DNA of 64,000 bases from Naegleria gruberi. Its lineage: Eukaryota. Below are positions 1 through 64,000 of this stretch, one piece after another (position 1 is the stretch's first letter; the number at the start of each line of letters is the position of its first letter). Where the stretch lies: NCBI GenBank assembly GCA_000004985.1, contig GG738918.1. One strand, given 5' to 3'. The notes beneath the pieces were generated by a model, which was given only the letters and a program-made list of their open reading frames with translations, ran no database searches and had not been told where the DNA came from. The position numbers and the translations under genes are program-made.

Positions 1-70
1 GTTAAGGGATGGAATGTAATCGAATCAAAGGAAACGATTGAACCCAAAAAAAAGAAATCCAAAAAGAAGT
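1..70 (+). CDS. 3' terminal fragment of a gene that begins upstream of the window (…VKGWNVIESKETIEPKKKKSKKK*)
   Basis: Frame +1 is open from base 1 to a TAA at 68-70 and ends in a Lys-rich tail. No start lies inside the window. Weak support: short and without a recognisable domain. Confidence 0.2.
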
Positions 71-420
71 AAAACATTGAGGACTATTTCATTTCTCATT
101 GGTAGAAACGATTCTTCACTTTGCAACATTGCATTAGAAGAGATGTCACAATTGACTAGAGTTAATTTTGACCATTTAAGGTTTAATTTAATACAAATAA
201 TATTTATTTTGTAGTAAACCTTAGGAAGAGTGATTGTACAAAAAGTTCAAAAACAACACTCCTTTTTCTATTTGCTTCGAGTTGAATTGCTCTAACAAAT
301 TTCACCACTCTGAAAAATCATCATCACAAAATTAAAATAATTTGATGATGAAATTTTCGGAATGTAAAATTTCAATTCCCTCTCTTCACTCTTCCTCTAT
401 CTCATCACAGCAATGATGAT

Positions 421-681
421 TTACTTGAGAGACTTTCTTTCAGCGATCAATGCAGCTTGGGCCTTTCTTTGAGCCTTCACTTGTTCTTGCATTTCAACAC
501 TGTTCACCTTATTCATTGGATTGGAAATTGATGAGGCAACAAATCTCTTATTGGAGATTAATCTCATCTTGGAACGACCAGTCTTTTCCTTTCCAAGCAA
601 GTGCTTATCAGTTACGTTAGCAGCTGGAGTTTGATGCTTAACTTTTCCTGCTCTAGTCAATGATCCGTGAGTCTTGGCCAT
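421..681 (-). CDS. rps30: 40S ribosomal protein eS30-like (small ribosomal subunit protein S30)
   Basis: The N-terminus MAKTHGSLTRAGKVKHQTP closely matches the eS30 signature (MAKVHGSLARAGKVKSQTP), followed by a basic ...GRSKMRL..KRFV segment. The ATG at 681 is preceded by an A/T-rich leader. The C-terminal 30 aa diverge from known S30, so a small unspliced intron or a genuine extension cannot be excluded. Confidence 0.55.
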   Translation of the reverse strand: MAKTHGSLTRAGKVKHQTPAANVTDKHLLGKEKTGRSKMRLISNKRFVASSISNPMNKVNSVEMQEQVKAQRKAQAALIAERKSLK

Positions 682-912
682 TTTGTTGTTGATTTCAATT
701 ATTATTCTAACTTCAGTTCTTGATTTTTTTGTTTTTTATTTTTAGAATTGGAAATTGCAAAATTTATAACAATTTTTAAAGTGTTAAATTGTGAGATTGA
801 GATGGAAAAGTTGCTTTTTCAATCTTGATATCAATTATGAAATGAAACTGTATTTAAATGAGATAGATTTTGTCAGAGGTAATTACAACGACTGTAACAT
901 TTCAATATTTAT

Positions 913-1887
913 TTAATACAAGTCAACTTGAACAGTTCTCAAATAAAATTCAGCAACAATTCCAAACACAAAAGGACCACTTTTGGTTTGCTTGAATACA
1001 GCAGTAATGTATTGATTATCTGTTCCTCTCACAACCAAATTTGCATTATTTGGATTGAGATTAACAATAAATGGATTGGAAGAGTACAAAATGTCAACAG
1101 GTTGATTATTATTACCAAGTGAAGGATCATTTAACAATCTGACCTTGACACCAATGGTTGTACCTTCTGGAACATTATCCTTTTTGAAAGTCATCCAATT
1201 TTGGAAAATGAAAGGATGATACATTTCAAAGTGGCCACTGTTAATATCATTAACATATGGATAAGAAAGGAAACTCTTTGCATAGTATTTGAGTCTGAAT
1301 TGAGAAGAAGGAGCTTGCAAATTAAAGTAAATGATGAATTGACTTCCAATGGATTGAGGTAATGAAAGAGTTGCATTCAATCCATTTCCAAAGAATTCAT
1401 AATTTGCAGCAGATGGTGATCCCGTCTTTGTACTGGCATAAAGCAACAATTGTGAGTCCATATCTGGTCCATTAAATGTTATTTGTAGAGTGTAATTCAA
1501 ATTAGTGGAATAGGGCATGGAAAGTGTCGTGTAAACAAAAGTTGACTTGGAAACAATGAATGGAGTTGGAGAACCATATCTATCGGTGAATATTTCAATG
1601 GCATCACTTGGAGTTCCCTTCAATAAACACAAAATACGTGCAGAATTGGATCTGCCAGAATCACATGTATTACAAGTGGATTGACCTTGTTGTGGAGCAA
1701 TGGCTCCATCTTGACAAACATAACTATGGTCATCACCTGGACAATAGGTGCCATAGTCACAAACATGACATATTTGTTCAATGTTTTGAGTTGCAAAATA
1801 ACCTTTTGGACAAACGCTACAGTTGACCACATGTGAACATGCAGCAACAATAAGAATTAATAGCAAGAGAGGAAAGAGTTTGTGCAT
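913..1887 (-). CDS. secreted cysteine-rich protein of unknown function (signal peptide + Cys-rich module + beta-rich domain)
   Basis: ATG at 1887 (aaaaaaATGcac); the ORF track's earlier M is a GTG. Hydrophobic signal peptide MHKLFPLLLLILIVAACSHV. Spaced Cys motifs follow (CPKGYF..CHVCDYGTYCPGDDHSYVCQDG..CNTCDSG). The ORF is continuous to the stop at 913. Confidence 0.6.
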   Translation of the reverse strand: MHKLFPLLLLILIVAACSHVVNCSVCPKGYFATQNIEQICHVCDYGTYCPGDDHSYVCQDGAIAPQQGQSTCNTCDSGRSNSARILCLLKGTPSDAIEIFTDRYGSPTPFIVSKSTFVYTTLSMPYSTNLNYTLQITFNGPDMDSQLLLYASTKTGSPSAANYEFFGNGLNATLSLPQSIGSQFIIYFNLQAPSSQFRLKYYAKSFLSYPYVNDINSGHFEMYHPFIFQNWMTFKKDNVPEGTTIGVKVRLLNDPSLGNNNQPVDILYSSNPFIVNLNPNNANLVVRGTDNQYITAVFKQTKSGPFVFGIVAEFYLRTVQVDLY

Positions 1888-2572
1888 TTTTTTGTTATTC
1901 GAATCCTCCACAACAGGTTAGTTATCAATCTCCATTTATATTTGTTTGGAATGTTTTGCGGGGTTGGGAAAAATGTAATAATTTTTGCATGTTTCCAGGA
2001 ACTTGTGGGGATTAACATTAATGGAAGACGAAACTCCTGAATCGTGAATTAAAGCATTGAAATTAACAACATTTTAAATGCATTATAATCTTCTTGTTAA
2101 GAATGAAAAATTGTAATTAACATACTGTTACTACACCCCCAAGTGTTTGAGAACTGACTTTAGTATATATTGGTTTCAATGTTTTTATTTCTTTTCATAT
2201 TACTGTACCATCTTCCAACAGCAACTTGTGATTTCCTAGTTGTCCTCCTTATTTCTTTTTGTTTCTTTTCATAATGATGCAAACAATCAACATAAAACAT
2301 AAACTCCAACACAAGGACTGAAATTAATGCAATGGCAAAGGTCAAATTGAGAAACAGGAATGGTTTCCTTAATAAAAACAAGCGAAAAGTCAATTCATGA
2401 ATTGGTAGTAATCAAATTGGTGCTGAAGGAGTTAATTGATCATTATTATAACATCACTACAGGAGTAGACCATAGATTAGTTTGTTTCGTGCATCAAACC
2501 TTTGGAAATGTGAACTCATGAACTTTGTTATCCTTATACTCTGAGAAAATTACAAAATAATATTAAAAAAAA

Positions 2573-3884
2573 ATGTTAAACTTGTTGTCATCCTCCAAGT
2601 CATCATCAAAATCATCAAAATCGTCAGCATCTTCCTATTATGCACCAGCTTCTTCGGGAGCTGCTGGGGAAATGTATAGTCCCATTCATCAATTTGTTGC
2701 CGCATCGTGTAAGAATATTTTAATTTGTGGATGTGGTGGAGGCTTTGATGTTTATTCGGGTTTGTATTTTGCTGATCATCATTCTGATTATTAATCGTGA
2801 TTGTATTTAATTGTATTTAATTGTATTTAATTTGGAATCTTGATGATCGGGTGTTTGATTTTGACAAATAGGATTGCCATTGTATTTTGATTTCAAGGCC
2901 ATGGGAAAGAATGTTTATTTGGCTAATTTGGCGTTTACTGATGTATCAAGTAGGTATTTATGATTTCTCTTAAATGTCAAACTTCGAAGGAATGGATAAA
3001 AAGACTGAAAATATTGAACTTCCTTCTTATAAAGGAAAGAATACATTGTTTGCAGTGAATGCAGAGTCAGATAATCATGATTTGGAATACTTCCCTGAAA
3101 AGTATTTGTGTGAATATTTGAAAAAGGAGCATATTGAAGAGAATCCAATTGTTTATACCTTTTCAAGAGAAACTGGTGTTGTTGGAATAACTGAAGGATA
3201 TGAAATTATCATCAAGAGACATGATATCGATATGATGATTATTGTGGACGGAGGAAATGATGTCATGATGAGGGTATGTCTATTGAATTCAATGTTGAAA
3301 CTAATGTGAAATTATAGGGAAATGAAACTGGATTAGGATCTCCACAGGAAGATTCAATGAGTGTTGTTGGAGCTTATGGAATTTCCACTAGTGTGCTCCC
3401 AATGGAGAGAAGAATTGTAACTTGCATTGGATTTGGAGTGGATCATTATCATGGAGTGAATAGTTGCTTATTCTTTGAAAATACTAGTGAAATAATTACC
3501 AAGTTTGATAATGGATTTTTAGGAGTATGTTCTGTGGTGAGAGAGTGGAATTGTTTCAAACAATTTAAAAAGTCATGCCAATATACTTTCAATATTATGA
3601 AGAAAGCTCCCTCCATTGTTAGTAGTTGTATCATTGCTGCTATTGAAGGTCAATATGGAAATTATCATCCTCCAGAAATCAAGTCACGTACCTCTGGATC
3701 AACCTTGTATATTAATCCAATGATGAGCATGTATTGGTTCTATTCCTTGAATTCTATTGCTAATCAATTGTTGTATAAAAAATTTATTGAAACCTCAAAG
3801 AGTATGGAAGATTTGAATAGAGGTTTGAGGACTTATAGAAATAATTTAAAGACTATGAGAAAACCAAGTCCTTTCCCTCATTAA
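2573..3884 (+). CDS. conserved hypothetical protein, 4 exons: join(2573..2759,2872..2949,2990..3273,3318..3884)
   Basis: Three in-frame ORF pieces (2573, 2974 and 3357) are joined by introns with good donor/acceptor signals: gtttgt…atag, gtaggt…gaag and gtatgt…tatag. The splices preserve frame and yield a contiguous protein with Gly-rich motifs (ICGCGGGFD, IVDGGNDVMM, GAYGISTSV, CIGFGVDHYHG). The family was not recognised. Confidence 0.5.
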
Positions 3885-4235
3885 ATTGTTTCACCAATTT
3901 GATTTTCTTCAATATATAATGTTTTTAATTAAATCAGCCTCTTGAACTCCAAACTGAGTTGTTTCTGGAAACTCACAATAATCTGAAATATTTGATGCGA
4001 TAATTATCTCGGAAGTTACTGAACTAAGAAGCAGTTGTTATTAGACTATTGCAAGGAGAGATTTCAAATTCATACCGTGTTAAACAAGCGAGGAATTAAC
4101 AGGATAACTAGAAAATTGAAATGTTTAAAAAGTGCCTTATTTGTGCGAAAGGAGACAATAAAGTTCTTAGGTTGGCTGATCAGGTTCAGTAAATCGATAA
4201 TGTAGGATATTTAATTACATAATTTTAAAATCAAT

Positions 4236-7200
4236 TTAGTTTTGAGTTATTGTTGAATCTAGATTATAAACAGGTTGTGAATTAGGAAATTCAGTGTTGA
4301 GTGTTGTTGGTGGTGATGATTGTATTACTCCTTTACCTCTATTTTGCAGTAATGTTTGAATATCAGAGCATAAGTTTTCAAAATAAGGAGAAGGTGTCCT
4401 CAAGTATCTTTTCAGTAAATTGATTGCTCGCAAATCACTAGCCAAAATTTCATAATAATCAATTGGTCCTATTTTACCATCGAGTGAAATTATTCCATTT
4501 GTAAAGTTTGATCTCTGTCCTGCCTCAATAGCTCTGACAATATGATAGTGGACTCTGGCACCAAGTGCAACATATCCCATCATGTCAACAGATGAAAATC
4601 TATATAAACATGTTAATATTTCTTTAAATGTTTTGAAAATACTTACGCATAGAGTTGGGAGTAGGTTGTATAGGTAATTTTAAGCGCTGATTCTTCTATG
4701 AGATCCTTTCTTTCTCCAGCTTTAGTCAAAATTGCAATCTTTAATCCGTTAGTCATGAGAATATAAACAAGGTCAATTCTTCTCAAGTCCTTAATATCAA
4801 CTGGTTTGGCAAGATTGTCTGTTTGGACGTGTAACAGTTTGAAGAGTGTCTCTACAACATCTAGTGTTTCTTGATAATTACTAGATGTAATTTCTTGATT
4901 TACAATATTTTGGAACTCTGGTGGAAGACTTTGACCAGTAGAAAGGGAATATAATTGTGGAATTTGCTTGATTACGTCCATTACATTTCCTGTAAAATCG
5001 TTCAATAATCTGTTACTGACACTAGTTTTAGCAAAGGCATGATATCTTTTAAGAATTTGTTGTTTTTCATCGAGCTGGTCAGTTGGAATATCTTGTAAGT
5101 GATAATCAACAAGTTTGAGGAAAAAGTTAGCAGTCTTAATGTCATGATTCAAAGACTCCACATAGGACATAAAGCAATACGAACAAGCAACATAGAAATT
5201 AGAATAATCAGTAAAAACTGTTGATAAAGCTTGCCTTGCTTCCTGAACAGCTTTGACTCCACTCTCCACAGAACCAACTCTATATTCACACAATGCTCTA
5301 ATTGCCATAAAGAGAACTTCCATTTCCTTCTTATTTGGTGTTCCTACAGGACAGGCATCACTCAAGTAAAATTCCATTTCAGATCTATCAATTAATGGAA
5401 AATCTGGACATAAATATGTAAAGTACAAATCCAAAACTTTTGTCTTGACCAATAAATTAACAGATTGTGATGGTTGTGAACTTTTGTTGCTAACACTCTT
5501 ATTCTTCTTCTTTTTCTTCTTCTTTGGTAATGGTTGAGAAGTGTTTCTCTTTGGTGTTCTATAGGTACATTCCACACCTCTGGAAACACATTTGGTACAA
5601 GCTGGCAATTTCTTGTCACACTAATTAATTCATTAGAAATTAAACAATTATTAAGCTGAAACAAACCTTTTTGTGTAGAGATCTACATTGCACACAGGCA
5701 ATTGGGTGATATTCACAATCGTCATCTTCATTTTCCTCTTCATCGTCATCATCTTCATCCTCTTCATCATTAAATGTTTCCGCTGATGAGAATGGTTCGA
5801 TTTCTCTAGGTATTCCACTAGCAGGGCTGTTCATATTACCATTGGTGTTGTTGTTATTAGTATTATACATTAATGATGGAGCATTTCCAGAACTGCTATT
5901 ACTATTACTGAAATTTTGTTGTGGAGCTGGTGTAAAATTATGTATGATTTGTTGTTGATTATTCATTATTGGTTGAGGTTGATAGGAACTTTGTTGGAAT
6001 GTTGATTGAGGAGTATTCGTGACTTTGGTGCCATTACTAGTAAATGTATTACCATTATAATATTGGAATTGATAAGTTTGTGGAGTATTACTATTAGATT
6101 GTCTTCCTCGCTTCTTTTGATTAGGAGTATGTTGATGGAATTGGAATTGAATATTTCCCTGTTGATGATCCATTGAAAGATTAGGAGAAGCACTCGTCAC
6201 ATTGTGATGATTTGATGAGCTCATTGGTTGATTGCTATACATTACATTATTCTGTTGATGTGGCTGCTGTTGATGTTGATATCCATTATCTATCACACCA
6301 CCATTATTATATTGTGTTTGTTGACTATTATAATTGAACCCATTAGTACTAGATGAATGATTGGAAGGAGATGGTGTTGTGTGAGGATCTGGTTTCATCA
6401 TCATGCCAGATAATCCCATGTTGGTAGAATTTTGCTTTAAACCATACGGACCAGCTGTTGTTGTTGTATTGTTATTACTAGTACTCTGATTATTCATCAT
6501 CATTGTTGCACTATAATTAAAGTGTTGTTGTTGTTGTTGCTGTTGTGGATACAAATTGTTATTGCTGCTGCCATTATACAACAGAGGTGGAGATGATGAC
6601 AATGTTCCTGCGGAGGATGGATGAATGGATGTTGCTGCAGCAGCTGAGGATTGTTGAGGAGGAGTAGAGCCAACCATCATCATGTTGCTTGCTTTGTTTG
6701 TTTGAGAAGATAATGGATTCAAAGATAACATATGATGATGAGTATTCGGAACGAGAGGTGGAGATGAAGTGTTATGTTGTGGGAGATTTTGAACATTTCC
6801 ATTGTTGTAATTATTGCTTTGCATCAGGGAATGTTGTGAAGAGTGATTATGATGGAGAGGAGGTTGATGATGAGAATTCATGTTATTATTATTATTTGAT
6901 GATAATGATGTATTATTATTACTAATGGTGCTACTGCTATTATTATGATGTTGACCACTATTAAAAGAATTTGAATTTAAACTATTCATAATATAATTAT
7001 TTGCTTCGGAAGGTGATGACCTTGTCCCTCCTCCTACTGTTGAATTCATACCAGTAATATTATTATTATTATTATTCATCACTATTTGATTATTATTCGT
7101 ATTCGTATTGATATTCATATTCGATGAACCATCACCAGCCATCAACGATAACAATGATGATCCAGGCGATGCCGATGTATTATTATTATTATGAAAATTT

Positions 7201-8078
7201 AAATCGCTAATACCAGTATTACTGTTTCCCGCGCTCTTATTATTTACTGTAGCTAAATCAATTTCCGTTGCACCACCAACACTTATCTTGAGAGAGTTGT
7301 TGTTTGCTTCTTCCAGATGCTGATAATTGTGATTGTGATTATTATTGTCGGGAATCACTGCGACACTTCCTCTATGATTGCCGCTACAATTGGTCAAAGA
7401 TGATGAAGTGATGATATTTGTTTTGAAAAGTTGTTGTTGTGGTGGTTGTTGTGGTTGGACATGCTTGATGATGTTATGACCACCACCAATTAACAAACTA
7501 TCACATGAAGTTGAAGGTAATGTAGCAGCGCTGCTCATGAATATCATGTTGCTATCTGAATCTATTTCGTCATTGTTTCGAATATAATTGGTTGAGGTTG
7601 TTAATAGGACAGAATCGAGATCTGTAGAAATGGAATTGGAAGAAACTGTAGCTGGATTGACTAATGTGTAAAGTTCAAAGCTCGTTGGATTATTGGATGA
7701 AGAGGAATTGTGAATTAATTGTTGTTGAATTAAGTGTTGGAGAAAGGAAGAAGTTTGAGAAGGATTCGAATTTTGATTATTCGAAACTGAATTTAACACA
7801 TGTTGCTGAGCTTGTGAAGAATTCATTCCTGCTGATGAATGACGAGTATTGTTATTATTATTACTGGAAAGAATTAAATTCAATAAGCTTGAAGTATTAG
7901 AAACAGATGCTCCACTTTTTCTTTCTGATAATTCAGACGAAACCATTTCTTCCTCATCTCCTACATGATCTTGCTGATTACAATTGAAAGAAGAGGAATA
8001 AATAGCTTGTTGAGCATTTTGTGAAAGAAACAAATTTGAGATATTGCTGTCATCAATCAAAGGAATGTTTCCTTCCAA
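4236..8078 (-). CDS. Zn(II)2Cys6 (Gal4-type) transcription factor with fungal-type middle-homology region, 3 exons: complement(join(4236..4599,4647..5620,5668..8078))
   Basis: Exon 1 (812 aa) is N/Q/S-rich and ends with an acidic patch and the first half of the zinc cluster (CVQCRSLHKK). A 47-nt intron (gtttgt…ttag) splits the cluster, and exon 2 begins CDKKLPACTKCVSRGVEC. This gives a canonical C-x2-C-x6-C-x5-C-x2-C-x6-C spacing. Exon 2 carries a Fungal_trans-like region, and a second 47-nt intron (gtaagt…tatag) joins exon 3 in frame. Confidence 0.7.
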
Positions 8079-9789
8079 TTCTGATGTGGAAAATTGTGGT
8101 TGGACATCAGAAGAAATCGGGAGTTCATGTTGTTGATTGTTTGAAAGTGATTGTGATGATGTAGTTGATGTTAAAACAATGTTTAAATCTAAGTGAATTC
8201 GAATTATTTCGAATAGAGATTAGTTTGGAATGCATGGATTGAAAAGTAAGTGTTACTACTACTACATGTGTTGTAGAATGGAAAACATACCAGTCTTATT
8301 ATTTTTCAACATGTTGATAGAATTATTACTGTCAGTTGTCAATGTTGAAGTGTTATTTGATGGTAAGGATGAAGAATTGTTATTCATTCCCTATTATCAA
8401 TCTTTCCGAAACTTATTTCCTTCTGAAAAGTCAAGGCAACACTTTCTAGTTCTCTTTCTTTCGAATAACTGTTCAATAGAAGGCAATTCTTATCCGTGTG
8501 CACAATCTTACTATTCGATTGACCTGTTTTTTAATTTTTAACTTCAATAGAACGTTCAAACTCAAACAAAATCTCCAAACAATTGTTTATTTCCCACACT
8601 AGAATAAAGAAACTAAACTAAACTTATTGGCTAACATGAAAGTAACACTGAAGAATGTTTCTGGTAACAGTACCACTTCTTGTCTTCAGTTTGCATATTC
8701 AATTCACTTAATATTCTGTCCGACTTGTAAGCGCACTTATTAAAAGGTATGATTAGTGACATTCTATGATTGCGAAATGAGCTTGATTTTCGGTAACTGG
8801 TACGTCTAAGATAATGTAAGATAATTTTAGGGGCTATCTATTTAGCAAATCCCAATCACCAAGTCAAGGTCAATTGTCAAGTTTAGTGATTAAACCCGGG
8901 CTTGTGAAGGCTCCTCAATTTTTGCGAGTTGTGATTTTCCAAATTCAAATGTGATTTCGTTTTTAAAATTAAGAGAATGATGGGAATCAACTGGTAGAAA
9001 CGTGAAATTTCGAATATAATGAAACGGTTAATGGGAAGGTTTCGTAATCAGTGACCGAAAGTGAGGAAGAAATATGGTAAGATTGGCTAGTAATGGCAAT
9101 GGTAAGGGTTTGTCCTCATTATGTTGTTGGAAATGGTGTCGAGTAACGATGCATTGTTTATGGTTTCGTTTCAAATAAGAAAGGAGTAACAAGGTTGCTA
9201 TCTGATAGTCAAATTAAATGAATTACTAGGTGGGTAGTTGATTGAACAGTTGAAATTCAACATTGGGAAATATCTACTAATTGAGATTATTCGAATACTT
9301 TCCAAAAGTTTAGCAAGGTTTCGAATAATGTTTTCGGGTTGCAATTTGTCATTGATTCAGTTTTGTCTCAATTAGTCCATCTTAATTTCAGTCATGCGGC
9401 CTTCGTATTGATGCTGTATAACCTAAACCATAGAATTTCGTTTTGGTCATTAAATTTTTAAACTCTTCAATAAGTTGATAGAGAGCTACAAAACATGTTG
9501 AATGTTGCAATCATCATAAATGGTCATGGAAACCATCTTTCAAAAAATTACTTTCTAGTGTGCAAGTTGTCAATAAATGTTTCTATTATCCCATGTTTCG
9601 TACACTAGTACTATCCACACTGTTATTCGAATCTTCTACTAGCGGATTGTTATTATCTGTGAGATTTGGGTATTAGGTGAATTTACAGAAATTTACATTG
9701 ACTTGCAGTTATTCCTCATCACCCTTAATATTGGTACATGTAATGAGGTTGTAGATGAGATTATTGACTAATCAAATAAAGTTCACCAA

Positions 9790-11559
9790 TTACATGAATA
9801 GACAAGACTTTTTGGTTGGAACCTTTGGTGGTGTTTTCTGAACAAACGCTTTGGCAAAATCTTCAGTTGTGAGAACAATTTCCTCTGGAAGCTTTTCAGG
9901 AATATTCTGAATATCATATCTTGGAGCAATTTCAGCCAAATATCTCAATAGGGCGAACATTTTGTACCTGTAACAAATGTCCACTGCTGTTTCTCCTTGA
10001 TTATTTGTAATGTTGAAATTTAAAAAGTATTTCCTTTCGGCAACAGTTGGTAATTTGTCTAGTATTGCTATAATCGATTTCAATTTTGAAATTTGTCCGA
10101 ATTGAGCATAGTAGTGAGCTACCGTTAATCCATCTCGGTCTTGAGCATTGAAATGAACCAAATGTTCCATCATCTTGGTGATTATTGATGTCTTTTCTTT
10201 TGTAACTATTATAAATGTTGAGTTTCTGCCATCCAATCTGTTATTTGCTGCAAACAAATGATTCAAAATGCGAGTTGTATCCTCCACATTGTTAGTATCC
10301 TGATTGTAAAACGTAAAATAATCAAATATGAAATCAATTACATGACGCATATCACCACTGATCGCCATGTGAAGAATATTAAACCCTTGAATGTCCTTTA
10401 GATCTGTATCTAGTCCAAAAGGTGAATATACTTGAAAGAATTTGACAAGTGAAGGAATTATATTGTTGTGAAAATGCTCAAATTCTTGCATATTTTTGAT
10501 CTTTCTCTGTTGATAAGCTTTCAATCTGGTTTTCCTCAATGAAAAATTACTTGACAAGTAGGAAAAATAATAATCTACAACTTCCTCATATTTCGAATAA
10601 ACCAACATTTTGGAGGCAATCACCGAGCAAGGCAAATTAAACTTGACATTAGGTACCAGCTTTTTGAATATTGGCAGATTATCAAAGGATGTCAAAGGAA
10701 TTAGAGTATCGTAATAGGCAGACTCCAAATTTTCAATGGATGAAATCAGACCCATCAATTCAAAAGGTAGTATTAGATCAATACTCATAGTATTAAAACC
10801 TGTAAGACATGTGCATTCGTAACAACTAATATTCTTCAATTTTGATTCTTTCATTTTTTCAAGCAAAATTGTAAAGGAAGATTCAAGTTTTGATTTGGAT
10901 TCGAATTTCACATTCAAAATCCGTGCAGGATCCATAAAATATAAATATTGCTGATGTGTAATAACATCCGCATTTTCACTATACAGAATCTTTCTTGACA
11001 TATTTGAAAAATCAACAGTACACTGAACAAACTTGATACTCTCCACCTCTTTTCCCCATTCCACAAAAATCAAATACAACAATGCAGCATTCAATTCTAA
11101 ATTCCTAAAAGTAATTGATCTCAATTTGTTAAAATTCATCAAGACATTCCTCAAAAATCCAAACATGACATAACTCATGGCATTGCTACCGTAATTTTTC
11201 ACAAATAATTCATCTTCATACTGTTCCGGAAGTCCCACTCTACTCGCATAATCTTTCAAATTAAATTTCAACATATTGAGAACAACCAAAGATGAATTCT
11301 GATCCCAAAACAATTCAGTACAATCCTCCTTCATACACTCCTCACATAATTCCTTCCAGTGTGATGAAACCCTCTTGAGTTGAAATAAATAGGGAATTGG
11401 TGGAAGAAACGAGAGAATAAATTGGAAAACATCCAAACCGACACGATTCATAAATTCCGACCATAATTTAATTTCCTGATGATGATCATCATTAGGAATT
11501 GATGAAATTTCTGGCGCGTGCGGGAATTGATCTGTTTCGTGATCTTGGGGTGGCGACAT
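9790..11559 (-). CDS. F-box-like / ankyrin-repeat protein
   Basis: Continuous 589-aa ORF with its ATG at 11559 preceded by poly-A. The N-terminus carries an F-box-like motif (LSFLPPIPYLFQLKRVSSHWKELC). The C-terminal third has ankyrin-like repeats (GFNILHMAISGD..; DGRNSTFIIV; DRDGLTVAHYYAQFGQ; NNQGETAVDICYRY). Confidence 0.6.
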   Translation of the reverse strand: MSPPQDHETDQFPHAPEISSIPNDDHHQEIKLWSEFMNRVGLDVFQFILSFLPPIPYLFQLKRVSSHWKELCEECMKEDCTELFWDQNSSLVVLNMLKFNLKDYASRVGLPEQYEDELFVKNYGSNAMSYVMFGFLRNVLMNFNKLRSITFRNLELNAALLYLIFVEWGKEVESIKFVQCTVDFSNMSRKILYSENADVITHQQYLYFMDPARILNVKFESKSKLESSFTILLEKMKESKLKNISCYECTCLTGFNTMSIDLILPFELMGLISSIENLESAYYDTLIPLTSFDNLPIFKKLVPNVKFNLPCSVIASKMLVYSKYEEVVDYYFSYLSSNFSLRKTRLKAYQQRKIKNMQEFEHFHNNIIPSLVKFFQVYSPFGLDTDLKDIQGFNILHMAISGDMRHVIDFIFDYFTFYNQDTNNVEDTTRILNHLFAANNRLDGRNSTFIIVTKEKTSIITKMMEHLVHFNAQDRDGLTVAHYYAQFGQISKLKSIIAILDKLPTVAERKYFLNFNITNNQGETAVDICYRYKMFALLRYLAEIAPRYDIQNIPEKLPEEIVLTTEDFAKAFVQKTPPKVPTKKSCLFM

Positions 11560-11842
11560 TTTTTTTTCTTAATTTTTTTTTTAATTTCCCTCGCAAAATG
11601 TTTAATTTTTTGTAAACTATTTAATGAAATAGTTGAAAACAGGTAGTGAAAGTTTTGGTAAGTGAAAGTTTATTTTTGATTGGAGATATAGGTTTCTAAT
11701 ATTCAAAATAAGTCAATGACTAGTGTTGATGTCTGTTTCCTTGAAAATTGTTAATGGCAATGCTGCAACTATTCGAAAGCTATTTAAACAACTTTCGAAC
11801 TAAACTTCCAACAATAATCAAAACATTAAAAAAAGAAACAAA

Positions 11843-12577
11843 ATGATCATGCAAGAATTTGAACCAAGAAGAAGAATTTCATCTCCAAAAACATTCACAA
11901 ATGTTGAAAATCAACCAATTAGCAATCGTTCACTTTCGAATAGTACTTCCACATTTGAAATTCCAATTGCAAAGAGAACAATTCCATTCCCATATTTAAA
12001 AAGAAAGTCCATTAGAGTTGATTGGGTTCTGAAACAGCAAAAACTCGAACAACAAAAGAAGAATCACAAGAAATTATTAGAAACATTGAGAAATGAAAAT
12101 AATGTGTTAGAAACTGAAAATTTAACATTGAAAGGAAGAATTTTGCAAATGGAATTTATTCTTCAACAATTGAAAGGGGTTTCTTCTAAGAAATCAGAAA
12201 AGATTTCATTCAAAAATCAAAGCTGCCAATCAATTAAAGAGTCAACTCAACCAAAAAAGGAATCTAACAACAAGAAGGATTCAATTATTCAATGCTCCAA
12301 ATGCAACAAGTGTCTTTCCTCCAAATACTTTAAATATCACAGTAGAATTTGTGGAAATACTCAGCTCGAACGTTTGCTCTCTGAAAAGGATTTGAAAACT
12401 TTACAATCAATTAGAAAGAATCAAAAATCAGCTCAAATTGTAAACAAACCAAAGAATAATTGGAGAATTAAGAGAGGAGAGTTCTTGGAGAAGATTAGGT
12501 TGGCTCAAAAGAAAACTTCCTCGAAGTGCATTATTTTCTATAGACCAAATTTTAGAAGGGCAAATCTAAATCAATAA
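11843..12577 (+). CDS. basic coiled-coil protein with C-terminal Cys/His zinc-finger-like motif (hypothetical)
   Basis: ATG at 11843 in an A-rich context; continuous 244-aa ORF. A basic stretch is followed by a heptad Leu region (possible bZIP-like coiled coil). The motif CSKCNKCLSSKYFKYHSRIC lies near the C-terminus. Confidence 0.45.
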   Translation: MIMQEFEPRRRISSPKTFTNVENQPISNRSLSNSTSTFEIPIAKRTIPFPYLKRKSIRVDWVLKQQKLEQQKKNHKKLLETLRNENNVLETENLTLKGRILQMEFILQQLKGVSSKKSEKISFKNQSCQSIKESTQPKKESNNKKDSIIQCSKCNKCLSSKYFKYHSRICGNTQLERLLSEKDLKTLQSIRKNQKSAQIVNKPKNNWRIKRGEFLEKIRLAQKKTSSKCIIFYRPNFRRANLNQ

Positions 12578-12604
12578 ACTTGTTTTAACGAACAGGTAAA
12601 AAGA

Positions 12605-12688
12605 TCCGATGAGACGGAATCGAACCGCCGACCACAGGATAACAATTACAACTACAGTCCCATGCTCTACCAGCTGAGCTATCATCGG
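12605..12688 (-). tRNA. tRNA-Tyr (GUA) with 11-nt intron
   Basis: The reverse complement reads CCGATGATAGCTCAGCTGGTAGAGCATGGGACTGTAG[ttgtaattgtt]ATCCTGTGGTCGGCGGTTCGATTCCGTCTCATCGGA. It has a 7-bp acceptor stem, a D-arm, and an anticodon stem TGGGA/TCCTG with loop CTGTAGA (anticodon GTA). The intron sits between positions 37 and 38 as in eukaryotic tRNA-Tyr. The T-arm is GGTTCGATTCC and the discriminator is A. Confidence 0.9.
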
Positions 12689-13022
12689 TTACATTAATTG
12701 TATCAAAAGCCTACTTATAAATCTATTCGCCCATTATAGTACATTCTTAATACTTGTCTGTTTTAACAACGCGATTACAGTTGCTATTTATTAAGGAACA
12801 AATCTAAACCGAGGTGACTTAATTCAATGTTGTAAGATTATTGTAATGTCATCCCCAAATTCATCTCTGGAAATTCAAATAAATAGAAAAAATTGCCTTA
12901 ACATCAACAGCTTTCATCACACACCTCGGGGAAAATTGTATTTTATCATCTTCAACACAACTGTATAAATATTAATAATTATTATAATTGTAATAATAGA
13001 AAAATAGCAATAATAGCAGAAA

Positions 13023-13808
13023 ATGGGCATGGGAATTTCAGTTGATAATTTAAAAGAGGAGAAGTATTTTCGTAAATTTATGGATTCGCCTCTTAAATGT
13101 TTGACCAAGTCGATTTTGAAGAAACGAATCGAGGAAGCAAAGAAAGATCCCTCCCGAGCTTTACCTGTGAATGATGAAATTAACATGTTGGATTTATTGA
13201 GTGAATTGCCATCAGTTGCTGAGAGAGCTCAGGTAGGATTTACAATTCCACTTGGTTATGATGAAATGATTAATTCGTGGATTTTACCTAGTTTATTGAA
13301 GAAGTGTGTTGTCTTTGATGCCAACAAAACAATTAGTGTTGAAAAGACGAGGGATGAAACTCAAATGGGTTATCAGTGGTACTATAAACATTTGGATGCT
13401 GTGTGTAGAGTAAAATTGAGAAGGTATGAAATTGTGTTGGATAAGAGTAATGAGGAAGAGAGGGAAATTTGGGAATGGATTTTACAATTACAAAGAGGAA
13501 TTAAAGTGGAAGAATTTATTAAGAAATTTGAGGAAAAGTTGGCTAGTGGAGAATATTCAATTGTTTATGAACCTAAAGAATTCGATTTCCAGGTTGCCTA
13601 CATTCAAGATCCTAACGGTCCATTTGGAGGTGCATTGTGCTGGGCCATTCATGGATCTTTACATATTAAATCAACAGATCATTCTCAAACTGTTGAAACA
13701 TTGCCAGTGTGCAATATTGCGAAAAACGTCTACCATAAGGCAACATATTTATATTCTAATCAGCAACAATTCGATGCAGCAAAAAATGGAAAAGATCTTA
13801 TTGAATAA
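13023..13808 (+). CDS. hypothetical protein with N-terminal MGxxxS (possible N-myristoylation)
   Basis: ATG at 13023 gives a continuous 261-aa ORF beginning MGMGISVDNLKEE. No recognisable catalytic motifs. An overlapping +2-frame ORF (13426..13854) is treated as noise. Confidence 0.45.
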   Translation: MGMGISVDNLKEEKYFRKFMDSPLKCLTKSILKKRIEEAKKDPSRALPVNDEINMLDLLSELPSVAERAQVGFTIPLGYDEMINSWILPSLLKKCVVFDANKTISVEKTRDETQMGYQWYYKHLDAVCRVKLRRYEIVLDKSNEEEREIWEWILQLQRGIKVEEFIKKFEEKLASGEYSIVYEPKEFDFQVAYIQDPNGPFGGALCWAIHGSLHIKSTDHSQTVETLPVCNIAKNVYHKATYLYSNQQQFDAAKNGKDLIE

Positions 13809-14064
13809 AATCCTTAATATCAGATGTGCAGTTTGTGGAAACTACGAATTTTAGTGAAGCAGTAATTATGAAAATATATAAGTGTTTGTTTGAAAATTGA
13901 TTAATTGTTCTTTACATGCAAGCAAGTTAAACCTTCACTTTCAAATCCTTGCTGCATTAATATACAAGATCCATATGTTGGAATTCTTGTGATATTGATG
14001 CAAGAATGATCTGAAAGTAAAGTGTTCTCTTGCTAGGTTCATAGCAAACCAAGTAGGTGAATAC

Positions 14065-15036
14065 TTAGTCTGTTTTGGACCTAATGATGTGAAAACCGTT
14101 TGAACACTTGGTGGAGTATTTTGAAAGATGAGTGGATCTGGTTTCTAATTTTCCAAATTCATAGTTAACAACATTATGTACACCACAAGATTTACCTGTT
14201 TGGCAGTAGAAGAAAAGATACTCTTCAGTACCCTTCAATCTAATCCAGGTGGAGAGCTTGGTTGGCTTTGCATTGCCATAGATTGCCTCCTTATCGAAAC
14301 GCTTCTTCAGTGATACATAATTTGTCTTGGTGGTATCCAAGTTTGATATTTGGAACGAGATTTCACAAACCCTTGTCATTGTATCTTTATCAGACTTTAA
14401 AGCAACAGTTTGTCTTCTTTTTGTCTGGTAAACTTCAAAAGCAATGGTGACTTCAGGTGTGTTGGTGTTAATTTCCAAGTAGGAATTGCTTTCAGAGAAT
14501 TTGGTGTACTGCCAATCATCAGCACTATTCTTCTTGGCTCTCTTGTTCACTGTCTTTTCTTCGTCTTGCTTTGCCTTCTTACTGCTCTTCTTCTTCTTTT
14601 GGACGAATGTGGATTGATCAAAGGTGCTTTCTTTGTTACTACTAGAACTAGCAGCACCAGTGCTAATCACATCCTGACTTTGATAGGAAGCAGAAGAGGT
14701 TGAGCTTGTTGGGGAAAGAGCAGAATTTCTCAATTGTTGATAAATGTCATCCAAGGACATCATTTGTTGATCTTCAGCTGCAGGGAGATGTTCTTCCAAT
14801 CCAACCTTTTCAACTACTACTGGAAAGATGAATTCATCCATGGTTTTAAATAAAGTGGCAAATTCATCCATTACTTCAGAGCCAACTGAAGCAACAGATG
14901 AGGTGAATTGTTGTCGTTGTGCTGCTTGGTATTCATTCCAACCATGCATGGCATCCTCATGGCTTAAGAAATCAGTGTCATTGTTGTTATTATTATTATT
15001 ATTAGTGGTAAAGAAATTAACGTGTTGGGCAAACAT
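14065..15036 (-). CDS. hypothetical nuclear-type protein (poly-N, acidic and Lys-rich linker, C-terminal Cys/His cluster)
   Basis: The first true ATG is at 15036 (MFAQHVNFFTTNNNNNNNN); the ORF track's start at 15048 is a TTG. A KKKKSSKKAK basic patch is followed by a C-terminal W..LKG…YCQTGKSCGVHN…H…H segment. This may be a divergent WRKY/GCM-type zinc module. Confidence 0.45.
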   Translation of the reverse strand: MFAQHVNFFTTNNNNNNNNDTDFLSHEDAMHGWNEYQAAQRQQFTSSVASVGSEVMDEFATLFKTMDEFIFPVVVEKVGLEEHLPAAEDQQMMSLDDIYQQLRNSALSPTSSTSSASYQSQDVISTGAASSSSNKESTFDQSTFVQKKKKSSKKAKQDEEKTVNKRAKKNSADDWQYTKFSESNSYLEINTNTPEVTIAFEVYQTKRRQTVALKSDKDTMTRVCEISFQISNLDTTKTNYVSLKKRFDKEAIYGNAKPTKLSTWIRLKGTEEYLFFYCQTGKSCGVHNVVNYEFGKLETRSTHLSKYSTKCSNGFHIIRSKTD

Positions 15037-15344
15037 CTTGTTGGTCAAAGGTGGATAGATGGTGCTGTTTGATGTGCTTGGTAACGGGCAAAGCGTTAGG
15101 TGCTTGAAAAGACTAAGAGGCTTTTGATTTTTTTAAAAATATTAAAATCATGAAATTACGCGGTTTTTATTTTCAATTCCATTTTCATTTTGTAAAGTTT
15201 TCCGGAAACGTGAAATGATTGGATAACAAATTTGCAAACGAGAAATCAAATTCTCTTGCTGTGATTGAAACTTGCTGAAACTACAGTGAAACAAGTGAAG
15301 AAAGTTTTCCCGCGTAAAATAGTTTTAAAAAATCTTTAAAAAAA

Positions 15345-16515
15345 ATGACGAAATCAAATCATCATAAATTCAGGTTACCACTTGTTTTATCCGTTTTATT
15401 AGTAGTGGTAGTGATGGTAAATTGTCATCGTTCTATTATCAAAGATAAAATCAAAGGAGGAGAAAATATGAAAAATATTAAATTGATGGATCATTCTAGT
15501 CATCCGTATGGATTTTTCGAATCGGAACAATTTAAAGAAAGAAGTGGATTGATTTCGAATTATTTAATAGTAACAGCTTCAAAGAATTTTGAAAAGGATT
15601 TGCAATATTCACATGTACATTTGAAGAATGAAAGTTTGCCATTTGCTCCGAATCAGAAATTGAGTGGAAATTTAATTAGAGTGACAAGTGTCAGTTCTCA
15701 TTTTCATGTGTTGGCACCACATGGAAGATGTTGTCAGCCTTCTACTACGAATTCTTTCACAGACACACCTTGTAAGGAAAGAACAAGTGATACAGCCAAG
15801 CTCAATGATTGTATTGTAGCAACCAATGCAGGATTTTTTGATGTGGCCAATGGCTATTGTTTGGGAAAGGTTATTTCAAATGGAAAAGTTTTAAATGATT
15901 ATGGGAGAGTTCATCCAAATGCTGCCTTTGGATTAATTGATGATGGCAAAGGAAATGCTCAATATGTTTTTGGATATTTGAATCAAACTGATTATGAAAA
16001 ATTGAAAATCACTCAACTAGTTCAAGTAGGTAATTCTTCAATGTTAACTAGTAATTTATTTTACAATCTTTAAAACAAAGGGAGTTGTATGGTTGGTGAG
16101 AGAAGGAAAGTCCTACATTAATGAATCAGTTAAAATTGAAAAAACTTCAACTGGATTTATAGAAGAGGCTGCTCCTCGTGTTGCCATTGGAAACGATGCG
16201 AATGGAAATTTGCTGATTCTTCAAATGGATGGATATGAACCACTCAAATGGGGTTTGAATTTGTATCAATTTACTGATTTATTGCTCTCCCTTGGATTTA
16301 AGAATGCTATAAATGTTGATGGTGGAGGTTCTGCAACTACCTATATTAAGGATCACGACAAGTTATTTGTAAGTAATTCTCAAGTAGCAAATTCAATCTT
16401 AAATTTATAGAATACATGTTCTGACACATGTTTAGAGTTTAAGGGGAACATGTGTCCTAATTCTTATCTCGGAAGATGTGAACGACATGTAACGACAATC
16501 TTTTGCATGAAATAA
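15345..16515 (+). CDS. secreted phosphodiester glycosidase (NAGPA/'uncovering enzyme' domain, DUF2233 family), 3 exons: join(15345..16025,16081..16368,16411..16515)
   Basis: Signal peptide (LPLVLSVLLVVVVMVNC). The motifs ATNAGFFD…, PRVAIGNDANGNLLILQMDG and NVDGGGSATTY match the NAGPA fold. A 55-nt intron (gtaggt…aaag) joins the first two ORFs in frame. A 42-nt intron (gtaagt…tatag) adds a Cys-rich terminal mini-exon, NTCSDTCLEFKGNMCPNSYLGRCERHVTTIFCMK*. Confidence 0.65.
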
Positions 16516-16773
16516 AGAGACAGAATCTTTGGTGAATTATTTGACAAATCAAGTCAATCCGAAAAGGCTATCTCAGTAAGAATCATATTTTTATCTCAAC
16601 TTGTAACAGAAGTAACTCTAATATTGAGCGCCATTAAATGTATTCCAAATTTATTTACGCCCATCAATATATTTCAATCTCTTGTACTCTTGCAGGTCAA
16701 TCAGTAAAAGATGTTCATACTTGTGTATTTTCAAACTCTACCAACATCAAAAAAACCTTTCAATCTCATTTCA

Positions 16774-19700
16774 ATGATGAAGGTTCTCTCACCCTTACAA
16801 CTAATTTCAATCATTAGCTGTTTCGTCCTGTTTCTATTCATCACAACCAACGCTCTAATAAATCCCTCAAATCCATCTTCTGATACAACAACATGGGATC
16901 TGGACAATGAAATTTGGTTTGCTCAATCCGCACCACTAACAGGTCCTTCCAAGAGGTAAGTATTGGAATTTCATACAAATTTCATTAATTGGAAATTTCC
17001 CGCCCAATTTTAAATTCAAATATTTAAAAAAAATATTAACATCGTGATGACCACATAAAAACAACATGTTCTTGTTTGGTGGTTCATAGACTTGGAATTG
17101 AAATGCGGGATGGTATTTTGACTGCCTTTAATGAATTCAATGCACTTGGAGGTGTTTTTGGAGGTAAAAAGTTGAAACTCTTAACTCTAGATGATGCCTA
17201 CGAACCAACCAACACAAAGGTGAATACCAATTTGCTTCTCTATAATATTACTCCTCCGAATACGTCAACATTGAATCAGGCTATTTTCAATAATAGTATC
17301 GCATTGGATGAGGTAAAAGGAAGAAAATACTTTGGCTTGATTGGTTTTGTTGGTACTCCAACAGTGCAGAATGTTTTTACTGATGTGCTGAGTCAGGTTT
17401 GGCCTCTGATTGGATCATTCACTGGAGTTGGTTGGCTTCGAACACCTTTCTATCCAAATATTATTAATATTCGTGCTTCGTATGATGACGAAACTGCTGC
17501 TATGGTTGAGTGGCTGGTAAATGTCAAATTGATAAGAAGGATTAGTATCATGTATCAGAATGATGCTTTTGGTAATGCTGGCTTGTCAGGAATTAATAGA
17601 TCATTGGTGAAGAGATTGAACATTTCGCTCTGTTCTAGTGGTACCTTCCCAAGAAATACTCTGCAGGTTGAGGATGCTTTCAATACAATTGGTAAATGCA
17701 ATCCAGAGGCAATAGTTTTGATTGGAACCTATGCTCCTCTTTCGAAATATATAAGATTGGTTAAGGATGTAGCCTTCTCCCCTTATAATTCAACACTTGG
17801 ATACAGCAAGGCCAATCAGATTACTTTCCTTACTGTGAGTTTTGTTGGATCATCAGCATTGACAGAAGATTTATCCTCCTATCAACCTCCTTCTCTTGCC
17901 TATGGAAAGACCTATTATACGGACAATGTTGTAATTTCTCAAGTGGTTCCAAGTCCAATGGATACCAGCTATCCCATTGTTTCATCCTATCAACGTTCTA
18001 GAAAGGAGTATGCTAAAAATTTGGGACTTGATCCATCACTTGTGTCGTTTACTTTTATTGAGCTAGAGGGTTATTTAGTAGGAAAACTTGTGTTTACTGT
18101 GCTCAAAAACATGATAGGATCATTAACAAGGTCTAACTTTATTGCTAGTATATATTTCGACTTTACATCTGGTGTTAGTGATGTAACAAATGCTGGTGGT
18201 TATTTCAATTTTGAATCGGTTCAAGTTGGTAGATACAAATATTGCAATGCTGTCAATTTGTACGATCATTTCCTTTCACCTAGCAATCAAACAGTAGTAT
18301 CTGGTTCATGTTCTGATAATTGTAATCAAGGACTTAAAATTATTTACCTCAGTAATATAGAGCTCAAGAACAATACTAACATTAGATTTAATATTTTCAG
18401 GGACTTTTCGTGGTATGACACCCAAAAATGTATTTCAGACACTGCTCAAATTCAAAAACAAATTATAATAGGTCAATCTATTTTATCAACCTCTTTGAGA
18501 GATCAATTTATTACTGTGGGTATTAATGCTGCTCTTTCAAAAAGAAATAGTAATTATACAAGAAATATTGAACTCAAAACACTATATCACGATGATTCAG
18601 CATCAATGTTGAAAAATGTTGTAGAACTGAAAACTCTCCATGAAAGTGTTGCATTTGTAGGGGTTTCTGCTGAGAGTATTAATTTGGACAGTTCAAATAC
18701 CAATTCAACCATAGATATTAGAGGATATTCAGAATTTTCAAATATTCCTTTATTTGGGGTGCGTTCAACAAATAGTATGGTATTGAGAAATACATTTGTT
18801 TCATCTTTTATTCATGTATTTCCATCAATAATGGATCAATTGGGTACCGTAATAGATTATAGCATGAAAAATGGAGAGAATAGAATAAGTATCGTCTATA
18901 GCAGTTCAAATTCAAATTCAGTCGAGGTTAGACAATTGTTAAAGTCTATTCTGGATTCGATTGGTATAGAGACCGATAGCGAGGTTGATGCCACTGAAAC
19001 AATTTCATTAGACTCAATTATTAATCAACTCAGTTCTAACACTGCTAACCCTCACTCCATCTTTCTTACTTTGAGTAATCCAGACCAAATTCTCAGTATC
19101 ATCTCACAAATCAAAAAGACCTATTCGAATTCTAGCCCACTATTTAGAAAGGGATTATCTGTTTATTTGATCAATTCACTATTTGATTCGAGTGTTGAAG
19201 CTATTTTTTCAACACCACTTTCTTTGATTGTCGATGAAAACTTGAGTGTAAAGTATGTGAGCCATCTTCCAGGATCCTACAACTCTACTCTTCAAGTAAT
19301 AACAGATTTTGAAAATTCAATGGATACATATTTTCCTTCAATTAATTATAGAAATAATACTGCTTATCTTGAGGGCTATATTATTGGAGCAATGATCTCT
19401 GCATTTATCGATAGTAGTGGAGGTAATTTAGACGCTAAAGGGCTATTGAACTACATGTATACTGTACAGCAAGTAACTTCTGCTGGTGTAAGCTTTGGAA
19501 AGCTGTCTGTTGGATCCAGCCCTTGTTCATTAGGATTAAGAACAAACTATATCTATGCTTACAATCAAAAATCACAGACTTTTTCTGAATTCAATATTCG
19601 AAACTATGATATGAATGGGTGTGGTCTTGTTAAATATAAGAATAGCAAAAAGCGTGCTGCTCCTACAATAGATATTTCCTCATTAGAACAACCTTTGGTG

Positions 19701-22046
19701 TTTGCCAGATTAATACCTTTCTCTGGTGATGAATCATTGAGTTCTTCAAAACTAAGTTTACTAAATGACGTAATCGATGCAGATGACTACTCGAAAGGAC
19801 TTTCATCTTACATAAACGTATACAATACCAAAACTACTAACCAGAAAATTCAAATAAGAACAGAATATTTCGGGTTTACAGATAGTAGATGGAGTCTTGA
19901 AACTAAGGTGAAAAATATGATAACTAGACAGAAGGTATTTGCATTTGTAACTGGTTTTTCTAGTGATGAAGATTTTGCGACAATTGACAATATCAAACAA
20001 ATTCTTACAACATATGATACGCCAATGCTTACAACTTCCAATTCTTTAGAATTGCGAAAACCATTCTCCAAATATTTTATCAATATGAAATCCTCTGTGT
20101 TAGATGAAGTTGCATCTCAAATTTCTTATTTCAAGAATTATGGATCTATTGCAATTATTTATCACAATATTCCTTACTGGACCAACCAATCAATTCCATT
20201 AATAGCAGAGTATTTGGAATATAATAGTATTTCAATATCTTTAATACAAGGCTTTAGTGGCAGCAGTGATTTTAGTTCATTGGGAGTTAAACTTCAAGAA
20301 GGAAATATTCAATCAATTGTTTTGATATCTGGGTCATCAATGTCAGCTTCATTCATATCTTCCTTGATTATGTATCAAACAACATATACGCCTAATATTG
20401 GAATTCTATCGGAAGCATATAATAATGACTTTGTTTCAAAGACCTTCACTGTTAACAATTACAAGTCTGCTCTATTTGCTCATAACTTCCTCTATTTGTC
20501 CACAATTACCTTTGCTCCAAAGATTTACAGCTCTGATATTTGTTCATTGTCAACCAGTTCTCTACATACTGACAAACAGAATTCTTTTATCTCACTATTC
20601 ATGTCTAACTACAATTACAATAGTACAGCAACACACATGACATTGGAAGGTTACTCTACAGGATTTTTCATTGAAACACTCCTTAATAGAATTTACCAAG
20701 AAATGGGAATTACGAAACTGAGTACTGATGATCTATTTTCAGGAATTTATTCTGCTCAAACATTTGATATTTCTGGATTGAATACTTTTGGACCATTTGG
20801 GTTGGAATGCTCCAGTCAATCAAGTCAATTAACAACAAATCAAACTTCTTCTTCTTGTAATCAGAAAAGTACAACAACTTGTGATTGCAACCAAGCCCCA
20901 AGAAAAGTCTACTTGAGCAGAGTCAATATCGTTCCAACAGAAAATTATTACACTTTCACTGATATTGATTATGCATTCGATTTCAGCAGTTCATGTGGTG
21001 TGAGTGTTGTCAAACCTGTGCTATCGACTACTGCAATTGTTTTGATTTCATTGGCTGGGTTCTTTGTCATTCTGCTCGTTATTATTGCCATATCAATCGC
21101 TTATGTTTGTATTTCAAGATCAGAAAGTAATACCAAGAATGCACCTAAAACTGGTAACATTTGCTGCTGCTTTACAGATATTCAGAACTCGACCGTTTTA
21201 TGGGAAAAGTGTGAAAAGGGAATGAGAGAAGGTCTCAAATTGCACAATGATGTTCTGCGTAATCAACTCAACTTATTCAAAGGTTTTGAGGTCAAGACTC
21301 AAGGAGACTGTTTCTATGTCGTATTCAAGGATCCACTGGATGGAATAGATTGGGCAATGAGCTGTCAACACGAATTAATGTCCATTGCTTGGCCATCCGA
21401 ACTATTACAAATGTATGATTGTAGAACAGAGTTTAATAATGAAACCAAGGAGATAGTTTGGAATGGAATTAGAGTTAGAATGGGCTTGCATTTTGGTTAT
21501 GCAGAGAAGATCTTTGACAAGGTAGTGAACAGACCAGACTACTTTGGTAATACTATCAATGCAGCTGCTAGAATTGAGGCTTCTACCCAAGGTGGTCAAG
21601 TTTTAATTAGTGAAGATATGTTCTCAGAGTTGTGGAAAATTCATGGAACTAATTTATTCAAATCCATCACTTTAAAGGAAGATAATCAAGCAACTTATTT
21701 GGAAACCATTAGTCCTTCATTTAAAAGTGTGAATGGTATAGGAGAAAGCAAAAAATCCAAGGATTTCCAGGCAATATTCAGCACAAAAGGAAGATCTATC
21801 AAATATAGTGAAAATACAGAATCAACTAAATCAGAAGATAGAAAGTTGAAATACCATGCAAACGATCTTGGAGAATTCAAGCTTAAAGGATTGCAAGGAA
21901 TGATAAGATTATTTGAAATCAAATCGGATAAAATATTGGAGAGAAAATACAGTGAAAATTTGAGAAATACTGAAGTAACAAAATTAGATATGTTAAAACA
22001 AGGTTCCCAACTAAAGTCAACTCGTACCATCCTTCCTCTAAACTAA
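16774..22046 (+). CDS. receptor-type adenylyl cyclase: signal peptide + LivK/ANF-receptor-type periplasmic-binding-protein ectodomain (~1000 aa) + single TM + class III cyclase domain; join(16774..16955,17090..22046)
   Basis: Exon 1 encodes a signal peptide (MMKVLSPLQLISIISCFVLFLFITTNA) and the start of a Peripla_BP_6-like motif (FAQSAPLTGPSK). A 134-nt intron (gtaagt…catag) joins in frame to …LGIEMRDGILTAFNEFNALGGVFGGKKLKLLTLDD… The TM helix is AIVLISLAGFFVILLVIIAISIAYVCI. The cyclase core is CCCFTDIQNSTVLWE…FEVKTQGDCFYVVF…RPDYFGNTINAAARIE. The substrate-specifying K (in VKTQGD) and D (in PDYFGN) indicate ATP rather than GTP. Confidence 0.75.
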
Positions 22047-22478
22047 AAGCAGAACCACAGGAATGAGTCCTACACACAGCAATCATGTTCAGTTCCACCT
22101 TGCGCGTTACTAATTAAATAACGAGGCGTATTTGCTTGAATGATCACTAACAAATCTTTCATTCCCACCACTATTCGATTCTTTACGATACAATAAATAG
22201 TTCAGATTGTTGCATAGTCAGGAATTGTGGTTTTTAAATATTTTTTACAATCAACTTTGATCTTGCTCCTTGCACAAAGATTGTGAACTGTAAATTTGTA
22301 AACAATTCGAAACTCTGTTCTAATGGAAATTGTTAACCGAAGTTGATAGAATTAAGGGAGCACTAATGTTGCTTTACAATATTCCCAATAAAACATAAAA
22401 GGAAACCCATATTCACCAATCACATCGTTATTCGATTCTTCACATGTAAACAGTCCAAAAATCAAACTCTAAAAAAAA

Positions 22479-23480
22479 ATGACTAAACTACCACTGAGTG
22501 TCCTCTGCACTCTCTGTTTCACATTATTTCTCTTCCTCCACTCTATCAACTGTTTAGTGATATCTCCAAAAAAGGGAATGGCATTTCCAAACTCTGGAGC
22601 TCCACAAACTAATTCTTACAAAGATTTGGCGCAATCGTTGAATGTTGCTTGGTGTTATAATTGGGGAAATTCTGCTCCTTCCACTGGACTGCCATCTGTC
22701 ACTTCATATGTTCCACAAATTTGGGGAAGTGGTTCAATTAATAATGCAACCATGACAAAGTTGGCAAATTTGAATCAACAAGGAATGGATAATGTCTTGT
22801 TGGGATTTAATGAACCTGATTTGAGCGAGCAATCGAATTTGACTCCACAACAAGCAGTTAATTTGTGGCCGAAATTGATGGAAACTAAACGAAAGTTGGG
22901 TTCTCCTGCTATGGCTGGTTATGCTCCTTCCACTGATTCATGGCTTTCTCAATTCATGACTCTTGCAACTACATCTAAATTGCAAGTTGACTTTATTGCT
23001 GTCCATTGGTATGGAACTCCACAATATGGCTCATCATTTCTTCAAATGGTAGACGAAACTTACAAGAAATACAAACTCCCAATTTGGGTAACTGAATTTG
23101 CAGCTGCCGATTGGAGTGCAACTGCTTCAAAACCAGCTCCATACACTCAGAAAGATGCCATCAACTTTATGAATGTGACAGTGAGAGGTTTATTAGAAAG
23201 ATCATATGTGGAAAGATTTTCATGGTTTGCACCAATTAATCCAAAGGATCCCATCATGGGATTCAGTGCTGTGTTCAATGAGGATGGAAGCTTGACTGAG
23301 GTTGGAAAATTATATGCCTCCTTGGGTGTTAGTAATGATAATAATAATAATGGAAATCCAGCAATTTCAAAGAAAGTTTCAACTTCAACTAGAACTTCAA
23401 TGGGAAGTGGAGTGAATGTTATCTCTTTGAATGTCTTGATGATTATTCTTGCCTTATTTGTACTAATTGTAAATTATTAA
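22479..23480 (+). CDS. secreted, probably GPI-anchored clan GH-A glycoside hydrolase (GH128 / Glyco_hydro_cc-like, putative beta-1,3-glucanase)
   Basis: ATG at 22479 after an A9 run. Signal peptide present. Catalytic-Glu motifs GFNEPD (acid/base) and IWVTEFA (nucleophile) are spaced as in GH5/26/128. The C-terminus has a Ser-rich stretch followed by a hydrophobic tail (LNVLMIILALFVLIVNY*) typical of a GPI signal. Confidence 0.6.
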   Translation: MTKLPLSVLCTLCFTLFLFLHSINCLVISPKKGMAFPNSGAPQTNSYKDLAQSLNVAWCYNWGNSAPSTGLPSVTSYVPQIWGSGSINNATMTKLANLNQQGMDNVLLGFNEPDLSEQSNLTPQQAVNLWPKLMETKRKLGSPAMAGYAPSTDSWLSQFMTLATTSKLQVDFIAVHWYGTPQYGSSFLQMVDETYKKYKLPIWVTEFAAADWSATASKPAPYTQKDAINFMNVTVRGLLERSYVERFSWFAPINPKDPIMGFSAVFNEDGSLTEVGKLYASLGVSNDNNNNGNPAISKKVSTSTRTSMGSGVNVISLNVLMIILALFVLIVNY

Positions 23481-23538
23481 ATATTTAATATTTTGTAATA
23501 TTAATCATTTTATTATTTATTATACAAGTACAATTGAG

Positions 23539-26500
23539 TTATTTTTTAGATTTCTTTGAAGAGGATTTTTTGAGGTTTCGTTTTCTTTTCTTGTTATCAG
23601 AAACAGCAGCAATTTCTTCAATTCCAGTCTCTTGTTCATTATCACTGTCAAAATTTTCACCTCTCTTTGCATCGTTGTAGTCGTTTAAAGATGGAGCATT
23701 TGAATTTGATGAGAAGGCAAAAGAGAATAATTGGAAACTACCAACACCATGCAAGAGCATTTGAGTTTTCAAGAAAGTATCTGCATATCTGTATCCCTTT
23801 TCGGCAACTTGTTTCCAATAAGATTCAGTCTTGTTTTTTGAAGTGAATTTCTTTAAAAACTTCTTTCTTTCGGTGTCAACAGGTTTCTTCCAAAACTCTT
23901 CATCACTAATTGAATGAATTCCCTTCATTGCTCTAATATAATAAATGTAGACTGAAGATTTGGAGTTAGAAAGAATGTGTGTTGGTTTGCTTAGACCATA
24001 AACTTTGTTTCTTGTGGTAGGATTAATTTGATAATCGTACAAGGAAACTCTACCAACATGTTGAGCTCTGTCAAACAGTTTCACAACGTCATCAACAATT
24101 TTAAGTCCTGCAATTGTAGCATATTCAATAAAGGTATTTGGATTTTTTGCAACTTTAGCCAATGCTATTTCTCTAGAGTCATTATTCTTAATGCTGGCAA
24201 TATATTCTGTGACAGTTTCCAATAGTTTTTCTTTCATTTCATCAGTCAGTTTTTCATATTTTTCATTTTTGTCAATCTTTTTCATCAAACTGGTCAGTGA
24301 ATAGGACAAGTTTTCTACCGTAAGGATACTATTTAACTTGTCGACAACCTCATTAATTTGTTTTGGAGCAAATAATTCTTCATACAATGTATCTTCTAAT
24401 TGTAAACAAGCTCTTGTCATGGCATATTTATGAGGAGTTGTAATCTTTTGATCGTGTAAATATTCATAGAAAAGTCTAATATCATCATGCATAATAATGG
24501 CAGTTTCCATTTGAAAATGTTCACAAGTTAAGAATACACAAGTTTCAGCTCTGGCATATCCTAATTTTACATTTTCATCCAGAATTAAAAAATTATAGTT
24601 GGATTCAAAATTTGATTCCTTCAATATCTTCTTGTATCTTTCAACATAGCGACGCTCAGTTACAATGAAAAATAGATATTGTTGTTTCTCTAATTCAGTA
24701 AGAGGCGTAATCATTAGATTTGGTTTCCAATCTTCAGAATAAGAGATAGATAGCTTTTTTGATTCCCAATCAAAGGAAATGACAGCCTCATTACTATTTG
24801 AATCACTCATATCCAACTTTTCCAATATCAGATCGCTCTTTTTCAACTTTGGAAGGGAGAATTTACTAACCGGGTCTATGGGAACGACATACTCTTTAGT
24901 TTTTAAATCTGAGACCTGACGGCTCTCAGTAATAGGAAATTTCAAACCAGAGGTTGGAGAGAGTTGAGGATTTTGTAATTTTGATTTCAAGGTAATGTCA
25001 AGAGTGCTTGATTGAGGTTTCTTTTTCTTGTAAATTTCAAGAAGATCCTTAATCTTGTCCTTTTCTGATGATTTCAAACTTTGAATTTTTTCAGTATCTC
25101 TCAAAAATTCTGAAAGCTTGTCAGCGTAATCACAAATATAATTGTAAATTTCTAAGATCAAATCGTTTTCAATTTCTTCTTCTGTTTCAGGGTTCAGCGC
25201 ATTAACTAAACTTTTTACAAATTCTTCTTCCAACTCGGCTTCAATAGCAGGTAGCTTTAATTTCAGAAATGAATTCAAGTCACTTGCCAACTCATTAGCA
25301 TTCCCCTTCATTGTTTCTATTATTGCAAGAAAGTTTTTATGGAAATCTTCATATATTTCTTTCCATTCTTTTTTCTTTTCTTCTTTTTGAAATCTTGATT
25401 TTTTGCCTTTTTCTAACATTTCTTCCATGTCTGTCATATTAAAACATTCATCAATTCCCTTTTTGAAAAAATTGTACAAATTGGTGATGAATTGAATGGC
25501 TGAAAAAGCTTCATTGCCATCCATAAGAACCTCATAGGTTGGTGAAACAGTTTTTGTTTGCTCTATTTTAGCATTCAATTTTTCTAAAATGTTAGTTTTA
25601 AGGCTTGTCAATTTTTTTTTAAGATCAACTGAAGCTTCTTTCTCTTTAGTTGTCTTGCAGAGAATATTTGAAAGAATAATAATTGCAATGTCTCTTAATC
25701 TACCACAATTATTTTCAATAATTTTGAATCTTGCTTGTTCTATTTGAGTAGAAAACTGCTTTTTGAATATTTCCGATTTGTGGTTTTTAGGTGGAAATGC
25801 AAGAACTGAAACATTGGTGCTCAAGTCTGTTACAAACTCAATCTTGTTTTCCATAAAATTGGTTTCCTCATTCTTGCAATTATCTAACTTTTTTGCTCCT
25901 TCAATGTAAATATCGAAAAAGTTTGCTATTTGATCTCTAAAGTTGGATTTCAAGGTCTCATGATCATTTGTCAAGTCAGTACGCTCATATTCCTTAGCAT
26001 CCCCTTGCTCCTTGTCATTTACACCTATCATAATAGATGGAGCGAAAGCTTGTTTTGGTGAATAGATGCCATATTCCCAATATTTCTTAACAAGACCATC
26101 ATCAAAAATACTTCTGAAATTCTCAATTCCTGAAACAAGAATGCAAGTATCTTCCATACTTTCCTTAATGTACTGCTTATACAAATCTGATTGGGAATGT
26201 TCATCATAACCTGGCATATCTCTTACTATAATGTTGTTTGCCAATAGATATGGCTTGGAATATACAAAATCAACTTTTTAACTGTCAAACAATCAAATTC
26301 TCCCTTAGTCTTTTCGAAAAGTGCAATCCTTTGAAGAGCGCGCTTGCAAATTTCATCTTCACTCACAAGAGTATTATCTTTATCAATAGTTACAGTTTCT
26401 CTCTTGAAATCATAATCTTTTGCTTCATAATTTTTAACATTGCTCTTATTGAAAAGCTTTGCTCTCAACAAGTACTCATCCTGAGTACACATTACCTTGG

Positions 26501-26936
26501 TTAGGTTATAGTGCTCTCCGTACTTTACATCAATCACAGTGGTAGTGAGTCCTTTGCCACTACATCTACCAGAAGGAAGAGGGCTGTCGTATCTACATTC
26601 AAATCCACTAATCACATTATTGATCATGAAGGATTTGCCATAACCAGGCTTGGCAAAGAACGAAATTACAACCTTTCCCTTGATATTCTCGATTACTTTC
26701 CGCATTGCTTTGATGAAATTAGCACAATGCTTCATAACAACACCACTACTGCGATTATTATTGGTCGTAGTTTCAAAAAATTGTTCAACTTGTTCAAACA
26801 AATTAATCTCTGCTCTGATTTGATCATCTTGTCCTTTGAGAATTTTTTCTAGAGTTACCAACTCGCTCCTTCTCCTCTTAATGGTTGAGAGAGAGGCGCT
26901 TGGAAGGGTGGCTAGTAAGGAAGAAGATGAAGACAT
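23539..26936 (-). CDS. large P-loop GTPase, GBP/atlastin-like G domain + ~850 aa coiled-coil region + Lys-rich tail; complement(join(23539..26221,26266..26936))
   Basis: The N-terminal exon carries the G1 motif FAKPGYGKSFMINNVISG (GxxxxGKS-F/Y-L/M-xN as in GBP/atlastin). A 44-nt intron (gtatat…taag) connects the 249-aa and 901-aa ORFs in frame. The downstream region is K/E-rich and helical and ends KKRKRNLKKSSSKKSKK. The true start is probably MSSSSSLL at 26936 after an A9 run. Confidence 0.45.
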
Positions 26937-27492
26937 GGCGCAGTTTTTTTTTATCTGGAATCCCCACATCATCACACATTAATCATTAACATTTAATTGT
27001 GTGGTGATAGAGAATTATATTAACAAGCTGAATACGATTTGATAGGAAAGCAAATTTATTAATAATATGATTGAGTTAGGATTCGGAAATGGAGTGTAAT
27101 TTCCTTAATGGAATTTCAAATAAGGGTTCGAAAAGGTGTTGCTTAATTACGTAAAAAATTCCATACATTCAATGTCAAGACGAAATAATGGATAAGGTAC
27201 AGTACATCTACAATAACTACCAAAAAAAGTTATTAATGGTTATGGCATGGATTATGAGTGGTGACCATGAATATTCCAAAGTGAATGATAATGAAACTGA
27301 TAAAAATACCTAATTATATTCCAAAAATTATAAGTATTATTTAAATCATGATGATGTGGTTAAATTCTCGGAGTTAATAGGTGTGAAATTACACCAAGAA
27401 TCAATAGAGTGGTGATGGGAAAGCTCTCAAAATAAAAAAAAATATGAAAACAATTTGTGCTCATCTCACCACGATCGGAAAGCAAATTAATA

Positions 27493-30400
27493 ATGAATAA
27501 TAATAATATGGGACATACAGCCTTTGAGTATTTCCAATTATTGGATGGATTGGGAAAGGTTGAGTCATTATGTACCTATTTAAATACCCTCTTTGTGGCA
27601 ACAAATGATTGTTCTTTATCACGTTATATTATAATGTACTCTAGTGATAAAAAGAAGTTTTCTTGTTCATTGTACAATCAAAAGAAACAATTTACCAAGA
27701 AACCCGTAACTCAAATGTGTTCGGTATCTGAATTGGGAATGTTAATTTGTTTAACTGATGGGTGCATTAAATTATTTACATTGAGTATGATGAGAGAAAT
27801 TGATACAATCAAAAATTCACAGGTTTGTATAATTGTTGTGAAATGATTGATTGAATTTTAAAGAATTCGAAAAGCTTTGCTCTTAAAAAACACAATGGAG
27901 AATTTACAATGGCAGTTGCTTCCAAGAAAACTATCTCAATTTTAAAGTATGATAGCAAAGAATCAACATTTAAATTTATACAAGAAGTGGTACTTTCAGA
28001 TGAAGTGAAATCCTTGAATTGGAGCCGAGAAAAACTTTGTGTTGGTCTCAAAAAGGAATATTCATTAATTGATTTACAAAAGCTTCCCATAGGTCATCAA
28101 AAGGTAATGGATTATGTGAATCGAGTTCAACAAAATACTTTTGGATTGTCACTTCCAAATGAAACCGTTCTCTCTGTGAATAAGATAGGGGTATTTATCG
28201 ACTCTTCTGGTTCAAAATGTAGATACATTACTTGGAGTGAGGTTCCAAACATGGTGGCTTATTTAAATCCATTTCTCATTGCAGTATTATCAGCAGGACT
28301 TGAAGTTAGAATTTTACATGATCAACTTACAAGTGAGACTCTGGTCCAGAATATTCCACTCAAGGATGAAATCATTGCAATGAGCCAGCAAAATTTCATA
28401 GATTTTGACAATCCACAAAACATTGACAGAGGTATGGGGGTTGGATCTACTTCTAGGGATAAGATTGATAGGGATGATGAAATAGATCCATCAAATAGAT
28501 GCTTCCTTGCATCTAAGGATGCCATTTATGTAATAGTCATGAAGCAATTTGATTACCAAGCTGGAGAACTCTTACATAATCAACAATTCGAAAGGACTCT
28601 TCAAATCTGTGAAGCAGTTGAAAATAGCATCTACAAGTTGGAGAGTTGGAGAATTGAAGCTATTCACACAGAGTATGGTTTCTACCTTGTCACTAATGGT
28701 GATTTTGGAAAAGCTATGGTCCACTTCTCCAAGGGCAATGTTGATCCACGTATGATTATCTCTCTATTTCCTGATTTAATTCCAAGATCTATCGTGTATC
28801 GGGATTCATTTTTCCTACCTTACACACCAGAAGAGAAGCAAAAGATTGAGCTCTTCCTTGCAGATACTGAACAACGAAAAACTGGCCTTCAGGCTCTCGT
28901 TCAATATTTACTTAATATAAGAAAAGATTTGGACAAGTACTTTATTGAGACAGTAGATACATCACTCTTAAAGGCACTTGTTTTAACAAATGATCCTCGC
29001 ACAGAGGAATTCATTTCTCAACCAAATCATTGTAATATTTCAGAGAGTTTAAGCTTTATTCTATGTGATGACCAAAACTTTAGAGAGTTGGTTCTTTTCT
29101 GCAAGACTAAAGACTTACATGCAAAGGAACAGCAATTACTGAAATTATTGGAGGAAAAGGAATTTCTTCTTTCAATTTTGAAGAAAAATGGCTTGTCCCT
29201 TGAATACGCACCTATTTGCTACAGAAATGATAGAAAGATTGTTTTGGAAGCTTTCAAACAAAATGAAAAAGCACTTAAATATGCATCCCAAGAATTAAAG
29301 GGTGATAAGATACTCAAATTACACACTTCCATTGTACATGTTGTAGATTTTGTTTACTTGGAAGAAGAAGGGCTCTATAATTTGTTATCCAAGACAATAG
29401 ATTCGAATATTATCGGCTTTAATGATGATGAATCTGATAATGCATCTGAATTGCCTCCTTCAGAGTGTTCTTTAGAGTTTGTACAGACTTGTATTGTTAT
29501 TTGGATTTTAAAGCTTATAGGTGAGAACTACTTGCAGGTAGAAGCAAACATTACGGAAACAATTGACTATTTCCTATTTTGTATGAACTTGGAAACCTTG
29601 TTAAAAGATCGTATCCAAAAGATCACCAAAAGAAGCAAACTAGTTGAAACAATTAATGATATTTCAAACGAATTTTCGTTTCACGCTTACTCAGAGCACG
29701 AGTATAGCTCAATAATTTATTTGCTTTACAAAACGAACGGGAAAGATATCAAATCAATTTTATCAGAATATAGAAATACCACAGGAACTACCCATAGAGT
29801 GCTTACAGCAGCTATTATTTTTAGAGAAAACTCTTCCTTCAAGCGCTATCATTTATTGTCCACGTTGGGTTATGGAGCTGAGGGGGTTGTTTTCAAAGCT
29901 TTCGATTTGGAGCTTAAAGAAACTTTTGCCATCAAAATCAAATTTGAATCAGAATATGATTTAGATCACACAAAAAAGAGAATTGAGTTTTTAAAGCAAG
30001 ATATTGAAGGTAAAATCAAATGTTTTGATTGTGGAATTATAGAGTTTGGACATTTAAAGACAAAGCATTTGTATACTATAATGGAAATGGGAGATGAATC
30101 GCTTAGGAAAATAATAGGAAAGAATAATATTAATCAAAAAACAATGGAAAAGAGTCACTTAATTGAAATACTTGAGATATTTTCCAAGATTTTATATTCA
30201 GTTCAAACAATACACAATCACAACATTGCTCATAGAGATTTGGATCCAAATAATATTGTTAAAGTGAATGACACATTTAAAATTATTGATTTTGATCAAT
30301 CTAGAGTTGTGGAACTAGGAAAATCAATAACAATCAATGTTGGAAAGTATTCATATATGGCTCCAGAAGTTTCAGATAACACCTACGAAGAAGAGAACCG

Positions 30401-31001
30401 TCAAGATTTAACATACGACTCAAAACTGATTCAAAATAGAGAGGTATCCACATCGTGTGATATTTTCTCTATGGGCTGTATTTTTTTGGAATTACTAACT
30501 AATTGTCCATTAAGATTGGACAAAGGATTCATCAATGGAACAGACCTCTCACTCTTCAATGAAAAGCATAGATATTTTACCTATGATGGATTGTATTTTC
30601 ACTCAGCAGTAGTTACATTGGAGGGAGAATTGAAACTCCATCATGCCATAAAATTGTGGATAGACAACCATATTAACAATCAATTCGGAGTCAATGAGAT
30701 AATAACAAGGTGTCTCATTTCAATGATACAGAGAAACGCCAAAAAGAGATTGGACTGTTTCACCTATAAGTTAATCATTGATTCTGTGATCAATTATTTA
30801 AAAGGTGAAATTACAGACCTGAGCATGGCTATTGAGAATGAAATGAAAGAATTGCGTGAAGTGAGACCCTTGTTGAACTATTCTGAAATGATCCAAGAAA
30901 ATTTCAATTTACAAAAAGATGTGGACATGCTGAGAAAAGAAAATGAAAAACTCAAGTTGGAGTTGGAAGAATTGAGAAGAGAAAATAAGAAATTACATTA
31001 A
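27493..31001 (+). CDS. Vps39/Vam6-like CNH-domain protein fused to a C-terminal protein kinase domain with a terminal coiled coil; join(27493..27822,27864..31001)
   Basis: The ATG at 27493 encodes MNNNNMGHTAFEY. The CNH-type N-terminus is AFEYFQLLDGLGKVESL…LFVATNDCSL…LGMLICLTDGCIKLFTL. A 41-nt intron (gtttgt…ttaaag) joins in frame. Kinase motifs are GYGAEGVVFKA, AIKIK, HRDLDPNNIV, DFDQSR (DFG→DFD) and YMAPE. The C-terminal EMKELREV…LRKENEKLKLELEELRRENKKL is a coiled coil. Confidence 0.65.
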
Positions 31002-31196
31002 ATATCTAATTGATTACTGCATCGTGTAGGAATTAATACACTACATTTTTCTTTTCAGAAACGTGATCGCGATTTTCAAAGTTTACAATGCAATATTCAC
31101 CTTTCAAAATAATCACGTTTCGAATAATAACAATTCTCATTAGACAGACCTTTCAATCTTTCTAATAATTTACGTAAAATACAAAAAAATTCAAAC

Positions 31197-33575
31197 ATGT
31201 CTCTCCATAATAATTTGACAAGATGTCTTGTCATTTTCTGCTTGATCTTGAACCTTACTCAAGCGAATTTTCTGCTCGCATTCGAAGGTTCTGTTGGGAC
31301 AGGCACATGTGGCTTCAAAGATGGTGTTCCAAAGGACCAAGCACTCATTGGAAAGGCAACTTCATTATTCGAATCTCTAGTTGGTGACCTGTACTTTTAC
31401 GATACCTCAAACTTTCGTATAATGAAAGTTTCACAACAAGACAATCTTGTTTCCTCCATCATTGGCAATGGAAAGCTTGGTTATACAGAAGATCATTGTC
31501 AAGCAGATAAATGTGGTCTCACATTCGTGGATGGAATCTCACTAGTTTCAGATAAAATCTTTTATTTTGATAGAATTATAACACCAACGAGTAGTACAAG
31601 AATTCTGAGAGTGGTTGGATCTTCTGGTGTAGTGAATACTATTTGGCAAGTTGACTATTGGTTTCCAACAATGAATGACAATGAAAAGAGGACGTTTGTA
31701 GTGAGTGATGATGGAAAGTATTTATTCTTTAATCATGATAAGTTTATTTGGAAGATTAATTTGGCAAGTATGAAGATGGAGCTGTTTTATACTGAGCCTT
31801 TATCTAACAAGATTACAACGTTTACAATTTCAAGTAGTGGATTGATTTATTCAACTTTCAAAAATCAGTTTAGTTTCTTATATAGAAGTTTCAATATGGA
31901 TCCATCATCTGCCATTCTACTTACGAGTACATCTAACAACAATGATGCCTATCAAATCAACAAGGATTTGGGATTTGTTTCTCTTCCCAAATCAATTTAT
32001 TGCTCTAACTGTATATTTAGTTCAATTCAAACTTATGGAAATACTTTCAATTTCACGTTTAGTTTGAATTTTCAAGCTGTATACGCAGGAATAGCAGATC
32101 AATATCTAGTCCTATTGAGAAACAAATATTCCAATAATAGAATTGAATTCTCCAATCTTGATAATGGTTTCTTTTTCATTATTGATGATTGTAAGATTAC
32201 AAAATCAGATTACACTTCCCTTAATCAAGGTTGCACTGCCAGTTGCTCCAATCAAGGAACCTGTGTTGGACAAATTTGCAGTTGCAATGATGGATGGTTG
32301 GGTGATTCAATTTGTTCCAAATTTACATGTGAAAAAGTTGATGGTTGTGGCTTGAATGGACATTGCATTGGACCTAATCAGTGCGAATGTAAGAAGGGAT
32401 GGTCTGGTCCTAGTTGCAACGATTTTGATTGTTCGATGGCTAAGAATTGCAGTGGTCATGGCAAGTGTATTGGTTCAAATTATTGTGAATGTCAATCGGG
32501 ATGGCAAGGTTCTGACGATTGCTCTCAATTTTCATGTGAAAAGATTACGTGTCAGAATAATGGACAATGTAATGGTCCTAATCAATGTGAATGTCCATCT
32601 GGTTACAAGGGATCTCCTGATTGCTCAACAGTTTCTTGTGAACTAGTTGGAAATTGCAATTCACATGGATCTTGTGTCGCTCCAAATACTTGTAAATGTA
32701 AGGAGGGATGGAGTGGTAATGACTGCTCTCAATTTACATGTTCTCCATCGTGTCAGAATGGAGGAGTGTGTACAGCTCCTAATCAATGTAATTGTCCATC
32801 TGGATATAGAGGTAGTTTAGATTGTTCGAAACCTTCTTGTGAAGATCAGGGAAATTGTTATCTGAACGGAGAATGTGTTGGTCCAAATACTTGTAAATGT
32901 AATGTTGGTTGGCTTGGATCTAATTGTAAAGATCCAGATTGTCAATTATCATGCAATAATAGAGGAAAATGTTCGAAACCATACGAATGTGAATGTGAAG
33001 ACGGATGGAAAGGAATCAATTGTGAAGTATTTAGCTGTGAAAAACTCAATAATTGTAATAGTGCTAATCACCATGGCTCATGTATTGGTCCAAATATTTG
33101 TAAATGTAACGAAGGATGGAAAGGATTTCAATGTGATATTCCAACTTGTGAATTGGTTAGAAATTGTTCGAATGTTGGCAGTTGTGTATCTGCCAATACG
33201 TGCTCCTGTCCTTCAAAAAAGTATGGATCTAGCTGTCAATTCGATTTCGATTGTTTTGGTTTGGCACCTGACAATCCAAGTGTTTGTGAAAGTAGAGGAA
33301 CATGTGTAGGTCCAAATAATTGCAATTTTGGAGGTATTATTGCTTTCGTTGTAATATTCGTGATTCTTTTGGTAATTGTCTTTGTAGGAATTGTTAGCTT
33401 TATTCTGTTAGTTCTTTATAGAAAGCGAAAAAGAGAACAAAAGGAAGAAGAAAAACTCTTACAAAAGGCAATTTTAGCTGGAACTATTATAGCAGCAGCT
33501 GAACAACTGGCATCAAACAATAATGACCCAATAGATATTGAAAATAGAAACAACAGAGAAGGCGAAGGTGTTTAA
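31197..33575 (+). CDS. type I membrane protein: signal peptide + ~330-aa N-terminal beta-repeat region + ~14 tenascin-type EGF-like repeats + TM + short cytoplasmic tail
   Basis: ATG at 31197. Repeats of the form C-x-C-x2-GW-x-G-x2-C occur about every 31 aa (CECKKGWSGPSC, CKCKEGWSGNDC and so on). The TM helix is IIAFVVIFVILLVIVFVGIVSFILLVL, followed by the stop-transfer YRKRKREQKEEEK. Confidence 0.7.
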   Translation: MSLHNNLTRCLVIFCLILNLTQANFLLAFEGSVGTGTCGFKDGVPKDQALIGKATSLFESLVGDLYFYDTSNFRIMKVSQQDNLVSSIIGNGKLGYTEDHCQADKCGLTFVDGISLVSDKIFYFDRIITPTSSTRILRVVGSSGVVNTIWQVDYWFPTMNDNEKRTFVVSDDGKYLFFNHDKFIWKINLASMKMELFYTEPLSNKITTFTISSSGLIYSTFKNQFSFLYRSFNMDPSSAILLTSTSNNNDAYQINKDLGFVSLPKSIYCSNCIFSSIQTYGNTFNFTFSLNFQAVYAGIADQYLVLLRNKYSNNRIEFSNLDNGFFFIIDDCKITKSDYTSLNQGCTASCSNQGTCVGQICSCNDGWLGDSICSKFTCEKVDGCGLNGHCIGPNQCECKKGWSGPSCNDFDCSMAKNCSGHGKCIGSNYCECQSGWQGSDDCSQFSCEKITCQNNGQCNGPNQCECPSGYKGSPDCSTVSCELVGNCNSHGSCVAPNTCKCKEGWSGNDCSQFTCSPSCQNGGVCTAPNQCNCPSGYRGSLDCSKPSCEDQGNCYLNGECVGPNTCKCNVGWLGSNCKDPDCQLSCNNRGKCSKPYECECEDGWKGINCEVFSCEKLNNCNSANHHGSCIGPNICKCNEGWKGFQCDIPTCELVRNCSNVGSCVSANTCSCPSKKYGSSCQFDFDCFGLAPDNPSVCESRGTCVGPNNCNFGGIIAFVVIFVILLVIVFVGIVSFILLVLYRKRKREQKEEEKLLQKAILAGTIIAAAEQLASNNNDPIDIENRNNREGEGV

Positions 33576-33632
33576 ATCTCTTCATTCGAAACCATTATCT
33601 TGTAAAATATTAAACATATCCAAACTTATGAA

Positions 33633-36590
33633 TTAAAAAATAGATTTAAATTCATTAGTCTTGATGAATGATAGATCAGTAATTTCTGGATAACCAAAAG
33701 CTGTTGGTCCAACAGTTTTCAATCCTTTTGGAGTGTGGAATTTTGGAGTTCCTCCCAAAACTAGAACAGAAATTCTGAATCCATATCTGAGCTCTTCTGT
33801 TTGAATGGCCAAACCAGTTTGAGAATCGACTATGGAAATAATGTTTGGAACAATGGCAAGAGATTGAATACTTTCTTGAGGAATGGTTTCCAATGATGGG
33901 TCATAATCTTTGACAATGACAGCTCTTAAAAATTCATTTTGGAATTCCACAATACATATCTTTCCTTGATCCTTTCCTAATCCTGATATTACACATTTTC
34001 CAATATTGAATCCTGATGTTGTTTTTCTATTGACATCAGAAATTTTACCACTAAAGAAAAGATCTCCATTATTCGAGTTCAAAATAGTTTGAATTGGATC
34101 CAAACTTTGAGAATGAGCTTCTAAAATACCTTTACCAATCGACCACACACCAGAATAACTGTTGTGAACAGTAGATTGCATTAATTCCTTCTTACTGATA
34201 GGATTTAAAATGATACCTGACATGGAACCCATTTGAACTGCAATAGGACGAAGAATACTTTCCAAACCCTTGCACGGATTTCTAGGATTGACACTAGTGA
34301 TCAATACTTGATTATTCATATCATCCAATAGCATGGTAGGAACAGGTGAACAGCCATCAATAAAGTGAGTGACCATATCAAGTTCTGGATAAGCTCTTCC
34401 CATTCCATCACAATCAACAACTGGTAAACCACTAGTAGCTGCAATGAGGAGTGGTGTAATTGAGTTTGAACCACCAATTTCAATACAGAAAATTGCTTCA
34501 ATCTTCTTTTTTGTGAAATTGGACATGGACTCAATGGCTGGTAAGAATTCTTCAACAATACTCTTTTCTTGAATGACCAGAGGTGCTCCCATCATTGCAA
34601 CAGGCAAGACAAAGGCATCTTCTGCGATTGATTCAGGAGAGATGATCTTGATTTCCTTGCCGTGTGAAAGGAGACTTCTGGCAAGAACAGCAGATTGTTT
34701 TGGTGAACCACCACCTCCACTAGAAACAACTCCTGATCCAATTTCAATGCAGTCAATATCTGTCTTGGTTAAAATCCATTCCTTTCGATTATCCTTATCT
34801 GAAACTGAAATATTTGGTTGATATGATTTGATATTTACAATGGATTGATTTGTCTTTTCGTTACTGAATTGTTCCTTTCTTTCTTCTCTCTTTGAAGAAG
34901 TGAGAGGTTTTTCAATTAGAAATTCCAAATTATTGGAAATGGAATTAAAGTCCAAATTACCAACAGCCTTACACAAAAATCTACAACTATCACCTGGAAT
35001 ATAAGCAAGAGGAATGCATTCAAAGTCAACTATCTCAACACTTTCTGGTTTGGCTCCATTCTTAATGGCCTTTTCAGTGGCCTCCTTTTTGACCGTCTCA
35101 ATAACCTTCTCTCTGTTTCCACCACTAGCAGAAATGTTAATCACTGTATCAACTCTACCAGAAACATCACAAAGAGCTGCACCTACAGCATTGGCACATT
35201 GGTAGTGTTTTGGCTTGATGATTTTGCTTACACCCTCAAATTTTCTATTCTCATCAATGAGAGATGATCCACCTCCCACTAATAGAACAGGAACATTGGT
35301 AGAAGCAATTTTCACATGGTCAATTGCTTCCTCAACAATGGAATGAATCTTGTCGACAATTTGTGGTGCTCTCTTTCCCAATCTTTGAGTTGTTTGAGAA
35401 AGTAATTCTGGAGAAGCTCCCCATTCACAATTTTTGAGTAATCCAAGTGCTACAGCTGCATCAGTCGTTGTCACAGTGTTTCCACCATATGAAAGTGATT
35501 CAGTGAAAATATTAAATCCAACACTCTTTGGACCAATTTGAATACTTGAATTTTCCTCATTTTCATTGAAAGATACAATGGAGCCACCACCCATAGCCAC
35601 AGAATAAACATCTGGTACTCTAAAATTAGTTGGCACATTACCAATGCTGACATTATTATTCGAGAGTCTTGGAAATCCATTCACCAATACACCAACATCT
35701 GTTGTTAAGCCACCAATATCCACCACAATTGCATTCTCCACACCTGATAAGAAGGCTGCTCCTTTCATTGAATTTGTTGGACCTGATTGAATTGTGAAAA
35801 TTGGAAATTCAGTTACCAAATTAGGAGGAATTAAGGTACCATCATTTTGAGTCAAGAAGAATGGACAAGCATACTTTGATCGAATGGCTTCTTGAAATGC
35901 ATAACAAATTGATCTGGAAACTCCCTTTAAACAAGCATTCAAAATTGAAGCATTTTCACGTTGCATGAATCCCATCTCTGAAATCTCATTCGAACAAGTA
36001 ATTTTCAATTCTGAATCATGATTGAAAAATTCTCTAATCCAATCAGCTACTTGTTTCTCTTGTTCACTATTAATTGGTGAAAAGATACCTGAAATGACAA
36101 TATTCTTCAAATTCTTTTCCTTGAGTGATTGACACATTTGCTGCACTTGATCCTGATTGACTGGCAATATTTCTCTACCATCCACTTGATATCCACCATC
36201 AATTTTATAATAATCTCCCAAAACCAACTCTTTCAATCTCTCAGGAAATGATTCACACGGTGGCAATGAATTATTTGCAGAGGAGCCAAGTCTACACACA
36301 GCCACCTTTTCCAAATCAGGAGAGAAGGAAAGAATGGCATTCACAAAGTGTGTCGTTCCAATAATTACACACAATATCTTACCTTTCCTTTGTCCACTTA
36401 CTTGTTGATCATTCTTCATCATCATGACTTGATCAATTGCCTTCATGATGCCACTTGTGATATCAGGAGAAGTTTGTGTTTTAATTGAATGTTCCACGAT
36501 ATTTCCTGCCGAATAATTAATCAGGGCACAATCTGTTGTTGTGGAACCAACATCAATGCCAATAATAAAGAGAGGTGGTGATAAAGACAT
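33633..36590 (-). CDS. hydantoinase/oxoprolinase-family (Hydant_A_N/Hydantoinase_A) protein fused to a C-terminal DUF917 domain
   Basis: Probable start MSLSPPLFIIGIDVGSTTTDCALI at 36590 (ATPase-fold phosphate-1 motif). A second IVVDIGGLTTDVGV motif lies mid-protein. The C-terminal ~400 aa are a Gly-rich DUF917-like module (GSGVVSSGGGGSP…IEIGGSNSI…VVDCDGMGRAYPELDM). Confidence 0.6.
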   Translation of the reverse strand: MSLSPPLFIIGIDVGSTTTDCALINYSAGNIVEHSIKTQTSPDITSGIMKAIDQVMMMKNDQQVSGQRKGKILCVIIGTTHFVNAILSFSPDLEKVAVCRLGSSANNSLPPCESFPERLKELVLGDYYKIDGGYQVDGREILPVNQDQVQQMCQSLKEKNLKNIVISGIFSPINSEQEKQVADWIREFFNHDSELKITCSNEISEMGFMQRENASILNACLKGVSRSICYAFQEAIRSKYACPFFLTQNDGTLIPPNLVTEFPIFTIQSGPTNSMKGAAFLSGVENAIVVDIGGLTTDVGVLVNGFPRLSNNNVSIGNVPTNFRVPDVYSVAMGGGSIVSFNENEENSSIQIGPKSVGFNIFTESLSYGGNTVTTTDAAVALGLLKNCEWGASPELLSQTTQRLGKRAPQIVDKIHSIVEEAIDHVKIASTNVPVLLVGGGSSLIDENRKFEGVSKIIKPKHYQCANAVGAALCDVSGRVDTVINISASGGNREKVIETVKKEATEKAIKNGAKPESVEIVDFECIPLAYIPGDSCRFLCKAVGNLDFNSISNNLEFLIEKPLTSSKREERKEQFSNEKTNQSIVNIKSYQPNISVSDKDNRKEWILTKTDIDCIEIGSGVVSSGGGGSPKQSAVLARSLLSHGKEIKIISPESIAEDAFVLPVAMMGAPLVIQEKSIVEEFLPAIESMSNFTKKKIEAIFCIEIGGSNSITPLLIAATSGLPVVDCDGMGRAYPELDMVTHFIDGCSPVPTMLLDDMNNQVLITSVNPRNPCKGLESILRPIAVQMGSMSGIILNPISKKELMQSTVHNSYSGVWSIGKGILEAHSQSLDPIQTILNSNNGDLFFSGKISDVNRKTTSGFNIGKCVISGLGKDQGKICIVEFQNEFLRAVIVKDYDPSLETIPQESIQSLAIVPNIISIVDSQTGLAIQTEELRYGFRISVLVLGGTPKFHTPKGLKTVGPTAFGYPEITDLSFIKTNEFKSIF

Positions 36591-36825
36591 TTTTTCTATA
36601 TGATTATTAATATTGTGAAGATTAAAATTTAAATGATGAAGAGATAGAAGGCAAAGGAACAATTTTTTTCAATGATTGGCTGTGTGAAAGGATCCAGTAC
36701 GGAACGAGAAGATTGGGATATTGCTTTCCAATTTGAAACTGTAATCAAAAGATCAAGCTTCCGAAGAGACAAATTATCTTTTACAATTTATGAAAAAAGA
36801 TTTGAAAAAAATTCAACAAATGGTC

Positions 36826-37517
36826 CTCTATGGACATGATGATTCTCGGAGTGGTTTTACATGATGAAAGCACCAAACTTTCACAGCATCATCTCAACAT
36901 TATCTAAATAGTAATAATAATAGTAATTTTTATTGGTGGATTATCATCATGAAATTAGAAATTATTTTTCAGCATGGAAAATCACAAGTTGGTGTTTCAA
37001 CATCCGACCACCGGATCATTCACCAACCATCATCATTATTGTTTTCCATTAATAATAATATTTGTAGATATTAATTTTTAGTAATTTAATTTTGATTTGA
37101 AATGTCAAAATTTCACTAAATTCATCATCACTGCTGGATCTACTGGACAAGTTGGAAAACTGTCAATGTAGTATTGTTCGGAATGGTCAATAGTAGGTAG
37201 GAGAACTTTCTCTTATCAATTTTGGTCAAGTTATGATAGTGTGAATTATGAAAAAGTACATGGACCATAACTCAACACGTACTTCACCAATTTGAATCAT
37301 GTCTTTTAGTACTACTATTTAAATAGATAATAAACATCATATTTATTATCAGATTTTCATCATGTTGTCAATTTACCAAGTTCCGATATTTCATGCTACC
37401 AGAGTTGATTCATAGCCCAATTACAAATCAAACAACAATAAAACAACAATTCATAATGTTTATTATTATTAAATATATAATCTCGAGTATTGTATAGTAA
37501 TTTGTGAAAATCATGGA
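36826..37517 (+). repeat. dispersed structured repeat, copy 1 (longest; carries ~190-bp extra internal segment)
   Basis: About 85-90% identical to 55591..56090 and 50236..50462. The core contains nested imperfect inverted repeats: tttacatgatgaaagcacc pairs with ggtggattatcatcatgaaat, and atggaaaatcacaagttggtg pairs with caccaac…ttttccat. It lies entirely in intergenic DNA. Confidence 0.7.
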
Positions 37518-37679
37518 ATATTTTACTTATAATGGTTGCAAAACATTATATTCAATGAATAAGAGATGAGAAACACTCAAAAGAAGAACATAGCTTGCCA
37601 GTGTTATTTTCTCACTCTCTACAATTTATTATTTCACTATCTTTTAAAATAATTGAGAAGGAAAGTATTTCATTTTATT

Positions 37680-37736
37680 CACAGCGAGTCAAACCACAAG
37701 AAATACGACGGGGGAACTCAATGAGTTTCGCAGCCG
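37680..37736 (+). other. conserved ~57-nt intergenic element, copy 1 (CACAGCGRGTCAAACCACAAGAAAT…GAACT…AGTTWCGCAGCCG)
   Basis: About 80% identical over its full length to 54125..54180. Both copies sit in short intergenic spacers. Confidence 0.4.
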
Positions 37737-37849
37737 TTTCCTTAATAAAAAATCAAATAAATCCAACAACATCCTTATTTGTTCTACTTGCGAAGTGGGA
37801 ATTTTTCCAACATGTGACATTTCTAATCATACATATTCAAGACATTTGA

Positions 37850-40186
37850 TTATCTATAAGAAACAGCTTTATTATTATCATAGATATCACACAAGAAAGA
37901 GTCATCACCCAATCTACAGAAGAATTTCTTCAAATCCATAACAAGCAAATCCTCTGTTTCATCATGAAAGCATCCACCATTTAAAGTTGTTGCATTTTCA
38001 GTAGTCTTCTGATGCGAATGTAAAGCTTCTGAATCAATATTATGATATTCCCATGGGGCAAGCCCGAATTTCTCAAATAATTCAATTAGATGGAAACAAA
38101 TGATATGAACATAATCGGCAATACCATTAGCAGACTCGCCTACATTCTTGTACATTGATTTGTGGAAAATCTCTAGAATTAATTTTGGAAGAATATAATC
38201 ATTAGCCTTATAAGCGTTCCAAACGTCTCTATCATCATAGCACAACTTCCATACATCTTGAAAATTCCTCCATAATCGCTTTATATTATCATCCAATTTC
38301 GGCCTTTCAGCAATTTGTTGTTCTTGTTGCATTTGAGCAATACATTGAGATATTCTGGATAATGAACTTATTCTATTCCTCTCCTCAAAATATTTCTGCA
38401 TAATTGGGAACCATACATCAAATGTGACAACGATTTTGTCTGTCATTTTGAATAGTAGTTGATTAAATTCAACTGTTGTTGATCCAACTCCATTATTCCG
38501 TGCTTGATTTTGTGGGTTGGTTTCTTTAACTTTAATACCATTATTTGTCCAAACAATGTTATCATAATACAGTAACAAATCTGATCTGATATATGGTTTC
38601 ATCAATTGCTTATTGAGGAATCTGTCGTCAATAGATCCAGTGTTGAATAATGCTGCAAAATATCTCATATCATCTTCGTTCGAACCTATAGTTAATGCTA
38701 ACATTGTATACATGATTCTATTCAATCCGTGAGCAATACAAATACCAGTATTTTTCAAACTATACCCAATACAGTTCTTCCAATGATCATCCGTTCTTTT
38801 CCACTGCCAAATCTTCAAATCTTGGAATTTGAAATAAAACTTTCTCATTTTCCATGAATAAAAACAAAATGGGCAAGTCGTTAAGGTTTCACCACTAGTG
38901 GCATAGAATTTGGTATTCAAATTATTGATTATTAAATGGAAAAGTTGCTGATCAACCCAATAATGTCTTAAAAAATCGTCAGCACAGGATGGAATTGATG
39001 GAAGATGTTTCAACCTGTATATACCATCAACTACTTCTATTGGGATAATGGTATCACAATCTAGTTGAGAATAAAATGTTGAATTTGAAACTTGATTTCT
39101 CCAATACATCAGTCTATCTCTTAGTTGAGAATTCTGTTGATTTACAAGCAATTCGGAGTAATCTTGGCCATTAAAGCTCATTTCCAAAACCAATGCAGCT
39201 TGTTGATACATCCACACCTTTCTAACTGGTTGCTGTACTTCATGTAAATTCACAGACGCCCTTAATGCACACAAATCAGGTGAAACAATGTGAGTAACAG
39301 AATATAACTTATTTTCAAAATGCATAGATGACATTCGTAACATTTCTTGCATGCATTTCCATGCTCCTGTATGTTGAAGTGCAACTTTCTCATTTGTTTT
39401 GAAAGCAGATAATGTAATACAATTTTCAATTGAAATATTATTACCTGCTAATGAAACCGTCAATACAGTAGGCGTTGATTGAACAGCAATTCTTGAATCC
39501 CAAGAATACTTTAGAAATATGCTCGCATTTTCTATCAAGTTCTCTTTAACAAACACTCTGACAGCATCCATCAAAAATGCAACCCCATTAGAAATAGTGT
39601 AATATGATTTGGTGGTATCTGAAATTATTTTAAAAGGAGCTGTTTTTGTTAACCAAGTCCTGATACTCCCTGAGAAACCCTTGATGTCGTCTCCACTTGG
39701 AATAGCTTTTTTTGGATCGTATGGATGGATGAATTTCTTGAATTTGATATATTTTCCAATAGATATACCTGTCCTAATCCAAGATGTACCCATTGCAACA
39801 ACCGATATCCTTGTTTTGGCTCGTTTGCTGATTGTATAACCTAATTGTGAATGCTTTTTGAGATGTTTGTCTTCTACTGAATTAATTGCTTGATTCAATA
39901 ATGACCTTCCAAGTCTTGTATTAGTCAACCACATTAATAACAATTGGTTAAATGTGTATGTACTACAAAACAGAGAAAGCAAGTAAGGAAAGAAAACAGT
40001 AAACCAACAATTCAACATTTGCGTGTCTACTTCAGTCCTAACTACATACGGAACTTTCTCATACTGGTCCGTGAAGTAAGCATTATTGTTTGGTCTAACA
40101 TAATTTGCCTCCAAAGCCTCACAAGTGGAACGTCTTGTTCGTCTTGTTAATATTGATTCTGATGGACGGCTTCTTGGTGGTACCAT
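37850..40186 (-). CDS. type II membrane protein of unknown function (possible Golgi glycosyltransferase-like)
   Basis: Continuous 778-aa ORF with its ATG at 40186. A basic N-terminus is followed by a single TM (LNCWFTVFFPYLLSLFCSTY) and a large lumenal domain. No signature motif was recognised. Confidence 0.5.
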   Translation of the reverse strand: MVPPRSRPSESILTRRTRRSTCEALEANYVRPNNNAYFTDQYEKVPYVVRTEVDTQMLNCWFTVFFPYLLSLFCSTYTFNQLLLMWLTNTRLGRSLLNQAINSVEDKHLKKHSQLGYTISKRAKTRISVVAMGTSWIRTGISIGKYIKFKKFIHPYDPKKAIPSGDDIKGFSGSIRTWLTKTAPFKIISDTTKSYYTISNGVAFLMDAVRVFVKENLIENASIFLKYSWDSRIAVQSTPTVLTVSLAGNNISIENCITLSAFKTNEKVALQHTGAWKCMQEMLRMSSMHFENKLYSVTHIVSPDLCALRASVNLHEVQQPVRKVWMYQQAALVLEMSFNGQDYSELLVNQQNSQLRDRLMYWRNQVSNSTFYSQLDCDTIIPIEVVDGIYRLKHLPSIPSCADDFLRHYWVDQQLFHLIINNLNTKFYATSGETLTTCPFCFYSWKMRKFYFKFQDLKIWQWKRTDDHWKNCIGYSLKNTGICIAHGLNRIMYTMLALTIGSNEDDMRYFAALFNTGSIDDRFLNKQLMKPYIRSDLLLYYDNIVWTNNGIKVKETNPQNQARNNGVGSTTVEFNQLLFKMTDKIVVTFDVWFPIMQKYFEERNRISSLSRISQCIAQMQQEQQIAERPKLDDNIKRLWRNFQDVWKLCYDDRDVWNAYKANDYILPKLILEIFHKSMYKNVGESANGIADYVHIICFHLIELFEKFGLAPWEYHNIDSEALHSHQKTTENATTLNGGCFHDETEDLLVMDLKKFFCRLGDDSFLCDIYDNNKAVSYR

Positions 40187-40336
40187 CCTCTATTTTTTTT
40201 AGTTTCAAAATGCCCAAATTTTGGCGGGTTTAACTTTTGGCGGGCTGCCAACATCTTAATTGGATCCTTGATTCGACAACTTGAAATTTCAATTAAGGAT
40301 ATTTGAGTTTTGGTATGAAGATTTATTACTTACATC

Positions 40337-41396
40337 TTACATATCTTGCCAAGCTTGTAGAATATTGTTCCACTTTTGAGTTGTATATTTAAATTCAACA
40401 CGAATAATGTCAAGTTGAGGCCTGTAAGTTAAAGTAAACTGAATACATCTAGCTCGAAACGTATCATTCTTCCCATTCCACTTTTTCAAAAACCAATGTT
40501 CAGATTTTAAACTTGGCATATTATCTTCATCCCATACATACACTTTTGTATCAAGTTTCAAACCTTTAGAGGATTTGCCTTCCATATAGTAATACTTAGA
40601 TGTAAGTTTAACAGATGATGGTTTGGATTGAGTTAACTGAGAGAAGAATAAATCTGAAATTGGACCAAATGGAAGTGTAAAACATAAATTCTGTCTCCAA
40701 GTTACATTTCTTGCTGAATCAGGATTCATTCTTGCTACTACACTTCTTTCTATTAATGTCTTGGCTTCCTTGACTCTTGTGTGGTTATATTTAGGAGAGG
40801 CTGGTGACAATTTAATGTTGAATGTGTCTTCACCACCATTTGGTGTGATAAAAAATTGAATTCTTTCCATTAAGGCTTTAGATTCATTATCAGAAAGACA
40901 GTATGTTGTATCATTATCAGTATTCCACATATTGTTATTAGAAACCATTACTCTTCCACATTGATAATTAATTTCTACATTATAAATTATAAATTTAAAT
41001 TTAAATAAGAAATACTTACTTGGAGGAGAGGGTTGTGTAAGAAGAGCCAAATATGAAAAGGCTTTCAAATATTTAAATATTAAGTATTATGAAACATACT
41101 TTCATTTTGTGTTGGTTCTTCCAATGGTACAAAATTAATGGTTGGTAATGAAAAATTGGAGGCTTGATTGGAAGTAAGTGGCCAATGTTGAATAGTTCCT
41201 TCGTTTGGCATTGTATTTAAAGTGTCATCCATATCTAGAATTATATTATCTCTCTGGTTGTTAACAATGTTCACTTATCCGATTAATTAATTATTTAATT
41301 AATTATTATACAAAACTACAACCTACCACGTTTTGTTGGTTTCTTCTTCTTGATAGCGGTAATATCAGAAGACTTCTTCCAATTCCATTTAAACAT
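40337..41396 (-). CDS. hypothetical protein, 4 exons: complement(join(40337..40974,41020..41060,41099..41273,41327..41396))
   Basis: An ATG at 41396 (MFKWNWKKSSDITAIKKKKPTKR) is followed by introns of 53 nt (gtaggt…ataag), 38 nt (gtatgt…gaaag) and 45 nt (gtaagt…atgtag). Each intron restores frame between ORF fragments that are otherwise stop-interrupted. The product is about 300 aa with a beta-rich C-terminal domain. Confidence 0.5.
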
Positions 41397-41851
41397 ATGT
41401 GGAATGCTCATTGTTGATGTTTGATTATTTGTTTGTTGTTAGTGTTGAAGTCATGTTGTGGGATGTAGTTTGTGGGAGGTGGATGTTGTGTGCGTATTGT
41501 TGCATCATTTTTTTAAAATACAGCACCCTTTGCGAAAAGACAAAAATTAAATACTTGATGGCGACACATGCTGTGTTACACATTCTCGCTGATAATTTTG
41601 GCTGTGCGGACTACCAATTTTGGTCTTTTAAATTGCCAAGTTTTGTTGTTTCCATTTTCGCGTCTTTCCACAACATAAAAAAAATAGATGAACTGAGAGT
41701 TCTTGATGAAGAGAGAAAATATTAGTTTTATAAAACAACAACAACAACACAAGGAACAAGTAATTTGCGTTTTTGCATCAATTATAAATATTAGCGAAAG
41801 ATAACAAGAATCCATCATCGGATTTATTGTGGTGCTATCATCATCATCATA

Positions 41852-44374
41852 ATGAAAAGTCTATGGATTGATAGGATCATAAGAGACTTTTTCAAGTATA
41901 TTACCAAATCAACGGAAGATGACATGAAGAAATTTTGTATAAAACAACAAGTGGCTGCCCAAGGGTTTCCGCTCATGGTATCAACCAACGTTTCCATCAT
42001 TATCATGTTGGCAATAGTCTATGTGGAGTGGAATAGGAATATTCTCTTATCCTTTCTGTATATGACTTTACTTGACTTGCTGATTGATATTTCAATCATT
42101 GTATTGGTGAAAGTTTTGGCCACAAGGCAAAACATGGGAGCTTTGGAAATATTATTCTTCTTTAAGAATATTCTTCTAGGAACAGTGAGGATGTGCTCGC
42201 AGTGCTATCTAGGATTTAATGTGCCACTGTGGGTGATAAGTGCCTATTCACTAATTGTCATTTCACATGTTTCATTCTTTAAGAATTTTGTATCGGTGGT
42301 TTCCTGTCTTGTATTGATTCTTTCATCAGTGATGGGACAAGTTCTATCTGTATATATTGGAAAGGAGAATTTTGAGAGAGGTCAATTCATCACGAATCTC
42401 CATCAGCAAGCTCAGTCGCCTTACGTTTACTATTCAAATGACTATTATTATTACATTGGAAGAATTTTGGAGAGTACAATGTTGCAATTGACTGTTCTGA
42501 TAATTGGCTACATATTTGCAAAGAATGTGGAAAGGCAATATAATAATAGTCTGACCTTTCAAATTGAGGCAAAGAATGAAAGAATTTTGAACGAATCCAA
42601 AACTAGGTTCATCTCTAATTTGAGTCATGAAATGAGGTATGTGTTTTTTTAATAGTTCAATACTTAATTTTGATAAAGAAATCCACTTCATGGGATGATA
42701 GGCATTTCGGAAATTATGAAATTAGAGCTGAAAAAGACGATTTGTGCACTTTCACAAGTCGATTTTACAAAACCTGAAAGAGCAGAGGAGAAAATAACAG
42801 AAGCTGTCAATTCTAGTGAAGCAAATTTAGAAATGATTAAGGATATCAACAGTAATGCACAAATGCTTCTCCAAATTTTCTCAACATCATTGCAAATCAG
42901 TAATATGGAACTAGGAAAACTAAATTTGAATTATACTCCATTCAACGTTGTGGAAATGGTGGACTCTCTCGTTTCAGTATTTTCAACAATAGCTAAGGAA
43001 AAAGGACTGATACTACAATCCTTCTTTGATTTTGAAAATGTTCCAGTAATTGTAAAAGGTGATCATATTCGGCTCTCACAGGTATTAGTCAACTTTGTAT
43101 CCAACTCTGTGAAATACACCAAAAAGGGTAAAGTTTATTTGGATGTGAGCATGATAAAAAGTACAGACAAGGATTTCCCATTCAATGATCAAGCTATTGA
43201 AATTGATTTGGGAAAGGAAATTATTTCTGGCAATCAATTAGAATATATCAAGATTGTTTGTCAAGATACTGGAATAGGTATTCCAAAAGAAGAGCTTGGA
43301 AAGTTGTGTAAACCTTCCCATACTATACATCATACTGAAGGATCTGGACTCAATAATGTAGAATATGAAAAAGTCTATAGACACTTAATGGGTGGACAAA
43401 ATTCATTCAATGATAGACATGGAATAGGTCTCAGTTTATCTTTAAATTTCATTCATCTCATGAAGGGAAAATTGAATATCGAGAGTGAGCTCGATAAAGG
43501 AACCACCTTGACTCTCTACATTCCAGTAATCAAATGCTCTCCAGATGAATGTTCCAAGGTACACAACACTATATTTTCGAAAATTTCATGCCTCAAACAA
43601 TTGGGATCTTCTGCAATATCTAGGATAGTTATTCTAGAAGATGATCCTGAATATTTATCAATTCTAACAAAACTGTGCAATCAAATTCTCAAACCACCAA
43701 CCATTTCACACATTGAAAAACACAATGTTGTTGAATCTCTAACTGATATCACTGCTAACACACTAATTCTCTACAATCACAAAGATTACAAAGATGTAAT
43801 TGAAAGATTTTCTGGAAAACTCATTTCTAACAAGATAATTCCAATATTTAGACGAGGAGAAAAAATTCCAACCAAAGCAAAACCAATTGTATTGCCATCT
43901 AGAGTGGAAAGTATCATTAAGACTATTTATCACTGTCTATCTAACACTACCAAGAAGCTTCTCTCACCCAGCTCTGCAACAAGCACCATGGATATTGATA
44001 AGGCATTCGCTCTTCCACACAATAATAGGATTCTTGTAGTGGATGATAATGCAATCAACAGAAAACTCCTGAAGAAAGCACTAAACATGCTTGGATATTC
44101 GGCAGATATGGCATCGGATGGCTCTGAAGCGTTAGATCTCATCAAGAAACAACCAAACAGTTATGATATCATTTTCATGGATTTGTTAATGCCGAATATG
44201 GGAGGAAAAGATAGTTGTAAGTTTATGAGGGAATGGGGATGCAGATCTCAGATCATTGCTGTCACAGCAAATATTTGGGCGAGTTCCCAATCTTTGACTC
44301 AAAACGGATTTAGCTCGGTATTAAGGAAACCATTCACCATTGATGATATCAAACAAGTACTGAAACATGAGTAA
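41852..44374 (+). CDS. hybrid sensor histidine kinase (multi-TM sensor + HisKA + HATPase_c + receiver); join(41852..42636,42679..44374)
   Basis: Exon 1 encodes a ~5-6 TM N-terminus and ends inside the H-box (FISNLSHEM|R). A 42-nt intron (gtatgt…ataaag) joins in frame to RNPLHGMIGISEIM. The ATP-lid motifs are DTGIGIP and GIGLSLSLNF. The receiver domain is RILVVDDNAINRKLL…IIFMDLLMP…VLRKPF. Confidence 0.75.
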
Positions 44375-44589
44375 AATTTTGAGTGTAATTTGTAACCATA
44401 TATTATGCCAAGTTCCATAACTCAATCTTCAAACCTTTGAGGAATGTAGCTCAGACGGAGAGCCCTGGCTAATTTCAACAACAACAAGGTTATAACAAAG
44501 CCATCAAAACACAATAACGAATAGGGCCAGTTCGATTGATCGAAGCAATCCATTCCTCACTAATCTTTTGTTCTTTCGAACGCAACTCT

Positions 44590-47500
44590 TTATTCTCTTA
44601 GTTTCATGGCAATCTTGTGGATTTCTTCGTTAACTTTTGGTCCAAGCATATTCAAGCTTTGATCAATTAACTTGAGAACAAAATCATCCAATTCATTATC
44701 CAGTAAATCGAGTCTAAGGTTGTTTTGGGTTGTCAATACATTTCTGGTTGTGAAATGTTTAAGTGGATTATGAATTGAACCAGGGTGAGGCGTATTTCCT
44801 TGAATTCCAAGTTTGTCAAATCTCTTAATTGTTGCTTGTTCCTTATAATCCATATTAGTAATTGAAATCCATAATAGCATGTAAATAATCAAACTTGCAT
44901 ACTTTCTTAAAACCTTGAAAGTTTGGCAGCAATACATTCTGAAAGCGCTCAAATGTTCCTCAGAGAAATCTGCTACCATTTCTCTAGAAATTCTCATTGG
45001 TGGAGTTCCAAGATATGCCTTTGGATCTTCGCCCAATACAAATCCAAAATCAATGTGGAACAACTCTCCACTTTCCTTCAATAACAAATTGTCCAAGTGT
45101 CTATCACCAATAGCCAATACGTATGTTAGTACAGAGTAACCAGCAAGACTTCTAATATACTTGTGTATTTTCTCCTCAAATACTAAAACATCTATAATTT
45201 CACCAGAAACAGGCTCATATTCAGAGGCTGGACCAGTTGTTGATCCACTCGAGTCTTCATCTGGATTTTCAATAATTTCATCCTTCTTGTCTGCTGGTTT
45301 TTCCTTTTTGGAAGTTTCTCTTAAAAAGTTAAAAATTGTCTTGTACTTGGCAAGGATGGCAGAGACAGCATTCGATTGACTAACCATTTCAACAAATCCT
45401 GAATTGAGAGGACTTTGACTAGTACTAACACAGTGATAAGTGACAATCTCTAAATTAATTCCATTTTGCTTTAAAATTCTATTCATCAACGTGAAAAGTT
45501 GAAGGATGTACTCATCCTGACGAAGATCGTCTCCTTGCTTGAAAATAATCTTGTACTCTGCAGCATTTTCATTAGATAGAGTTCTAATAGAGAGAGGGAA
45601 GCACACAGGTTCTTGAGCTGACTTGAAAATATAACCATCAGAAGGAGCAAATCCAGAAATTTCAAGAGTCTCCTTAATTTCAGGGAACTTATCTTCAATG
45701 CTGAGACAAGGAATTGTTTCTACTGGGAATACTTCGCTATTCCACTCATGGAAATCCTTCTCCTTATCAACAATGAAATCTATAAACTTGAGCTTGGAAT
45801 CTTCCTTAATTAATTTGGCAACTTCTTTAATTTCTGTTTGTGTTCTAGGAGAGAGTTGTCCAATTTCAGGATTAATTGTCAAATCATCATTACAAATATT
45901 ATCCAGATTAGCCATAGATATCTGTTTCAAATTTAGAAGATATGGCAACTTTTGAGCAGCCATCAAACTCTTCAATTGTACAATCTTTTGTGGTCTAGGA
46001 GTTGATAATTCCTTTCCTAATCTAAATTTGATATATTCACTAATGACTAACATATTGTCTACCATCTTTTGTTGTCTAATGAATTGATCCAAATTATATT
46101 TACCAAGTTCTGATTGGGCACAATTTTTAATCATCTTGAAATGAAGTTGCTTGTAGGCAGTGTTTGCTTTTTTATCTGTATTTCTTTCGAGTCCTCTAAC
46201 TGTGTTTGAGTTGAGCATACTGGTGAGCATCCAATTTAACTTGTTGAATATGTATTCAGACTTATCACAAGCTTCCAATAAAAATTCCATCAAGTGAGAG
46301 TAATATTTTGTAGCTCCCATAATGTAGAATATTTGTGGAAGTAGGGTTTCAATTTCTGTGATTTTTCTTTGCCTTAACACTTGAACACTGAATATTTGAA
46401 CAGATTCAAGATCAATTTTGGAGGCTATAACCGTTTCATGAATGAGAAACATGATATGGAGTGTTGTCAACTTGTGCATTGGTGAAAATGGATGTTTTTG
46501 ACTCTCTTTCATTTCCTTAATGAGTAAATCTAAAAGTTCTTCTCCTGTCTTGTAATCTCCTTTCCAGTTGATAGATCTAATCATAAATAGGAATAATTTT
46601 GGCTCTCTACACAGAACTTTACGATACTTGAATAGAACATAGGTTTGAGTGTCAGTAATGGATGAATAGTTATCAGTATTTACAACCAATGGAGTGAATG
46701 GAGTATTAAATAAACCAATAACAGTTCTCAATTCATCCTCAGTCTCATCCAATTGGTCCTCCATTTCTCTCTCTTGATTTACCAAATTATATAACATGTG
46801 ATCTTCTGAAAATCTGTACGTGTAGAGTGGATCATCCAGCATTTGAGCAAACACTTTAGATTTCACTCTTGGATTTGTTTGTTCAATGATTTCATCATCC
46901 AGAAATTCTTCCAAGAATATAATGGCTTGATTTTTCACATTCTCAGGATCAATATCACTAACATTTACATTTGGAACAGAAGTCGATCTATTTCTTCTTG
47001 CTGACAAGTCTCCATCATTTTCGATAAGTGTTTTTCTTCTCCGCTTGCTTACAACCTTCTTTACAAGAACATTGGAGAGAATTGAAATAGCTTCTTGACC
47101 ATTAAATGTAATACCCTCTGACTTTTTCTTTCTAAAACTGAGGGAAGGTCTAGAAGGTTGATTAGAACTAAAGGTTTTACTTCTTGAAAGCAATGCAACA
47201 AATGTTCTTAAAATCTTAAACTTCTTTTGGAATTTTGGATCCATTAACTTGAGATGCTTGCTCAAAATTTCTTTCTGTTGAGAGGTTGATATACTTCTTG
47301 TAATAGATTGTAAAATATCATCACAGAATGAGTTGATAGATTGTGTCAAATCATTCCTTGTTCCTAAATCCAATGATTTTTCTCCTATACTGGAAAGAGC
47401 TGTTGTGCAGACAGTTGAATAGAGAAGAGTGTTGCGCAATCTCTTTGAAAGAATATCGATAGCATTAATTTTGCTAACAACTCTTTGATTAACAGCCATA

Positions 47501-49980
47501 CTTTCTGGCTCTCCATTCTCTGTTGAAGAAGGAGTAGGTAATGGTTGTTCAATAATCTCTTCAGGAACAAGAGGTTGTGAAATGAGAGGCAGCGAAATAT
47601 GATTATCAGCGAATTCTAACAGGAAATTATACTTGGCAAACTCGGCAACAACCACATGATCTCTTCTCCTTCTTGGTGGAGTTGGAGGTTGCACAGTTTG
47701 GTTGTGAGGTTGTGAAAAATAGCCAGACAAGACCTTTTCTTTTCTAATGATTGGATTGATTTTAGGTTTCTCAGGCGTTTTTTCTAATTTTGGTTCCAAA
47801 ACTTTGATAGTTGTTGTTTCTATGAAATTCTTGATGGTTCCTTGTCCAGCTTCTACTGTAGTTTTGAGGGTTTCACTAATAGAATTTACTGCCCTTTCAC
47901 TTTTATCAATAATTTTCTGTTCTATAAGGTCTTTCTTCTTCTCGAAAGTGGTAATAAGATTGTTGATTTTACCATTGATTTGAGCTCTCTTGGAGGTTTC
48001 ATTTTGTTCGTCTTCCTCCATAGCTTTTTGTATCCTAGCATTTGCATTCATAATGATTGATGATGTTGAGAGAGCAATAGATTGCTCAATTAATGAGTTG
48101 ATAGCATCCAGTCCATCATAGGTTGAAACATTGTTCTCAGGTACTGGATTGACCGGTTGTAAAGTGGTCGGTGTTGAAGCAGTTATAGAAATACTTGTAA
48201 CAGCACTGACTGGTATTTCCTTAGTAATTTCATCAATTTTCATTAAAGAATAAATTACTTGCGTCATGTCCTTCTTCATTAGTGTTGAAGAATGACTTGT
48301 TCCATTTTTCAAATTGTCAACAATCATATCAAGACTGCGTTTTAAATTTTTAACCAAAAATTGACAATTTGATTTCTTTTCCAAAAAACTATAAATTTCT
48401 GTTCTCTTCTTAATTAGTTCCTCCTGTATGAGGAATCTATTTAACTTTTGAATGTTCCTTTTTGAATTCATATTAATAACACACCAACTAATCAAAGCTT
48501 CAAAGAATAATTCTAACTTCATCCACTTTACAACTTGCGTCAAGTTTGTAAACTTGGTATCCTTCAGAATATCAAAAATGTACGTTCTTAAAAATCTTTC
48601 CAGATCAGCAGCTTCTTGGTCAACCTTTGTGTCTTGTGAAGCAGCAGATTCAGAGTCCAATTTCACACCAGACAGTTCCAATTTGGTAGTTTCCTCCAAT
48701 TCCGAAACAATAGGTGAAGAAGTTGAATTAATTGTTTGCTTTCTGTGATGAAAACCTCTTGATGATGATGATTTTTGCGGTGGTGTGAGTGATTCTCCTT
48801 CCACTTTCCTTGCACTGTTATTTCCCTCAGATGATGGTTGTGTTGGAGTGGATGGAAGAGGTCTCTTAGGACCACCAAGGGATGGAGAGCTGGTTGGAGA
48901 ATTAGTGATACTGCTACTTGAAGGATCGGCTAATTTTCCTATTGAAGAAGGTTGAATTCCTATTGGAAGAGGAGGTAAGTTGAACTTGGTCAGTATTGAT
49001 TCACTACTAGGATTTGTTTTTTCCTCTTCCGATTGAGTATTATTTACATTTTCTAAACTTGTCGGAGATGGTTGTTGAAATACAGTTGAATAAATAGAAG
49101 TGTTGTTATGGTTGGAAGTGGTATTAACTATGGAAGGTGATGATTTTTCGCTTGTTGGACTTGGTGTTGATAAATTATTCAGAGGAGTTGATAATGAGGA
49201 AGGACTTGATGACAATGAAACAGAAGGAAGAGGTTTTAAAGGTCTCCCACCAACAGACAGTTTTCTAACAGGTGGTGGAGATGATGAAACCGTTCCATTA
49301 TTGAAATTCTTAATCATATTGGCAACAATATGACTGCTGGATCTTGGTTTTGGTTTCGGAGAGGTTGAAGTTGTAGATGGTTCTTGTGTTGGAGAGGTTG
49401 GTGAAGTAATTGTATCATCACTTGGTGAAATGGCTATTCCTTCATGATGATTGCTGTTGGTTACTACAGGTGGACATGGATCAGCAAATGTAACACTCCT
49501 TGGTTTTGGTTGACCACTCGTTGATGATTTTAAAAGTACAGGAGGAATTACATGAGGTGTTACCGTTGATGATAATTCGAGATGAGTATGTTCTCGATTT
49601 GTTATTATTATATTATTATTATTATTCACTTGATTAATTGTTGTGGATTTGTTGTTGTTATTATTGCTGTTTAATCCTGTTCTATTAACCACAACATTCA
49701 ACGAAGATCGATCCACATGAACTACACCTTGTTGTTGATCCGATGATGAAGATGCTAATAATTGTTGTTGATGATGATTATTCCTAATTATCGAATTATT
49801 AATTATACTATTATTTTCTTCCTCATCTTCTACTCTAGTAAAGGAAGGCAAGGGAAGCGGAGGAGGTTCTTGTTGCAGAGTTTGATTTGTTGCTTGTTTC
49901 CTCCTTGAGACTGTTGGAGGTAACCGGCCATTGTTGCTCTGATGTTCTAAACCTTCTGGTGTACTCTTCGAAGGTCGCAT
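44590..49980 (-). CDS. phosphatidylinositol 3-kinase, catalytic domain most similar to class III (Vps34-type), with ~900-aa low-complexity Ser/Thr/Pro/Asn-rich N-terminal extension
   Basis: Continuous 1796-aa ORF with its ATG at 49980. The C-terminal catalytic domain carries the motifs FKQGDDLRQDEYILQLF, VLAIGDRHLDNLLL and FHIDFGFVLGEDPKAYLGTPPMRISREMV. Confidence 0.6.
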   Translation of the reverse strand: MRPSKSTPEGLEHQSNNGRLPPTVSRRKQATNQTLQQEPPPLPLPSFTRVEDEEENNSIINNSIIRNNHHQQQLLASSSSDQQQGVVHVDRSSLNVVVNRTGLNSNNNNNKSTTINQVNNNNNIIITNREHTHLELSSTVTPHVIPPVLLKSSTSGQPKPRSVTFADPCPPVVTNSNHHEGIAISPSDDTITSPTSPTQEPSTTSTSPKPKPRSSSHIVANMIKNFNNGTVSSSPPPVRKLSVGGRPLKPLPSVSLSSSPSSLSTPLNNLSTPSPTSEKSSPSIVNTTSNHNNTSIYSTVFQQPSPTSLENVNNTQSEEEKTNPSSESILTKFNLPPLPIGIQPSSIGKLADPSSSSITNSPTSSPSLGGPKRPLPSTPTQPSSEGNNSARKVEGESLTPPQKSSSSRGFHHRKQTINSTSSPIVSELEETTKLELSGVKLDSESAASQDTKVDQEAADLERFLRTYIFDILKDTKFTNLTQVVKWMKLELFFEALISWCVINMNSKRNIQKLNRFLIQEELIKKRTEIYSFLEKKSNCQFLVKNLKRSLDMIVDNLKNGTSHSSTLMKKDMTQVIYSLMKIDEITKEIPVSAVTSISITASTPTTLQPVNPVPENNVSTYDGLDAINSLIEQSIALSTSSIIMNANARIQKAMEEDEQNETSKRAQINGKINNLITTFEKKKDLIEQKIIDKSERAVNSISETLKTTVEAGQGTIKNFIETTTIKVLEPKLEKTPEKPKINPIIRKEKVLSGYFSQPHNQTVQPPTPPRRRRDHVVVAEFAKYNFLLEFADNHISLPLISQPLVPEEIIEQPLPTPSSTENGEPESMAVNQRVVSKINAIDILSKRLRNTLLYSTVCTTALSSIGEKSLDLGTRNDLTQSINSFCDDILQSITRSISTSQQKEILSKHLKLMDPKFQKKFKILRTFVALLSRSKTFSSNQPSRPSLSFRKKKSEGITFNGQEAISILSNVLVKKVVSKRRRKTLIENDGDLSARRNRSTSVPNVNVSDIDPENVKNQAIIFLEEFLDDEIIEQTNPRVKSKVFAQMLDDPLYTYRFSEDHMLYNLVNQEREMEDQLDETEDELRTVIGLFNTPFTPLVVNTDNYSSITDTQTYVLFKYRKVLCREPKLFLFMIRSINWKGDYKTGEELLDLLIKEMKESQKHPFSPMHKLTTLHIMFLIHETVIASKIDLESVQIFSVQVLRQRKITEIETLLPQIFYIMGATKYYSHLMEFLLEACDKSEYIFNKLNWMLTSMLNSNTVRGLERNTDKKANTAYKQLHFKMIKNCAQSELGKYNLDQFIRQQKMVDNMLVISEYIKFRLGKELSTPRPQKIVQLKSLMAAQKLPYLLNLKQISMANLDNICNDDLTINPEIGQLSPRTQTEIKEVAKLIKEDSKLKFIDFIVDKEKDFHEWNSEVFPVETIPCLSIEDKFPEIKETLEISGFAPSDGYIFKSAQEPVCFPLSIRTLSNENAAEYKIIFKQGDDLRQDEYILQLFTLMNRILKQNGINLEIVTYHCVSTSQSPLNSGFVEMVSQSNAVSAILAKYKTIFNFLRETSKKEKPADKKDEIIENPDEDSSGSTTGPASEYEPVSGEIIDVLVFEEKIHKYIRSLAGYSVLTYVLAIGDRHLDNLLLKESGELFHIDFGFVLGEDPKAYLGTPPMRISREMVADFSEEHLSAFRMYCCQTFKVLRKYASLIIYMLLWISITNMDYKEQATIKRFDKLGIQGNTPHPGSIHNPLKHFTTRNVLTTQNNLRLDLLDNELDDFVLKLIDQSLNMLGPKVNEEIHKIAMKLRE

Positions 49981-50235
49981 CAGAAATAATTAATTATCGC
50001 TTTTATATTGGATAATTTTGCTCGAGTAACAGCAAATCAATTAACACGACGAAAGGAAAATTTGAGCTTTGGATTTTCTTTTTGTGTTTTTATTATTATT
50101 TGATAACTGAATATTTAGTGATGATTGATTCTTGATGATTTCGTAGGTTCCGATTGATGTGAGGAAGAAAGGAAAAGGAACACCAGAAATCGAAATTTCA
50201 AATTCTTCGTAAAAAATATTTAAATGTTATCTGAT

Positions 50236-50462
50236 ATGGACGTGATAATTTTCGGGATGGTTTTACATGATGAAAGCACCAAACTTTCACAGCATCACCT
50301 CATCATTATCTAAATAGTAGTATTAATAGTAATTTTTATTGGAAGATTATATTCATGAAATTGGAAATTATTTTTCATCAATTAAAATCACAAGTTGGTG
50401 TATCATCATCTGATCCTTCACCAACCATCATCATTATTGTTTTCCATCAATAATGATAGTAT
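50236..50462 (+). repeat. dispersed structured repeat, copy 2 (5' truncated ~230 bp)
   Basis: Matches the 5' part of the elements at 36826 and 55591, including the flanking tatggacRtgatRattYtcgg prefix shared with copy 1. Confidence 0.65.
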
Positions 50463-50647
50463 TTGTGTGATTAAAAAGAAATTTTTCGTATTGAAAAGTA
50501 AAATAAATAAGATTTACTTTTATTTGTGAAACTTTACTACTATTTTCAATAGATAAGGAAGGAGAAACATCGAATAGTCTGTATGAATATTAGAAACTCG
50601 CCAATTTATTGACAACAATAATTTTAATAAATTTAAATAATAAAAAA

Positions 50648-51367
50648 ATGTTGCAACAAAGAAGATACGGATTGTATGCCATTTTGCATCCTCACCAACA
50701 AGAATACACCGATATTTATTATGAAGTTGCCTATTTTCTGCAATTGATGGATCAATTTATCAATCGTACTCATCAGGGAAAATCATACGAGGAAAAATTA
50801 GAGTTCGGAACACAGCATATTTGGGGAAATTTATTTCATATTACTCTTATTGGATTTGTGCCAATGATGGATTGTAATTTGGAAGAATTAAAGTCAGTTT
50901 TGAAGAGTTTAAAAATTGAAAAGGGAAAATTAAATTCGGAAAATGTAAAATTGGTTTGGCGAATGAGTAATGATAAGAAGGAGCCACTGTGGGATTTTAG
51001 AATTAGTTTTGAGAATGATGGATTTTGTCAAGTTGTGAATCAAATTCATGATAGGATGGAATTTTATAGAGAGGATAACAACAAGAGGAGATTAAGATTG
51101 AGGAATGATTATCATGGATCATTATTATCGGATGTCAAGCTTTCAAGAAGAGAAGAAATTGTAAAATATTTATCTCAATATCAATCTATAATTCCAACTC
51201 TGTATGAGTGTATGATTAAGGAGGATTCTAATAATTTGGAATCCATTCAACAAGTTATTGGTGAACAATTTAAAAAGCTTTCGTGGGCTTTACAGATAGT
51301 GAGCTATGAAGATCCAAAACAACCACTCAACAAATGGCAAGAACATGAAACGATTTTATTAGATTAA
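50648..51367 (+). CDS. hypothetical protein (239 aa)
   Basis: ATG at 50648 after an A7 run (MLQQRRYGLYAILHPHQQ); the ORF track's start at 50609 is a TTG. Continuous ORF with no recognisable domain. Its 3' end overlaps the convergent gene's 3' end by 9 bp. Confidence 0.4.
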   Translation: MLQQRRYGLYAILHPHQQEYTDIYYEVAYFLQLMDQFINRTHQGKSYEEKLEFGTQHIWGNLFHITLIGFVPMMDCNLEELKSVLKSLKIEKGKLNSENVKLVWRMSNDKKEPLWDFRISFENDGFCQVVNQIHDRMEFYREDNNKRRLRLRNDYHGSLLSDVKLSRREEIVKYLSQYQSIIPTLYECMIKEDSNNLESIQQVIGEQFKKLSWALQIVSYEDPKQPLNKWQEHETILLD

Positions 51368-52527
51368 TAATTTAGATCCTCTAGTATAGTAAAAATCAAA
51401 AAAGTAGACCTTACAATACATATCAACAGCAGCATTCAAGAAGGTAATTGGTGTCCTGTCATCACCTCCAAGAATTAAATTCGCAGAGTTTTGAATATTG
51501 AAAAGTGTCTTTTGCTGTTGCTCCTCCTCTTTCAATTCCTTAATTGACTTCTTCACATACCCACAACACTCGTGCACGTGACCGAATACTGAAACAGTTG
51601 GCTTGACTCTATGAATTAATTGATTTCTCAACCAGAAATTACCCCAGTGAGCAGCATGAGGATGGTTTGTTTTACATGTTGGACAGATACCTTGTGTTGA
51701 TCCCATTCCTGCCAAATCCAAGATATTATATGGAGGATTATGAGTCATGACAATGTCACAATCATTGTCCATGCATTGTGTATAGATATCATATGATACA
51801 TGATCTGAAGCACCAAAAGCCATATCAAATGGTGTAATTGGACATCCAAATATTCTAATAGAACCATCCAATATGATGGAAGTATTTTGCAAGTAATAAT
51901 CTACATTGCTCAATAAGGGATGTTTCTTTTGGTTCATGATCATGTCAATTGATTTTTCATTAGAAAGTGAACTATTTCTCCTATAATCCAAATGGTAATC
52001 TTTCATTATTAGAAATAGATTCATTTTAACCTACCATGATTTCCTCCTATACAAACTATTTGAGAACATTTCCCATCATTTTTCAATTTAGCAGCCAGAT
52101 TATTGAACTGTTGCACATCATTAGGTCCATGATCATTCTGTGAGAAATCTCCACAATGCAACACAACGTCTACCTTTGGAATTTTTGTATACCATTTACT
52201 TTCTCCGCAATGACTATCCGAAATAACTGCAAATCTCTTAAATGTCAAATTATTCCCTCCTCTCACCACTGCAATTTTAAAATCCTTCTCAAATATTTCA
52301 ACAATTTCTTCCACAAATTGTCTTCCTCCCGTAATGACCTGTTCACAATATCCAACAATATAATCATACGGGATATTAACAGGAATAAATTGTTTTTTGT
52401 AATATTCCAATTCTTGTGCACTTCCATTATTTTGGAAATATTTGGCAATAGAAGTCTGGCTCTGAATGAAATGGTTTAGAATATTGGTGGCCTGTGTTGG
52501 TGATGGGTTGCTGTTGGATTGTTGCAT
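51359..52527 (-). CDS. calcineurin-like metallophosphoesterase; complement(join(51359..51999,52035..52527))
   Basis: ATG at 52527. Motifs ISDSHCGE, VVLHCGDFS and GGNH sit at the end of exon 1. A 35-nt intron (gtaggt…gaaag) joins in frame to DYHLDYRR… Exon 2 carries MTHNPP and GHVHE. Confidence 0.65.
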
Positions 52528-53221
52528 TTTTTTTTAATTTGTTTGCCAAGTTCATACAAGAATTGGTGATGAAACCTCCATGGCAATGACAATATATTGA
52601 AGGAAAATAAATAGTACAAATAGAAAGTTTTTGATTTGGTCAAGTAGGTGGTGACCAAGTAGATGTGCCGATTTTGATGAAAAATCGACTTTGAGCCAAA
52701 TAAAAATAATTTCAAAGAGGAAACTTGCGGAATACTATTTAAATACTATTAGAACAGCAAATCAACCTGTTCTAACAACATCCGAGATTGGTTTGAAATT
52801 TTTCCAATTTATGATGATATTAAATTTCTTGATGATCATTAAAATTTCACAAAAAAAATTACTATTCTACTATTGATGGATATCCAAAGATGATATAAAT
52901 TGAATATCAATGTTTTCCGTATTGAAATGATGAAGATAATCAACAACGATGAGATGAAGTGATTATTTTTTTTTGGACTTTCAAAAAATTATACGAAGAC
53001 TGACTAAAATGTTCTAAATTGTTTTCTCAAAGTGGAGGGCAATATAAGTTAGTCCCAATGTTGTCTCTTGAATTGTTATTGGAATCTTTTGAAGAGTGTC
53101 ATCTCCTTGTTATTGACATCAATACAACAAGCCTTGAATTACTACCATTGTGGAATGGTTGTCAACACAAAAAAAACAGCATTAATCTATTCAAATGTAA
53201 AGCCTTTATATAATCTATCAT

Positions 53222-53719
53222 TTAGAACATGAAGAAAGTAATGAGAGAAAGGATGAGGACAACCATAGCATGAGCACTCAAAGAATTGGCACTATTCCAA
53301 CAATTAGTTTCTGGAAATTTATCACACTTAATCTTCAAATCATAGTTACCACAGCCGTTAACCATAGCGTTGCACTTGCTCTTACACACATTCAAATAAC
53401 TAACACCACTAGCATCAGTAGTCAAGTAGCCTTGATTCTTTGGATCGCAAAATGCACAATTGTATTCCTTTAAGGCGTCAACACAAGAACCTTGAACACC
53501 ATTATTATTTGCAAGGGCAATAACAGCAGCCATTGTGGTGTCCATAGTAGCATCACAACAAGAATTTTTAGCAGAACCAGAACAAGTAGTACAGCTTGGA
53601 CAATAGCTTGGTTCAAAGTTAGGAGTCTTTGTCTTGCAAGTTTGAGCATTAGCAAAGGTGCAGACAAGCATGGTAGCAACCAAGAGAGTGAAAATAAGAG
53701 TTGACTTGTTAACAAACAT
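53222..53719 (-). CDS. small secreted Cys-rich GPI-anchored protein (ponticulin-like)
   Basis: Signal peptide MFVNKSTLIFTLLVATMLVCTFANA. About 14 Cys in 120 aa (CKTK…CPSCTTCSGSAKNSCCD…). The C-terminus has a small-residue omega region followed by a hydrophobic tail (SAHAMVVLILSLITFFMF*). Confidence 0.5.
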   Translation of the reverse strand: MFVNKSTLIFTLLVATMLVCTFANAQTCKTKTPNFEPSYCPSCTTCSGSAKNSCCDATMDTTMAAVIALANNNGVQGSCVDALKEYNCAFCDPKNQGYLTTDASGVSYLNVCKSKCNAMVNGCGNYDLKIKCDKFPETNCWNSANSLSAHAMVVLILSLITFFMF

Positions 53720-54124
53720 TATGTTATGTTGATTTTTTTGAGGTGTGTTAAGATGAACTAAGGCTAATAGCAACGATTAGCACTTACACTTCGCATTAGT
53801 ACTGTGCAAACTACAAGGATGTATTACAATGAATACGTTACTGTGCAAATTACAAAATCCTCGCACCAATTATCCGAAACAGATGCAATTTTATTCGGAC
53901 ATAACATAGGCTTTTTTGAAATTAGTCCACCCTAATATTCGGTCCAAAAAAGATCTCACAAACATTACGGTGCACCTTAAAAGGATTTCCCTATTGACTC
54001 ATAATATGTGTGTATTAAGCTGAATACTATTGTGCAACTCTACTTTGTTTACCTTTGCGTGTGGGGTCATCATAATGATTTAAGGTGTGTTTGCTAAGGG
54101 CTGTTGTTAAACTCTCCTCAACAT

Positions 54125-54180
54125 CACAGCGGGTCAAACCACAAGAAATTCTCGGGAGAACTAGCATAGTTACGCAGCCG
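54125..54180 (+). other. conserved ~57-nt intergenic element, copy 2
   Basis: See 37680..37736. It lies about 140 bp upstream of the ATG at 54321. Confidence 0.4.
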
Positions 54181-54320
54181 CGACTCTAAGGTTTTGTTAA
54201 GAAACTATTTTAAAGAGCATTGAAATTCCAGACTTCCTTAGCTTTCCTCAAGTTAAAAACTTGGCGGAGACACATGCTGTGGCAACAAAAAAACACCTTA
54301 AAAACAACATTAGTACAAAG

Positions 54321-55325
54321 ATGGCTAAGAAGAAGAGTGCCACTGAACAAAATATTAGAGATAGAATCAATCCTAATGACCCTGACACTACGATTTCCTT
54401 CTCATTGTCTCAATTCCCGATTAATGACCTCCTCAACAATAATTCATTCATTGATCGTCATCCTGATGTACTCGACATGATCTTTTATGAACCTGGTATT
54501 ATTGATACATTGAAGATGTTCAATACATGTACTGGATTTGTCTTGACTATTAACAGCTTGAAAGAAGTAAAGATTGGTAATTGGCTCCAAAACTCTGTCA
54601 AGAAGAAGAGTAGCGAAAATGAGATGGATCAAATGCTTTTCTTTATCAAAGACTATAGTGAAACCCAAATTTTCAACATTCTATTGAAGAATATTGACGC
54701 TATTGAAGATAGCATGGATCCTCAAGAATATTTTGATGAAGTTGCCAGATGTTGCTCTGAGGTTATTGTTAAGAATGTTCAAACTGAGAAAGTCAAGCCT
54801 CAATTATTTTCCTCCTCTGTTGAATATTCCATCTATGCTGTCTCTGAATCCATCAATAGAAATGATGTATTAGATCATCGTGGAATCAACTTGACCTTCT
54901 CTGGTAATATTGGTATTGAAAAATCAACTGGTGGCTTCTTAAAGAAGGGTAAGATTAACATTTTGCTTGACTTGAGTGTTAAGGTTGTTGTTTACAACAA
55001 CTACATGTTCTCTAAACGTGGTTTAACTTGTGTATTGAATGGTATGCGTGATAGAGAAGGAAAACTTAGACAAAAAGTTGTTGATGAAGATATTGAAAGA
55101 TCCAAGAATGATGCTGTTAATGCTCTTGAAGGTGGTAAGAAGGATTATGCCAAGAAACCTTCCACATTTACTGGTAGTCTTTTGAACATGGTCAATGAAA
55201 AGGTCCAAGATAAGGTTGATGCTAGAATTGAAGAGGAACGTAATAAGGTTTTGGATCGTATTGGTGTTAGCTCAGAAAATTGGGACAATAACAAACCAAG
55301 CAATCCAAATGTTCGTCAATTTTAG
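54321..55325 (+). CDS. hypothetical protein (334 aa, K/E-rich)
   Basis: ATG at 54321 (MAKKKSATEQNIRDR); the ORF track's start at 54261 is a TTG. Continuous ORF to the TAG at 55323-55325, after which coding-like sequence stops abruptly. Confidence 0.45.
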   Translation: MAKKKSATEQNIRDRINPNDPDTTISFSLSQFPINDLLNNNSFIDRHPDVLDMIFYEPGIIDTLKMFNTCTGFVLTINSLKEVKIGNWLQNSVKKKSSENEMDQMLFFIKDYSETQIFNILLKNIDAIEDSMDPQEYFDEVARCCSEVIVKNVQTEKVKPQLFSSSVEYSIYAVSESINRNDVLDHRGINLTFSGNIGIEKSTGGFLKKGKINILLDLSVKVVVYNNYMFSKRGLTCVLNGMRDREGKLRQKVVDEDIERSKNDAVNALEGGKKDYAKKPSTFTGSLLNMVNEKVQDKVDARIEEERNKVLDRIGVSSENWDNNKPSNPNVRQF

Positions 55326-55590
55326 ATTCACACTATTCAATAAACTTGCAAAATATTAATAGGTGTTTGAGTTTACTCCGAATTGTTGATTTAATGAAAA
55401 TGTTTCACCCCAAGATACAATTTCAATTTCAAAACGTTCATCATAGACAATGTGGGTGATGTGAAATTTAATTAAAAACAGAAAAATCAAAATGTGTTAT
55501 AGACCCACACACATTCTAGAACTTACCTCGCTCACAAAAACTAAGTTTTAACCCAATCTTCAAAAAAATATTCAACATTCTACTACTAAA

Positions 55591-56090
55591 GGAGTGGTTT
55601 TACATCATGAAACCACCAAACTTTCACATCATCATCTCAACATGATCTATATAGTAGTAATAATAGTAATTTTTATTGGTGGATTATCATCATGAAATTG
55701 GAATTTATTTTTCATGATGGAAAATCATAAGTTGGTGTTCCAGCATCGGATCATTCACCAACATCATTATTGTTTTCCATTAATAATAATATTTGTAGAT
55801 ATTAATTTGTAGTAATATAATTTTGGTGAAATGTAAAAATTTTCACTAAATTCATCATCACTGCTGGATCTACTGAACAAGTTGGAAAACTGTCAATGTA
55901 GTATTGTTCGGAATGGTCAATAGTAGGTAAGAGAATTTTCTCTTATCAATTTTGGATATTTGATGCCACCAGAGTTGATTCATAGCCCAATTACAAATCA
56001 AACAGCAATAAAACAACAATTCATAATGTTTATTATGTTATTAAATGTATAATTTCGAGTCTTGTAGCATAATTTGTGAAAATAATGGAT
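55591..56090 (+). repeat. dispersed structured repeat, copy 3 (plus a partial internal re-duplication at ~56150..56275)
   Basis: Collinear with copy 1 except for the ~190-bp internal indel. The sub-segment …catcatcactgc(t/c)(g/a)gat…ttggaaaact(g/t)tcaat(g/c)tagtattgttc…atggtcaat is repeated again 60 bp downstream. Confidence 0.7.
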
Positions 56091-58183
56091 ATCTGATATT
56101 TTCATGTTTTTCATAATATCCACTGAAACATCACGAATAGCATGTCATTCAATACATTCTCTACCAGATAATTATCTTTTCAAACATCATCACTGCCAGA
56201 TTTATATGATAATTTGGAAAACTTTCAATCTAGTATTGTTCAACATGGTCAATTCCATCAGGTAAAATCACTTCCGAACATTTCCCTATTGGTGATAGGT
56301 ACTTTGGGGTTTGGTTAGGATTCAGAGTTGATTTATTTGGGTTATTTAAGAGATTACTTAGTGAAGATTGATATCATTGATTATATTTCTTATCATCTAT
56401 AAATGATGTAAATTTGATGTTTTCATTTCTTATATTGATAGATATTTAAAGGTCAGGTCAGTATCAACTTTTGAATGATGGACTTTGAGAAGTCAAATGT
56501 TTGGGACGTGAATCTACTCATTAAATTGAATAGGTATTGCTAATAAAGGAACATTTCATTGATTTATTGATTATAACGGTCAAATTGAGTTGAATGTAAG
56601 TGAATCTAATGTTGATTGATCGTGGATGGGTAGTTTCGCCACGAAGTGGTGCAACTACCAACCTTTGTAGATTGAATCAGGTTGATTTGCATGCAATATG
56701 AATAAGTAACATTATCAAGAGTGATTATTCACCAATTCAACGATCAACATTCAATAATCGGTTTGATTTCAATCAATAGCTTGCTCATCAAGCTTTGAAT
56801 CAAGATTCCAGTAATTAACGGCAGTCTATTTTTAAATTTAATCAAGACCATATATAGTAGCTTGACTTTTATGATCTGGAAACTATCTAGATGTGTTCTA
56901 TATTGAATAATCTATTTGAAAATGAGATGAATTAACTCTTCTATTGAGTTTTATTGGTATTGCAAGGTATTACGATTATAATAATCTACATAGAAATCAC
57001 TCTTGAAATATTAACTGAACTACAATGTATGAGAAACATAATGGTGGTGGAATAAATCAATAACTCGTTGAAATGACTGAGATGGAATGTAAACTATGGT
57101 CTATTTGTTATGTAATGGTGACTAGACAGTGTCAATTTCATCAAATTATTTCAAACTGATTACAATCAATAAAAAAAACCACTCTATACACCAAATATAC
57201 CATACAGAATGAGTTTCAATATTTAACATTGTGAACTGACTCTGTTGGATACCATCTCTATAAATATAACAATATGAAAAGTGTCAACATTCAATTACAC
57301 ATGCATGTTACAATGGAGAGTCATCATTATATCATCTAAATAGGTTGTATTTCAAGTTTCAGTCACATTGACTGTCTAGATATTGAGATGTGAATACTAA
57401 GGCTGATGAAATGGTACCTTCACTGATTATTGACATGAACATTACAATTGATCATATGATTCTTGTATAAGTATTTCATTATTCAGTAATTGTGATATGA
57501 TGGTAAAATTTAATTTTGGAATTAAGATTCTTCCTAATTGATTACCTTAGATGTTCCTTAGTTGAGTTGAAGATACAGAGCCACGAATATGAAACTTTGT
57601 CAGATTGTTCTCCTCATCAAGGGAAGTGTATTCATATTTGATACTTGTATGATATTTTGTAAAATGAATGAGATGGAGTATATTCTATATGTTGAATTAT
57701 GACAATTTGACAGATTGTTATTATTATCATACTGAATTCAACTCTAATAGACTTAAATTGATACCATATGTATAACAGTGTGATTAAATGTATCTGGTAA
57801 AGTTACATGATGGTTGGATGTACTTTCATTGAGATAGAGTGTACACTTGGATAAAATCACTATTGACATTGAACATTTACTGACTTAATAATTGAAAGTA
57901 ATACGAATTGGTTCCAAACAGTATACAGTGTATTTAGTTGATGTATACTATATGTGGTATGAATTCTAGATTGATTGTATGTATAATGAGCGAGTTGGAG
58001 CATAAGCTTTGATTTCATGTCAAAGTTCTATAGTATAGTGATCGAGTTGACATTTCGACATACTGAACCAATATTTATGAAATTGATACCATATGTTAAT
58101 TAGAGTGTCTATATATCATGATATCAATTTCAGTGAAAATGGAGTTGTTTCTGTACCTTCAGATTTCCAGCCATTCCCTTGAA

Positions 58184-58626
58184 GGGTTTGGGTTGGGTTT
58201 GGGTTTAGGGTTTGGGTTGGGTTTGGGTTTGGGTTTGGGTTTGGGTTTGGGTTTGGGTTTGGGTTTGGGTTTGGGTTTGGGTTTGGGTTTGGGTTTGGGT
58301 TTGGGTTTGGGGTTTGGTTGGGTTTGGGTTTGGGTTTGGGTTTGGGTTTGGGTTTGGGTTTGGGTTTGGGTTTGGGTTTGGGTTTGGGTTTGGGTTTGGG
58401 TTTGGGTTTGGGTTTGGGTTTGGGTTTGGGTTTGGGTTTGGGTTTGGGTTTGGGTTTGGGTTTGGGTTTGGGTTTGGGTTTGGGTTTGGGTTTGGGTTTG
58501 GGTTTGGGTTGGGTTTGGGTTTGGGTTTGGGTTTGGGTTTGGGTTTGGGTTTGGGTTTGGGTTTGGGTTTGGGTTTGGGTTTGGGTTTGGGTTTGGGCTC
58601 TGGGTTTGGGTTTGGGTTTGGGTTTG
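58184..58626 (+). repeat. interstitial telomere-type (GGGTTT)n array with occasional variants (GGGTTTAGGG, GGGTT, GGGCTCT)
   Basis: About 70 direct hexamer repeats, G-strand on +, ending directly at a 50-N gap. Confidence 0.9.
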
Positions 58627-58676
58627 NNNNNNNNNNNNNNNNNNNNNNNNNNNNNNNNNNNNNNNNNNNNNNNNNN
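58627..58676. other. assembly gap (50 N)
   Basis: Run of n characters. Confidence 1.
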
Positions 58677-58744
58677 ATTGGCAACTTGGCTGATTCACTT
58701 GTTCAGTTTACCACCATTTAGATATTAGAGATATTTCCAATTAG

Positions 58745-60014
58745 AATAAATGATATTTTCGCTAACTACTCATCATTTGCAACATTTTCATATGTGTTTT
58801 ATTGACTGGAGTGATGTTTTTGATATCTGGATTTTCACCTTTCCATCCTTAAAGTCAACCTTAAAATATCAACCTTTACCTTACTATATTATCAAATTAC
58901 ATTTTAAAACTCTAAAATTGTATTCTACAACATTATTTGAGTTGTTAAACATGATGGAAGTGTTTCATAGAGAGGTCATTTTCCAGATTTTCATTCATGA
59001 CCATAGTTGACTAGATGGTATGAAAAGGATGAAATCATGAATATGAAAGTTAAAATAAACTTTATATTCTATCTCTACACATCGAATGGAGCATGTACAT
59101 GTATAATTTGTTGATTGAAGTGATATATTTGATAGACTTGATCTTACTTGTCTTTCCTTCAGTCAACTTTGTAAAATCAACATTTACATTCCCATGGTAC
59201 CATTTCTGATTATTAGTACATGAAATTAAACTCTATATCATTATAGATCATCTACATTATGATGGTAAAGTTTCAATAGTGGTCTTTTTTCAAAATTTCC
59301 ACCTTTTCATCATAGTTGACCATGTGTGATTGAGGGAAGAAATCTCTAAATATGAAAGTCAAAATAAATTTGATATTCGATGTTTACTAATCAAATGAAA
59401 CATTTTCATGGCAGGATTTAATATGTTTTGATGAGAAACTCAAAAGTTATAGTTGACCTATTTTACCTCACATCTTACCTTTTCACTCAATACTTTTATA
59501 TCTACAGACTTGAACTTTTGAAATTTCATATGAAAGTGATTATGAATGTTGTTAATGATGATATTTACTATATAATCTCATTAAACGATTTTGAAATTAT
59601 CATTCTTCCTATGGTTTCATTTTAACAATTTTAATCTGACATTATTTACAAAGTTAATATTTTATAAATTGAAAAACTAAATATACTACATTGTTCTACT
59701 CATCATTTACAATCGAATGATATAAAATTTAATGATATTTGAATAAGTTTATAATTTTGGGCTAGGGTTTGAACGTTGGGTTTAGAAGATTTCTATTTTT
59801 AATTCTGGGTTTGGGTTGGTGTTTATTGGGTCAATTTTATACATTTTCATACAATATATTGATGTTGAAATGTACCCTTTGATGTTTCTGGATGGGTAGC
59901 ATGATTTAGTGATGATTCCGACAATAAAAATCATATATTGTTCATATAATTATCAAGATATTGTATAATTTATTAAATATCAAGTGGGTAATATTGAATA
60001 TTCTCTATAAGAGC
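58745..60014 (+). repeat. subtelomeric tandem satellite, unit ~650 bp (one diverged unit 58745..59085, one full unit 59086..59750, then degenerate telomere-like junction 59755..59830 and 185 bp unique)
   Basis: 59086..59750 is about 88-90% identical to 62778..63440, including the paired small ORFs 59428..59625 and 63124..63354. The unit boundary is …ctactcatcatttacaatcgaatg|gagcat…. Confidence 0.8.
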
Positions 60015-62777
60015 NNNNNNNNNNNNNNNNNNNNNNNNNNNNNNNNNNNNNNNNNNNNNNNNNNNNNNNNNNNNNNNNNNNNNNNNNNNNNNNNNNNNNN
60101 NNNNNNNNNNNNNNNNNNNNNNNNNNNNNNNNNNNNNNNNNNNNNNNNNNNNNNNNNNNNNNNNNNNNNNNNNNNNNNNNNNNNNNNNNNNNNNNNNNNN
60201 NNNNNNNNNNNNNNNNNNNNNNNNNNNNNNNNNNNNNNNNNNNNNNNNNNNNNNNNNNNNNNNNNNNNNNNNNNNNNNNNNNNNNNNNNNNNNNNNNNNN
60301 NNNNNNNNNNNNNNNNNNNNNNNNNNNNNNNNNNNNNNNNNNNNNNNNNNNNNNNNNNNNNNNNNNNNNNNNNNNNNNNNNNNNNNNNNNNNNNNNNNNN
60401 NNNNNNNNNNNNNNNNNNNNNNNNNNNNNNNNNNNNNNNNNNNNNNNNNNNNNNNNNNNNNNNNNNNNNNNNNNNNNNNNNNNNNNNNNNNNNNNNNNNN
60501 NNNNNNNNNNNNNNNNNNNNNNNNNNNNNNNNNNNNNNNNNNNNNNNNNNNNNNNNNNNNNNNNNNNNNNNNNNNNNNNNNNNNNNNNNNNNNNNNNNNN
60601 NNNNNNNNNNNNNNNNNNNNNNNNNNNNNNNNNNNNNNNNNNNNNNNNNNNNNNNNNNNNNNNNNNNNNNNNNNNNNNNNNNNNNNNNNNNNNNNNNNNN
60701 NNNNNNNNNNNNNNNNNNNNNNNNNNNNNNNNNNNNNNNNNNNNNNNNNNNNNNNNNNNNNNNNNNNNNNNNNNNNNNNNNNNNNNNNNNNNNNNNNNNN
60801 NNNNNNNNNNNNNNNNNNNNNNNNNNNNNNNNNNNNNNNNNNNNNNNNNNNNNNNNNNNNNNNNNNNNNNNNNNNNNNNNNNNNNNNNNNNNNNNNNNNN
60901 NNNNNNNNNNNNNNNNNNNNNNNNNNNNNNNNNNNNNNNNNNNNNNNNNNNNNNNNNNNNNNNNNNNNNNNNNNNNNNNNNNNNNNNNNNNNNNNNNNNN
61001 NNNNNNNNNNNNNNNNNNNNNNNNNNNNNNNNNNNNNNNNNNNNNNNNNNNNNNNNNNNNNNNNNNNNNNNNNNNNNNNNNNNNNNNNNNNNNNNNNNNN
61101 NNNNNNNNNNNNNNNNNNNNNNNNNNNNNNNNNNNNNNNNNNNNNNNNNNNNNNNNNNNNNNNNNNNNNNNNNNNNNNNNNNNNNNNNNNNNNNNNNNNN
61201 NNNNNNNNNNNNNNNNNNNNNNNNNNNNNNNNNNNNNNNNNNNNNNNNNNNNNNNNNNNNNNNNNNNNNNNNNNNNNNNNNNNNNNNNNNNNNNNNNNNN
61301 NNNNNNNNNNNNNNNNNNNNNNNNNNNNNNNNNNNNNNNNNNNNNNNNNNNNNNNNNNNNNNNNNNNNNNNNNNNNNNNNNNNNNNNNNNNNNNNNNNNN
61401 NNNNNNNNNNNNNNNNNNNNNNNNNNNNNNNNNNNNNNNNNNNNNNNNNNNNNNNNNNNNNNNNNNNNNNNNNNNNNNNNNNNNNNNNNNNNNNNNNNNN
61501 NNNNNNNNNNNNNNNNNNNNNNNNNNNNNNNNNNNNNNNNNNNNNNNNNNNNNNNNNNNNNNNNNNNNNNNNNNNNNNNNNNNNNNNNNNNNNNNNNNNN
61601 NNNNNNNNNNNNNNNNNNNNNNNNNNNNNNNNNNNNNNNNNNNNNNNNNNNNNNNNNNNNNNNNNNNNNNNNNNNNNNNNNNNNNNNNNNNNNNNNNNNN
61701 NNNNNNNNNNNNNNNNNNNNNNNNNNNNNNNNNNNNNNNNNNNNNNNNNNNNNNNNNNNNNNNNNNNNNNNNNNNNNNNNNNNNNNNNNNNNNNNNNNNN
61801 NNNNNNNNNNNNNNNNNNNNNNNNNNNNNNNNNNNNNNNNNNNNNNNNNNNNNNNNNNNNNNNNNNNNNNNNNNNNNNNNNNNNNNNNNNNNNNNNNNNN
61901 NNNNNNNNNNNNNNNNNNNNNNNNNNNNNNNNNNNNNNNNNNNNNNNNNNNNNNNNNNNNNNNNNNNNNNNNNNNNNNNNNNNNNNNNNNNNNNNNNNNN
62001 NNNNNNNNNNNNNNNNNNNNNNNNNNNNNNNNNNNNNNNNNNNNNNNNNNNNNNNNNNNNNNNNNNNNNNNNNNNNNNNNNNNNNNNNNNNNNNNNNNNN
62101 NNNNNNNNNNNNNNNNNNNNNNNNNNNNNNNNNNNNNNNNNNNNNNNNNNNNNNNNNNNNNNNNNNNNNNNNNNNNNNNNNNNNNNNNNNNNNNNNNNNN
62201 NNNNNNNNNNNNNNNNNNNNNNNNNNNNNNNNNNNNNNNNNNNNNNNNNNNNNNNNNNNNNNNNNNNNNNNNNNNNNNNNNNNNNNNNNNNNNNNNNNNN
62301 NNNNNNNNNNNNNNNNNNNNNNNNNNNNNNNNNNNNNNNNNNNNNNNNNNNNNNNNNNNNNNNNNNNNNNNNNNNNNNNNNNNNNNNNNNNNNNNNNNNN
62401 NNNNNNNNNNNNNNNNNNNNNNNNNNNNNNNNNNNNNNNNNNNNNNNNNNNNNNNNNNNNNNNNNNNNNNNNNNNNNNNNNNNNNNNNNNNNNNNNNNNN
62501 NNNNNNNNNNNNNNNNNNNNNNNNNNNNNNNNNNNNNNNNNNNNNNNNNNNNNNNNNNNNNNNNNNNNNNNNNNNNNNNNNNNNNNNNNNNNNNNNNNNN
62601 NNNNNNNNNNNNNNNNNNNNNNNNNNNNNNNNNNNNNNNNNNNNNNNNNNNNNNNNNNNNNNNNNNNNNNNNNNNNNNNNNNNNNNNNNNNNNNNNNNNN
62701 NNNNNNNNNNNNNNNNNNNNNNNNNNNNNNNNNNNNNNNNNNNNNNNNNNNNNNNNNNNNNNNNNNNNNNNNNNNNN
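60015..62777. other. assembly gap (2763 N)
   Basis: Run of n characters. It is flanked on both sides by copies of the same satellite unit, so it probably hides about four more units. Confidence 1.
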
Positions 62778-63440
62778 ATGGAGCATTTTCATATGTAATT
62801 TATTGATTGAAGTGATATATTTGATAGAGTTGGTCTGACTTGTCTTTCATTAAAGTCAACTTTGTAAAATCAACATTTACATTCCCATGGTACCATTTCT
62901 GATTCTTATGATATGAAATTGAATTGTACATCATTATAGACCATCTACATCATGATGGTAAAGTTTCAATAGGTGGTCCTTTTTCAAGATTTCCACCTTT
63001 TCATACAAGTTGACCATATGTGTGATTGAGGGAAGAAATCTCTAAATATGAAAGTCAAAATAAATTTGATATTCGATTTTTACTAATCAAATGGAACATT
63101 TTCATGTCAGGATTTAATATGTTTTGATGAGAAACTCAAAAGTTATTGTTGACCTATTGTACCTCACAACTTCCCTTTTCACTCAATACTTTTATATCTA
63201 CAGACTTGAACTTTTGAAATTTGATATGAAAGTGATTATAAATGTTGTTAATGATGATATATACTATATAATCTCACTAAAGGATTTTGAAATTATCATT
63301 CTTCCTATGGTTTCATTTTACAAATTTTTAATCTTACATTATTTACAAAGTTAATATTTTATAAATTGAAAAACTAAATATAATACATTGTTCTACTCAT
63401 CATTTACAATCGAATGATATAACAATCAATAAATTGGCCT
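62778..63440 (+). repeat. subtelomeric tandem satellite, terminal unit, abutting the telomere through a ggcctagggtttgaac…tgggtctgg junction
   Basis: Collinear with 59086..59750. Confidence 0.8.
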
Positions 63441-63481
63441 AGGGTTTGAACTTTGAAACATTGGGTCTGGACTTAAATATT

Positions 63482-64000
63482 GGGTTTGGGTTTGGGTTTG
63501 GGTTTGGGTTTGGGTTTGGGTTTGGGTTTGGGTTTGGGTTTGGGTTTGGGTTTGGGTTTGGGTTTGGGTTTGGGTTTGGGTTTGGGTTTGGGTTTGGGTT
63601 TGGGTTTGGGTTTGGGTTTGGGTTTGGGTTTGGGTTTGGGTTTGGGTTTGGGTTTGGGTTTGGGTTTGGGTTTGGGTTTGGGTTTGGGTTTGGGTTTGGG
63701 TTTGGGTTGGGGTTTGGGTTTGGGTTTGGGTTTGGGTTTGGGTTTGGGTTTGGGTTTGGGTTTGGGTTTGGGTTTGGGTTTGGGTTTGGGTTTGGGTTTG
63801 GGTTTGGGTTTGGGTTTGGGTTTGGGTTTGGGTTTGGGTTTGGGTTTGGGTTTGGGTTTGGGTTTGGGTTTGGGTTTGGGTTTGGGTTTGGGTTTGGGTT
63901 TGGGTTTGGGTTTGGTTTGGGGTTGGTTGGTTTTAGCTTTTGGTTTGGGTTTGGGTTTGGGTTTGGCTTTGGGTTTGGGTTTGGGTTGGGTTTGGGTTTG
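63482..64000 (+). repeat. terminal telomere array (GGGTTT)n, G-rich strand 5'→3' toward the window end (chromosome right end)
   Basis: More than 80 near-perfect hexamer repeats run to the last base. Variants appear only in the final 100 bp (GGTTTGGGGTTGGTTGG, GGCTTT). Confidence 0.9.

What the first reader, a model, noticed from the sequence alone, without database searches (positions are those of the whole stretch)
16774..22046. Receptor-type adenylyl cyclase with a ~1000-aa LivK/ANF-receptor-like ectodomain directly coupled to a class III cyclase
The architecture is signal peptide, periplasmic-binding-protein fold, single TM and cyclase, with no kinase-homology domain. It is otherwise typical of kinetoplastid receptor cyclases, not of amoebozoan or fungal cyclases (CHASE-type, 12-TM or LRR/PP2C types). 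The cyclase core reads K in VKTQGD and D in RPDYFGN, which predicts ATP specificity. The ectodomain is about three times the length of a single LivK module, so it may contain tandem binding lobes. An amino-acid- or small-ligand-gated cAMP source at a chromosome end would be a new kind of sensor for this lineage.
Basis: partly seen in the sequence, partly recalled or inferred. Interest (0 to 1): 0.7.

Follow-up and report, generated by a model that had tools for sequence, protein, structure and literature searches.

The report
Naegleria receptor adenylyl cyclase, three flytraps
This is a real, intact gene of the amoeboflagellate Naegleria gruberi for a cell-surface adenylyl cyclase of the trypanosome receptor type. 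Its outer part has three tandem ligand-binding "Venus flytrap" modules instead of one or two, so it is an interesting but expected relative of a known family rather than a new kind of sensor.

Summary
Window 16774-22046 (+) is one two-exon gene (intron 16956-17089) encoding 1712 aa. The order is signal peptide, about 1345-aa ectodomain, one TM helix (aa 1375-1403), then a class III cyclase domain 10-14 residues later. There is no kinase-homology domain.

It consists of three homologous LivK-type periplasmic-binding-protein (Venus flytrap, VFT) modules.

All six canonical catalytic residues are present: D1424, D1467, K1463, D1544, N1551 and R1555. They predict a homodimeric, ATP-specific cyclase. 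The closest solved structures are the Trypanosoma brucei GRESAG4 cyclases.

The lineage premise is wrong. The protein is 100% identical to Naegleria gruberi XP_002670180 ("uncharacterized protein"). Naegleria is a heterolobosean, on my own knowledge in the same supergroup (Discoba) as kinetoplastids.

Relatives with one to three VFTs occur in Naegleria, Willaertia, Acrasis, Euglena and kinetoplastid-like sequences. So this is a new member of the receptor-type cyclase family that the literature calls a trypanosomatid hallmark. No ligand is known for any member.

Ligand gating is inferred. The membrane-distal module M1 is the best-conserved and is the likeliest sensor.

The window does end in telomere-like repeats, but the gene lies about 36 kb inside them.

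The parts
16774..16955 (+). Exon 1. It holds the start codon and the predicted signal peptide (aa 1-27, window 16774-16854; the cleavage site after TNA is inferred). It also holds the first strand and loop of VFT module 1 (EIWFAQSAPLTGPSK).
   Evidence: sequence and translation. (hydrophobic segment aa 4-26). (the public model P0001 uses the same exon). (aa 48-109 align to the N-terminus of the bacterial binding protein 4kv7).
16956..17089 (+). Intron of 134 nt, GTAAGT...TAG, phase 2. Splicing rebuilds codon 61 (AG|A = Arg).
   Evidence: The spliced product is identical to P0001 across the junction.
17090..22046 (+). Exon 2, ending in the stop codon. It encodes the rest of the ectodomain, the TM helix and the cyclase in one uninterrupted frame.
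16891..18422 (+). VFT module M1 (aa 40-505; it spans the intron). This is the membrane-distal type I periplasmic-binding-protein fold, followed by a Cys-containing beta-hairpin (C472-N473 ... C508). It is the best-conserved ectodomain module and the most likely ligand sensor.
   Evidence: Pfam Peripla_BP_6 4e-16, 60 bits against a cutoff of 31.7. Sequence match to PDB 4kv7 at 1.7e-39. AF2 model with Foldseek top hit 4kv7 at E 6.9e-25, TM 0.85. 64-66% identity to the paralogue and orthologues, against 38-39% for M2 and M3.
18423..19682 (+). VFT module M2 (aa 506-925). This is the divergent middle PBP-fold module with its own hairpin (C873 ... C905).
   Evidence: hhalign M1 vs M2: probability 100% over 358 columns, or 92.6% using the Naegleria clade only. 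M2 vs M3: 99.8%. Pfam ANF_receptor 2e-4, below the cutoff. The M2 profile hits 4kv7 at 6e-6. AF2 gives an alternating beta/alpha pattern with pLDDT mostly 80-90.
19683..21011 (+). VFT module M3 (aa 926-1368). This is the membrane-proximal PBP-fold module ending in CDCNQ ... C1363.
   Evidence: Pfam Peripla_BP_6 2.5e-7, 31.1 bits against a cutoff of 31.7. Weak PF25493 Peripla_BP_A-cyclase hit, 0.004. The orthologue P0003 scores 28.9 bits on PF25493, above the cutoff. hhalign M1 vs M3 99.5%. The AF2 model matches LivK-type binding proteins at E 1e-13 to 1e-10.
21030..21116 (+). Single transmembrane helix (aa 1375-1403). In the model the helix runs aa 1374-1409 and leads almost directly into the first cyclase strand.
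   Evidence: Kyte-Doolittle peak up to 3.3. (helix at model residues 460-495).
21144..21932 (+). Class III cyclase homology domain (aa 1413-1675). The core is aa 1413-1580. A heterolobosean-specific low-complexity insert is about aa 1581-1651 (window 21648-21860). The final strands LGEFKLKGLQGMIRLFEIK are aa 1652-1675.
   Evidence: Pfam Guanylate_cyc 3.7e-22, 79 bits against a cutoff of 21.9. PDB sequence hits 1fx4 at 2.4e-23 and 1fx2 at 3e-22. Foldseek top hits 1fx4 and 1fx2. The insert is shared with Willaertia and Acrasis and absent in Euglena.
21177..21572 (+). Span containing the six catalytic codons: D1424 (21177-21179), K1463 (21294-21296), D1467 (21306-21308), D1544 (21537-21539), N1551 (21558-21560), R1555 (21570-21572).
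   Evidence: positions, and conservation in P0002-4, P0006 and P0007. (aligned to the FTDIE / EVKTVGD / YDYYGRTSNMAAR motifs of GRESAG4).
21933..22043 (+). Short, poorly conserved cytosolic C-terminal tail (aa 1676-1712).
   Evidence: low pLDDT, no conservation.

Best explanation
The gene encodes a type I membrane receptor adenylyl cyclase of the family best known from trypanosomes (ESAG4/GRESAG4, the receptor-type ACs). Here it is in its heterolobosean form.

**Shown**
- The order is a signal peptide and a glycan-rich ectodomain made of three homologous LivK-type Venus-flytrap modules (M1-M2-M3). Each module is followed by a conserved Cys-containing beta-hairpin.
- Then come one TM helix and, only 10-14 residues later, a class III cyclase domain.
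- That domain carries both metal-binding Asp, the adenine-specifying Lys/Asp pair and the transition-state Asn/Arg in a single chain.

**Follows from established class III cyclase biochemistry**
- A chain with all six residues must form a head-to-tail homodimer with two symmetric active sites.
- The K/D pair selects ATP, so the product should be cAMP.

**Inferred**
- A small extracellular solute binds in the cleft of a flytrap. M1 is the likeliest site, because it is as conserved as the catalytic domain and closely resembles a bacterial solute-binding protein.
- Lobe closure changes the geometry or dimerisation of the ectodomains.
- The short, rigid TM-to-cyclase connection passes this to the catalytic dimer and changes cAMP synthesis.
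- M2 and M3 are more divergent. They probably act as a stalk or dimerisation scaffold, or as secondary ligand sites.
- cAMP would then act through the PKA-R/RegA-type machinery reported for Naegleria.
For: **Gene model and topology:**

**Three homologous VFT modules**
- Pfam hits.
- Profile-profile probabilities of 92.6-100% over 311-372 columns.
- AF2 models with pLDDT 77.7 and 67.0.
- Foldseek matches to LivK/LivJ-type binding proteins and class C GPCR flytraps.
- M1 matches PDB 4kv7 at 1.7e-39.

**Cyclase**
- Guanylate_cyc at 79 bits.
- All six catalytic residues are present and conserved in relatives.
- The best solved matches are T. brucei GRESAG4.3 and 4.1, which are experimentally characterised adenylyl cyclases. 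Sequence E-values are 2.4e-23 and 3e-22, against 1e-9 for the next hit, a bacterial cyclase. They are also the top Foldseek hits.

**Family context**
- A contiguous M3-TM-cyclase match to 1200-1300-aa proteins. P0121 has Peripla_BP_6 + PF25493 + cyclase, and its cyclase hits GRESAG4.3 at 5e-50.
- Named relatives occur in Acrasis, Willaertia and Euglena.

**Constraint:** M1 is 64-66% identical and the cyclase core 60%, against 38-39% for M2 and M3.

**Literature**
- Trypanosomal ACs have the same topology with one or two VFT/PBP domains and are activated by dimerisation (PMC6027212, PMC10470820).
- PkaR and RegA are present in N. gruberi (PMC4399386).
Against: - No ligand has been identified for any receptor-type AC. 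The trypanosomal enzymes are known to be activated by acid, hypotonic or proteolytic stress rather than by a defined ligand (PMC6027212, PMC10470820).
- I could not establish whether the residues that hold an alpha-amino acid in LivJ or class C receptors are kept. The alignment to LivJ was unreliable.
- M2 and M3 score at or below Pfam cutoffs and may not bind anything.
- The structure models are of moderate confidence and monomeric. The alignments behind them are shallow (8-10 sequences).
- There is no expression or activity data for this gene.
- The 70-aa insert inside the cyclase domain is unusual, and its effect on activity is unknown.
Confidence: 0.6

Rival explanations
1. The enzyme is a stress-gated cyclase rather than a ligand-gated one. 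The large ectodomain holds the enzyme in an inactive, non-productive arrangement. Membrane or environmental stress (pH, osmolarity, proteolysis of the ectodomain) relieves this and lets the catalytic domains dimerise. This has been proposed for trypanosomal cyclases. On this reading the flytraps are structural, not ligand sensors.
For: The literature on the closest characterised relatives reports activation by acid, hypotonic and proteolytic stress, and no ligand (PMC6027212, PMC10470820). M2 and M3 are divergent (38-39% identity, Pfam scores at or below the cutoff). Naegleria faces osmotic and pH shifts in fresh water and soil.
Against: M1 is conserved as strongly as the catalytic core. It remains closely similar to a bacterial solute-binding protein over the whole fold. 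That is more constraint than a mere spacer would be expected to show. Willaertia keeps an M1-like module as its only ectodomain.
Confidence: 0.25
2. The protein is a guanylyl cyclase or a dual-specificity cyclase, as the automatic database name of its orthologues ("Guanylate cyclase domain-containing protein") might suggest.
For: The UniProt-style names of the orthologues P0003 and P0041. The Pfam family covers both activities.
Against: The specificity positions are Lys1463 and Asp1544, the adenine-selecting pair, not the Glu/Cys(Arg) pair of guanylyl cyclases. They align with the same residues in GRESAG4 adenylyl cyclases. The database name is only the Pfam domain name.
Confidence: 0.05
3. 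The gene is a catalytically dead or pseudogenised receptor, or a gene-model artefact that fuses a secreted binding protein to a separate cyclase gene.
For: There are no expression data. An unusual 70-aa low-complexity insert lies inside the cyclase domain. The paralogue model P0002 lacks the last cyclase strands.
Against: The frame is uninterrupted for 1651 codons, from the ectodomain through the TM helix to the cyclase. All six catalytic residues are intact. The same collinear architecture is conserved in N. lovaniensis, N. fowleri, Acrasis kona and metagenomic relatives. The insert is itself conserved in position across Heterolobosea.
Confidence: 0.05

Closest known systems
Kinetoplastid receptor-type adenylyl cyclases (T. 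brucei ESAG4/GRESAG4.1/4.3, T. cruzi TcAC, Leishmania RAC). Catalytic domain structures: PDB 1FX2 and 1FX4.
   Same: - Type I topology with a signal peptide, an ectodomain of LivK-type PBP/VFT domains and a single TM helix.
- A very short linker and no kinase-homology domain.
- A class III catalytic domain with all six catalytic residues in one chain, implying a homodimer. The K/D pair predicts ATP specificity.
- These are the best sequence and fold matches among solved structures.
- There is an extra segment at the position of the trypanosomal delta-subdomain.
- The N-terminal VFT of kinetoplastid-like relatives hits the same bacterial protein (4kv7) as M1 does.
   Different: - Three VFT modules and an ectodomain of about 150 kDa, against one or two modules and about 90 kDa (PMC6027212, PMC10470820).
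- The delta-subdomain segment is about half as long.
- A ~70-aa insert lies before the last strands of the catalytic domain and is shared only with other heteroloboseans.
- The host is a free-living amoeboflagellate, not a parasite.
- Only a few paralogues are apparent, rather than a large expanded family.
Heterolobosean and euglenid homologues, all uncharacterised: Acrasis kona KAL0486290 (P0047), Willaertia magna KAL9650595 (P0056), N. lovaniensis and N. fowleri orthologues, Euglena gracilis transcripts (P0117, P0124, P0148).
   Same: - Same family and collinear architecture.
- Acrasis P0047 also has M1-M2-M3-cyclase.
- Same catalytic residues and, within Heterolobosea, the same cyclase insert.
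   Different: - The number of flytraps varies. Willaertia has one M1-like module (50% identical to aa 10-516). Euglena and the kinetoplastid-like proteins have about two.
- None has been studied experimentally.
Metazoan natriuretic-peptide receptor guanylyl cyclases (NPR-A/GC-A type).
   Same: An extracellular VFT of the ANF_receptor/PBP type I fold, a single TM helix, a C-terminal class III cyclase, and activation as a dimer.
   Different: - They have one VFT.
- They carry a kinase-homology domain and a coiled-coil linker between the TM helix and the cyclase. Both are absent here.
- They have GTP-specifying residues, whereas this protein has K/D.
Protist class C-like GPCRs and other receptors with tandem VFT ectodomains (P0009-P0030: 7tm_3 fusions; Cafeteria and Carpediemonas proteins).
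   Same: They have two or three tandem modules homologous to M1, M2 and M3, with the same CNQG hairpin motif.
   Different: The output domain is a seven-helix receptor or another module, not a cyclase.
Bacterial LivK/LivJ-type solute-binding proteins, especially PDB 4kv7 (Rhodopirellula baltica "probable Leu/Ile/Val-binding protein").
   Same: M1 has the same fold, with unusually high sequence similarity (E 1.7e-39, TM 0.85).
   Different: They are soluble, single-module transport proteins. The ligand of 4kv7 is not known to me, so it does not identify a ligand for M1.
Dictyostelium adenylyl cyclase G (ACG).
   Same: An extracellular sensor, a single TM helix and a class III cyclase. It acts as an environmental (osmo)sensor in an amoeba (PMC10470820).
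   Different: On my own knowledge, the ACG ectodomain is a CHASE-type domain, not a PBP fold. No CHASE hit is found here.

Membership tests
Receptor-type adenylyl cyclase (kinetoplastid ESAG4/GRESAG4-like RAC) | Type I topology: N-terminal signal peptide, large extracellular domain, exactly one TM helix, cytosolic catalytic domain. | tested here: met
   There are only two hydrophobic segments, aa 4-26 and aa 1375-1403. Of the 19 N-glycosylation sequons, 17 lie in the ectodomain. The cyclase lies C-terminal of the TM helix.
Receptor-type adenylyl cyclase (kinetoplastid ESAG4/GRESAG4-like RAC) | Ectodomain built from type I periplasmic-binding-protein / Venus-flytrap domains (one or two in kinetoplastids). 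| tested here: met
   Three such modules are present. The fold type matches, but the copy number (3) is higher than described for kinetoplastids (PMC6027212, PMC10470820).
Receptor-type adenylyl cyclase (kinetoplastid ESAG4/GRESAG4-like RAC) | Membrane-proximal ectodomain module of the Pfam type PF25493 (Peripla_BP_A-cyclase). | tested here: inconclusive
   M3 scores 16.7 bits (E 0.004) against a cutoff of 27.2. The orthologue P0003 scores 28.9 bits, and P0006 and P0007 score 63.8 and 36.5 bits. The kinetoplastid-like P0121 scores 168.8 bits.
Receptor-type adenylyl cyclase (kinetoplastid ESAG4/GRESAG4-like RAC) | Catalytic domain directly after the TM helix, with no kinase-homology or coiled-coil domain. 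| tested here: met
   The TM helix ends at about aa 1403 and the cyclase match starts at aa 1413. No Pkinase hit was found.
Receptor-type adenylyl cyclase (kinetoplastid ESAG4/GRESAG4-like RAC) | Catalytic domain most similar to trypanosomal GRESAG4, including the delta-subdomain insertion. | tested here: inconclusive
   Similarity is met: 1fx4 and 1fx2 are the top hits by sequence (E 2.4e-23 and 3e-22, against 1e-9 for the next) and by fold. The delta-subdomain is only partial. There is an insertion at the same site relative to bacterial cyclases, but it is about 18 residues shorter than in GRESAG4.
Receptor-type adenylyl cyclase (kinetoplastid ESAG4/GRESAG4-like RAC) | Adenylyl cyclase activity as a homodimer. 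| not testable with these tools
   This is predicted only from D1424, D1467, K1463, D1544, N1551 and R1555. It needs an enzyme assay.
Class III nucleotidyl cyclase catalytic domain (Pfam PF00211) | A profile match above the curated cutoff, plus two metal-binding Asp, transition-state Asn and Arg, and a substrate-specifying pair. | tested here: met
   79.2 bits against a cutoff of 21.9. All six residues are present and conserved.
Type I periplasmic binding protein (Pfam Peripla_BP_6 / ANF_receptor clan) | A profile match above the cutoff and a two-lobed alpha/beta fold, for each module. | tested here: met
   - M1: 60.1 bits against 31.7 (met).
- M3: 31.1 bits against 31.7 (borderline).
- M2: only ANF_receptor at 21 bits against 25.4 (below the cutoff).
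- All three are homologous by hhalign. The models match LivK-type structures.
- The M2 profile hits 4kv7 at 6e-6.
Metazoan membrane guanylyl cyclase (natriuretic peptide receptor type) | A kinase-homology domain between the TM helix and the cyclase, and GTP-specifying residues (Glu/Cys). | tested here: not met
   No Pkinase or PK_Tyr_Ser-Thr hit. The specificity residues are Lys1463 and Asp1544.
Dictyostelium ACG-type cyclase | A CHASE-type extracellular sensor domain. | tested here: not met
   No CHASE family appears among the Pfam hits at E <= 1. The ectodomain is fully accounted for by three PBP modules.

The most novel reading that the evidence does not exclude
The receptor-type adenylyl cyclase family is not a trypanosomatid invention. 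It is an ancient Discoba-wide sensor family whose membrane-distal flytrap (M1) still closely resembles a bacterial solute-binding protein.

On this reading, the heterolobosean three-flytrap form is a true small-molecule (nutrient or amino-acid-like) receptor that integrates more than one extracellular cue into cAMP. It would control a life-cycle switch in Naegleria, such as the change from amoeba to flagellate or encystment.

If so, the free-living, easily grown Naegleria or Willaertia proteins would be the way to de-orphanise a receptor family whose ligands have not been found in trypanosomes.
Probability: 0.2. Interest if true: 0.7.

Novelty: new member of a known kind. Interest (0 to 1): 0.33.

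Why it matters
Receptor-type adenylyl cyclases are described in the literature as a hallmark of trypanosomatids. There they shape host immunity and parasite social motility, yet what their ectodomains sense is still unknown.

This gene and its relatives show that the same architecture exists in free-living heteroloboseans (Naegleria, Willaertia, Acrasis) and in Euglena. The number of flytrap modules ranges from one to three.

Three practical points follow:

1. **Comparative handle.** The conserved M1 module versus the variable M2 and M3 points to which part is likely to bind a ligand.
2. **Structural template.** PDB 4kv7 gives a close template for the M1 pocket.
3. **Non-pathogenic test systems.** These organisms could be used to screen for ligands.

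For Naegleria itself, the gene is one concrete candidate for coupling extracellular chemistry directly to cAMP. It does not change the general picture, because Naegleria was already known to carry many membrane-bound cyclases.

Tried and rejected
1. **Cyclase-only homologue search.** A word-index search with the cyclase domain alone returned only 388 candidates. It did not recover the protein itself, so it was uninformative about kinetoplastid relatives. I replaced it with the exhaustive profile search.
2. **AlphaFold database fold search.** afdb50 was not available, so I could not compare directly with full-length trypanosomal models.
3. **Ligand-contact residues from E. coli LivJ.** I tried to transfer Y18, S79, A100, T102, Y150, Y202 and E226, using a LivJ sequence recalled from memory. 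hhalign probabilities were 58% for M1 and 0.1% for M2 and M3. These are too weak for residue-level statements, so I make no claim about amino-acid binding.
4. **Fusion of two genes, or a hidden intron between ectodomain and cyclase.** Rejected, because the frame is continuous and the architecture is conserved in other species.
5. **Guanylyl cyclase reading.** Rejected on the K/D specificity residues.
6. **Amoebozoan or fungal origin.** Rejected on the 100% match to N. gruberi.
7. **More cyclases nearby.** None was found. The neighbours are ordinary genes.
8. **Literature search.** I found no paper linking Naegleria to receptor-type or GRESAG4-like cyclases. The N. gruberi genome paper itself (Fritz-Laylin et al. 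2010) is not in the library, so I could not check its supplement.

Full report
**What is in the sequence**

The finding's coordinates are right. An ATG at window 16774 opens a 182-nt exon that ends at 16955. A 134-nt GT..AG intron (16956-17089) follows. Exon 2 then runs uninterrupted from 17090 to the stop at 22046.

The spliced CDS is 5139 nt and encodes 1712 aa. Exon 2 lies within a 1656-codon open frame in DNA of about 33% G+C, which is far beyond chance.

The deduced protein is 100% identical to a public model, P0001. That model is XP_002670180.1 / EFC37436.1, locus NAEGRDRAFT_53734, UniProt D2W0I8. It is named "predicted/uncharacterized protein" of Naegleria gruberi. It uses the same splice junction and merely starts at the second Met.

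So the window is Naegleria gruberi, a heterolobosean.

**Topology**

Only two hydrophobic segments exist. One is N-terminal (aa 4-26, with a TNA motif suited to signal-peptidase cleavage). The other is at aa 1375-1403.

Seventeen of the 19 N-glycosylation sequons lie between them.

The cyclase match starts at aa 1413, only 10-14 residues after the membrane. In the structure model the TM helix (aa 1374-1409) leads almost straight into the first cyclase strand. No protein-kinase-like, coiled-coil or CHASE family is detected.

**The ectodomain is three flytraps**

Cutting the protein into pieces gives these Pfam results:

| Module | Residues | Pfam result |
|---|---|---|
| M1 | aa 40-505 | Peripla_BP_6, 4e-16 |
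| M2 | aa 506-925 | ANF_receptor, 2e-4, sub-threshold |
| M3 | aa 926-1368 | Peripla_BP_6, 2.5e-7, at the cutoff; weak hit to PF25493, "Adenylate cyclase, periplasmic binding protein-like domain" |

Profiles built from the family alignment show that the three modules are homologous over nearly their whole length:

| Pair | hhalign probability | Columns |
|---|---|---|
| M1 vs M2 | 100% (92.6% with the Naegleria clade only) | 358 |
| M1 vs M3 | 99.5% | 311 |
| M2 vs M3 | 99.8% | 372 |

The AlphaFold2 model of aa 28-925 has pLDDT 77.7 and pTM 0.73. It shows two successive alternating beta/alpha domains.

- Its best PDB matches are LivK/LivJ-type solute-binding proteins. The top hit is 4kv7 at E 6.9e-25 with TM 0.85 on the target.
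- The flytraps of GABA-B, mGlu and calcium-sensing receptors also match.

The model of aa 915-1712 has pLDDT 67. It places M3 on the same set of binding proteins.

Each module ends with a conserved Cys-Asn motif, a beta-hairpin and a further invariant Cys:

- M1: C472/N473 ... C508
- M2: C873 ... C905
- M3: C1327/N1328 ... C1363

So the repeated unit is flytrap plus hairpin. Disulfide stapling of the hairpin is my inference.

**The cyclase**

Guanylate_cyc matches at 79 bits against a cutoff of 21.9. All six canonical class III residues are present in one chain. They are conserved in the paralogue, the orthologues and the metagenomic relatives:

- metal-binding Asp: D1424 (FTDI) and D1467 (VKTQGD)
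- adenine-specifying pair: K1463 and D1544 (RPDYFGN)
- transition-state residues: N1551 and R1555 (TINAAAR)

From established class III cyclase biochemistry, this predicts a head-to-tail homodimer with two active sites and ATP specificity.

The closest solved proteins are the T. brucei receptor cyclases GRESAG4.3 and GRESAG4.1. By sequence their E-values are 2.4e-23 and 3e-22. The next best hit is a mycobacterial cyclase at 1e-9. The two GRESAG4 structures are also the top Foldseek hits.

Relative to bacterial cyclases, the Naegleria domain has extra residues at the site of the trypanosomal delta-subdomain. The segment is only about half as long.

The last strands of the fold (LGEFKLKGLQGMIRLFEIK, aa 1652-1675) are separated from the core by a ~70-aa low-complexity insert. 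Willaertia and Acrasis share it, and Euglena and kinetoplastid-like sequences lack it.

**Relatives**

The first homologue search found the following:

- a paralogue in N. gruberi (49% identity)
- orthologues in N. lovaniensis and N. fowleri (45%)
- collinear proteins in a JGI metagenome

An exhaustive profile search with M3 + TM + cyclase returned many proteins in which the match runs contiguously from the flytrap through the TM helix into the cyclase. Named examples are:

- Acrasis kona "adenylate cyclase" KAL0486290, which also has M1-M2-M3-cyclase
- two further Acrasis proteins
- Willaertia magna KAL9650595, with a single M1-like flytrap plus cyclase. It is 50% identical to aa 10-516.
- Euglena gracilis transcripts of about 1200 aa

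Unnamed proteins of 1200-1300 aa such as P0121 have Peripla_BP_6 + PF25493 + cyclase.

- The P0121 cyclase hits GRESAG4.3 at 5e-50.
- Its N-terminal flytrap hits the same bacterial protein, 4kv7, at 2.8e-28.

The simplest reading is one receptor-cyclase family spread over Discoba, with one to three flytraps. M1 would correspond to the kinetoplastid N-terminal flytrap and M3 to the membrane-proximal PF25493 module. M2 would be an extra middle module in Naegleria and Acrasis. This orthology of modules is inferred from score patterns, not from trees.

The same tandem flytrap ectodomain is also found fused to seven-helix receptors in other protists.

**What the literature says**

- Reviews describe this topology, with one or two VFT/PBP domains, as "a hallmark of trypanosomatids". 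They state that the role of the VFT domains and the activating signals remain unknown. Acid, hypotonic and proteolytic stress activate the enzymes through dimerisation (PMC6027212, PMC10470820).
- The large phylogenetic study of these cyclases covered only trypanosomatids and Bodo (PMC7719234).
- Naegleria is known to have 81 to over 100 cyclases (PMC9928731).
- The Euglena genome paper relates cyclase families of Euglena and N. gruberi, but not this VFT type (PMC6366073).
- I found no paper that mentions Naegleria together with receptor-type or GRESAG4 cyclases. The original genome paper is not in the library.
- PKA-R and RegA homologues are reported in N. gruberi (PMC4399386), so a cAMP output has plausible targets.

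**How it most likely works**

Shown:

- the architecture
- the triplicated flytrap
- the complete catalytic set
- family membership by similarity

Inferred:

- A solute binds a flytrap cleft.
- Lobe closure alters ectodomain geometry or dimerisation.
- The short TM-to-cyclase link passes this to the catalytic dimer.

M1 is the best candidate sensor.

- It is as conserved as the catalytic core: 64-66% identity for M1 and 60% for the core, against 38-39% for M2 and M3.
- It is very similar to a bacterial solute-binding protein.
- It is the only ectodomain module kept in Willaertia.

The main rival is stress gating without a specific ligand, as discussed for trypanosomes. I could not evaluate amino-acid specificity, because the alignment to LivJ was too weak.

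**Verdict**

The claim of a sensor type foreign to the lineage rests on a wrong guess of the organism. This is a new, uncharacterised member of a known kind of receptor.

Two points are modestly new. The family extends well beyond kinetoplastids, and heteroloboseans carry a three-flytrap form.

"At a chromosome end" is only loosely true. Telomere-like (GGGTTT)n arrays lie at 58184-58626 and 63480-64000. That is about 36 kb and a dozen ordinary genes from the cyclase.

Noticed in passing
window 58184-58626 and 63480-64000 (with N gaps at 58627-58676 and 60015-62777): There are two long arrays of the hexamer GGGTTT (74 and 87 copies, 96% matches). The G-rich strand runs 5'->3' toward the right end of the window, and the second array reaches the window end. 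This looks like the Naegleria gruberi telomere repeat. A 2013 survey stated that no information was available on Naegleria telomeres (PMC3622300). The internal array abutting a 50-N gap suggests a scaffolding join of two telomere-bearing contigs, or an interstitial telomeric block.
   Followed up: partly
window 58766-58805, 59075-59114, 59696-59735; also 63390-63420: Short related motifs (CTACTCATCATTTRCAA...) recur in the AT-rich sequence just beyond the first telomere-like array (58184-58626), in the gap-flanked stretch between the two arrays, and again just before the second array (63480-64000). They may be a subtelomeric repeat element.
   Followed up: no
window 50258-50425 and 55595-55762: A 168-nt direct repeat pair, 86% identical and 5.3 kb apart, lies in the subtelomeric part of the window.
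   Followed up: no
window 15345-16410 (+): Two adjacent ORFs (15345-16073 and 16093-16410) both hit the phosphodiester glycosidase family NAGPA, at successive profile positions 2-69 and 78-153. They are probably one secreted-enzyme gene split by a short intron or a frameshift, directly upstream of the cyclase.
   Followed up: partly
window 42695-44374 (+), possibly with 41852-42652 (+): A hybrid histidine kinase (HATPase_c plus a response-regulator receiver) is another environmental-sensing gene in the same subtelomeric region. The upstream ORF has no Pfam hit and may be its sensor part.
   Followed up: no
window 31197-33575 (+): A 792-aa protein is packed with teneurin/Delta-like EGF repeats (EGF_TEN at 2.9e-40). 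It looks like a surface adhesion-type protein in an amoeboflagellate.
   Followed up: no
window 22479-23480 (+): A secreted glycosyl hydrolase (Glyco_hydro_cc at 5e-53) lies immediately downstream of the cyclase. It has an N-terminal signal sequence and a hydrophobic C-terminus, which may be a GPI or TM anchor.
   Followed up: no
homologues P0008, P0042-P0045 and P0050-P0052 (not in the window): Many top hits to the cyclase profile are long proteins with four to seven matched stretches, most likely tandem class III cyclase domains in one chain; P0008 was shown to have five. This is a different and striking cyclase architecture. Their source organisms were not checked.
   Followed up: no
homologues P0009-P0030 (not in the window): The same two- or three-module tandem flytrap ectodomain is fused to 7tm_3 (class C GPCR) domains in several protist transcriptomes. 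It is fused to other outputs in Cafeteria and Carpediemonas. The tandem-VFT ectodomain therefore looks like a mobile sensor cassette.
   Followed up: partly
M1, aa 44-513 (window about 16903-18446), against PDB 4kv7: The eukaryotic module M1, and the N-terminal flytrap of a kinetoplastid-like cyclase (P0121), are unusually similar to one planctomycete solute-binding protein. The E-values are 1.7e-39 and 2.8e-28, with shared blocks such as RASY..ETAAMV, YQND.FG, FL.VSFVG, TQVVP and LEGY. This could reflect a strongly constrained ligand pocket or an old bacterial origin of the module.
   Followed up: partly
window 21695-22030 (-): A 111-aa ORF lies antisense to the 3' end of the cyclase gene. 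It was not tested for homologues; I read it as a chance antisense ORF.
   Followed up: no

What the first reader, a model, noticed from the sequence alone, without database searches (positions are those of the whole stretch)
27493..31001. Vps39/Vam6-type CNH domain fused to a protein kinase with atypical catalytic motifs
The N-terminal 250 aa have the citron-homology pattern found in Vps39/Vam6/TGFBRAP1. The C-terminus is a protein kinase whose HRDLKPxN is HRDLDPNN and whose DFG is DFD, followed by a coiled coil. CNH+kinase fusions are known (NIK/citron kinases), but there the kinase is N-terminal. Here the order is inverted, and the DFG→DFD change raises the question of whether it is active or a pseudokinase scaffold on an endolysosomal tether-like protein.
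Basis: partly seen in the sequence, partly recalled or inferred. Interest (0 to 1): 0.5.

Follow-up and report, generated by a model that had tools for sequence, protein, structure and literature searches.

The report
Half a Vps39 fused to a kinase
The amoeba Naegleria gruberi carries, beside its normal Vps39 lysosome-tethering gene, an old diverged partial copy whose front half is fused to a protein kinase from a species-specific family with an unusual but conserved active site; it is a real, mildly interesting example of gene shuffling.

Summary
Window 27493-31001 (+) encodes a 1155-aa protein in two exons split by a 41-nt GT..AG intron. Pfam finds CNH (aa 64-270), Vps39_1 (474-570), DUF4116 (542-589) and Pkinase (772-993). 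A leucine-zipper coiled coil ends the protein. HRDLDPNN and DFD are present as described.

The organism is Naegleria gruberi. The gene is not its Vps39. A canonical 905-aa Vps39 (XP_002678158.1) lies on another scaffold.

The window gene is a chimeric paralogue. Residues 1-540 are a partial duplicate of Vps39, keeping the ancestral intron. They are 64% identical in protein and 70% in DNA to the canonical copy, and have evolved about 11-fold faster. Selection is still purifying (dN/dS 0.18, dS about 1.4). At about nt 29159 this part joins in frame to a member of an eight-gene N. gruberi family: a DUF4116 repeat array, a linker, a kinase and a coiled coil.

All eight carry HRDLDPxN and DF[D/E], so the odd motifs are a conserved family trait, not decay. 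The Vps39 C-terminal half, which docks onto Vps11 in HOPS, is missing.

Most likely (inferred) the Vps39 part targets a dimeric atypical kinase to endolysosomal membranes outside HOPS. Catalytic activity and the single transcript remain untested.

The parts
27493..27822 (+). Exon 1 (aa 1-110): start of the Vps39-derived beta-propeller. A second in-frame ATG at 27508 matches the start (MGHTAFEY) of orthologous Vps39 proteins.
   Evidence: 66% identity to N. fowleri Vps39 aa 1-108; alignment to canonical N. gruberi Vps39.
27823..27863 (+). 41-nt GT..AG intron at the same position as the 43-nt intron of the canonical Vps39 gene.
   Evidence: sequence; stop codon inside; length not a multiple of 3. 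(L003 intron at the homologous codon).
27864..29159 (+). Vps39-derived part of exon 2 (aa 111-542): rest of the CNH propeller (Pfam CNH aa 64-270 = nt 27682-28343) and the proximal alpha-solenoid with Vps39_1.
   Evidence: Pfam. (tblastn homology ends at 29159). (blastn 69.9% nt identity to the canonical locus over 27508-29159). (64% aa identity, dN/dS 0.18).
29136..29192 (+). Fusion junction: Vps39 '...LLKLLEEK' followed by DUF4116 'EFLLSILKKNG...'. It is in frame, with no gap or N run.
29157..29300 (+). Remnant DUF4116 repeats (about 2 units; paralogues have 5-11).
   Evidence: E 2e-14. (paralogue arrays). (tblastn of paralogue arrays).
29301..29846 (+). Family-specific helical linker between the DUF4116 repeats and the kinase (aa ~590-771). 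It is conserved in the paralogues and matches no Pfam family.
29847..30788 (+). Protein kinase domain (aa ~772-1085). G-loop GYGAEG 29868-29885; beta3 Lys in FAIKIK 29925-29942; HRDLDPNN 30231-30254; DFD 30288-30296; MAPE 30357-30368.
30846..31001 (+). C-terminal coiled coil ending in a 4-heptad leucine zipper, then the stop codon.
   Evidence: sequence. (weak DivIC/HALZ hits). (long helix, pLDDT about 70-84). (present in paralogues).

Best explanation
This is a genuine, long-maintained chimeric gene of Naegleria gruberi. A DNA-level partial duplicate of Vps39 (beta-propeller/CNH plus proximal alpha-solenoid, aa 1-540, ancestral intron retained) became joined in frame to a member of a N. gruberi-specific kinase family. 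That family is built as a DUF4116 repeat array, a helical linker, an atypical kinase and a C-terminal leucine zipper. The Vps39 piece replaced most of the kinase's DUF4116 array. The canonical Vps39 persists elsewhere and presumably serves HOPS. Inferred mechanism: the chimera lacks the Vps39 C-terminal helices and zinc finger that lock Vps39 onto Vps11, so it cannot be a HOPS subunit. Its Vps39-derived module most likely acts as a targeting or partner-recognition domain, for Rab7-type GTPase or endolysosomal membranes or, given its fast evolution, a new partner. This would bring a coiled-coil-dimerised kinase module to that site. The kinase keeps the beta3 Lys, HRD Asp, Mg-binding Asn and DFx Asp. 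It has Asp in place of the catalytic-loop Lys, Asp/Glu in place of the DFG Gly, and no fixed alphaC Glu. All of these are conserved family-wide. It is therefore a constrained, probably nucleotide-binding active site whose phosphotransfer competence is undetermined. Shown: architecture, paralogy, selection and family-wide motifs. Inferred: targeting role, dimerisation and activity.
For: Architecture: (Pfam). Organism and public model. Vps39 homology stops at aa ~540 / nt 29159 and no Vps39 C-half exists in the window. Canonical N. gruberi Vps39 (P0203, XP_002678158.1, 905 aa, other scaffold). Paralogue status: 64% aa identity to canonical against 87% between canonical N. gruberi and N. fowleri. 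The NJ tree groups the window copy with N. gruberi Vps39 at 80% bootstrap. Shared intron position and 69.9% nt identity. Selection: dN/dS 0.18 with dS 1.38; 149 versus 13 lineage-unique substitutions, p 1e-26; ORF intact over 1155 codons in a 33% GC genome. Kinase family: seven N. gruberi paralogues at 36-49% identity and about 100% coverage for five of them (61% and 83% for P0047 and P0051). Six of them carry 5-11 DUF4116 repeats; the seventh, P0051, has none in its model. HRDLDPxN and DF[D/E] are present in all eight. The window copy keeps 113 of 123 family-invariant positions. HOPS docking through the Vps39 C-terminus and Rab binding at the N-terminal region: PMC9592082. MNK1/2 carry DFD in place of DFG: PMC7215568; that MNKs are active kinases is general knowledge.
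Against: No transcript or protein evidence could be obtained. No orthologue of the chimera was found in any other species, so conservation of the fusion itself cannot be tested. The Vps39-derived part has changed 46 of 199 positions that are invariant in four canonical heterolobosean Vps39 proteins, so Rab7 binding may be lost. The AF2 model of the kinase half is poor (pLDDT 57). Lys-to-Asp in the catalytic loop and a non-conserved alphaC Glu argue against ordinary phosphotransfer.
Confidence: 0.75

Rival explanations
1. Assembly or annotation artefact: two separate genes (a Vps39 paralogue and a DUF4116-kinase) were joined by a chimeric contig or are really two transcription units.
For: The window comes from a draft scaffold with N gaps elsewhere (58627-58676 and 60015-62777). 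The fusion is known from a single assembly only. No transcript data were available.
Against: There is no gap at the junction, and the reading frame is continuous across it, with homology in the same frame on both sides. The N-half is a deeply diverged copy (70% nt), not the canonical gene, so a mis-join would need a missing C-half of a second Vps39. None was found: none of the ten top Vps39 C-half hits that were looked up is from N. gruberi. There is no stop, start context or intergenic-like sequence at the junction.
Confidence: 0.07
2. A decaying relic: a non-functional by-product of a rearrangement that is on its way to becoming a pseudogene.
For: The Vps39-derived half evolves about 11-fold faster than the canonical copy and has lost 23% of otherwise invariant positions. 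The HOPS-docking half is truncated away. The kinase motifs are atypical.
Against: dS is about 1.4 yet dN/dS is 0.18, and there is no stop in 1155 codons. The kinase half retains 92% of family-invariant residues, the same as other paralogues. The intron splice sites are intact.
Confidence: 0.06
3. A variant HOPS/CORVET-type subunit: the chimera still assembles into a class C tethering complex and brings a kinase or pseudokinase into it.
For: It retains the CNH propeller and Vps39_1. Heterolobosea have duplicated class C core subunits in N. fowleri (Herman 2021, supplementary file 9).
Against: The C-terminal helices and zf-Vps39_C that interlock with the Vps11 coiled coil and RING are absent (PMC9592082).
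Confidence: 0.05
4. Pure pseudokinase scaffold: the gene is real, but the kinase-like domain only binds partners or nucleotide and never transfers phosphate. The Vps39 piece and the zipper would make it an adaptor. (This concerns the catalytic status only and is compatible with the chimeric-paralogue explanation.)
For: Catalytic-loop Lys is replaced by Asp, DFG Gly by Asp/Glu, and the alphaC Glu position is Arg in the window copy and variable in the family. 'HRDLDP' occurs in no searched paper.
Against: The G-loop, beta3 Lys, HRD Asp, Asn, DFx Asp, APE and alphaF Asp are invariant across paralogues that are only 40-50% identical overall. Such conservation is more typical of a working active site. 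DFD also occurs in MNK1/2, which are active kinases (general knowledge).
Confidence: 0.35

Closest known systems
Vps39/Vam6 (HOPS-specific subunit), in particular N. gruberi XP_002678158.1 and N. fowleri Vps39
   Same: The N-terminal 540 aa are homologous throughout: CNH beta-propeller plus proximal alpha-solenoid with Vps39_1. Identity is 64% and 62% respectively, and the intron position is the same.
   Different: It lacks the distal alpha-solenoid (CHCR) and zf-Vps39_C, so it has no Vps11 docking module. It is a fast-evolving paralogue, not the orthologue. It carries DUF4116, a kinase and a coiled coil instead.
N. gruberi DUF4116-repeat kinases (P0045-P0051; annotated 'protein kinase', 'serine-threonine kinase' or 'predicted protein')
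   Same: The linker, kinase and C-terminal coiled coil are collinear at 36-49% identity. The HRDLDPxN and DF[D/E] signature is shared.
   Different: Six of the seven paralogues have 5-11 N-terminal DUF4116 repeats and no Vps39 sequence (P0051 has no DUF4116 hit). The window gene keeps about 2 repeats behind a Vps39 half.
CNH-containing kinases: citron kinase, MRCK, and GCK-IV/MAP4K (NIK, TNIK, MINK) (architecture from general knowledge)
   Same: They combine a protein kinase, a coiled coil and a CNH beta-propeller in one polypeptide.
   Different: In those proteins the kinase is N-terminal and the CNH C-terminal, the kinases are AGC or STE20 types with canonical motifs, and the CNH is not of the Vps39 type. 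Here the order is reversed, the CNH is Vps39-derived, and the kinase has no clear group (best PDB matches CDPK, TTK and MAPK at only E about 1e-11). This is an independent fusion, not a family member.
MNK1/MNK2
   Same: They carry DFD in place of DFG (PMC7215568) and are active kinases (general knowledge).
   Different: They have a canonical catalytic-loop Lys and are an unrelated kinase family. They serve only as a precedent that DFD alone is compatible with activity.

Membership tests
Vps39/Vam6 (HOPS subunit) | N-terminal CNH beta-propeller | tested here: met
   Pfam CNH aa 64-270, E 2e-25. PDB sequence hit to 7zty, a chain named 'CNH domain-containing protein'.
Vps39/Vam6 (HOPS subunit) | Vps39_1 domain (PF10366) in the proximal alpha-solenoid | tested here: met
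   Pfam E 8e-8, aa 474-570. Homology to orthologues runs to aa ~540.
Vps39/Vam6 (HOPS subunit) | Distal alpha-solenoid (CHCR, PF00637) and C-terminal zf-Vps39_C (PF10367), which dock on the Vps11 coiled coil and RING | tested here: not met
   Neither is found by Pfam. The alignment shows no homology after aa ~540. tblastn finds no C-half in the 64-kb window. Role of the C-terminus: PMC9592082.
Vps39/Vam6 (HOPS subunit) | Being the organism's orthologue of Vps39 | tested here: not met
   The canonical 905-aa XP_002678158.1 exists. It is 87% identical to N. fowleri Vps39, against 62-64% for the window copy.
Eukaryotic protein kinase (Pkinase, PF00069) | Profile match and core residues: G-loop, beta3 Lys, HRD Asp, catalytic-loop Asn, DFx Asp, APE | tested here: met
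   Pfam E 1e-24. GYGAEG, FAIKIK, HRD, N907, D919 and MAPE are present and invariant in the family.
Eukaryotic protein kinase (Pkinase, PF00069) | Catalytic-loop Lys of HRDLKxxN (Ser/Thr kinases) | tested here: not met
   Asp in all eight family members (HRDLDPxN).
Eukaryotic protein kinase (Pkinase, PF00069) | Gly of DFG | tested here: not met
   DFD in the window gene, P0045 and P0048; DFE in the others. The MNK precedent shows this is not disqualifying.
Eukaryotic protein kinase (Pkinase, PF00069) | alphaC Glu pairing with the beta3 Lys | tested here: inconclusive
   HMMER alignments to CDPK and TTK place Arg at that position. A Glu lies 2 residues later in two members and 1 residue earlier in four. 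The structure model is too poor to decide.
Eukaryotic protein kinase (Pkinase, PF00069) | Phosphotransferase activity | not testable with these tools
   Needs a biochemical assay.
CNH-kinases (citron/MRCK/MAP4K-NIK type) | N-terminal AGC or STE20 kinase followed by a C-terminal citron/NIK-type CNH | tested here: not met
   Domain order is CNH then kinase. The CNH part is orthologous to Vps39. The kinase has no AGC or STE20 affinity in the PDB search.
N. gruberi DUF4116-repeat kinase family | DUF4116 repeats, conserved linker, kinase with HRDLDPxN and DF[D/E], and a C-terminal coiled coil | tested here: met
   Only about 2 DUF4116 units remain, against 5-11 in six of the paralogues.

The most novel reading that the evidence does not exclude
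The HRDLDPxN / DF[D/E] kinases of N. gruberi are a new class of catalytically competent ePK-fold enzymes with altered chemistry: a different metal or charge arrangement at the gamma-phosphate site, or a non-phosphotransfer reaction. The window gene would show evolution re-targeting such an enzyme to Rab7/endolysosomal membranes by capturing half of a HOPS subunit.
Probability: 0.15. Interest if true: 0.6.

Novelty: new variant of a known kind. Interest (0 to 1): 0.38.

Why it matters
It is a clean, datable example of domain capture. Half of a conserved tethering subunit was duplicated, cut off from its complex-docking module and grafted onto a lineage-specific kinase. It was then kept under purifying selection while evolving rapidly.

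It offers a natural separation-of-function allele of Vps39, with the propeller and proximal solenoid but no HOPS docking.

It also points to an eight-member kinase family whose catalytic-loop Lys is replaced by Asp in every member. No paper in the searched library contains that motif. Testing the family would show whether it is a pseudokinase family or an unusual enzyme.

There is a practical lesson too. Comparative surveys of trafficking genes could mistake this gene for N. gruberi's Vps39, and the public model lacks its first exon.

Tried and rejected
(1) I first inferred that this was N. gruberi's only, truncated Vps39, because searches showed no other N. gruberi hit. This was wrong. The canonical protein was hidden behind its 90%-cluster representative P0004 and appeared only in the cluster listing. 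In addition, the search for homologous proteins seems to list only hits within about 0.6-1.7 times the query length; one search did not return P0002, P0003 or P0007.

(2) Synteny with the Willaertia Vps39 locus (L001): no shared neighbours, so uninformative.

(3) The Logan contig L002 carrying the best Vps39 C-half hit is a different heterolobosean (40% GC, 41% identity), not N. gruberi.

(4) Search for a reciprocal fusion product or a second Vps39 C-half: none of the ten top hits looked up was from N. gruberi.

(6) AF2 of the C-terminal half with the 8-sequence alignment gave pLDDT 57. Foldseek returned only generic kinases at TM about 0.2-0.4, so it says nothing about the linker or active-site geometry.

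(7) Literature: no paper describes this fusion or the family. 'HRDLDP' occurs in no held paper. The four papers mentioning DUF4116 were judged from titles and abstracts only, and none appears to concern Naegleria. The N. gruberi genome paper is not held.

(8) P0052, a metagenomic DUF4116+kinase, has canonical HGDLK and DFG, so it does not belong to this family.
Full report
**What is there**

The window is AT-rich eukaryotic DNA (about 33% GC). The interval 27493-31001 (+) holds two in-frame ORF segments separated by a 41-nt GT..AG intron at 27823-27863. The intron contains a stop codon and its length is not a multiple of three. Splicing gives a 1155-aa protein.

Pfam finds four domains:
- CNH, aa 64-270, E 2e-25.
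- Vps39_1, aa 474-570, E 8e-8.
- DUF4116, aa 542-589, E 2e-14.
- Pkinase, aa 772-993, E 1e-24.

Weak coiled-coil-type hits fall at the extreme C-terminus, where the sequence is a four-heptad leucine zipper (DMLRKENEKLKLELEELRRENKKL). HRDLDPNN lies at aa 900-907 and DFD at aa 919-921.

**Organism and public record**

The protein is 100% identical to a 1030-aa 'predicted protein' of Naegleria gruberi (P0001). That public model starts at the internal Met at 27909 and omits exon 1. Exon 1 is real:
- N. fowleri Vps39 residues 1-108 align to 27508-27822 at 66% identity, and residues 112-549 align to 27858-29159.
- The canonical N. gruberi-type Vps39 gene has a 43-nt intron at the homologous codon.

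**Only half a Vps39**

Canonical heterolobosean Vps39 proteins carry CNH, Vps39_1, CHCR and zf-Vps39_C. These are N. fowleri P0002 (910 aa), Willaertia P0003 (941 aa) and Acrasis P0007 (912 aa). They align to the window protein only up to residue about 540, at nt 29159. Nothing resembling the Vps39 C-terminal half occurs anywhere in the 64-kb window.

**It is a paralogue, not the organism's Vps39**

I first thought N. gruberi had only this truncated copy. The cluster listing corrected that. The 90%-identity cluster represented by the metagenomic protein P0004 contains XP_002678158.1 / D2VCG0_NAEGR (P0203). This is a 905-aa N. gruberi 'CNH domain-containing protein' on a different, 467-kb scaffold, and its cluster representative P0004 carries the full canonical domain set.

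Over 531 shared columns the identities are:
- Canonical N. gruberi versus N. fowleri Vps39: 87%.
- Window copy versus canonical N. gruberi Vps39: 64%.
- Window copy versus N. fowleri Vps39: 62%.

A neighbour-joining tree groups the window copy with N. gruberi Vps39 at 80% bootstrap, and puts it inside Naegleria at 76%. The duplication therefore most likely occurred in the N. gruberi lineage.

At the DNA level, window 27508-29159 aligns to the canonical locus (L003, a 99.9%-identical environmental contig) at 69.9% identity. The alignment runs straight through the shared intron and ends at the junction. This was a DNA-level duplication, not a retrocopy.

**Selection**

With N. fowleri as outgroup, the window copy has 149 lineage-unique amino-acid changes against 13 in the canonical copy (p about 1e-26). 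It has also changed 46 of 199 positions that are invariant in four canonical heterolobosean Vps39 proteins.

Even so, Nei-Gojobori dN/dS against the canonical copy is 0.18, with dS about 1.4. The ORF is unbroken over 1155 codons. Constraint is relaxed or redirected, but the gene is not decaying.

**The kinase half**

Residues 541-1155 recover seven N. gruberi paralogues (P0045-P0051) at 36-49% identity. Coverage is 95-100% for five of them, and 61% and 83% for P0047 and P0051. Nothing comparable was found from N. fowleri, Willaertia or elsewhere.

Pfam finds N-terminal arrays of 5-11 DUF4116 repeats in six paralogues. P0051 has none. All seven have the kinase domain. The alignments show that a conserved helical linker and a C-terminal coiled coil are shared as well. 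In the window gene, the Vps39 half has replaced all but about two DUF4116 units. The switch is at LLKLLEEK|EFLLSILKKNG.

All eight family members carry:
- HRDLDP[N/Q/K]N in the catalytic loop.
- DFD or DFE in place of DFG.
- An invariant G-loop, beta3 Lys, HRD Asp, catalytic-loop Asn, DFx Asp, P-E of APE and alphaF Asp.

The window copy keeps 113 of 123 positions that are invariant in six paralogues. That is as good as other divergent members. The atypical motifs are therefore a conserved family signature, not degeneration after the fusion.

On catalytic status, the evidence is mixed:
- MNK1/2 carry DFD in place of DFG (PMC7215568) and are active kinases (general knowledge), so DFD alone is not disqualifying.
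- The Lys-to-Asp change is more unusual. 'HRDLDP' appears in no searched paper.
- The canonical alphaC Glu position is Arg in the window protein, by HMMER alignment to CDPK and TTK. It is not fixed in the family.
- The AF2 model was too poor to resolve the geometry (pLDDT 57). Foldseek gave only generic kinase hits.

Whether the domain transfers phosphate is open. I put roughly 35% on a pure pseudokinase.

**Mechanism (inferred)**

In yeast HOPS, the C-terminal helices of Vps39 interlock with the coiled coil and RING of Vps11. The Rab (Ypt7) interaction sites lie in the peripheral N-terminal regions, predicted on the alpha-solenoid (PMC9592082).

The chimera keeps the N-terminal propeller and proximal solenoid and lacks the docking half. 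It should therefore act outside HOPS. The Vps39-derived module would serve as a targeting or partner-recognition domain, and the leucine zipper would dimerise the kinase module. The strong acceleration of the N-half leaves open that its binding specificity has changed.

**Rivals**

- Mis-assembly or two separate genes (about 7%). It is disfavoured by the gap-free in-frame junction. It is also disfavoured because the N-half is an old diverged copy, and none of the ten top Vps39 C-half hits that were looked up is from N. gruberi.
- Decaying relic (about 6%). It is disfavoured by dN/dS and the intact ORF.
- HOPS-integrated variant (about 5%). It is disfavoured by loss of the Vps11-docking module.

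Transcript evidence could not be obtained with the tools.

**Comparison and novelty**

Known CNH kinases (citron, MRCK, MAP4K/NIK) have the opposite domain order, canonical AGC or STE20 kinase domains, and non-Vps39 CNH domains (general knowledge). This gene is an independent fusion and not a member of those families.

It fails membership of Vps39 proper, lacking the C-half and not being the orthologue. It is a member of the N. gruberi DUF4116-kinase family. No paper describing the fusion or the family was found.

I rate it a new variant of known kinds: a domain-shuffled kinase and a paralogue of a tethering subunit. It is modestly interesting (0.38), mainly for the family-wide Lys-to-Asp active site and as a natural separation-of-function copy of Vps39.

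Noticed in passing
window 27493-27908: The public N. gruberi model for this gene (P0001, 1030 aa) starts at the internal Met at 27909 and omits exon 1 and the 41-nt intron. The homology-supported protein is 1155 aa, or 1150 aa if the second ATG at 27508, which matches orthologue starts, is used.
   Followed up: yes
window 29082-29159 (aa ~517-542): The last Vps39-derived stretch (FRELVLFCKTKDLH...) resembles a DUF4116 repeat (DREIVLEAVKQNGL...). tblastn with the paralogue DUF4116 arrays already aligns from about 29082, upstream of the homology switch. This could be short helical-repeat microhomology at the recombination site, or chance.
   Followed up: partly
window 17076-22046 (+): A 1656-aa ORF combines a periplasmic-binding-protein-type domain (Peripla_BP_6) with an adenylate/guanylate cyclase catalytic domain, suggesting a receptor-type cyclase.
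   Followed up: no
window 31197-33575 (+): A 792-aa protein immediately downstream has a long array of teneurin/Delta-like EGF repeats. By eye, the translation also shows a hydrophobic N-terminal stretch (possible signal peptide) and a hydrophobic C-terminal stretch (possible transmembrane segment).
   Followed up: no
window 33633-36662 (-): A 1009-aa ORF fuses hydantoinase/oxoprolinase domains (Hydant_A_N, Hydantoinase_A) to S-Me-THD N- and C-terminal domains.
   Followed up: no
window 23539-26975 (-): Two long ORFs (901 aa and 249 aa) on the minus strand overlap by 19 nt at 26226-26244. They have no Pfam match and are probably one gene interrupted by a short intron or frameshift.
   Followed up: no
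window 58627-58676 and 60015-62777: Runs of N (scaffold gaps) show that the window is from a draft assembly. Neither is near the gene.
   Followed up: yes
paralogues P0046, P0047, P0051 (one 573-kb scaffold) and P0048, P0049 (one 424-kb scaffold): Several DUF4116-kinase paralogues share scaffolds, and P0046 and P0051 are 91% identical. This suggests recent tandem expansion of the family. The window gene sits alone on its 222-kb scaffold.
   Followed up: partly
tool behaviour: the search for homologous proteins shows only 90%-cluster representatives and appears to restrict hits by length relative to the query. This hid the named N. gruberi Vps39 behind an unnamed metagenomic representative and nearly led to a wrong conclusion.
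   Followed up: yes

Follow-up and report, generated by a model that had tools for sequence, protein, structure and literature searches.

Does an array of telomere repeats that lies inside a scaffold mark a chromosome end over which the assembly has run, or a tract that is truly internal to the chromosome? This question is raised by the last part of a 64,000-nt stretch of Naegleria gruberi DNA (hereafter, the window), taken from a 222,118-bp source contig, in which a first (GGGTTT)n array, TEL1, is followed by further sequence and then by a second array, TEL2, which reaches the window end. The unit TTTGGG had been put forward as the candidate N. gruberi telomere on the basis of terminal blocks at the scaffold ends of the same assembly (Fulneckova et al., 2013; PMC3622300), and internal blocks of telomere units were also found to be present in many assemblies (PMC3622300). 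TEL1 is a genuine telomere array of this already known type, situated where a contig ends inside a draft scaffold and, judging from the sequence around it, its interstitial status is more likely due to scaffolding than to chromosome structure.

Assembly of the scaffold tail

The tail of the scaffold is made up, in this order, of contig 1 (the genes and TEL1), 50 N, contig 2, 2763 N, and contig 3 (a copy of a repeat designated element A, and TEL2), as detailed in Table 1. The public N. gruberi assembly was produced by JGI from whole-genome shotgun Sanger reads, paired ends being used for the scaffolding. Both distal contigs are small, with a length of 1338 bp for contig 2 and of at least 1223 bp for contig 3, and they are joined by N runs only. 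The initial annotation had placed a 50-N gap directly after TEL1 and interpreted it as a fixed-size placeholder. The N run is indeed exactly 50 positions long, and the interpretation fits a scaffold in which a round 50 N coexists with a sized run of 2763 N. This coexistence suggests that 50 N is the floor value given to a small or negative estimate based on mate pairs; our literature search yielded nothing usable on a 50-N floor as an assembler gap convention. The spacing of 5.4 kb that had been described between the two arrays is correct in terms of coordinates, but the second gap, of 2763 N, had been overlooked: among the 4853 positions that separate TEL1 from TEL2, only 2040 are real bases (58677-60014 and 62778-63479), and more than half of the approximately 5.4 kb described is made up of N.

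TEL2 had been taken as the real terminal array, a status that the layout does not bear out since it belongs to a contig of its own, at least 1223 bp long, behind the 2763-N gap. The non-telomeric portion of this contig amounts to 702 bases. It opens with the terminal copy of element A, which starts exactly at the edge of the gap (62778). At its other extremity, just before TEL2, the terminal junction motif opens a pair of degenerate 19-bp units (63442-63489, TRF period 19), both with GGGTYT at their head. TEL2 is linked to this chromosome via mate pairs only, like the join beyond 58626, and it is no better anchored than TEL1. The term subtelomeric satellite, used for the DNA behind TEL1, was also too strong for what proved to be two short contigs of low-copy, diverged repeats; Tandem Repeats Finder (TRF) indeed makes no repeat call on the 309-bp units of contig 2, which are too diverged. 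Two premises of the initial annotation therefore fail, but the three options that it listed (a scaffolding artefact, a true interstitial array, or an old end that was later extended) remain a reasonable set, which includes the one preferred below.

Table 1. Positions of the features described in the window (N. gruberi, 64,000 nt)
Feature	Position	Strand	Description
Dispersed repeat, unclassified	36829-37517; 50235-50458; 55591-56089 + 56185-56253	same orientation	86-91% identity, intergenic
Gene-free AT-rich tract	55326-58183		between the last long ORF (end 55325) and TEL1
TEL1, (GGGTTT)n	58184-58626	+	G-rich strand toward the window end; stops exactly at the contig end
Gap 1	58627-58676		exactly 50 N; scaffold join without sequence support
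Contig 2	58677-60014	+	1338 bp of subtelomere-type repeat DNA; left end without telomere repeat
Two diverged tandem units, 309 bp each	58745-59362	+	families D5, D6, D8, D9, spacing 308-309
Element A, internal copy	59086-59733	+	92.5% identical over 653 bp to 62778-63430
Junction motif CTAGGGTTTGAAC, internal copy	59762-59774	+	after the internal element A copy
Putative telomere relic GGGTTTGGGTTGGTGTTTATTGGGT	59807-59831	+	25 bp, in-contig; sole GGGTTTGGGTT outside both arrays
Gap 2	60015-62777		sized run of 2763 N
Contig 3, unique part	62778-63479	+	terminal element A copy, junction motif (63439-63451), two degenerate 19-bp units
TEL2, (GGGTTT)n	63480-64000	+	87 units (87.5 copies by TRF), up to the window end

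The TEL1 array and its proximal flank

TRF described TEL1 as a period-6 array with the consensus GGGTTT (58184-58626, 74.2 copies, 96% matches), in line with the block of about 440 bp, oriented like the later array, that had been reported at this place; the G-rich strand of TEL1 is indeed that of the array which reaches the window end, and genes lie on its proximal side only. When split into units, the array comprises 74, of which 68 are perfect GGGTTT, the others being a few GGGTT, GGGGTTT and GGTT, and one inserted A. This unit (TTTGGG/GGGTTT) corresponds to the one reported for the telomere of the species (PMC3622300). The variant units are grouped mostly at the two extremities, with three variants among the first seven units and others in the final 30 nt (GGGCTCTGGG), where an error lies about 25 nt ahead of the stop of the array (errors near 58597-58602). 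The variant-unit pattern of TEL2 is different, and for this reason TEL1 and TEL2 are considered to be separate arrays. Throughout the window, the 11-mer GGGTTTGGGTT was counted 140 times, versus 0.03 expected, and all but one of these occurrences fall within TEL1 and TEL2. On its proximal side TEL1 is contiguous with non-telomeric DNA, through an abrupt junction (CCCTTGAA/GGGTTT, ending in TTGAA/GGGTTT) without any TG-rich seed or transition, and on its distal side it is followed by the 50 N and then by the non-telomeric start of a contig.

Such an abrupt junction, devoid of a TG-rich transition, would also be expected from a chimeric clone or read, formed during library construction when telomeric DNA became ligated to a sheared piece with its end at 58183, the chromosome itself continuing beyond this point without a telomere. 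The distal part of the array was probably covered by very few reads, as indicated by the errors near 58597-58602, and this would favor such an accident. However, with a project coverage that we assume to be about 8x, several true reads across 58183 should outvote one chimera, and the consensus is telomere for 443 bp. Furthermore, contig 2 contains no continuation that overlaps the left flank of TEL1, and TEL1 points exactly as a right-hand end should, an outcome expected from random ligation only half the time. A chimera consequently appears very improbable to us.

In the tract that separates TEL1 from the last long ORF, all ORFs are shorter than 60 aa and the GC content is 28-31%, the window as a whole having a GC content of 33.5%. 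One copy of the dispersed repeat (55591-56253) lies inside this tract; terminal inverted repeats were looked for in this copy, and none were found.

Repeats and a telomere-like tract in contig 2

The two 309-bp units of contig 2 (58745-59053 and 59054-59362) are 68% identical, and a third unit of this type, within the region 58745-59671, has only its first 50 nt or so in common with the others. The first 68 nt of the contig show a weak similarity to the tail of the 309-bp unit (z up to 2.8). When the first 200 nt of contig 2 were compared with positions 1-58183, zero common 14-mers were found; for the start of the contig, shorter matches to the same positions exceeded those in shuffled sequence by a modest margin only, at 28 versus 18 for 11 nt and 10 versus 4.9 for 12 nt. 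Profile searches of 55326-58183 gave no significant match to the 309-bp units or to element A, and the proposal that TEL1 is part of the distal repeat family was rejected on these grounds. Exact-match scans of metagenomes with a conserved 24-mer of element A and with a 26-mer from the left flank of TEL1 gave 0 matches each, and our literature search found no paper on Naegleria subtelomere structure.

The junction motif CTAGGGTTTGAAC has two matches only in the window (59762 and 63439, for 0.05 expected), and each of them follows a copy of element A, in which ORFs of 65-86 aa are present. Both the motif and element A are absent from the proximal flank of TEL1, according to motif and profile searches. 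Behind the internal copy of the motif lies the short telomere-like tract GGGTTTGGGTTGGTGTTTATTGGGT, which starts 32 nt past the motif, when TEL2 starts 30 nt past the terminal one. The tract therefore has a position homologous to that where TEL2 starts, and it is followed by 184 bp of unrelated sequence in the same contig. Being in-contig, with sequence on both sides, it corresponds to the definition of an interstitial telomeric sequence. It may be regarded as either an internalised and decayed old telomere or a telomere-like seed onto which, in the paralogous copy, a telomere was added. The presence in one contig of a conserved junction motif and of a decayed telomere tract suggests that in Naegleria subtelomeres either old telomeres become internal or telomere-like tracts act as seeds for new ones, and this suggestion holds whatever TEL1 is. 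The telomere unit of N. gruberi had already been proposed; these two features of contig 2 are modestly new.

Origin of the internal array

The contig anatomy leans toward an artefact or an alternative chromosome end. In the explanation that we favor, to which we attribute a probability of about 0.6, TEL1 would be an ordinary N. gruberi telomere, capping molecules that end just past 58183, and its interstitial place would result from scaffolding. Reads anchored to the left of 58184 would have run into a terminal array as far as Sanger reads can reach, i.e., 443 bp, and mate pairs would then have set contig 2 (58677-60014) and contig 3 (62778-64000) beyond TEL1. Several observations argue for this terminal nature. 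Those that weigh most are the stop of TEL1 at a contig end after 443 bp, the non-telomeric start of contig 2, and the round 50 N beside a sized gap. TEL1 is the sole telomere array whose link to the 58 kb of unique, gene-bearing DNA consists of sequence, the later joins being made of 50 and 2763 N. It is 96% pure over at least 443 bp, and the errors at its distal tip resemble a low-quality read tail, which also applies to TEL2; for comparison, contig 1 extends 443 bp and contig 3 at least 521 bp into GGGTTT. It is oriented as expected at the right-hand end of a chromosome, the DNA at 55326-58183 is already gene-free and AT-rich, as expected beside an end, and TTTGGG had been identified earlier as the candidate telomere of this assembly (PMC3622300).

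The features expected of a scaffolding artefact were found here, namely a join made of N only, a 50-N run versus a 2763-N run, and short contigs that share a repeat at 92.5% identity. Contigs 2 and 3 are tiny and repetitive, and carry these near-identical copies of element A, which makes it plausible that they were placed by pairs alone. Moreover, the left end of contig 2 is free of GGGTTT, when reads anchored there should carry repeats if this contig abutted an interstitial array, which argues that it does not. If, however, the left flank of contig 2 were a masked high-copy repeat, its missing GGGTTT would weigh less.

Molecules capped at TEL1 may have come to be followed by contigs 2 and 3 in two ways. 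In the first, whose chances we place a little below even, a longer version of this end would exist on the homologue, or on a near-identical paralogous end, alongside the short capped version. The long version would carry the 309-bp units, element A and TEL2, and the short one would have lost everything beyond 58183 and received its cap from telomerase, the assembler having put both branches in one line. The pair links would then be real and the estimated gap negative by about the length of the array, so that a negative or tiny mate-pair distance would have led to the floor of 50 N. In the second, which we consider to be improbable, contigs 2 and 3 would come from another chromosome end, as the result of a plain misjoin. 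Since scaffolders normally require several concordant pairs, contigs 2 and 3 are probably truly linked to the core. In both cases, TEL1 would perform normal telomere work, that is to say end protection and service as a telomerase substrate. Some observations run counter to a capped end at 58183. The start of contig 2 does not overlap the left flank of TEL1, and the long form is not directly seen. The junction lacks a TG-rich seed, and the first units of TEL1 are rich in variants, unlike those that recent healing typically yields. Finally, the tract at 59807-59831 may show that telomere tracts become internal in this subtelomere.

If contigs 2 and 3 are truly linked to the core, this fits a forked end and an interstitial array equally well. 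In the latter case, the array of at least 443 bp would be that of a former end, retained when a module (309-bp units, element A and a new telomere) was added distally. Such an addition could come about by recombination with another end or by break-induced copying of it, as for the internal TG1-3 tracts that separate X from Y' elements in budding yeast, the assembler being unable to cross the array and the adjacent repeats. Contigs 2 and 3 are indeed oriented as for the same right-hand end, with the motif and the relic pointing as TEL2 does, and the relic, which is supported by reads and lies at the position homologous to the TEL2 start, indicates that internalised tracts may exist. The three variants in the first seven units of TEL1 would also befit an old and stable proximal telomere, and a small gap estimate is compatible with an array slightly longer than the one assembled. 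By contrast, if the array went on for only some 50 bp past its assembled 443 bp, Sanger reads should have spanned it and the contigs would have merged, while a much longer one should have yielded a sized gap. Distally there is no sequence continuity, and contig 2 begins without telomere repeats. In addition, a purity of 96% over 443 bp would require very recent internalisation, when the relic in contig 2 has decayed to 25 bp, and the junction motif and element A, which precede both TEL2 and the relic, are missing from the proximal flank of TEL1. In view of this, we regard a true interstitial array as unlikely.

This alternative may be taken further, into a stack of telomere-capped modules in which TEL1 would be a full-length array kept inside after a distal module (309-bp units, element A, junction motif and new telomere) was copied onto an old end, and the relic would be the trace of an older round. 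In a variant of it, clonal lines may possess long and short versions of one end as a result of truncation and healing. We hold such stacking to be doubtful; if true, it would constitute the first description of subtelomere architecture and of telomere-led end extension in a heterolobosean.

Comparison with known telomeric arrangements

In a known class of artefacts, scaffolding of whole-genome shotgun data places contigs from alternative haplotypes, or repeat contigs, in a single line, or attaches subtelomeric repeat contigs to contigs that end in a telomere. TEL1 resembles this class by its N-only join, the round, minimum-size gap, the repetitive distal contigs of about 1.3 kb, and the array that ends at the contig end; it differs from it in that the artefact is here deduced from contig anatomy.

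In Saccharomyces cerevisiae, internal TG1-3 tracts of tens to about 150 bp separate X from Y' elements and tandem Y' elements from each other. The present tail is reminiscent of this organisation, with a telomere-adjacent element (element A and the motif) that is present twice and a short telomere-like tract (59807-59831) after the inner copy. A putative stacking of the X-ITS-Y' type would comprise the two copies of element A (92.5% identity) and the relic after the inner one, and its adjacency to TEL1 depends on the 50-N join. Unlike the yeast tracts, TEL1 is nearly pure over at least 443 bp, and in this scaffold it is contiguous with flanking DNA on its proximal side only; unlike the yeast ends, no coding element of the Y' type is present here.

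Chromosome healing by de novo telomere addition is known in yeast, Plasmodium, human terminal deletions and ciliates. TEL1 shares with such healed ends an abrupt junction between unique and telomeric DNA, without the canonical junction seen at TEL2. It differs from them by the lack of a TG-rich seed, by its variant-rich first units and by the fact that the unbroken version was not found in the window: no sequence in these 64 kb extends the flank past the breakpoint at 58183, as an intact locus would.

The closest point of comparison is the TTTGGG candidate itself, which has the same unit, in the same organism and the same assembly, with the G-rich strand pointing outward in both cases (PMC3622300). 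That survey scored blocks at scaffold ends and generally treated internal ones as uninformative (PMC3622300); TEL1 is internal to its scaffold but terminal in its contig. Counts of interstitial telomere blocks drawn from this draft assembly would be inflated by such cases. Those who use this scaffold should consider 58626 as a possible true chromosome end and the last 5.4 kb, of which about half or more is N, as unproven linkage.

Gene-bearing DNA of the window

The window is compact, with long, uninterrupted ORFs under the standard genetic code (up to 1799 aa), and the domains of these ORFs are ordinary eukaryotic ones (PI4-kinase, hybrid histidine kinase, EGF repeats and hydantoinase). The hydantoinase ORF shows 100% identity to an N. 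gruberi protein. The GGGTTT unit had at first pointed to a ciliate, namely to Paramecium macronuclear DNA in which alternative fragmentation sites would account for the arrays, and this origin was rejected in view of the long standard-code ORFs and of the identical N. gruberi protein. The hydantoinase has an orthologue in Naegleria lovaniensis (55% identity; region 111209-134598 of PYSW02000031.1), which lies in the middle of a contig among unrelated neighbors. Since its neighbors are different, gene order near this N. gruberi end is not conserved in N. lovaniensis, and the N. lovaniensis locus is uninformative on this chromosome end.

Two of the last ORFs before the end, at 50594-51364 (+) and 54261-55325 (+), have no Pfam match, and a third, at 53222-53773 (-), codes for a cysteine-rich protein of 183 aa with a hydrophobic N-terminal region; all three may be lineage-specific subtelomeric genes. 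A tRNA gene at 12605-12688 (-), far from TEL1, is the sole Rfam match in the window. The hybrid histidine kinase/response-regulator ORF is located at 42677-44371. The ORF at 31131-33572 (+) is rich in EGF repeats, with matches to teneurin-type EGF, and bears an internal tandem duplication of about 200 bp (32445-32902).

What the first reader, a model, noticed from the sequence alone, without database searches (positions are those of the whole stretch)
58745..63481. ~650-bp subtelomeric tandem satellite with a fossil telomere junction inside the array
Units at 59086..59750 and 62778..63440 are ~90% identical, and 58745..59085 is a more diverged third unit. The 2763-N gap between copies probably hides ~4 more units. 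The unit that precedes the gap ends in the same ggc(c/t)agggtttgaac… junction plus ~70 bp of degenerate telomere repeat (59755..59830) that the terminal unit uses to join the real telomere. This implies the array grew by duplicating a terminal segment including its telomere junction, through break-induced replication or unequal exchange at the end. The embedded 65-76 aa ORFs are conserved between units, but they are AT-rich and have no start context, so they are probably non-coding.
Basis: seen in the sequence. Interest (0 to 1): 0.55.

Follow-up and report, generated by a model that had tools for sequence, protein, structure and literature searches.

The report
Naegleria chromosome end with old telomere scar
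This is the non-coding tip of a Naegleria gruberi chromosome, where a roughly 0.75-kb block next to the telomere occurs twice and the inner copy keeps a few decayed telomere repeats, which is an ordinary kind of chromosome-end rearrangement and not a 650-bp satellite.

Summary
The window is the end of a Naegleria gruberi scaffold. Its TTTGGG arrays match the candidate telomere already published for this species.

**Confirmed**
- 59086-59832 and 62778-63481 are two copies of one block: 88% identical with gaps, 93% counting substitutions only.
- 58746-59053 is a ~70% relative of the first 310 bp only.
- The inner copy ends in the same CTAGGGTTTGAAC junction, followed by about four decayed telomere repeats.

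**Not supported**
- There is no 650-bp satellite. The only tandem period is ~310 bp (A''-A'-A, 60-70% alike). B is mostly unrelated to A.
- The "unit start" at 62778 is simply the first base after the gap.
- The 184 bp after the inner junction are not a unit, so the gap cannot hold four more head-to-tail copies.

**New evidence**
- One metagenome contig, L001, comes from an unnamed organism whose non-coding DNA is 83-91% identical, so I take it to be a close relative. It carries the same block at the same place.
- L001 runs straight through the point where the scaffold has a 443-bp telomere array (58184-58626). After the same junction it continues into a third, unrelated sequence.

The junction is therefore an old chromosome terminus or breakpoint. 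The 58184 array is probably an alternative healed end. This kind of structure is known elsewhere, so interest is modest.

The parts
57959..58183 (+). ORF-free subtelomeric DNA that is colinear with the environmental relative L001. L001's counterpart of the last ~45 bp belongs to the most degenerate 310-bp unit (A'').
   Evidence: L001rc 1-227 matches window 57959-58182 at 86.8% (E 2e-63). Homology stops at 58182/58183. L001rc 184-417 matches the A profile weakly (E 4e-4).
58184..58626 (+). Internal TTTGGG telomere array of about 74 repeats, G-strand pointing outward. It abuts unique DNA without the CTAGGGTTTGAAC junction. I read it as an alternative, healed chromosome end that was assembled in line (inference).
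   Evidence: period 6, 74.2 copies, 96% matches. L001 has no array at this point and continues for ~111 bp into the next contig's sequence.
58627..58676 (.). 50-N assembly gap. In L001 about 111 bp separate the two flanks.
58677..58745 (+). 'pre' segment, the tail of the degenerate unit A''.
   Evidence: Window 58677 aligns to about L001rc 339. It has no significant similarity to the other units on its own.
58746..59053 (+). Unit A', a 310-bp unit ~70% identical to A.
   Evidence: z=36-40; E 7e-78.
59055..59363 (+). Unit A, proximal copy.
   Evidence: (E 6e-85) and the alignments.
59364..59679 (+). Segment B, proximal copy. It shares only a ~48-bp head motif with A and is the best conserved part (~95% among the three copies). 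It holds the 65-aa ORF 59428-59625, which is not coding.
   Evidence: ORF.
59680..59759 (+). C, a head-like stub of a possible further unit (resemblance to the A' head seen by eye), cut off at the junction. The proximal copy has a private 20-bp insertion at 59736-59755.
   Evidence: Offset-930 motif match and the three-way alignment. Similarity to the unit head is only by eye or weak (E 7.6).
59760..59832 (+). Interstitial telomere-type junction: GGCTAGGGTTTGAAC, then GGGTTT motifs with spacers, then about four decayed TTTGGG repeats (GGGTTTGGGTTGGTGTTTATTGGGTC).
59833..60014 (+). 'post' segment, unrelated to any unit, to L001's post-junction DNA, or to the rest of the window. It contains an imperfect 27-nt inverted repeat.
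   Evidence: (z=1.3).
60015..62777 (.). 2763-N assembly gap, content unknown. It cannot begin with another A/B/C unit.
62778..63059 (+). Unit A, distal copy. Its left end is cut by the contig edge.
   Evidence: A profile positions 31-311.
63060..63376 (+). Segment B, distal copy, with the 76-aa ORF 63124-63354.
63377..63438 (+). C stub, distal copy.
63439..63481 (+). Live subtelomere-telomere junction: CTAGGGTTTGAAC plus two ~19-bp GGGTYT-headed repeats.
   Evidence: (period 19, 2.4 copies at 63442-63489).
63482..64000 (+). Terminal TTTGGG telomere array that runs to the window end. The irregular stretch at about 63914-63946 looks like low-quality read ends.

Best explanation
The region is the non-coding subtelomere of a Naegleria gruberi chromosome. 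It is passive structural DNA shaped by breakage, telomere addition and terminal duplication.

**Anatomy**
- A short, old, degenerate tandem run of ~310-bp units (A''-A'-A).
- A 318-bp segment B that shares only a 48-bp head with A.
- A ~60-80-bp stub C, which by eye resembles the head of a further unit.
- A junction that cuts the array at the same point in every copy seen: CTAGGGTTTGAAC, then GGGTYT motifs about 19-21 bp apart, then TTTGGG repeats.

**Copies**
- The block A-B-C-junction occurs twice in the scaffold, with ~7% substitutions between copies.
- The outer copy carries the live telomere.
- The inner copy keeps only about four decayed repeats and continues into unrelated DNA.
- An environmental relative has the same block at the same chromosomal position. 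It too has decayed telomere repeats, followed by a third, unrelated continuation.

**Conclusions**
- Shown: the junction has served as a chromosome terminus and is a breakpoint of homology.
- Inferred: extra DNA was later joined beyond a short telomere. In strain NEG-M this happened through a terminal duplication whose unit is at least 0.93 kb and probably ~3.7 kb, not 650 bp. The mechanism would be break-induced replication, unequal exchange or end-to-end capture.
- Inferred: the 443-bp array at 58184 is a second, truncated and telomerase-healed version of the same arm, which the assembler placed in line.
For: **Organism**
- ORF 33633-36662 is 100% identical to the NCBI N. gruberi hydantoinase/oxoprolinase, which sits on a 222,118-bp contig.
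- TTTGGG is the published candidate telomere of N. gruberi (PMC3622300).

**Copies and anatomy**
-.

**Junction**
- The motif occurs exactly twice in the window against an expectation of 0.03.
- The GGGTTT cluster is at 59765-59807.
- L001 has 3 of its 4 GGGTTT within 95 bp at its own junction.
- In the three-way alignment all three copies have telomere-type repeats in the same columns, then diverge completely.
- The window's post-junction DNA and L001's are unrelated (z=1.3).

**Scaffold order is real, and the 58184 array is not ancestral**
- L001 is colinear with 57959-58182.
- It then continues for ~111 bp without any array into the sequence of 58677 onward.

**Non-coding**
- No protein hit for any frame at E<=10 among 5.8 billion proteins.
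- No Rfam family and no tRNA.
- Substitution pattern of 8 non-synonymous to 3 synonymous.

**A larger repeat unit**
- The last 76 bp of L001, ~1070 bp beyond its junction, match window 57547-57622 at 79% (E 4e-13).
- This fits a second copy of a block of about 3 kb starting there.
Against: - Only one external sequence was found. It is a 2.6-kb metagenome contig from an unnamed organism, and it could be chimeric.
- No other N. gruberi chromosome end could be examined, so whether the unit is shared among ends is unknown.
- The distal contig is joined to the rest only through a 2763-N gap. No read or mate-pair data were available, so tandem placement is not proven.
- The telomere-like tracts of the inner copy and of L001 are similarly short, about four repeats each. 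This could mean a short internal tract is ancestral and the live distal telomere was seeded on it, which is the reverse order of events.
- The three copies are nearly equidistant (92.9, 91.4 and 91.7%), so the order of duplication and lineage split is unresolved.
Confidence: 0.55

Rival explanations
1. The outer contig (62778-64000) is not downstream of the inner copy. It is instead the other haplotype of the same end, or a paralogous end of another chromosome, drawn into the scaffold through repeat-confused mate pairs. In that case one version of the arm still ends at the ancestral junction, the other gained extra DNA beyond it, and there is no array or tandem duplication.
For: - The contig holds only ~700 bp of non-telomeric sequence and is linked only across N.
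- At the junction, L001 sits at the proximal position yet shares the outer copy's indel state. It lacks the 20-bp insertion and has TTTGAAAYATTGGGTCTGG.
- The same scaffold already contains one in-line telomere array that looks like an alternative end.
Against: - A sized gap of 2763 N, unlike the 50-N gap, suggests that mate pairs placed the contig ~3.7 kb beyond the inner copy. An allelic contig would give a negative gap. This is inference from how such assemblers work, not a check of the reads.
- Divergence of 7% plus indels is high for alleles in a genome whose overall heterozygosity I recall as below 1% (my recollection, not checked).
Confidence: 0.25
2. Seed-first order of events. A short internal telomere-like tract of about four repeats was an ordinary internal sequence of the ancestral subtelomere. 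The outer copy's live telomere arose when a duplicated copy broke there and telomerase extended the tract. Under this reading the tract is a healing hotspot and not a fossil of a telomere.
For: - The inner copy and L001 carry tracts of similar short length at the same columns.
- The junction region is itself built of GGGTYT-headed 19-21-bp repeats.
- Telomere addition at a site with no junction motif seems to have happened 1.6 kb away, at 58184.
Against: - An ancestral internal tract predicts that the inner copy and L001 share the DNA beyond it. They do not (z=1.3), so a rearrangement at this exact site is still needed.
- The orientation and phase of the repeats are those of a terminal array.
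Confidence: 0.15
3. One reading: a homogeneous ~650-bp subtelomeric satellite, with about four further units hidden in the 2763-N gap.
For: - Two ~90% identical copies are 3692 bp apart.
- A partial third relative lies upstream.
Against: - No 650-bp periodicity exists, and A and B share only 48 bp.
- The unit boundary at 62778 is a contig edge.
- The 184 bp after the inner junction are not a unit.
- 3692 bp is not a whole multiple of 665 bp. It is close to five times 745 bp, but only if a unit followed the junction directly, and none does.
- L001 shows a single A''-A'-A-B-C run followed by other DNA.
Confidence: 0.05

Closest known systems
Interstitial telomere repeats at the boundaries of subtelomeric duplicated blocks, as in human subtelomeres (my own knowledge: Flint et al. 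1997; Mefford and Trask 2002; Riethman et al. 2004)
   Same: - Short, degenerate telomere repeats in terminal orientation.
- They sit exactly where homology between paralogous subtelomeric blocks ends.
- Different sequences lie beyond them in different copies.
   Different: - The organism is a heterolobosean amoeba with TTTGGG repeats.
- The blocks are tiny (0.75 to about 3.7 kb) and gene-free.
- Only two copies plus one relative have been seen.
Yeast X-(TG1-3)-Y'-(TG1-3)-Y'-telomere architecture (my own knowledge: Walmsley et al. 1984; Louis and Haber 1990-92)
   Same: - A terminal element is repeated with a telomere-repeat tract kept between copies.
- The arrangement is explained by recombination or break-induced replication at chromosome ends.
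   Different: - Y' is a 5-7-kb element that encodes a helicase and is shared by many ends.
- Here no frame encodes anything.
- Spread to other chromosome ends is untested and tandem order is unproven.
Chromosome healing by de novo telomere addition, as in ciliate macronuclear ends, Plasmodium and yeast terminal deletions (my own knowledge)
   Same: - At 58184, unique DNA switches abruptly to telomere repeats with no junction motif.
- A relative's sequence continues past that point.
   Different: - Both forms have not been shown on reads.
- Naegleria is not known to fragment chromosomes by programme.
- The array could still be interstitial.
Published candidate telomere TTTGGG of N. gruberi (PMC3622300)
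   Same: The same hexamer, at a scaffold end and in the expected orientation.
   Different: The text of that paper that I searched gives only the repeat motif, and its supplementary table S5 is not held. I saw no subtelomere structure, junction motif or internal arrays described.

Membership tests
Tandem satellite DNA with a ~650-bp unit | Several head-to-tail copies with one consistent period | tested here: not met
   - Tandem Repeats Finder finds no long-period array.
- Self-offsets are 309, 618 and 930 bp, and only a short motif recurs at the longer ones.
- The A profile matches only 48 bp of B.
- The DNA after the inner junction is not a unit.
Tandem satellite DNA with a ~650-bp unit | Further copies fill the gap | not testable with these tools
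   The gap is 2763 N. Reads or a long-read assembly are needed.
Short degenerate tandem repeat (~310 bp) | At least two adjacent homologous units | tested here: met
   - A' and A are adjacent and ~70% identical.
- A'' is seen weakly in L001 (E 4e-4).
Interstitial telomeric sequence marking a former terminus | Telomere-type repeats in terminal orientation, more than chance | tested here: met
   - Three GGGTTT lie within 43 bp, against 15 in ~60 kb.
- They are on the same strand as the terminal array.
Interstitial telomeric sequence marking a former terminus | Located at the homologous position of a live telomere junction | tested here: met
   - CTAGGGTTTGAACNTTG occurs only at 59762 and 63439.
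Interstitial telomeric sequence marking a former terminus | Homology between copies ends at the tract | tested here: met
   Three different continuations follow the tract in the inner copy, the outer copy and L001.
Interstitial telomeric sequence marking a former terminus | The tract exists on native molecules and is not an assembly chimera | tested here: inconclusive
   An independent metagenome contig has a tract at the same place. NEG-M reads were not available.
Yeast Y'-type subtelomeric element | Conserved long element with a helicase ORF, present at many ends | tested here: not met
   - No protein similarity in any frame.
- The longest ORFs are 65-86 aa.
- Presence at other ends is not testable here.
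De novo telomere addition (healed end) at 58184 | Abrupt switch from unique DNA to telomere repeats while the related sequence continues | tested here: met
   Homology with L001 ends at 58182/58183, and L001 continues for 111 bp into the sequence of 58677 onward.
De novo telomere addition (healed end) at 58184 | Both the long and the truncated form exist in the same strain | not testable with these tools
   Needs reads. The 50-N gap and the short, gap-ridden distal contigs are only suggestive.
Ciliate macronuclear chromosome end (considered first because of the G3T3 repeat) | Ciliate genome and ciliate genetic code | tested here: not met
   - Long ORFs are intact in the standard code, up to 1799 aa.
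- A protein is 100% identical to one from N. gruberi.

The most novel reading that the evidence does not exclude
In the polyploid laboratory strain NEG-M, one chromosome arm exists with different termini in different copies. One is truncated at 58184 and healed by telomerase, and one extends to 63482. A third, fossil terminus at 59760-59832 lies between them. If so, Naegleria chromosome ends undergo recurrent breakage and telomerase healing within a ~5-kb gene-free buffer, giving a heterogeneity of telomere addition sites reminiscent of ciliate macronuclear ends.
Probability: 0.3. Interest if true: 0.5.

Novelty: new member of a known kind. Interest (0 to 1): 0.3.

Why it matters
- My literature searches found no paper describing Naegleria subtelomeres. 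The only item was the candidate repeat TTTGGG.
- This end supplies a junction motif (CTAGGGTTTGAAC plus GGGTYT-spaced repeats), a gene-free buffer of about 8 kb after the last long ORF (which ends at 55325), and evidence that ends are rebuilt by telomere addition and terminal duplication.
- In practice it flags an in-line telomere array and a doubtful gap in the reference scaffold. It also gives a probe (segment B) and a motif for finding and validating chromosome ends in new long-read Naegleria assemblies.
- The underlying biology, duplicated subtelomeric blocks with interstitial telomere remnants, is well known in yeast, humans and parasites.

Tried and rejected
- **Ciliate (Paramecium-type) macronuclear end**, suggested by the G3T3 repeat. 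Rejected because long ORFs are intact in the standard code and a protein is 100% identical to one from N. gruberi.
- **Other N. gruberi ends through exact-protein look-ups.** The collection holds no record for window proteins or for P0001.
- **Paralogous copies through annotated proteins.** A 1600-aa concatenation of every open stretch of at least 25 aa, in all six frames of both contigs, gave no hit at E<=10. This also argues against a pseudogene or a transposon-protein origin.
- **RNA features.** Rfam with relaxed thresholds on 56000-64000 found nothing. There are no tRNAs in the window end or in L001.
- **Collection scans.**
  - The first metagenome pattern (25-mer from unit A) gave 0 hits.
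  - The second (25-mer from B) gave the single contig L001.
  - Viral and prokaryotic genome collections gave 0 hits.
- **B as a diverged copy of A.** Only the 48-bp head is shared. The pairwise z of ~6 equals that of a control pair.
- **'post' (59833-60014) as the head of the next unit or as homologous to L001's continuation.** Neither holds.
- **Coding potential of the ORF kept in all three copies of B.** Substitutions show no codon-position bias.
- **Full text of the N. gruberi genome paper.** It is not held, so statements about the assembler, gap conventions and heterozygosity rest on my memory.
Full report
**Where the window comes from.** The window is 33.5% G+C with no C-strand telomere arrays. 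It is densely packed with long ORFs that are intact in the standard genetic code. These ORFs encode eukaryotic signalling proteins: a PI4-kinase, a hybrid histidine kinase, an adenylate cyclase and EGF-repeat proteins. ORF 33633-36662 is 100% identical to the NCBI Naegleria gruberi hydantoinase/oxoprolinase, which lies on a 222,118-bp contig. The next best hits are N. lovaniensis (55%) and Willaertia (52%). The window is therefore the last 64 kb of an N. gruberi scaffold. TTTGGG has already been published as the candidate N. gruberi telomere (PMC3622300). Searches for Naegleria with 'subtelomer', 'telomeric repeat', 'telomere-to-telomere' and 'TTTGGG' found no description of its subtelomeres.

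**Layout of the end.**
- ORF-free DNA runs from about 55330 to 58183.
- A GGGTTT array of ~74 repeats occupies 58184-58626.
- A 50-N gap follows.
- A 1338-bp contig occupies 58677-60014.
- A 2763-N gap follows.
- A contig starts at 62778. Its last 519 bp in the window (63482-64000) are the terminal GGGTTT array.

**Checking the observation.**
- The two long copies are real. 59086-59824 matches 62778-63529 at 87.8% over 755 columns. MAFFT gives 89% column identity. Substitution-only identity is 92.9% over 648 ungapped columns.
- The 'third unit' is real but matches only the first 310 bp: 70% identity, z=36-40, nhmmer E 7e-78.
- The shared junction is real. CTAGGGTTTGAACNTTG occurs only at 59762 and 63439, against an expectation of 0.03.
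- GGGTTT occurs 15 times in ~60 kb outside the arrays. Three of those are packed into 59765-59807.

**Anatomy.**
- Ungapped self-comparison gives offsets of 309, 618 and 930 bp. The longer ones involve only a ~45-60-bp motif.
- Profile searches define an A family: A' at 58746-59053, A at 59055-59363, and the distal A at 62778-63059.
- They also define a separate B segment at 59364-59679 and 63060-63376. B shares only its first ~48 positions with A.
- C (59680-59759 and 63377-63438) is a short stub. By eye it resembles the head motif again, and the junction truncates it.
- The only tandem repeat is therefore a short, degenerate 310-bp one. The '650-bp unit' is A+B, and its left boundary at 62778 is just the first base after the N run.
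- The 184 bp after the inner junction (59831-60014) resemble no unit. Head-to-tail copies therefore do not continue into the gap.
- No copy of any part exists elsewhere in the window.

**External evidence.**
- A scan of the metagenome collection with a 25-mer from B found one contig, VFQN01031297.1 (L001, 2627 bp). Identity of 83-91% to this non-coding DNA implies a close Naegleria relative.
- Read on its minus strand, L001 is colinear with window 57959-58182 at 86.8%.
- It then continues without any telomere array for ~111 bp into the sequence that starts the next window contig at 58677.
- It runs on through A''-A'-A-B-C to the same junction. It is 82.9% identical to 58728-59792 and 90.7% identical to 62778-63501.
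- After the junction it has its own decayed telomere-type repeats, GGTTCAAAGGTTTGGGTTTGGTTAACC ... AAAAGGGTTTGGTTATCG. Three of its four GGGTTT lie within 95 bp there.
- About 1070 bp follow that are unrelated to anything in the window, including the window's own post-junction DNA (z=1.3).
- Its last 76 bp match window 57547-57622 at 79% (E 4e-13). That window segment lies ~560 bp upstream of the internal array.

**What follows from L001.**
1. The order contig 1 then contig 2 in the scaffold is genuine, not a mis-join.
2. The 443-bp array at 58184 sits exactly at a break of homology, lacks the junction motif, and is absent from the relative.
   - The simplest reading is a truncated, telomerase-healed version of the same arm that the assembler laid in line.
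   - The minimal 50-N gap would then reflect a negative gap estimate. This last step is inference from my recollection of how such assemblers work.
   - A strain-specific interstitial array is not excluded.
3. Three copies share the same truncated unit, the same junction and telomere-type repeats in the same alignment columns. They continue in three different ways: unrelated DNA, the live telomere, and other unrelated DNA.
   - The junction is therefore a former or reused chromosome terminus and a rearrangement breakpoint.
4. The 76-bp match at the end of L001 suggests that the repeated segment is a long block of about 3 kb in L001, with the junction tract at its end.
   - The 3692-bp spacing in the window fits one such period.
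   - This would be a Y'-like arrangement in outline only.

**Order of events.**
- The three copies are almost equidistant: proximal-distal 92.9%, proximal-L001 91.4%, distal-L001 91.7%.
- At the junction, L001 and the distal copy share indel states. The proximal copy has a private 20-bp insertion (59736-59755) and a deletion.
- The data therefore cannot settle three questions:
  - whether the telomere came first and DNA was later added beyond it;
  - whether a short internal tract seeded the present telomere;
  - whether the distal contig is truly downstream, or is an allelic or paralogous end.
- I weigh these at about 0.55, 0.15 and 0.25, and the original satellite model at 0.05.

**Function.**
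- No frame of either contig resembles any of 5.8 billion proteins.
- No Rfam family or tRNA is present.
- The ORF kept in all three B copies shows 8 non-synonymous and 3 synonymous differences, spread 4/2/5 over the codon positions.
- The region is non-coding structural DNA. Why B is better conserved (~95%) than A (88-90%) is unexplained.

**Comparison with known systems.**
- In behaviour, the structure resembles interstitial telomere repeats at the boundaries of human subtelomeric blocks, and the TG1-3 tracts between yeast X and Y' elements.
- The 58184 site resembles chromosome healing.
- It is not a Y' element, because it has no ORF and its spread to other ends is unknown.
- It is not a satellite in the sense claimed.
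- It counts as a new member of a known kind in an organism whose chromosome ends are undescribed.

**Limits.**
- Only one external contig was found.
- No reads were available.
- No access to other N. gruberi scaffold ends was possible.
- The genome paper is not held.

Noticed in passing
window 58184-58626: A near-perfect 443-bp TTTGGG array lies inside the scaffold, followed by 50 N. It starts exactly where homology with the relative L001 breaks, and it has no junction motif. It is probably an alternative healed end assembled in line, so the reference scaffold is suspect here.
   Followed up: partly
window 56296-56345: Another telomere-like patch: GGGGTTTGGTTAGG, then 24 nt, then TTTGGGTTA. 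It sits just after a pair of 84-bp repeats 332 bp apart (55838-55921 and 56170-56253, 75% identical, E 3e-12). It may be a still older fossil junction.
   Followed up: no
window 57547-57622 and L001 1-76 (minus strand): A 76-bp match at 79% identity (E 4e-13) links DNA ~560 bp upstream of the internal array with the far end of L001, ~1070 bp beyond L001's junction. This hints that the duplicated block is about 3 kb long.
   Followed up: partly
window 55330-58183: About 2.9 kb without any ORF longer than 54 aa separate the last long ORF (54261-55325) from the first telomere array. Counting to the distal telomere, the gene-free buffer is about 8 kb.
   Followed up: no
window 59364-59679 and 63060-63376; L001 1275-1590: Segment B is markedly better conserved among the three copies (~95%) than the neighbouring A (88-90%). 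It keeps a 65-84-aa ORF open in all three, yet the substitutions look neutral. The reason for the conservation is unknown.
   Followed up: partly
window 59849-59875 and 59940-59966: An imperfect 27-nt inverted repeat (78% complementary, 64 nt apart) lies in the unrelated DNA just beyond the inner junction. BLAST also shows 59834-59978 as weakly self-complementary.
   Followed up: no
window 58595-58601 and 63914-63946: Irregular repeats (GGGCTCT; GGTTTGGGGTTGGTTGGTTTTAGCTTTTGG) lie near contig or window ends inside the telomere arrays. They look like low-quality read tails, so the array lengths of 443 bp and 519 bp or more are minima.
   Followed up: no
L001 about 1110-1135 (L001rc 1493-1518): A short G+C-rich stretch (CCTGGCGCCGGACG) lies between two telomere-like patches in otherwise 30% G+C DNA. 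It may be filler from a joining event.
   Followed up: no
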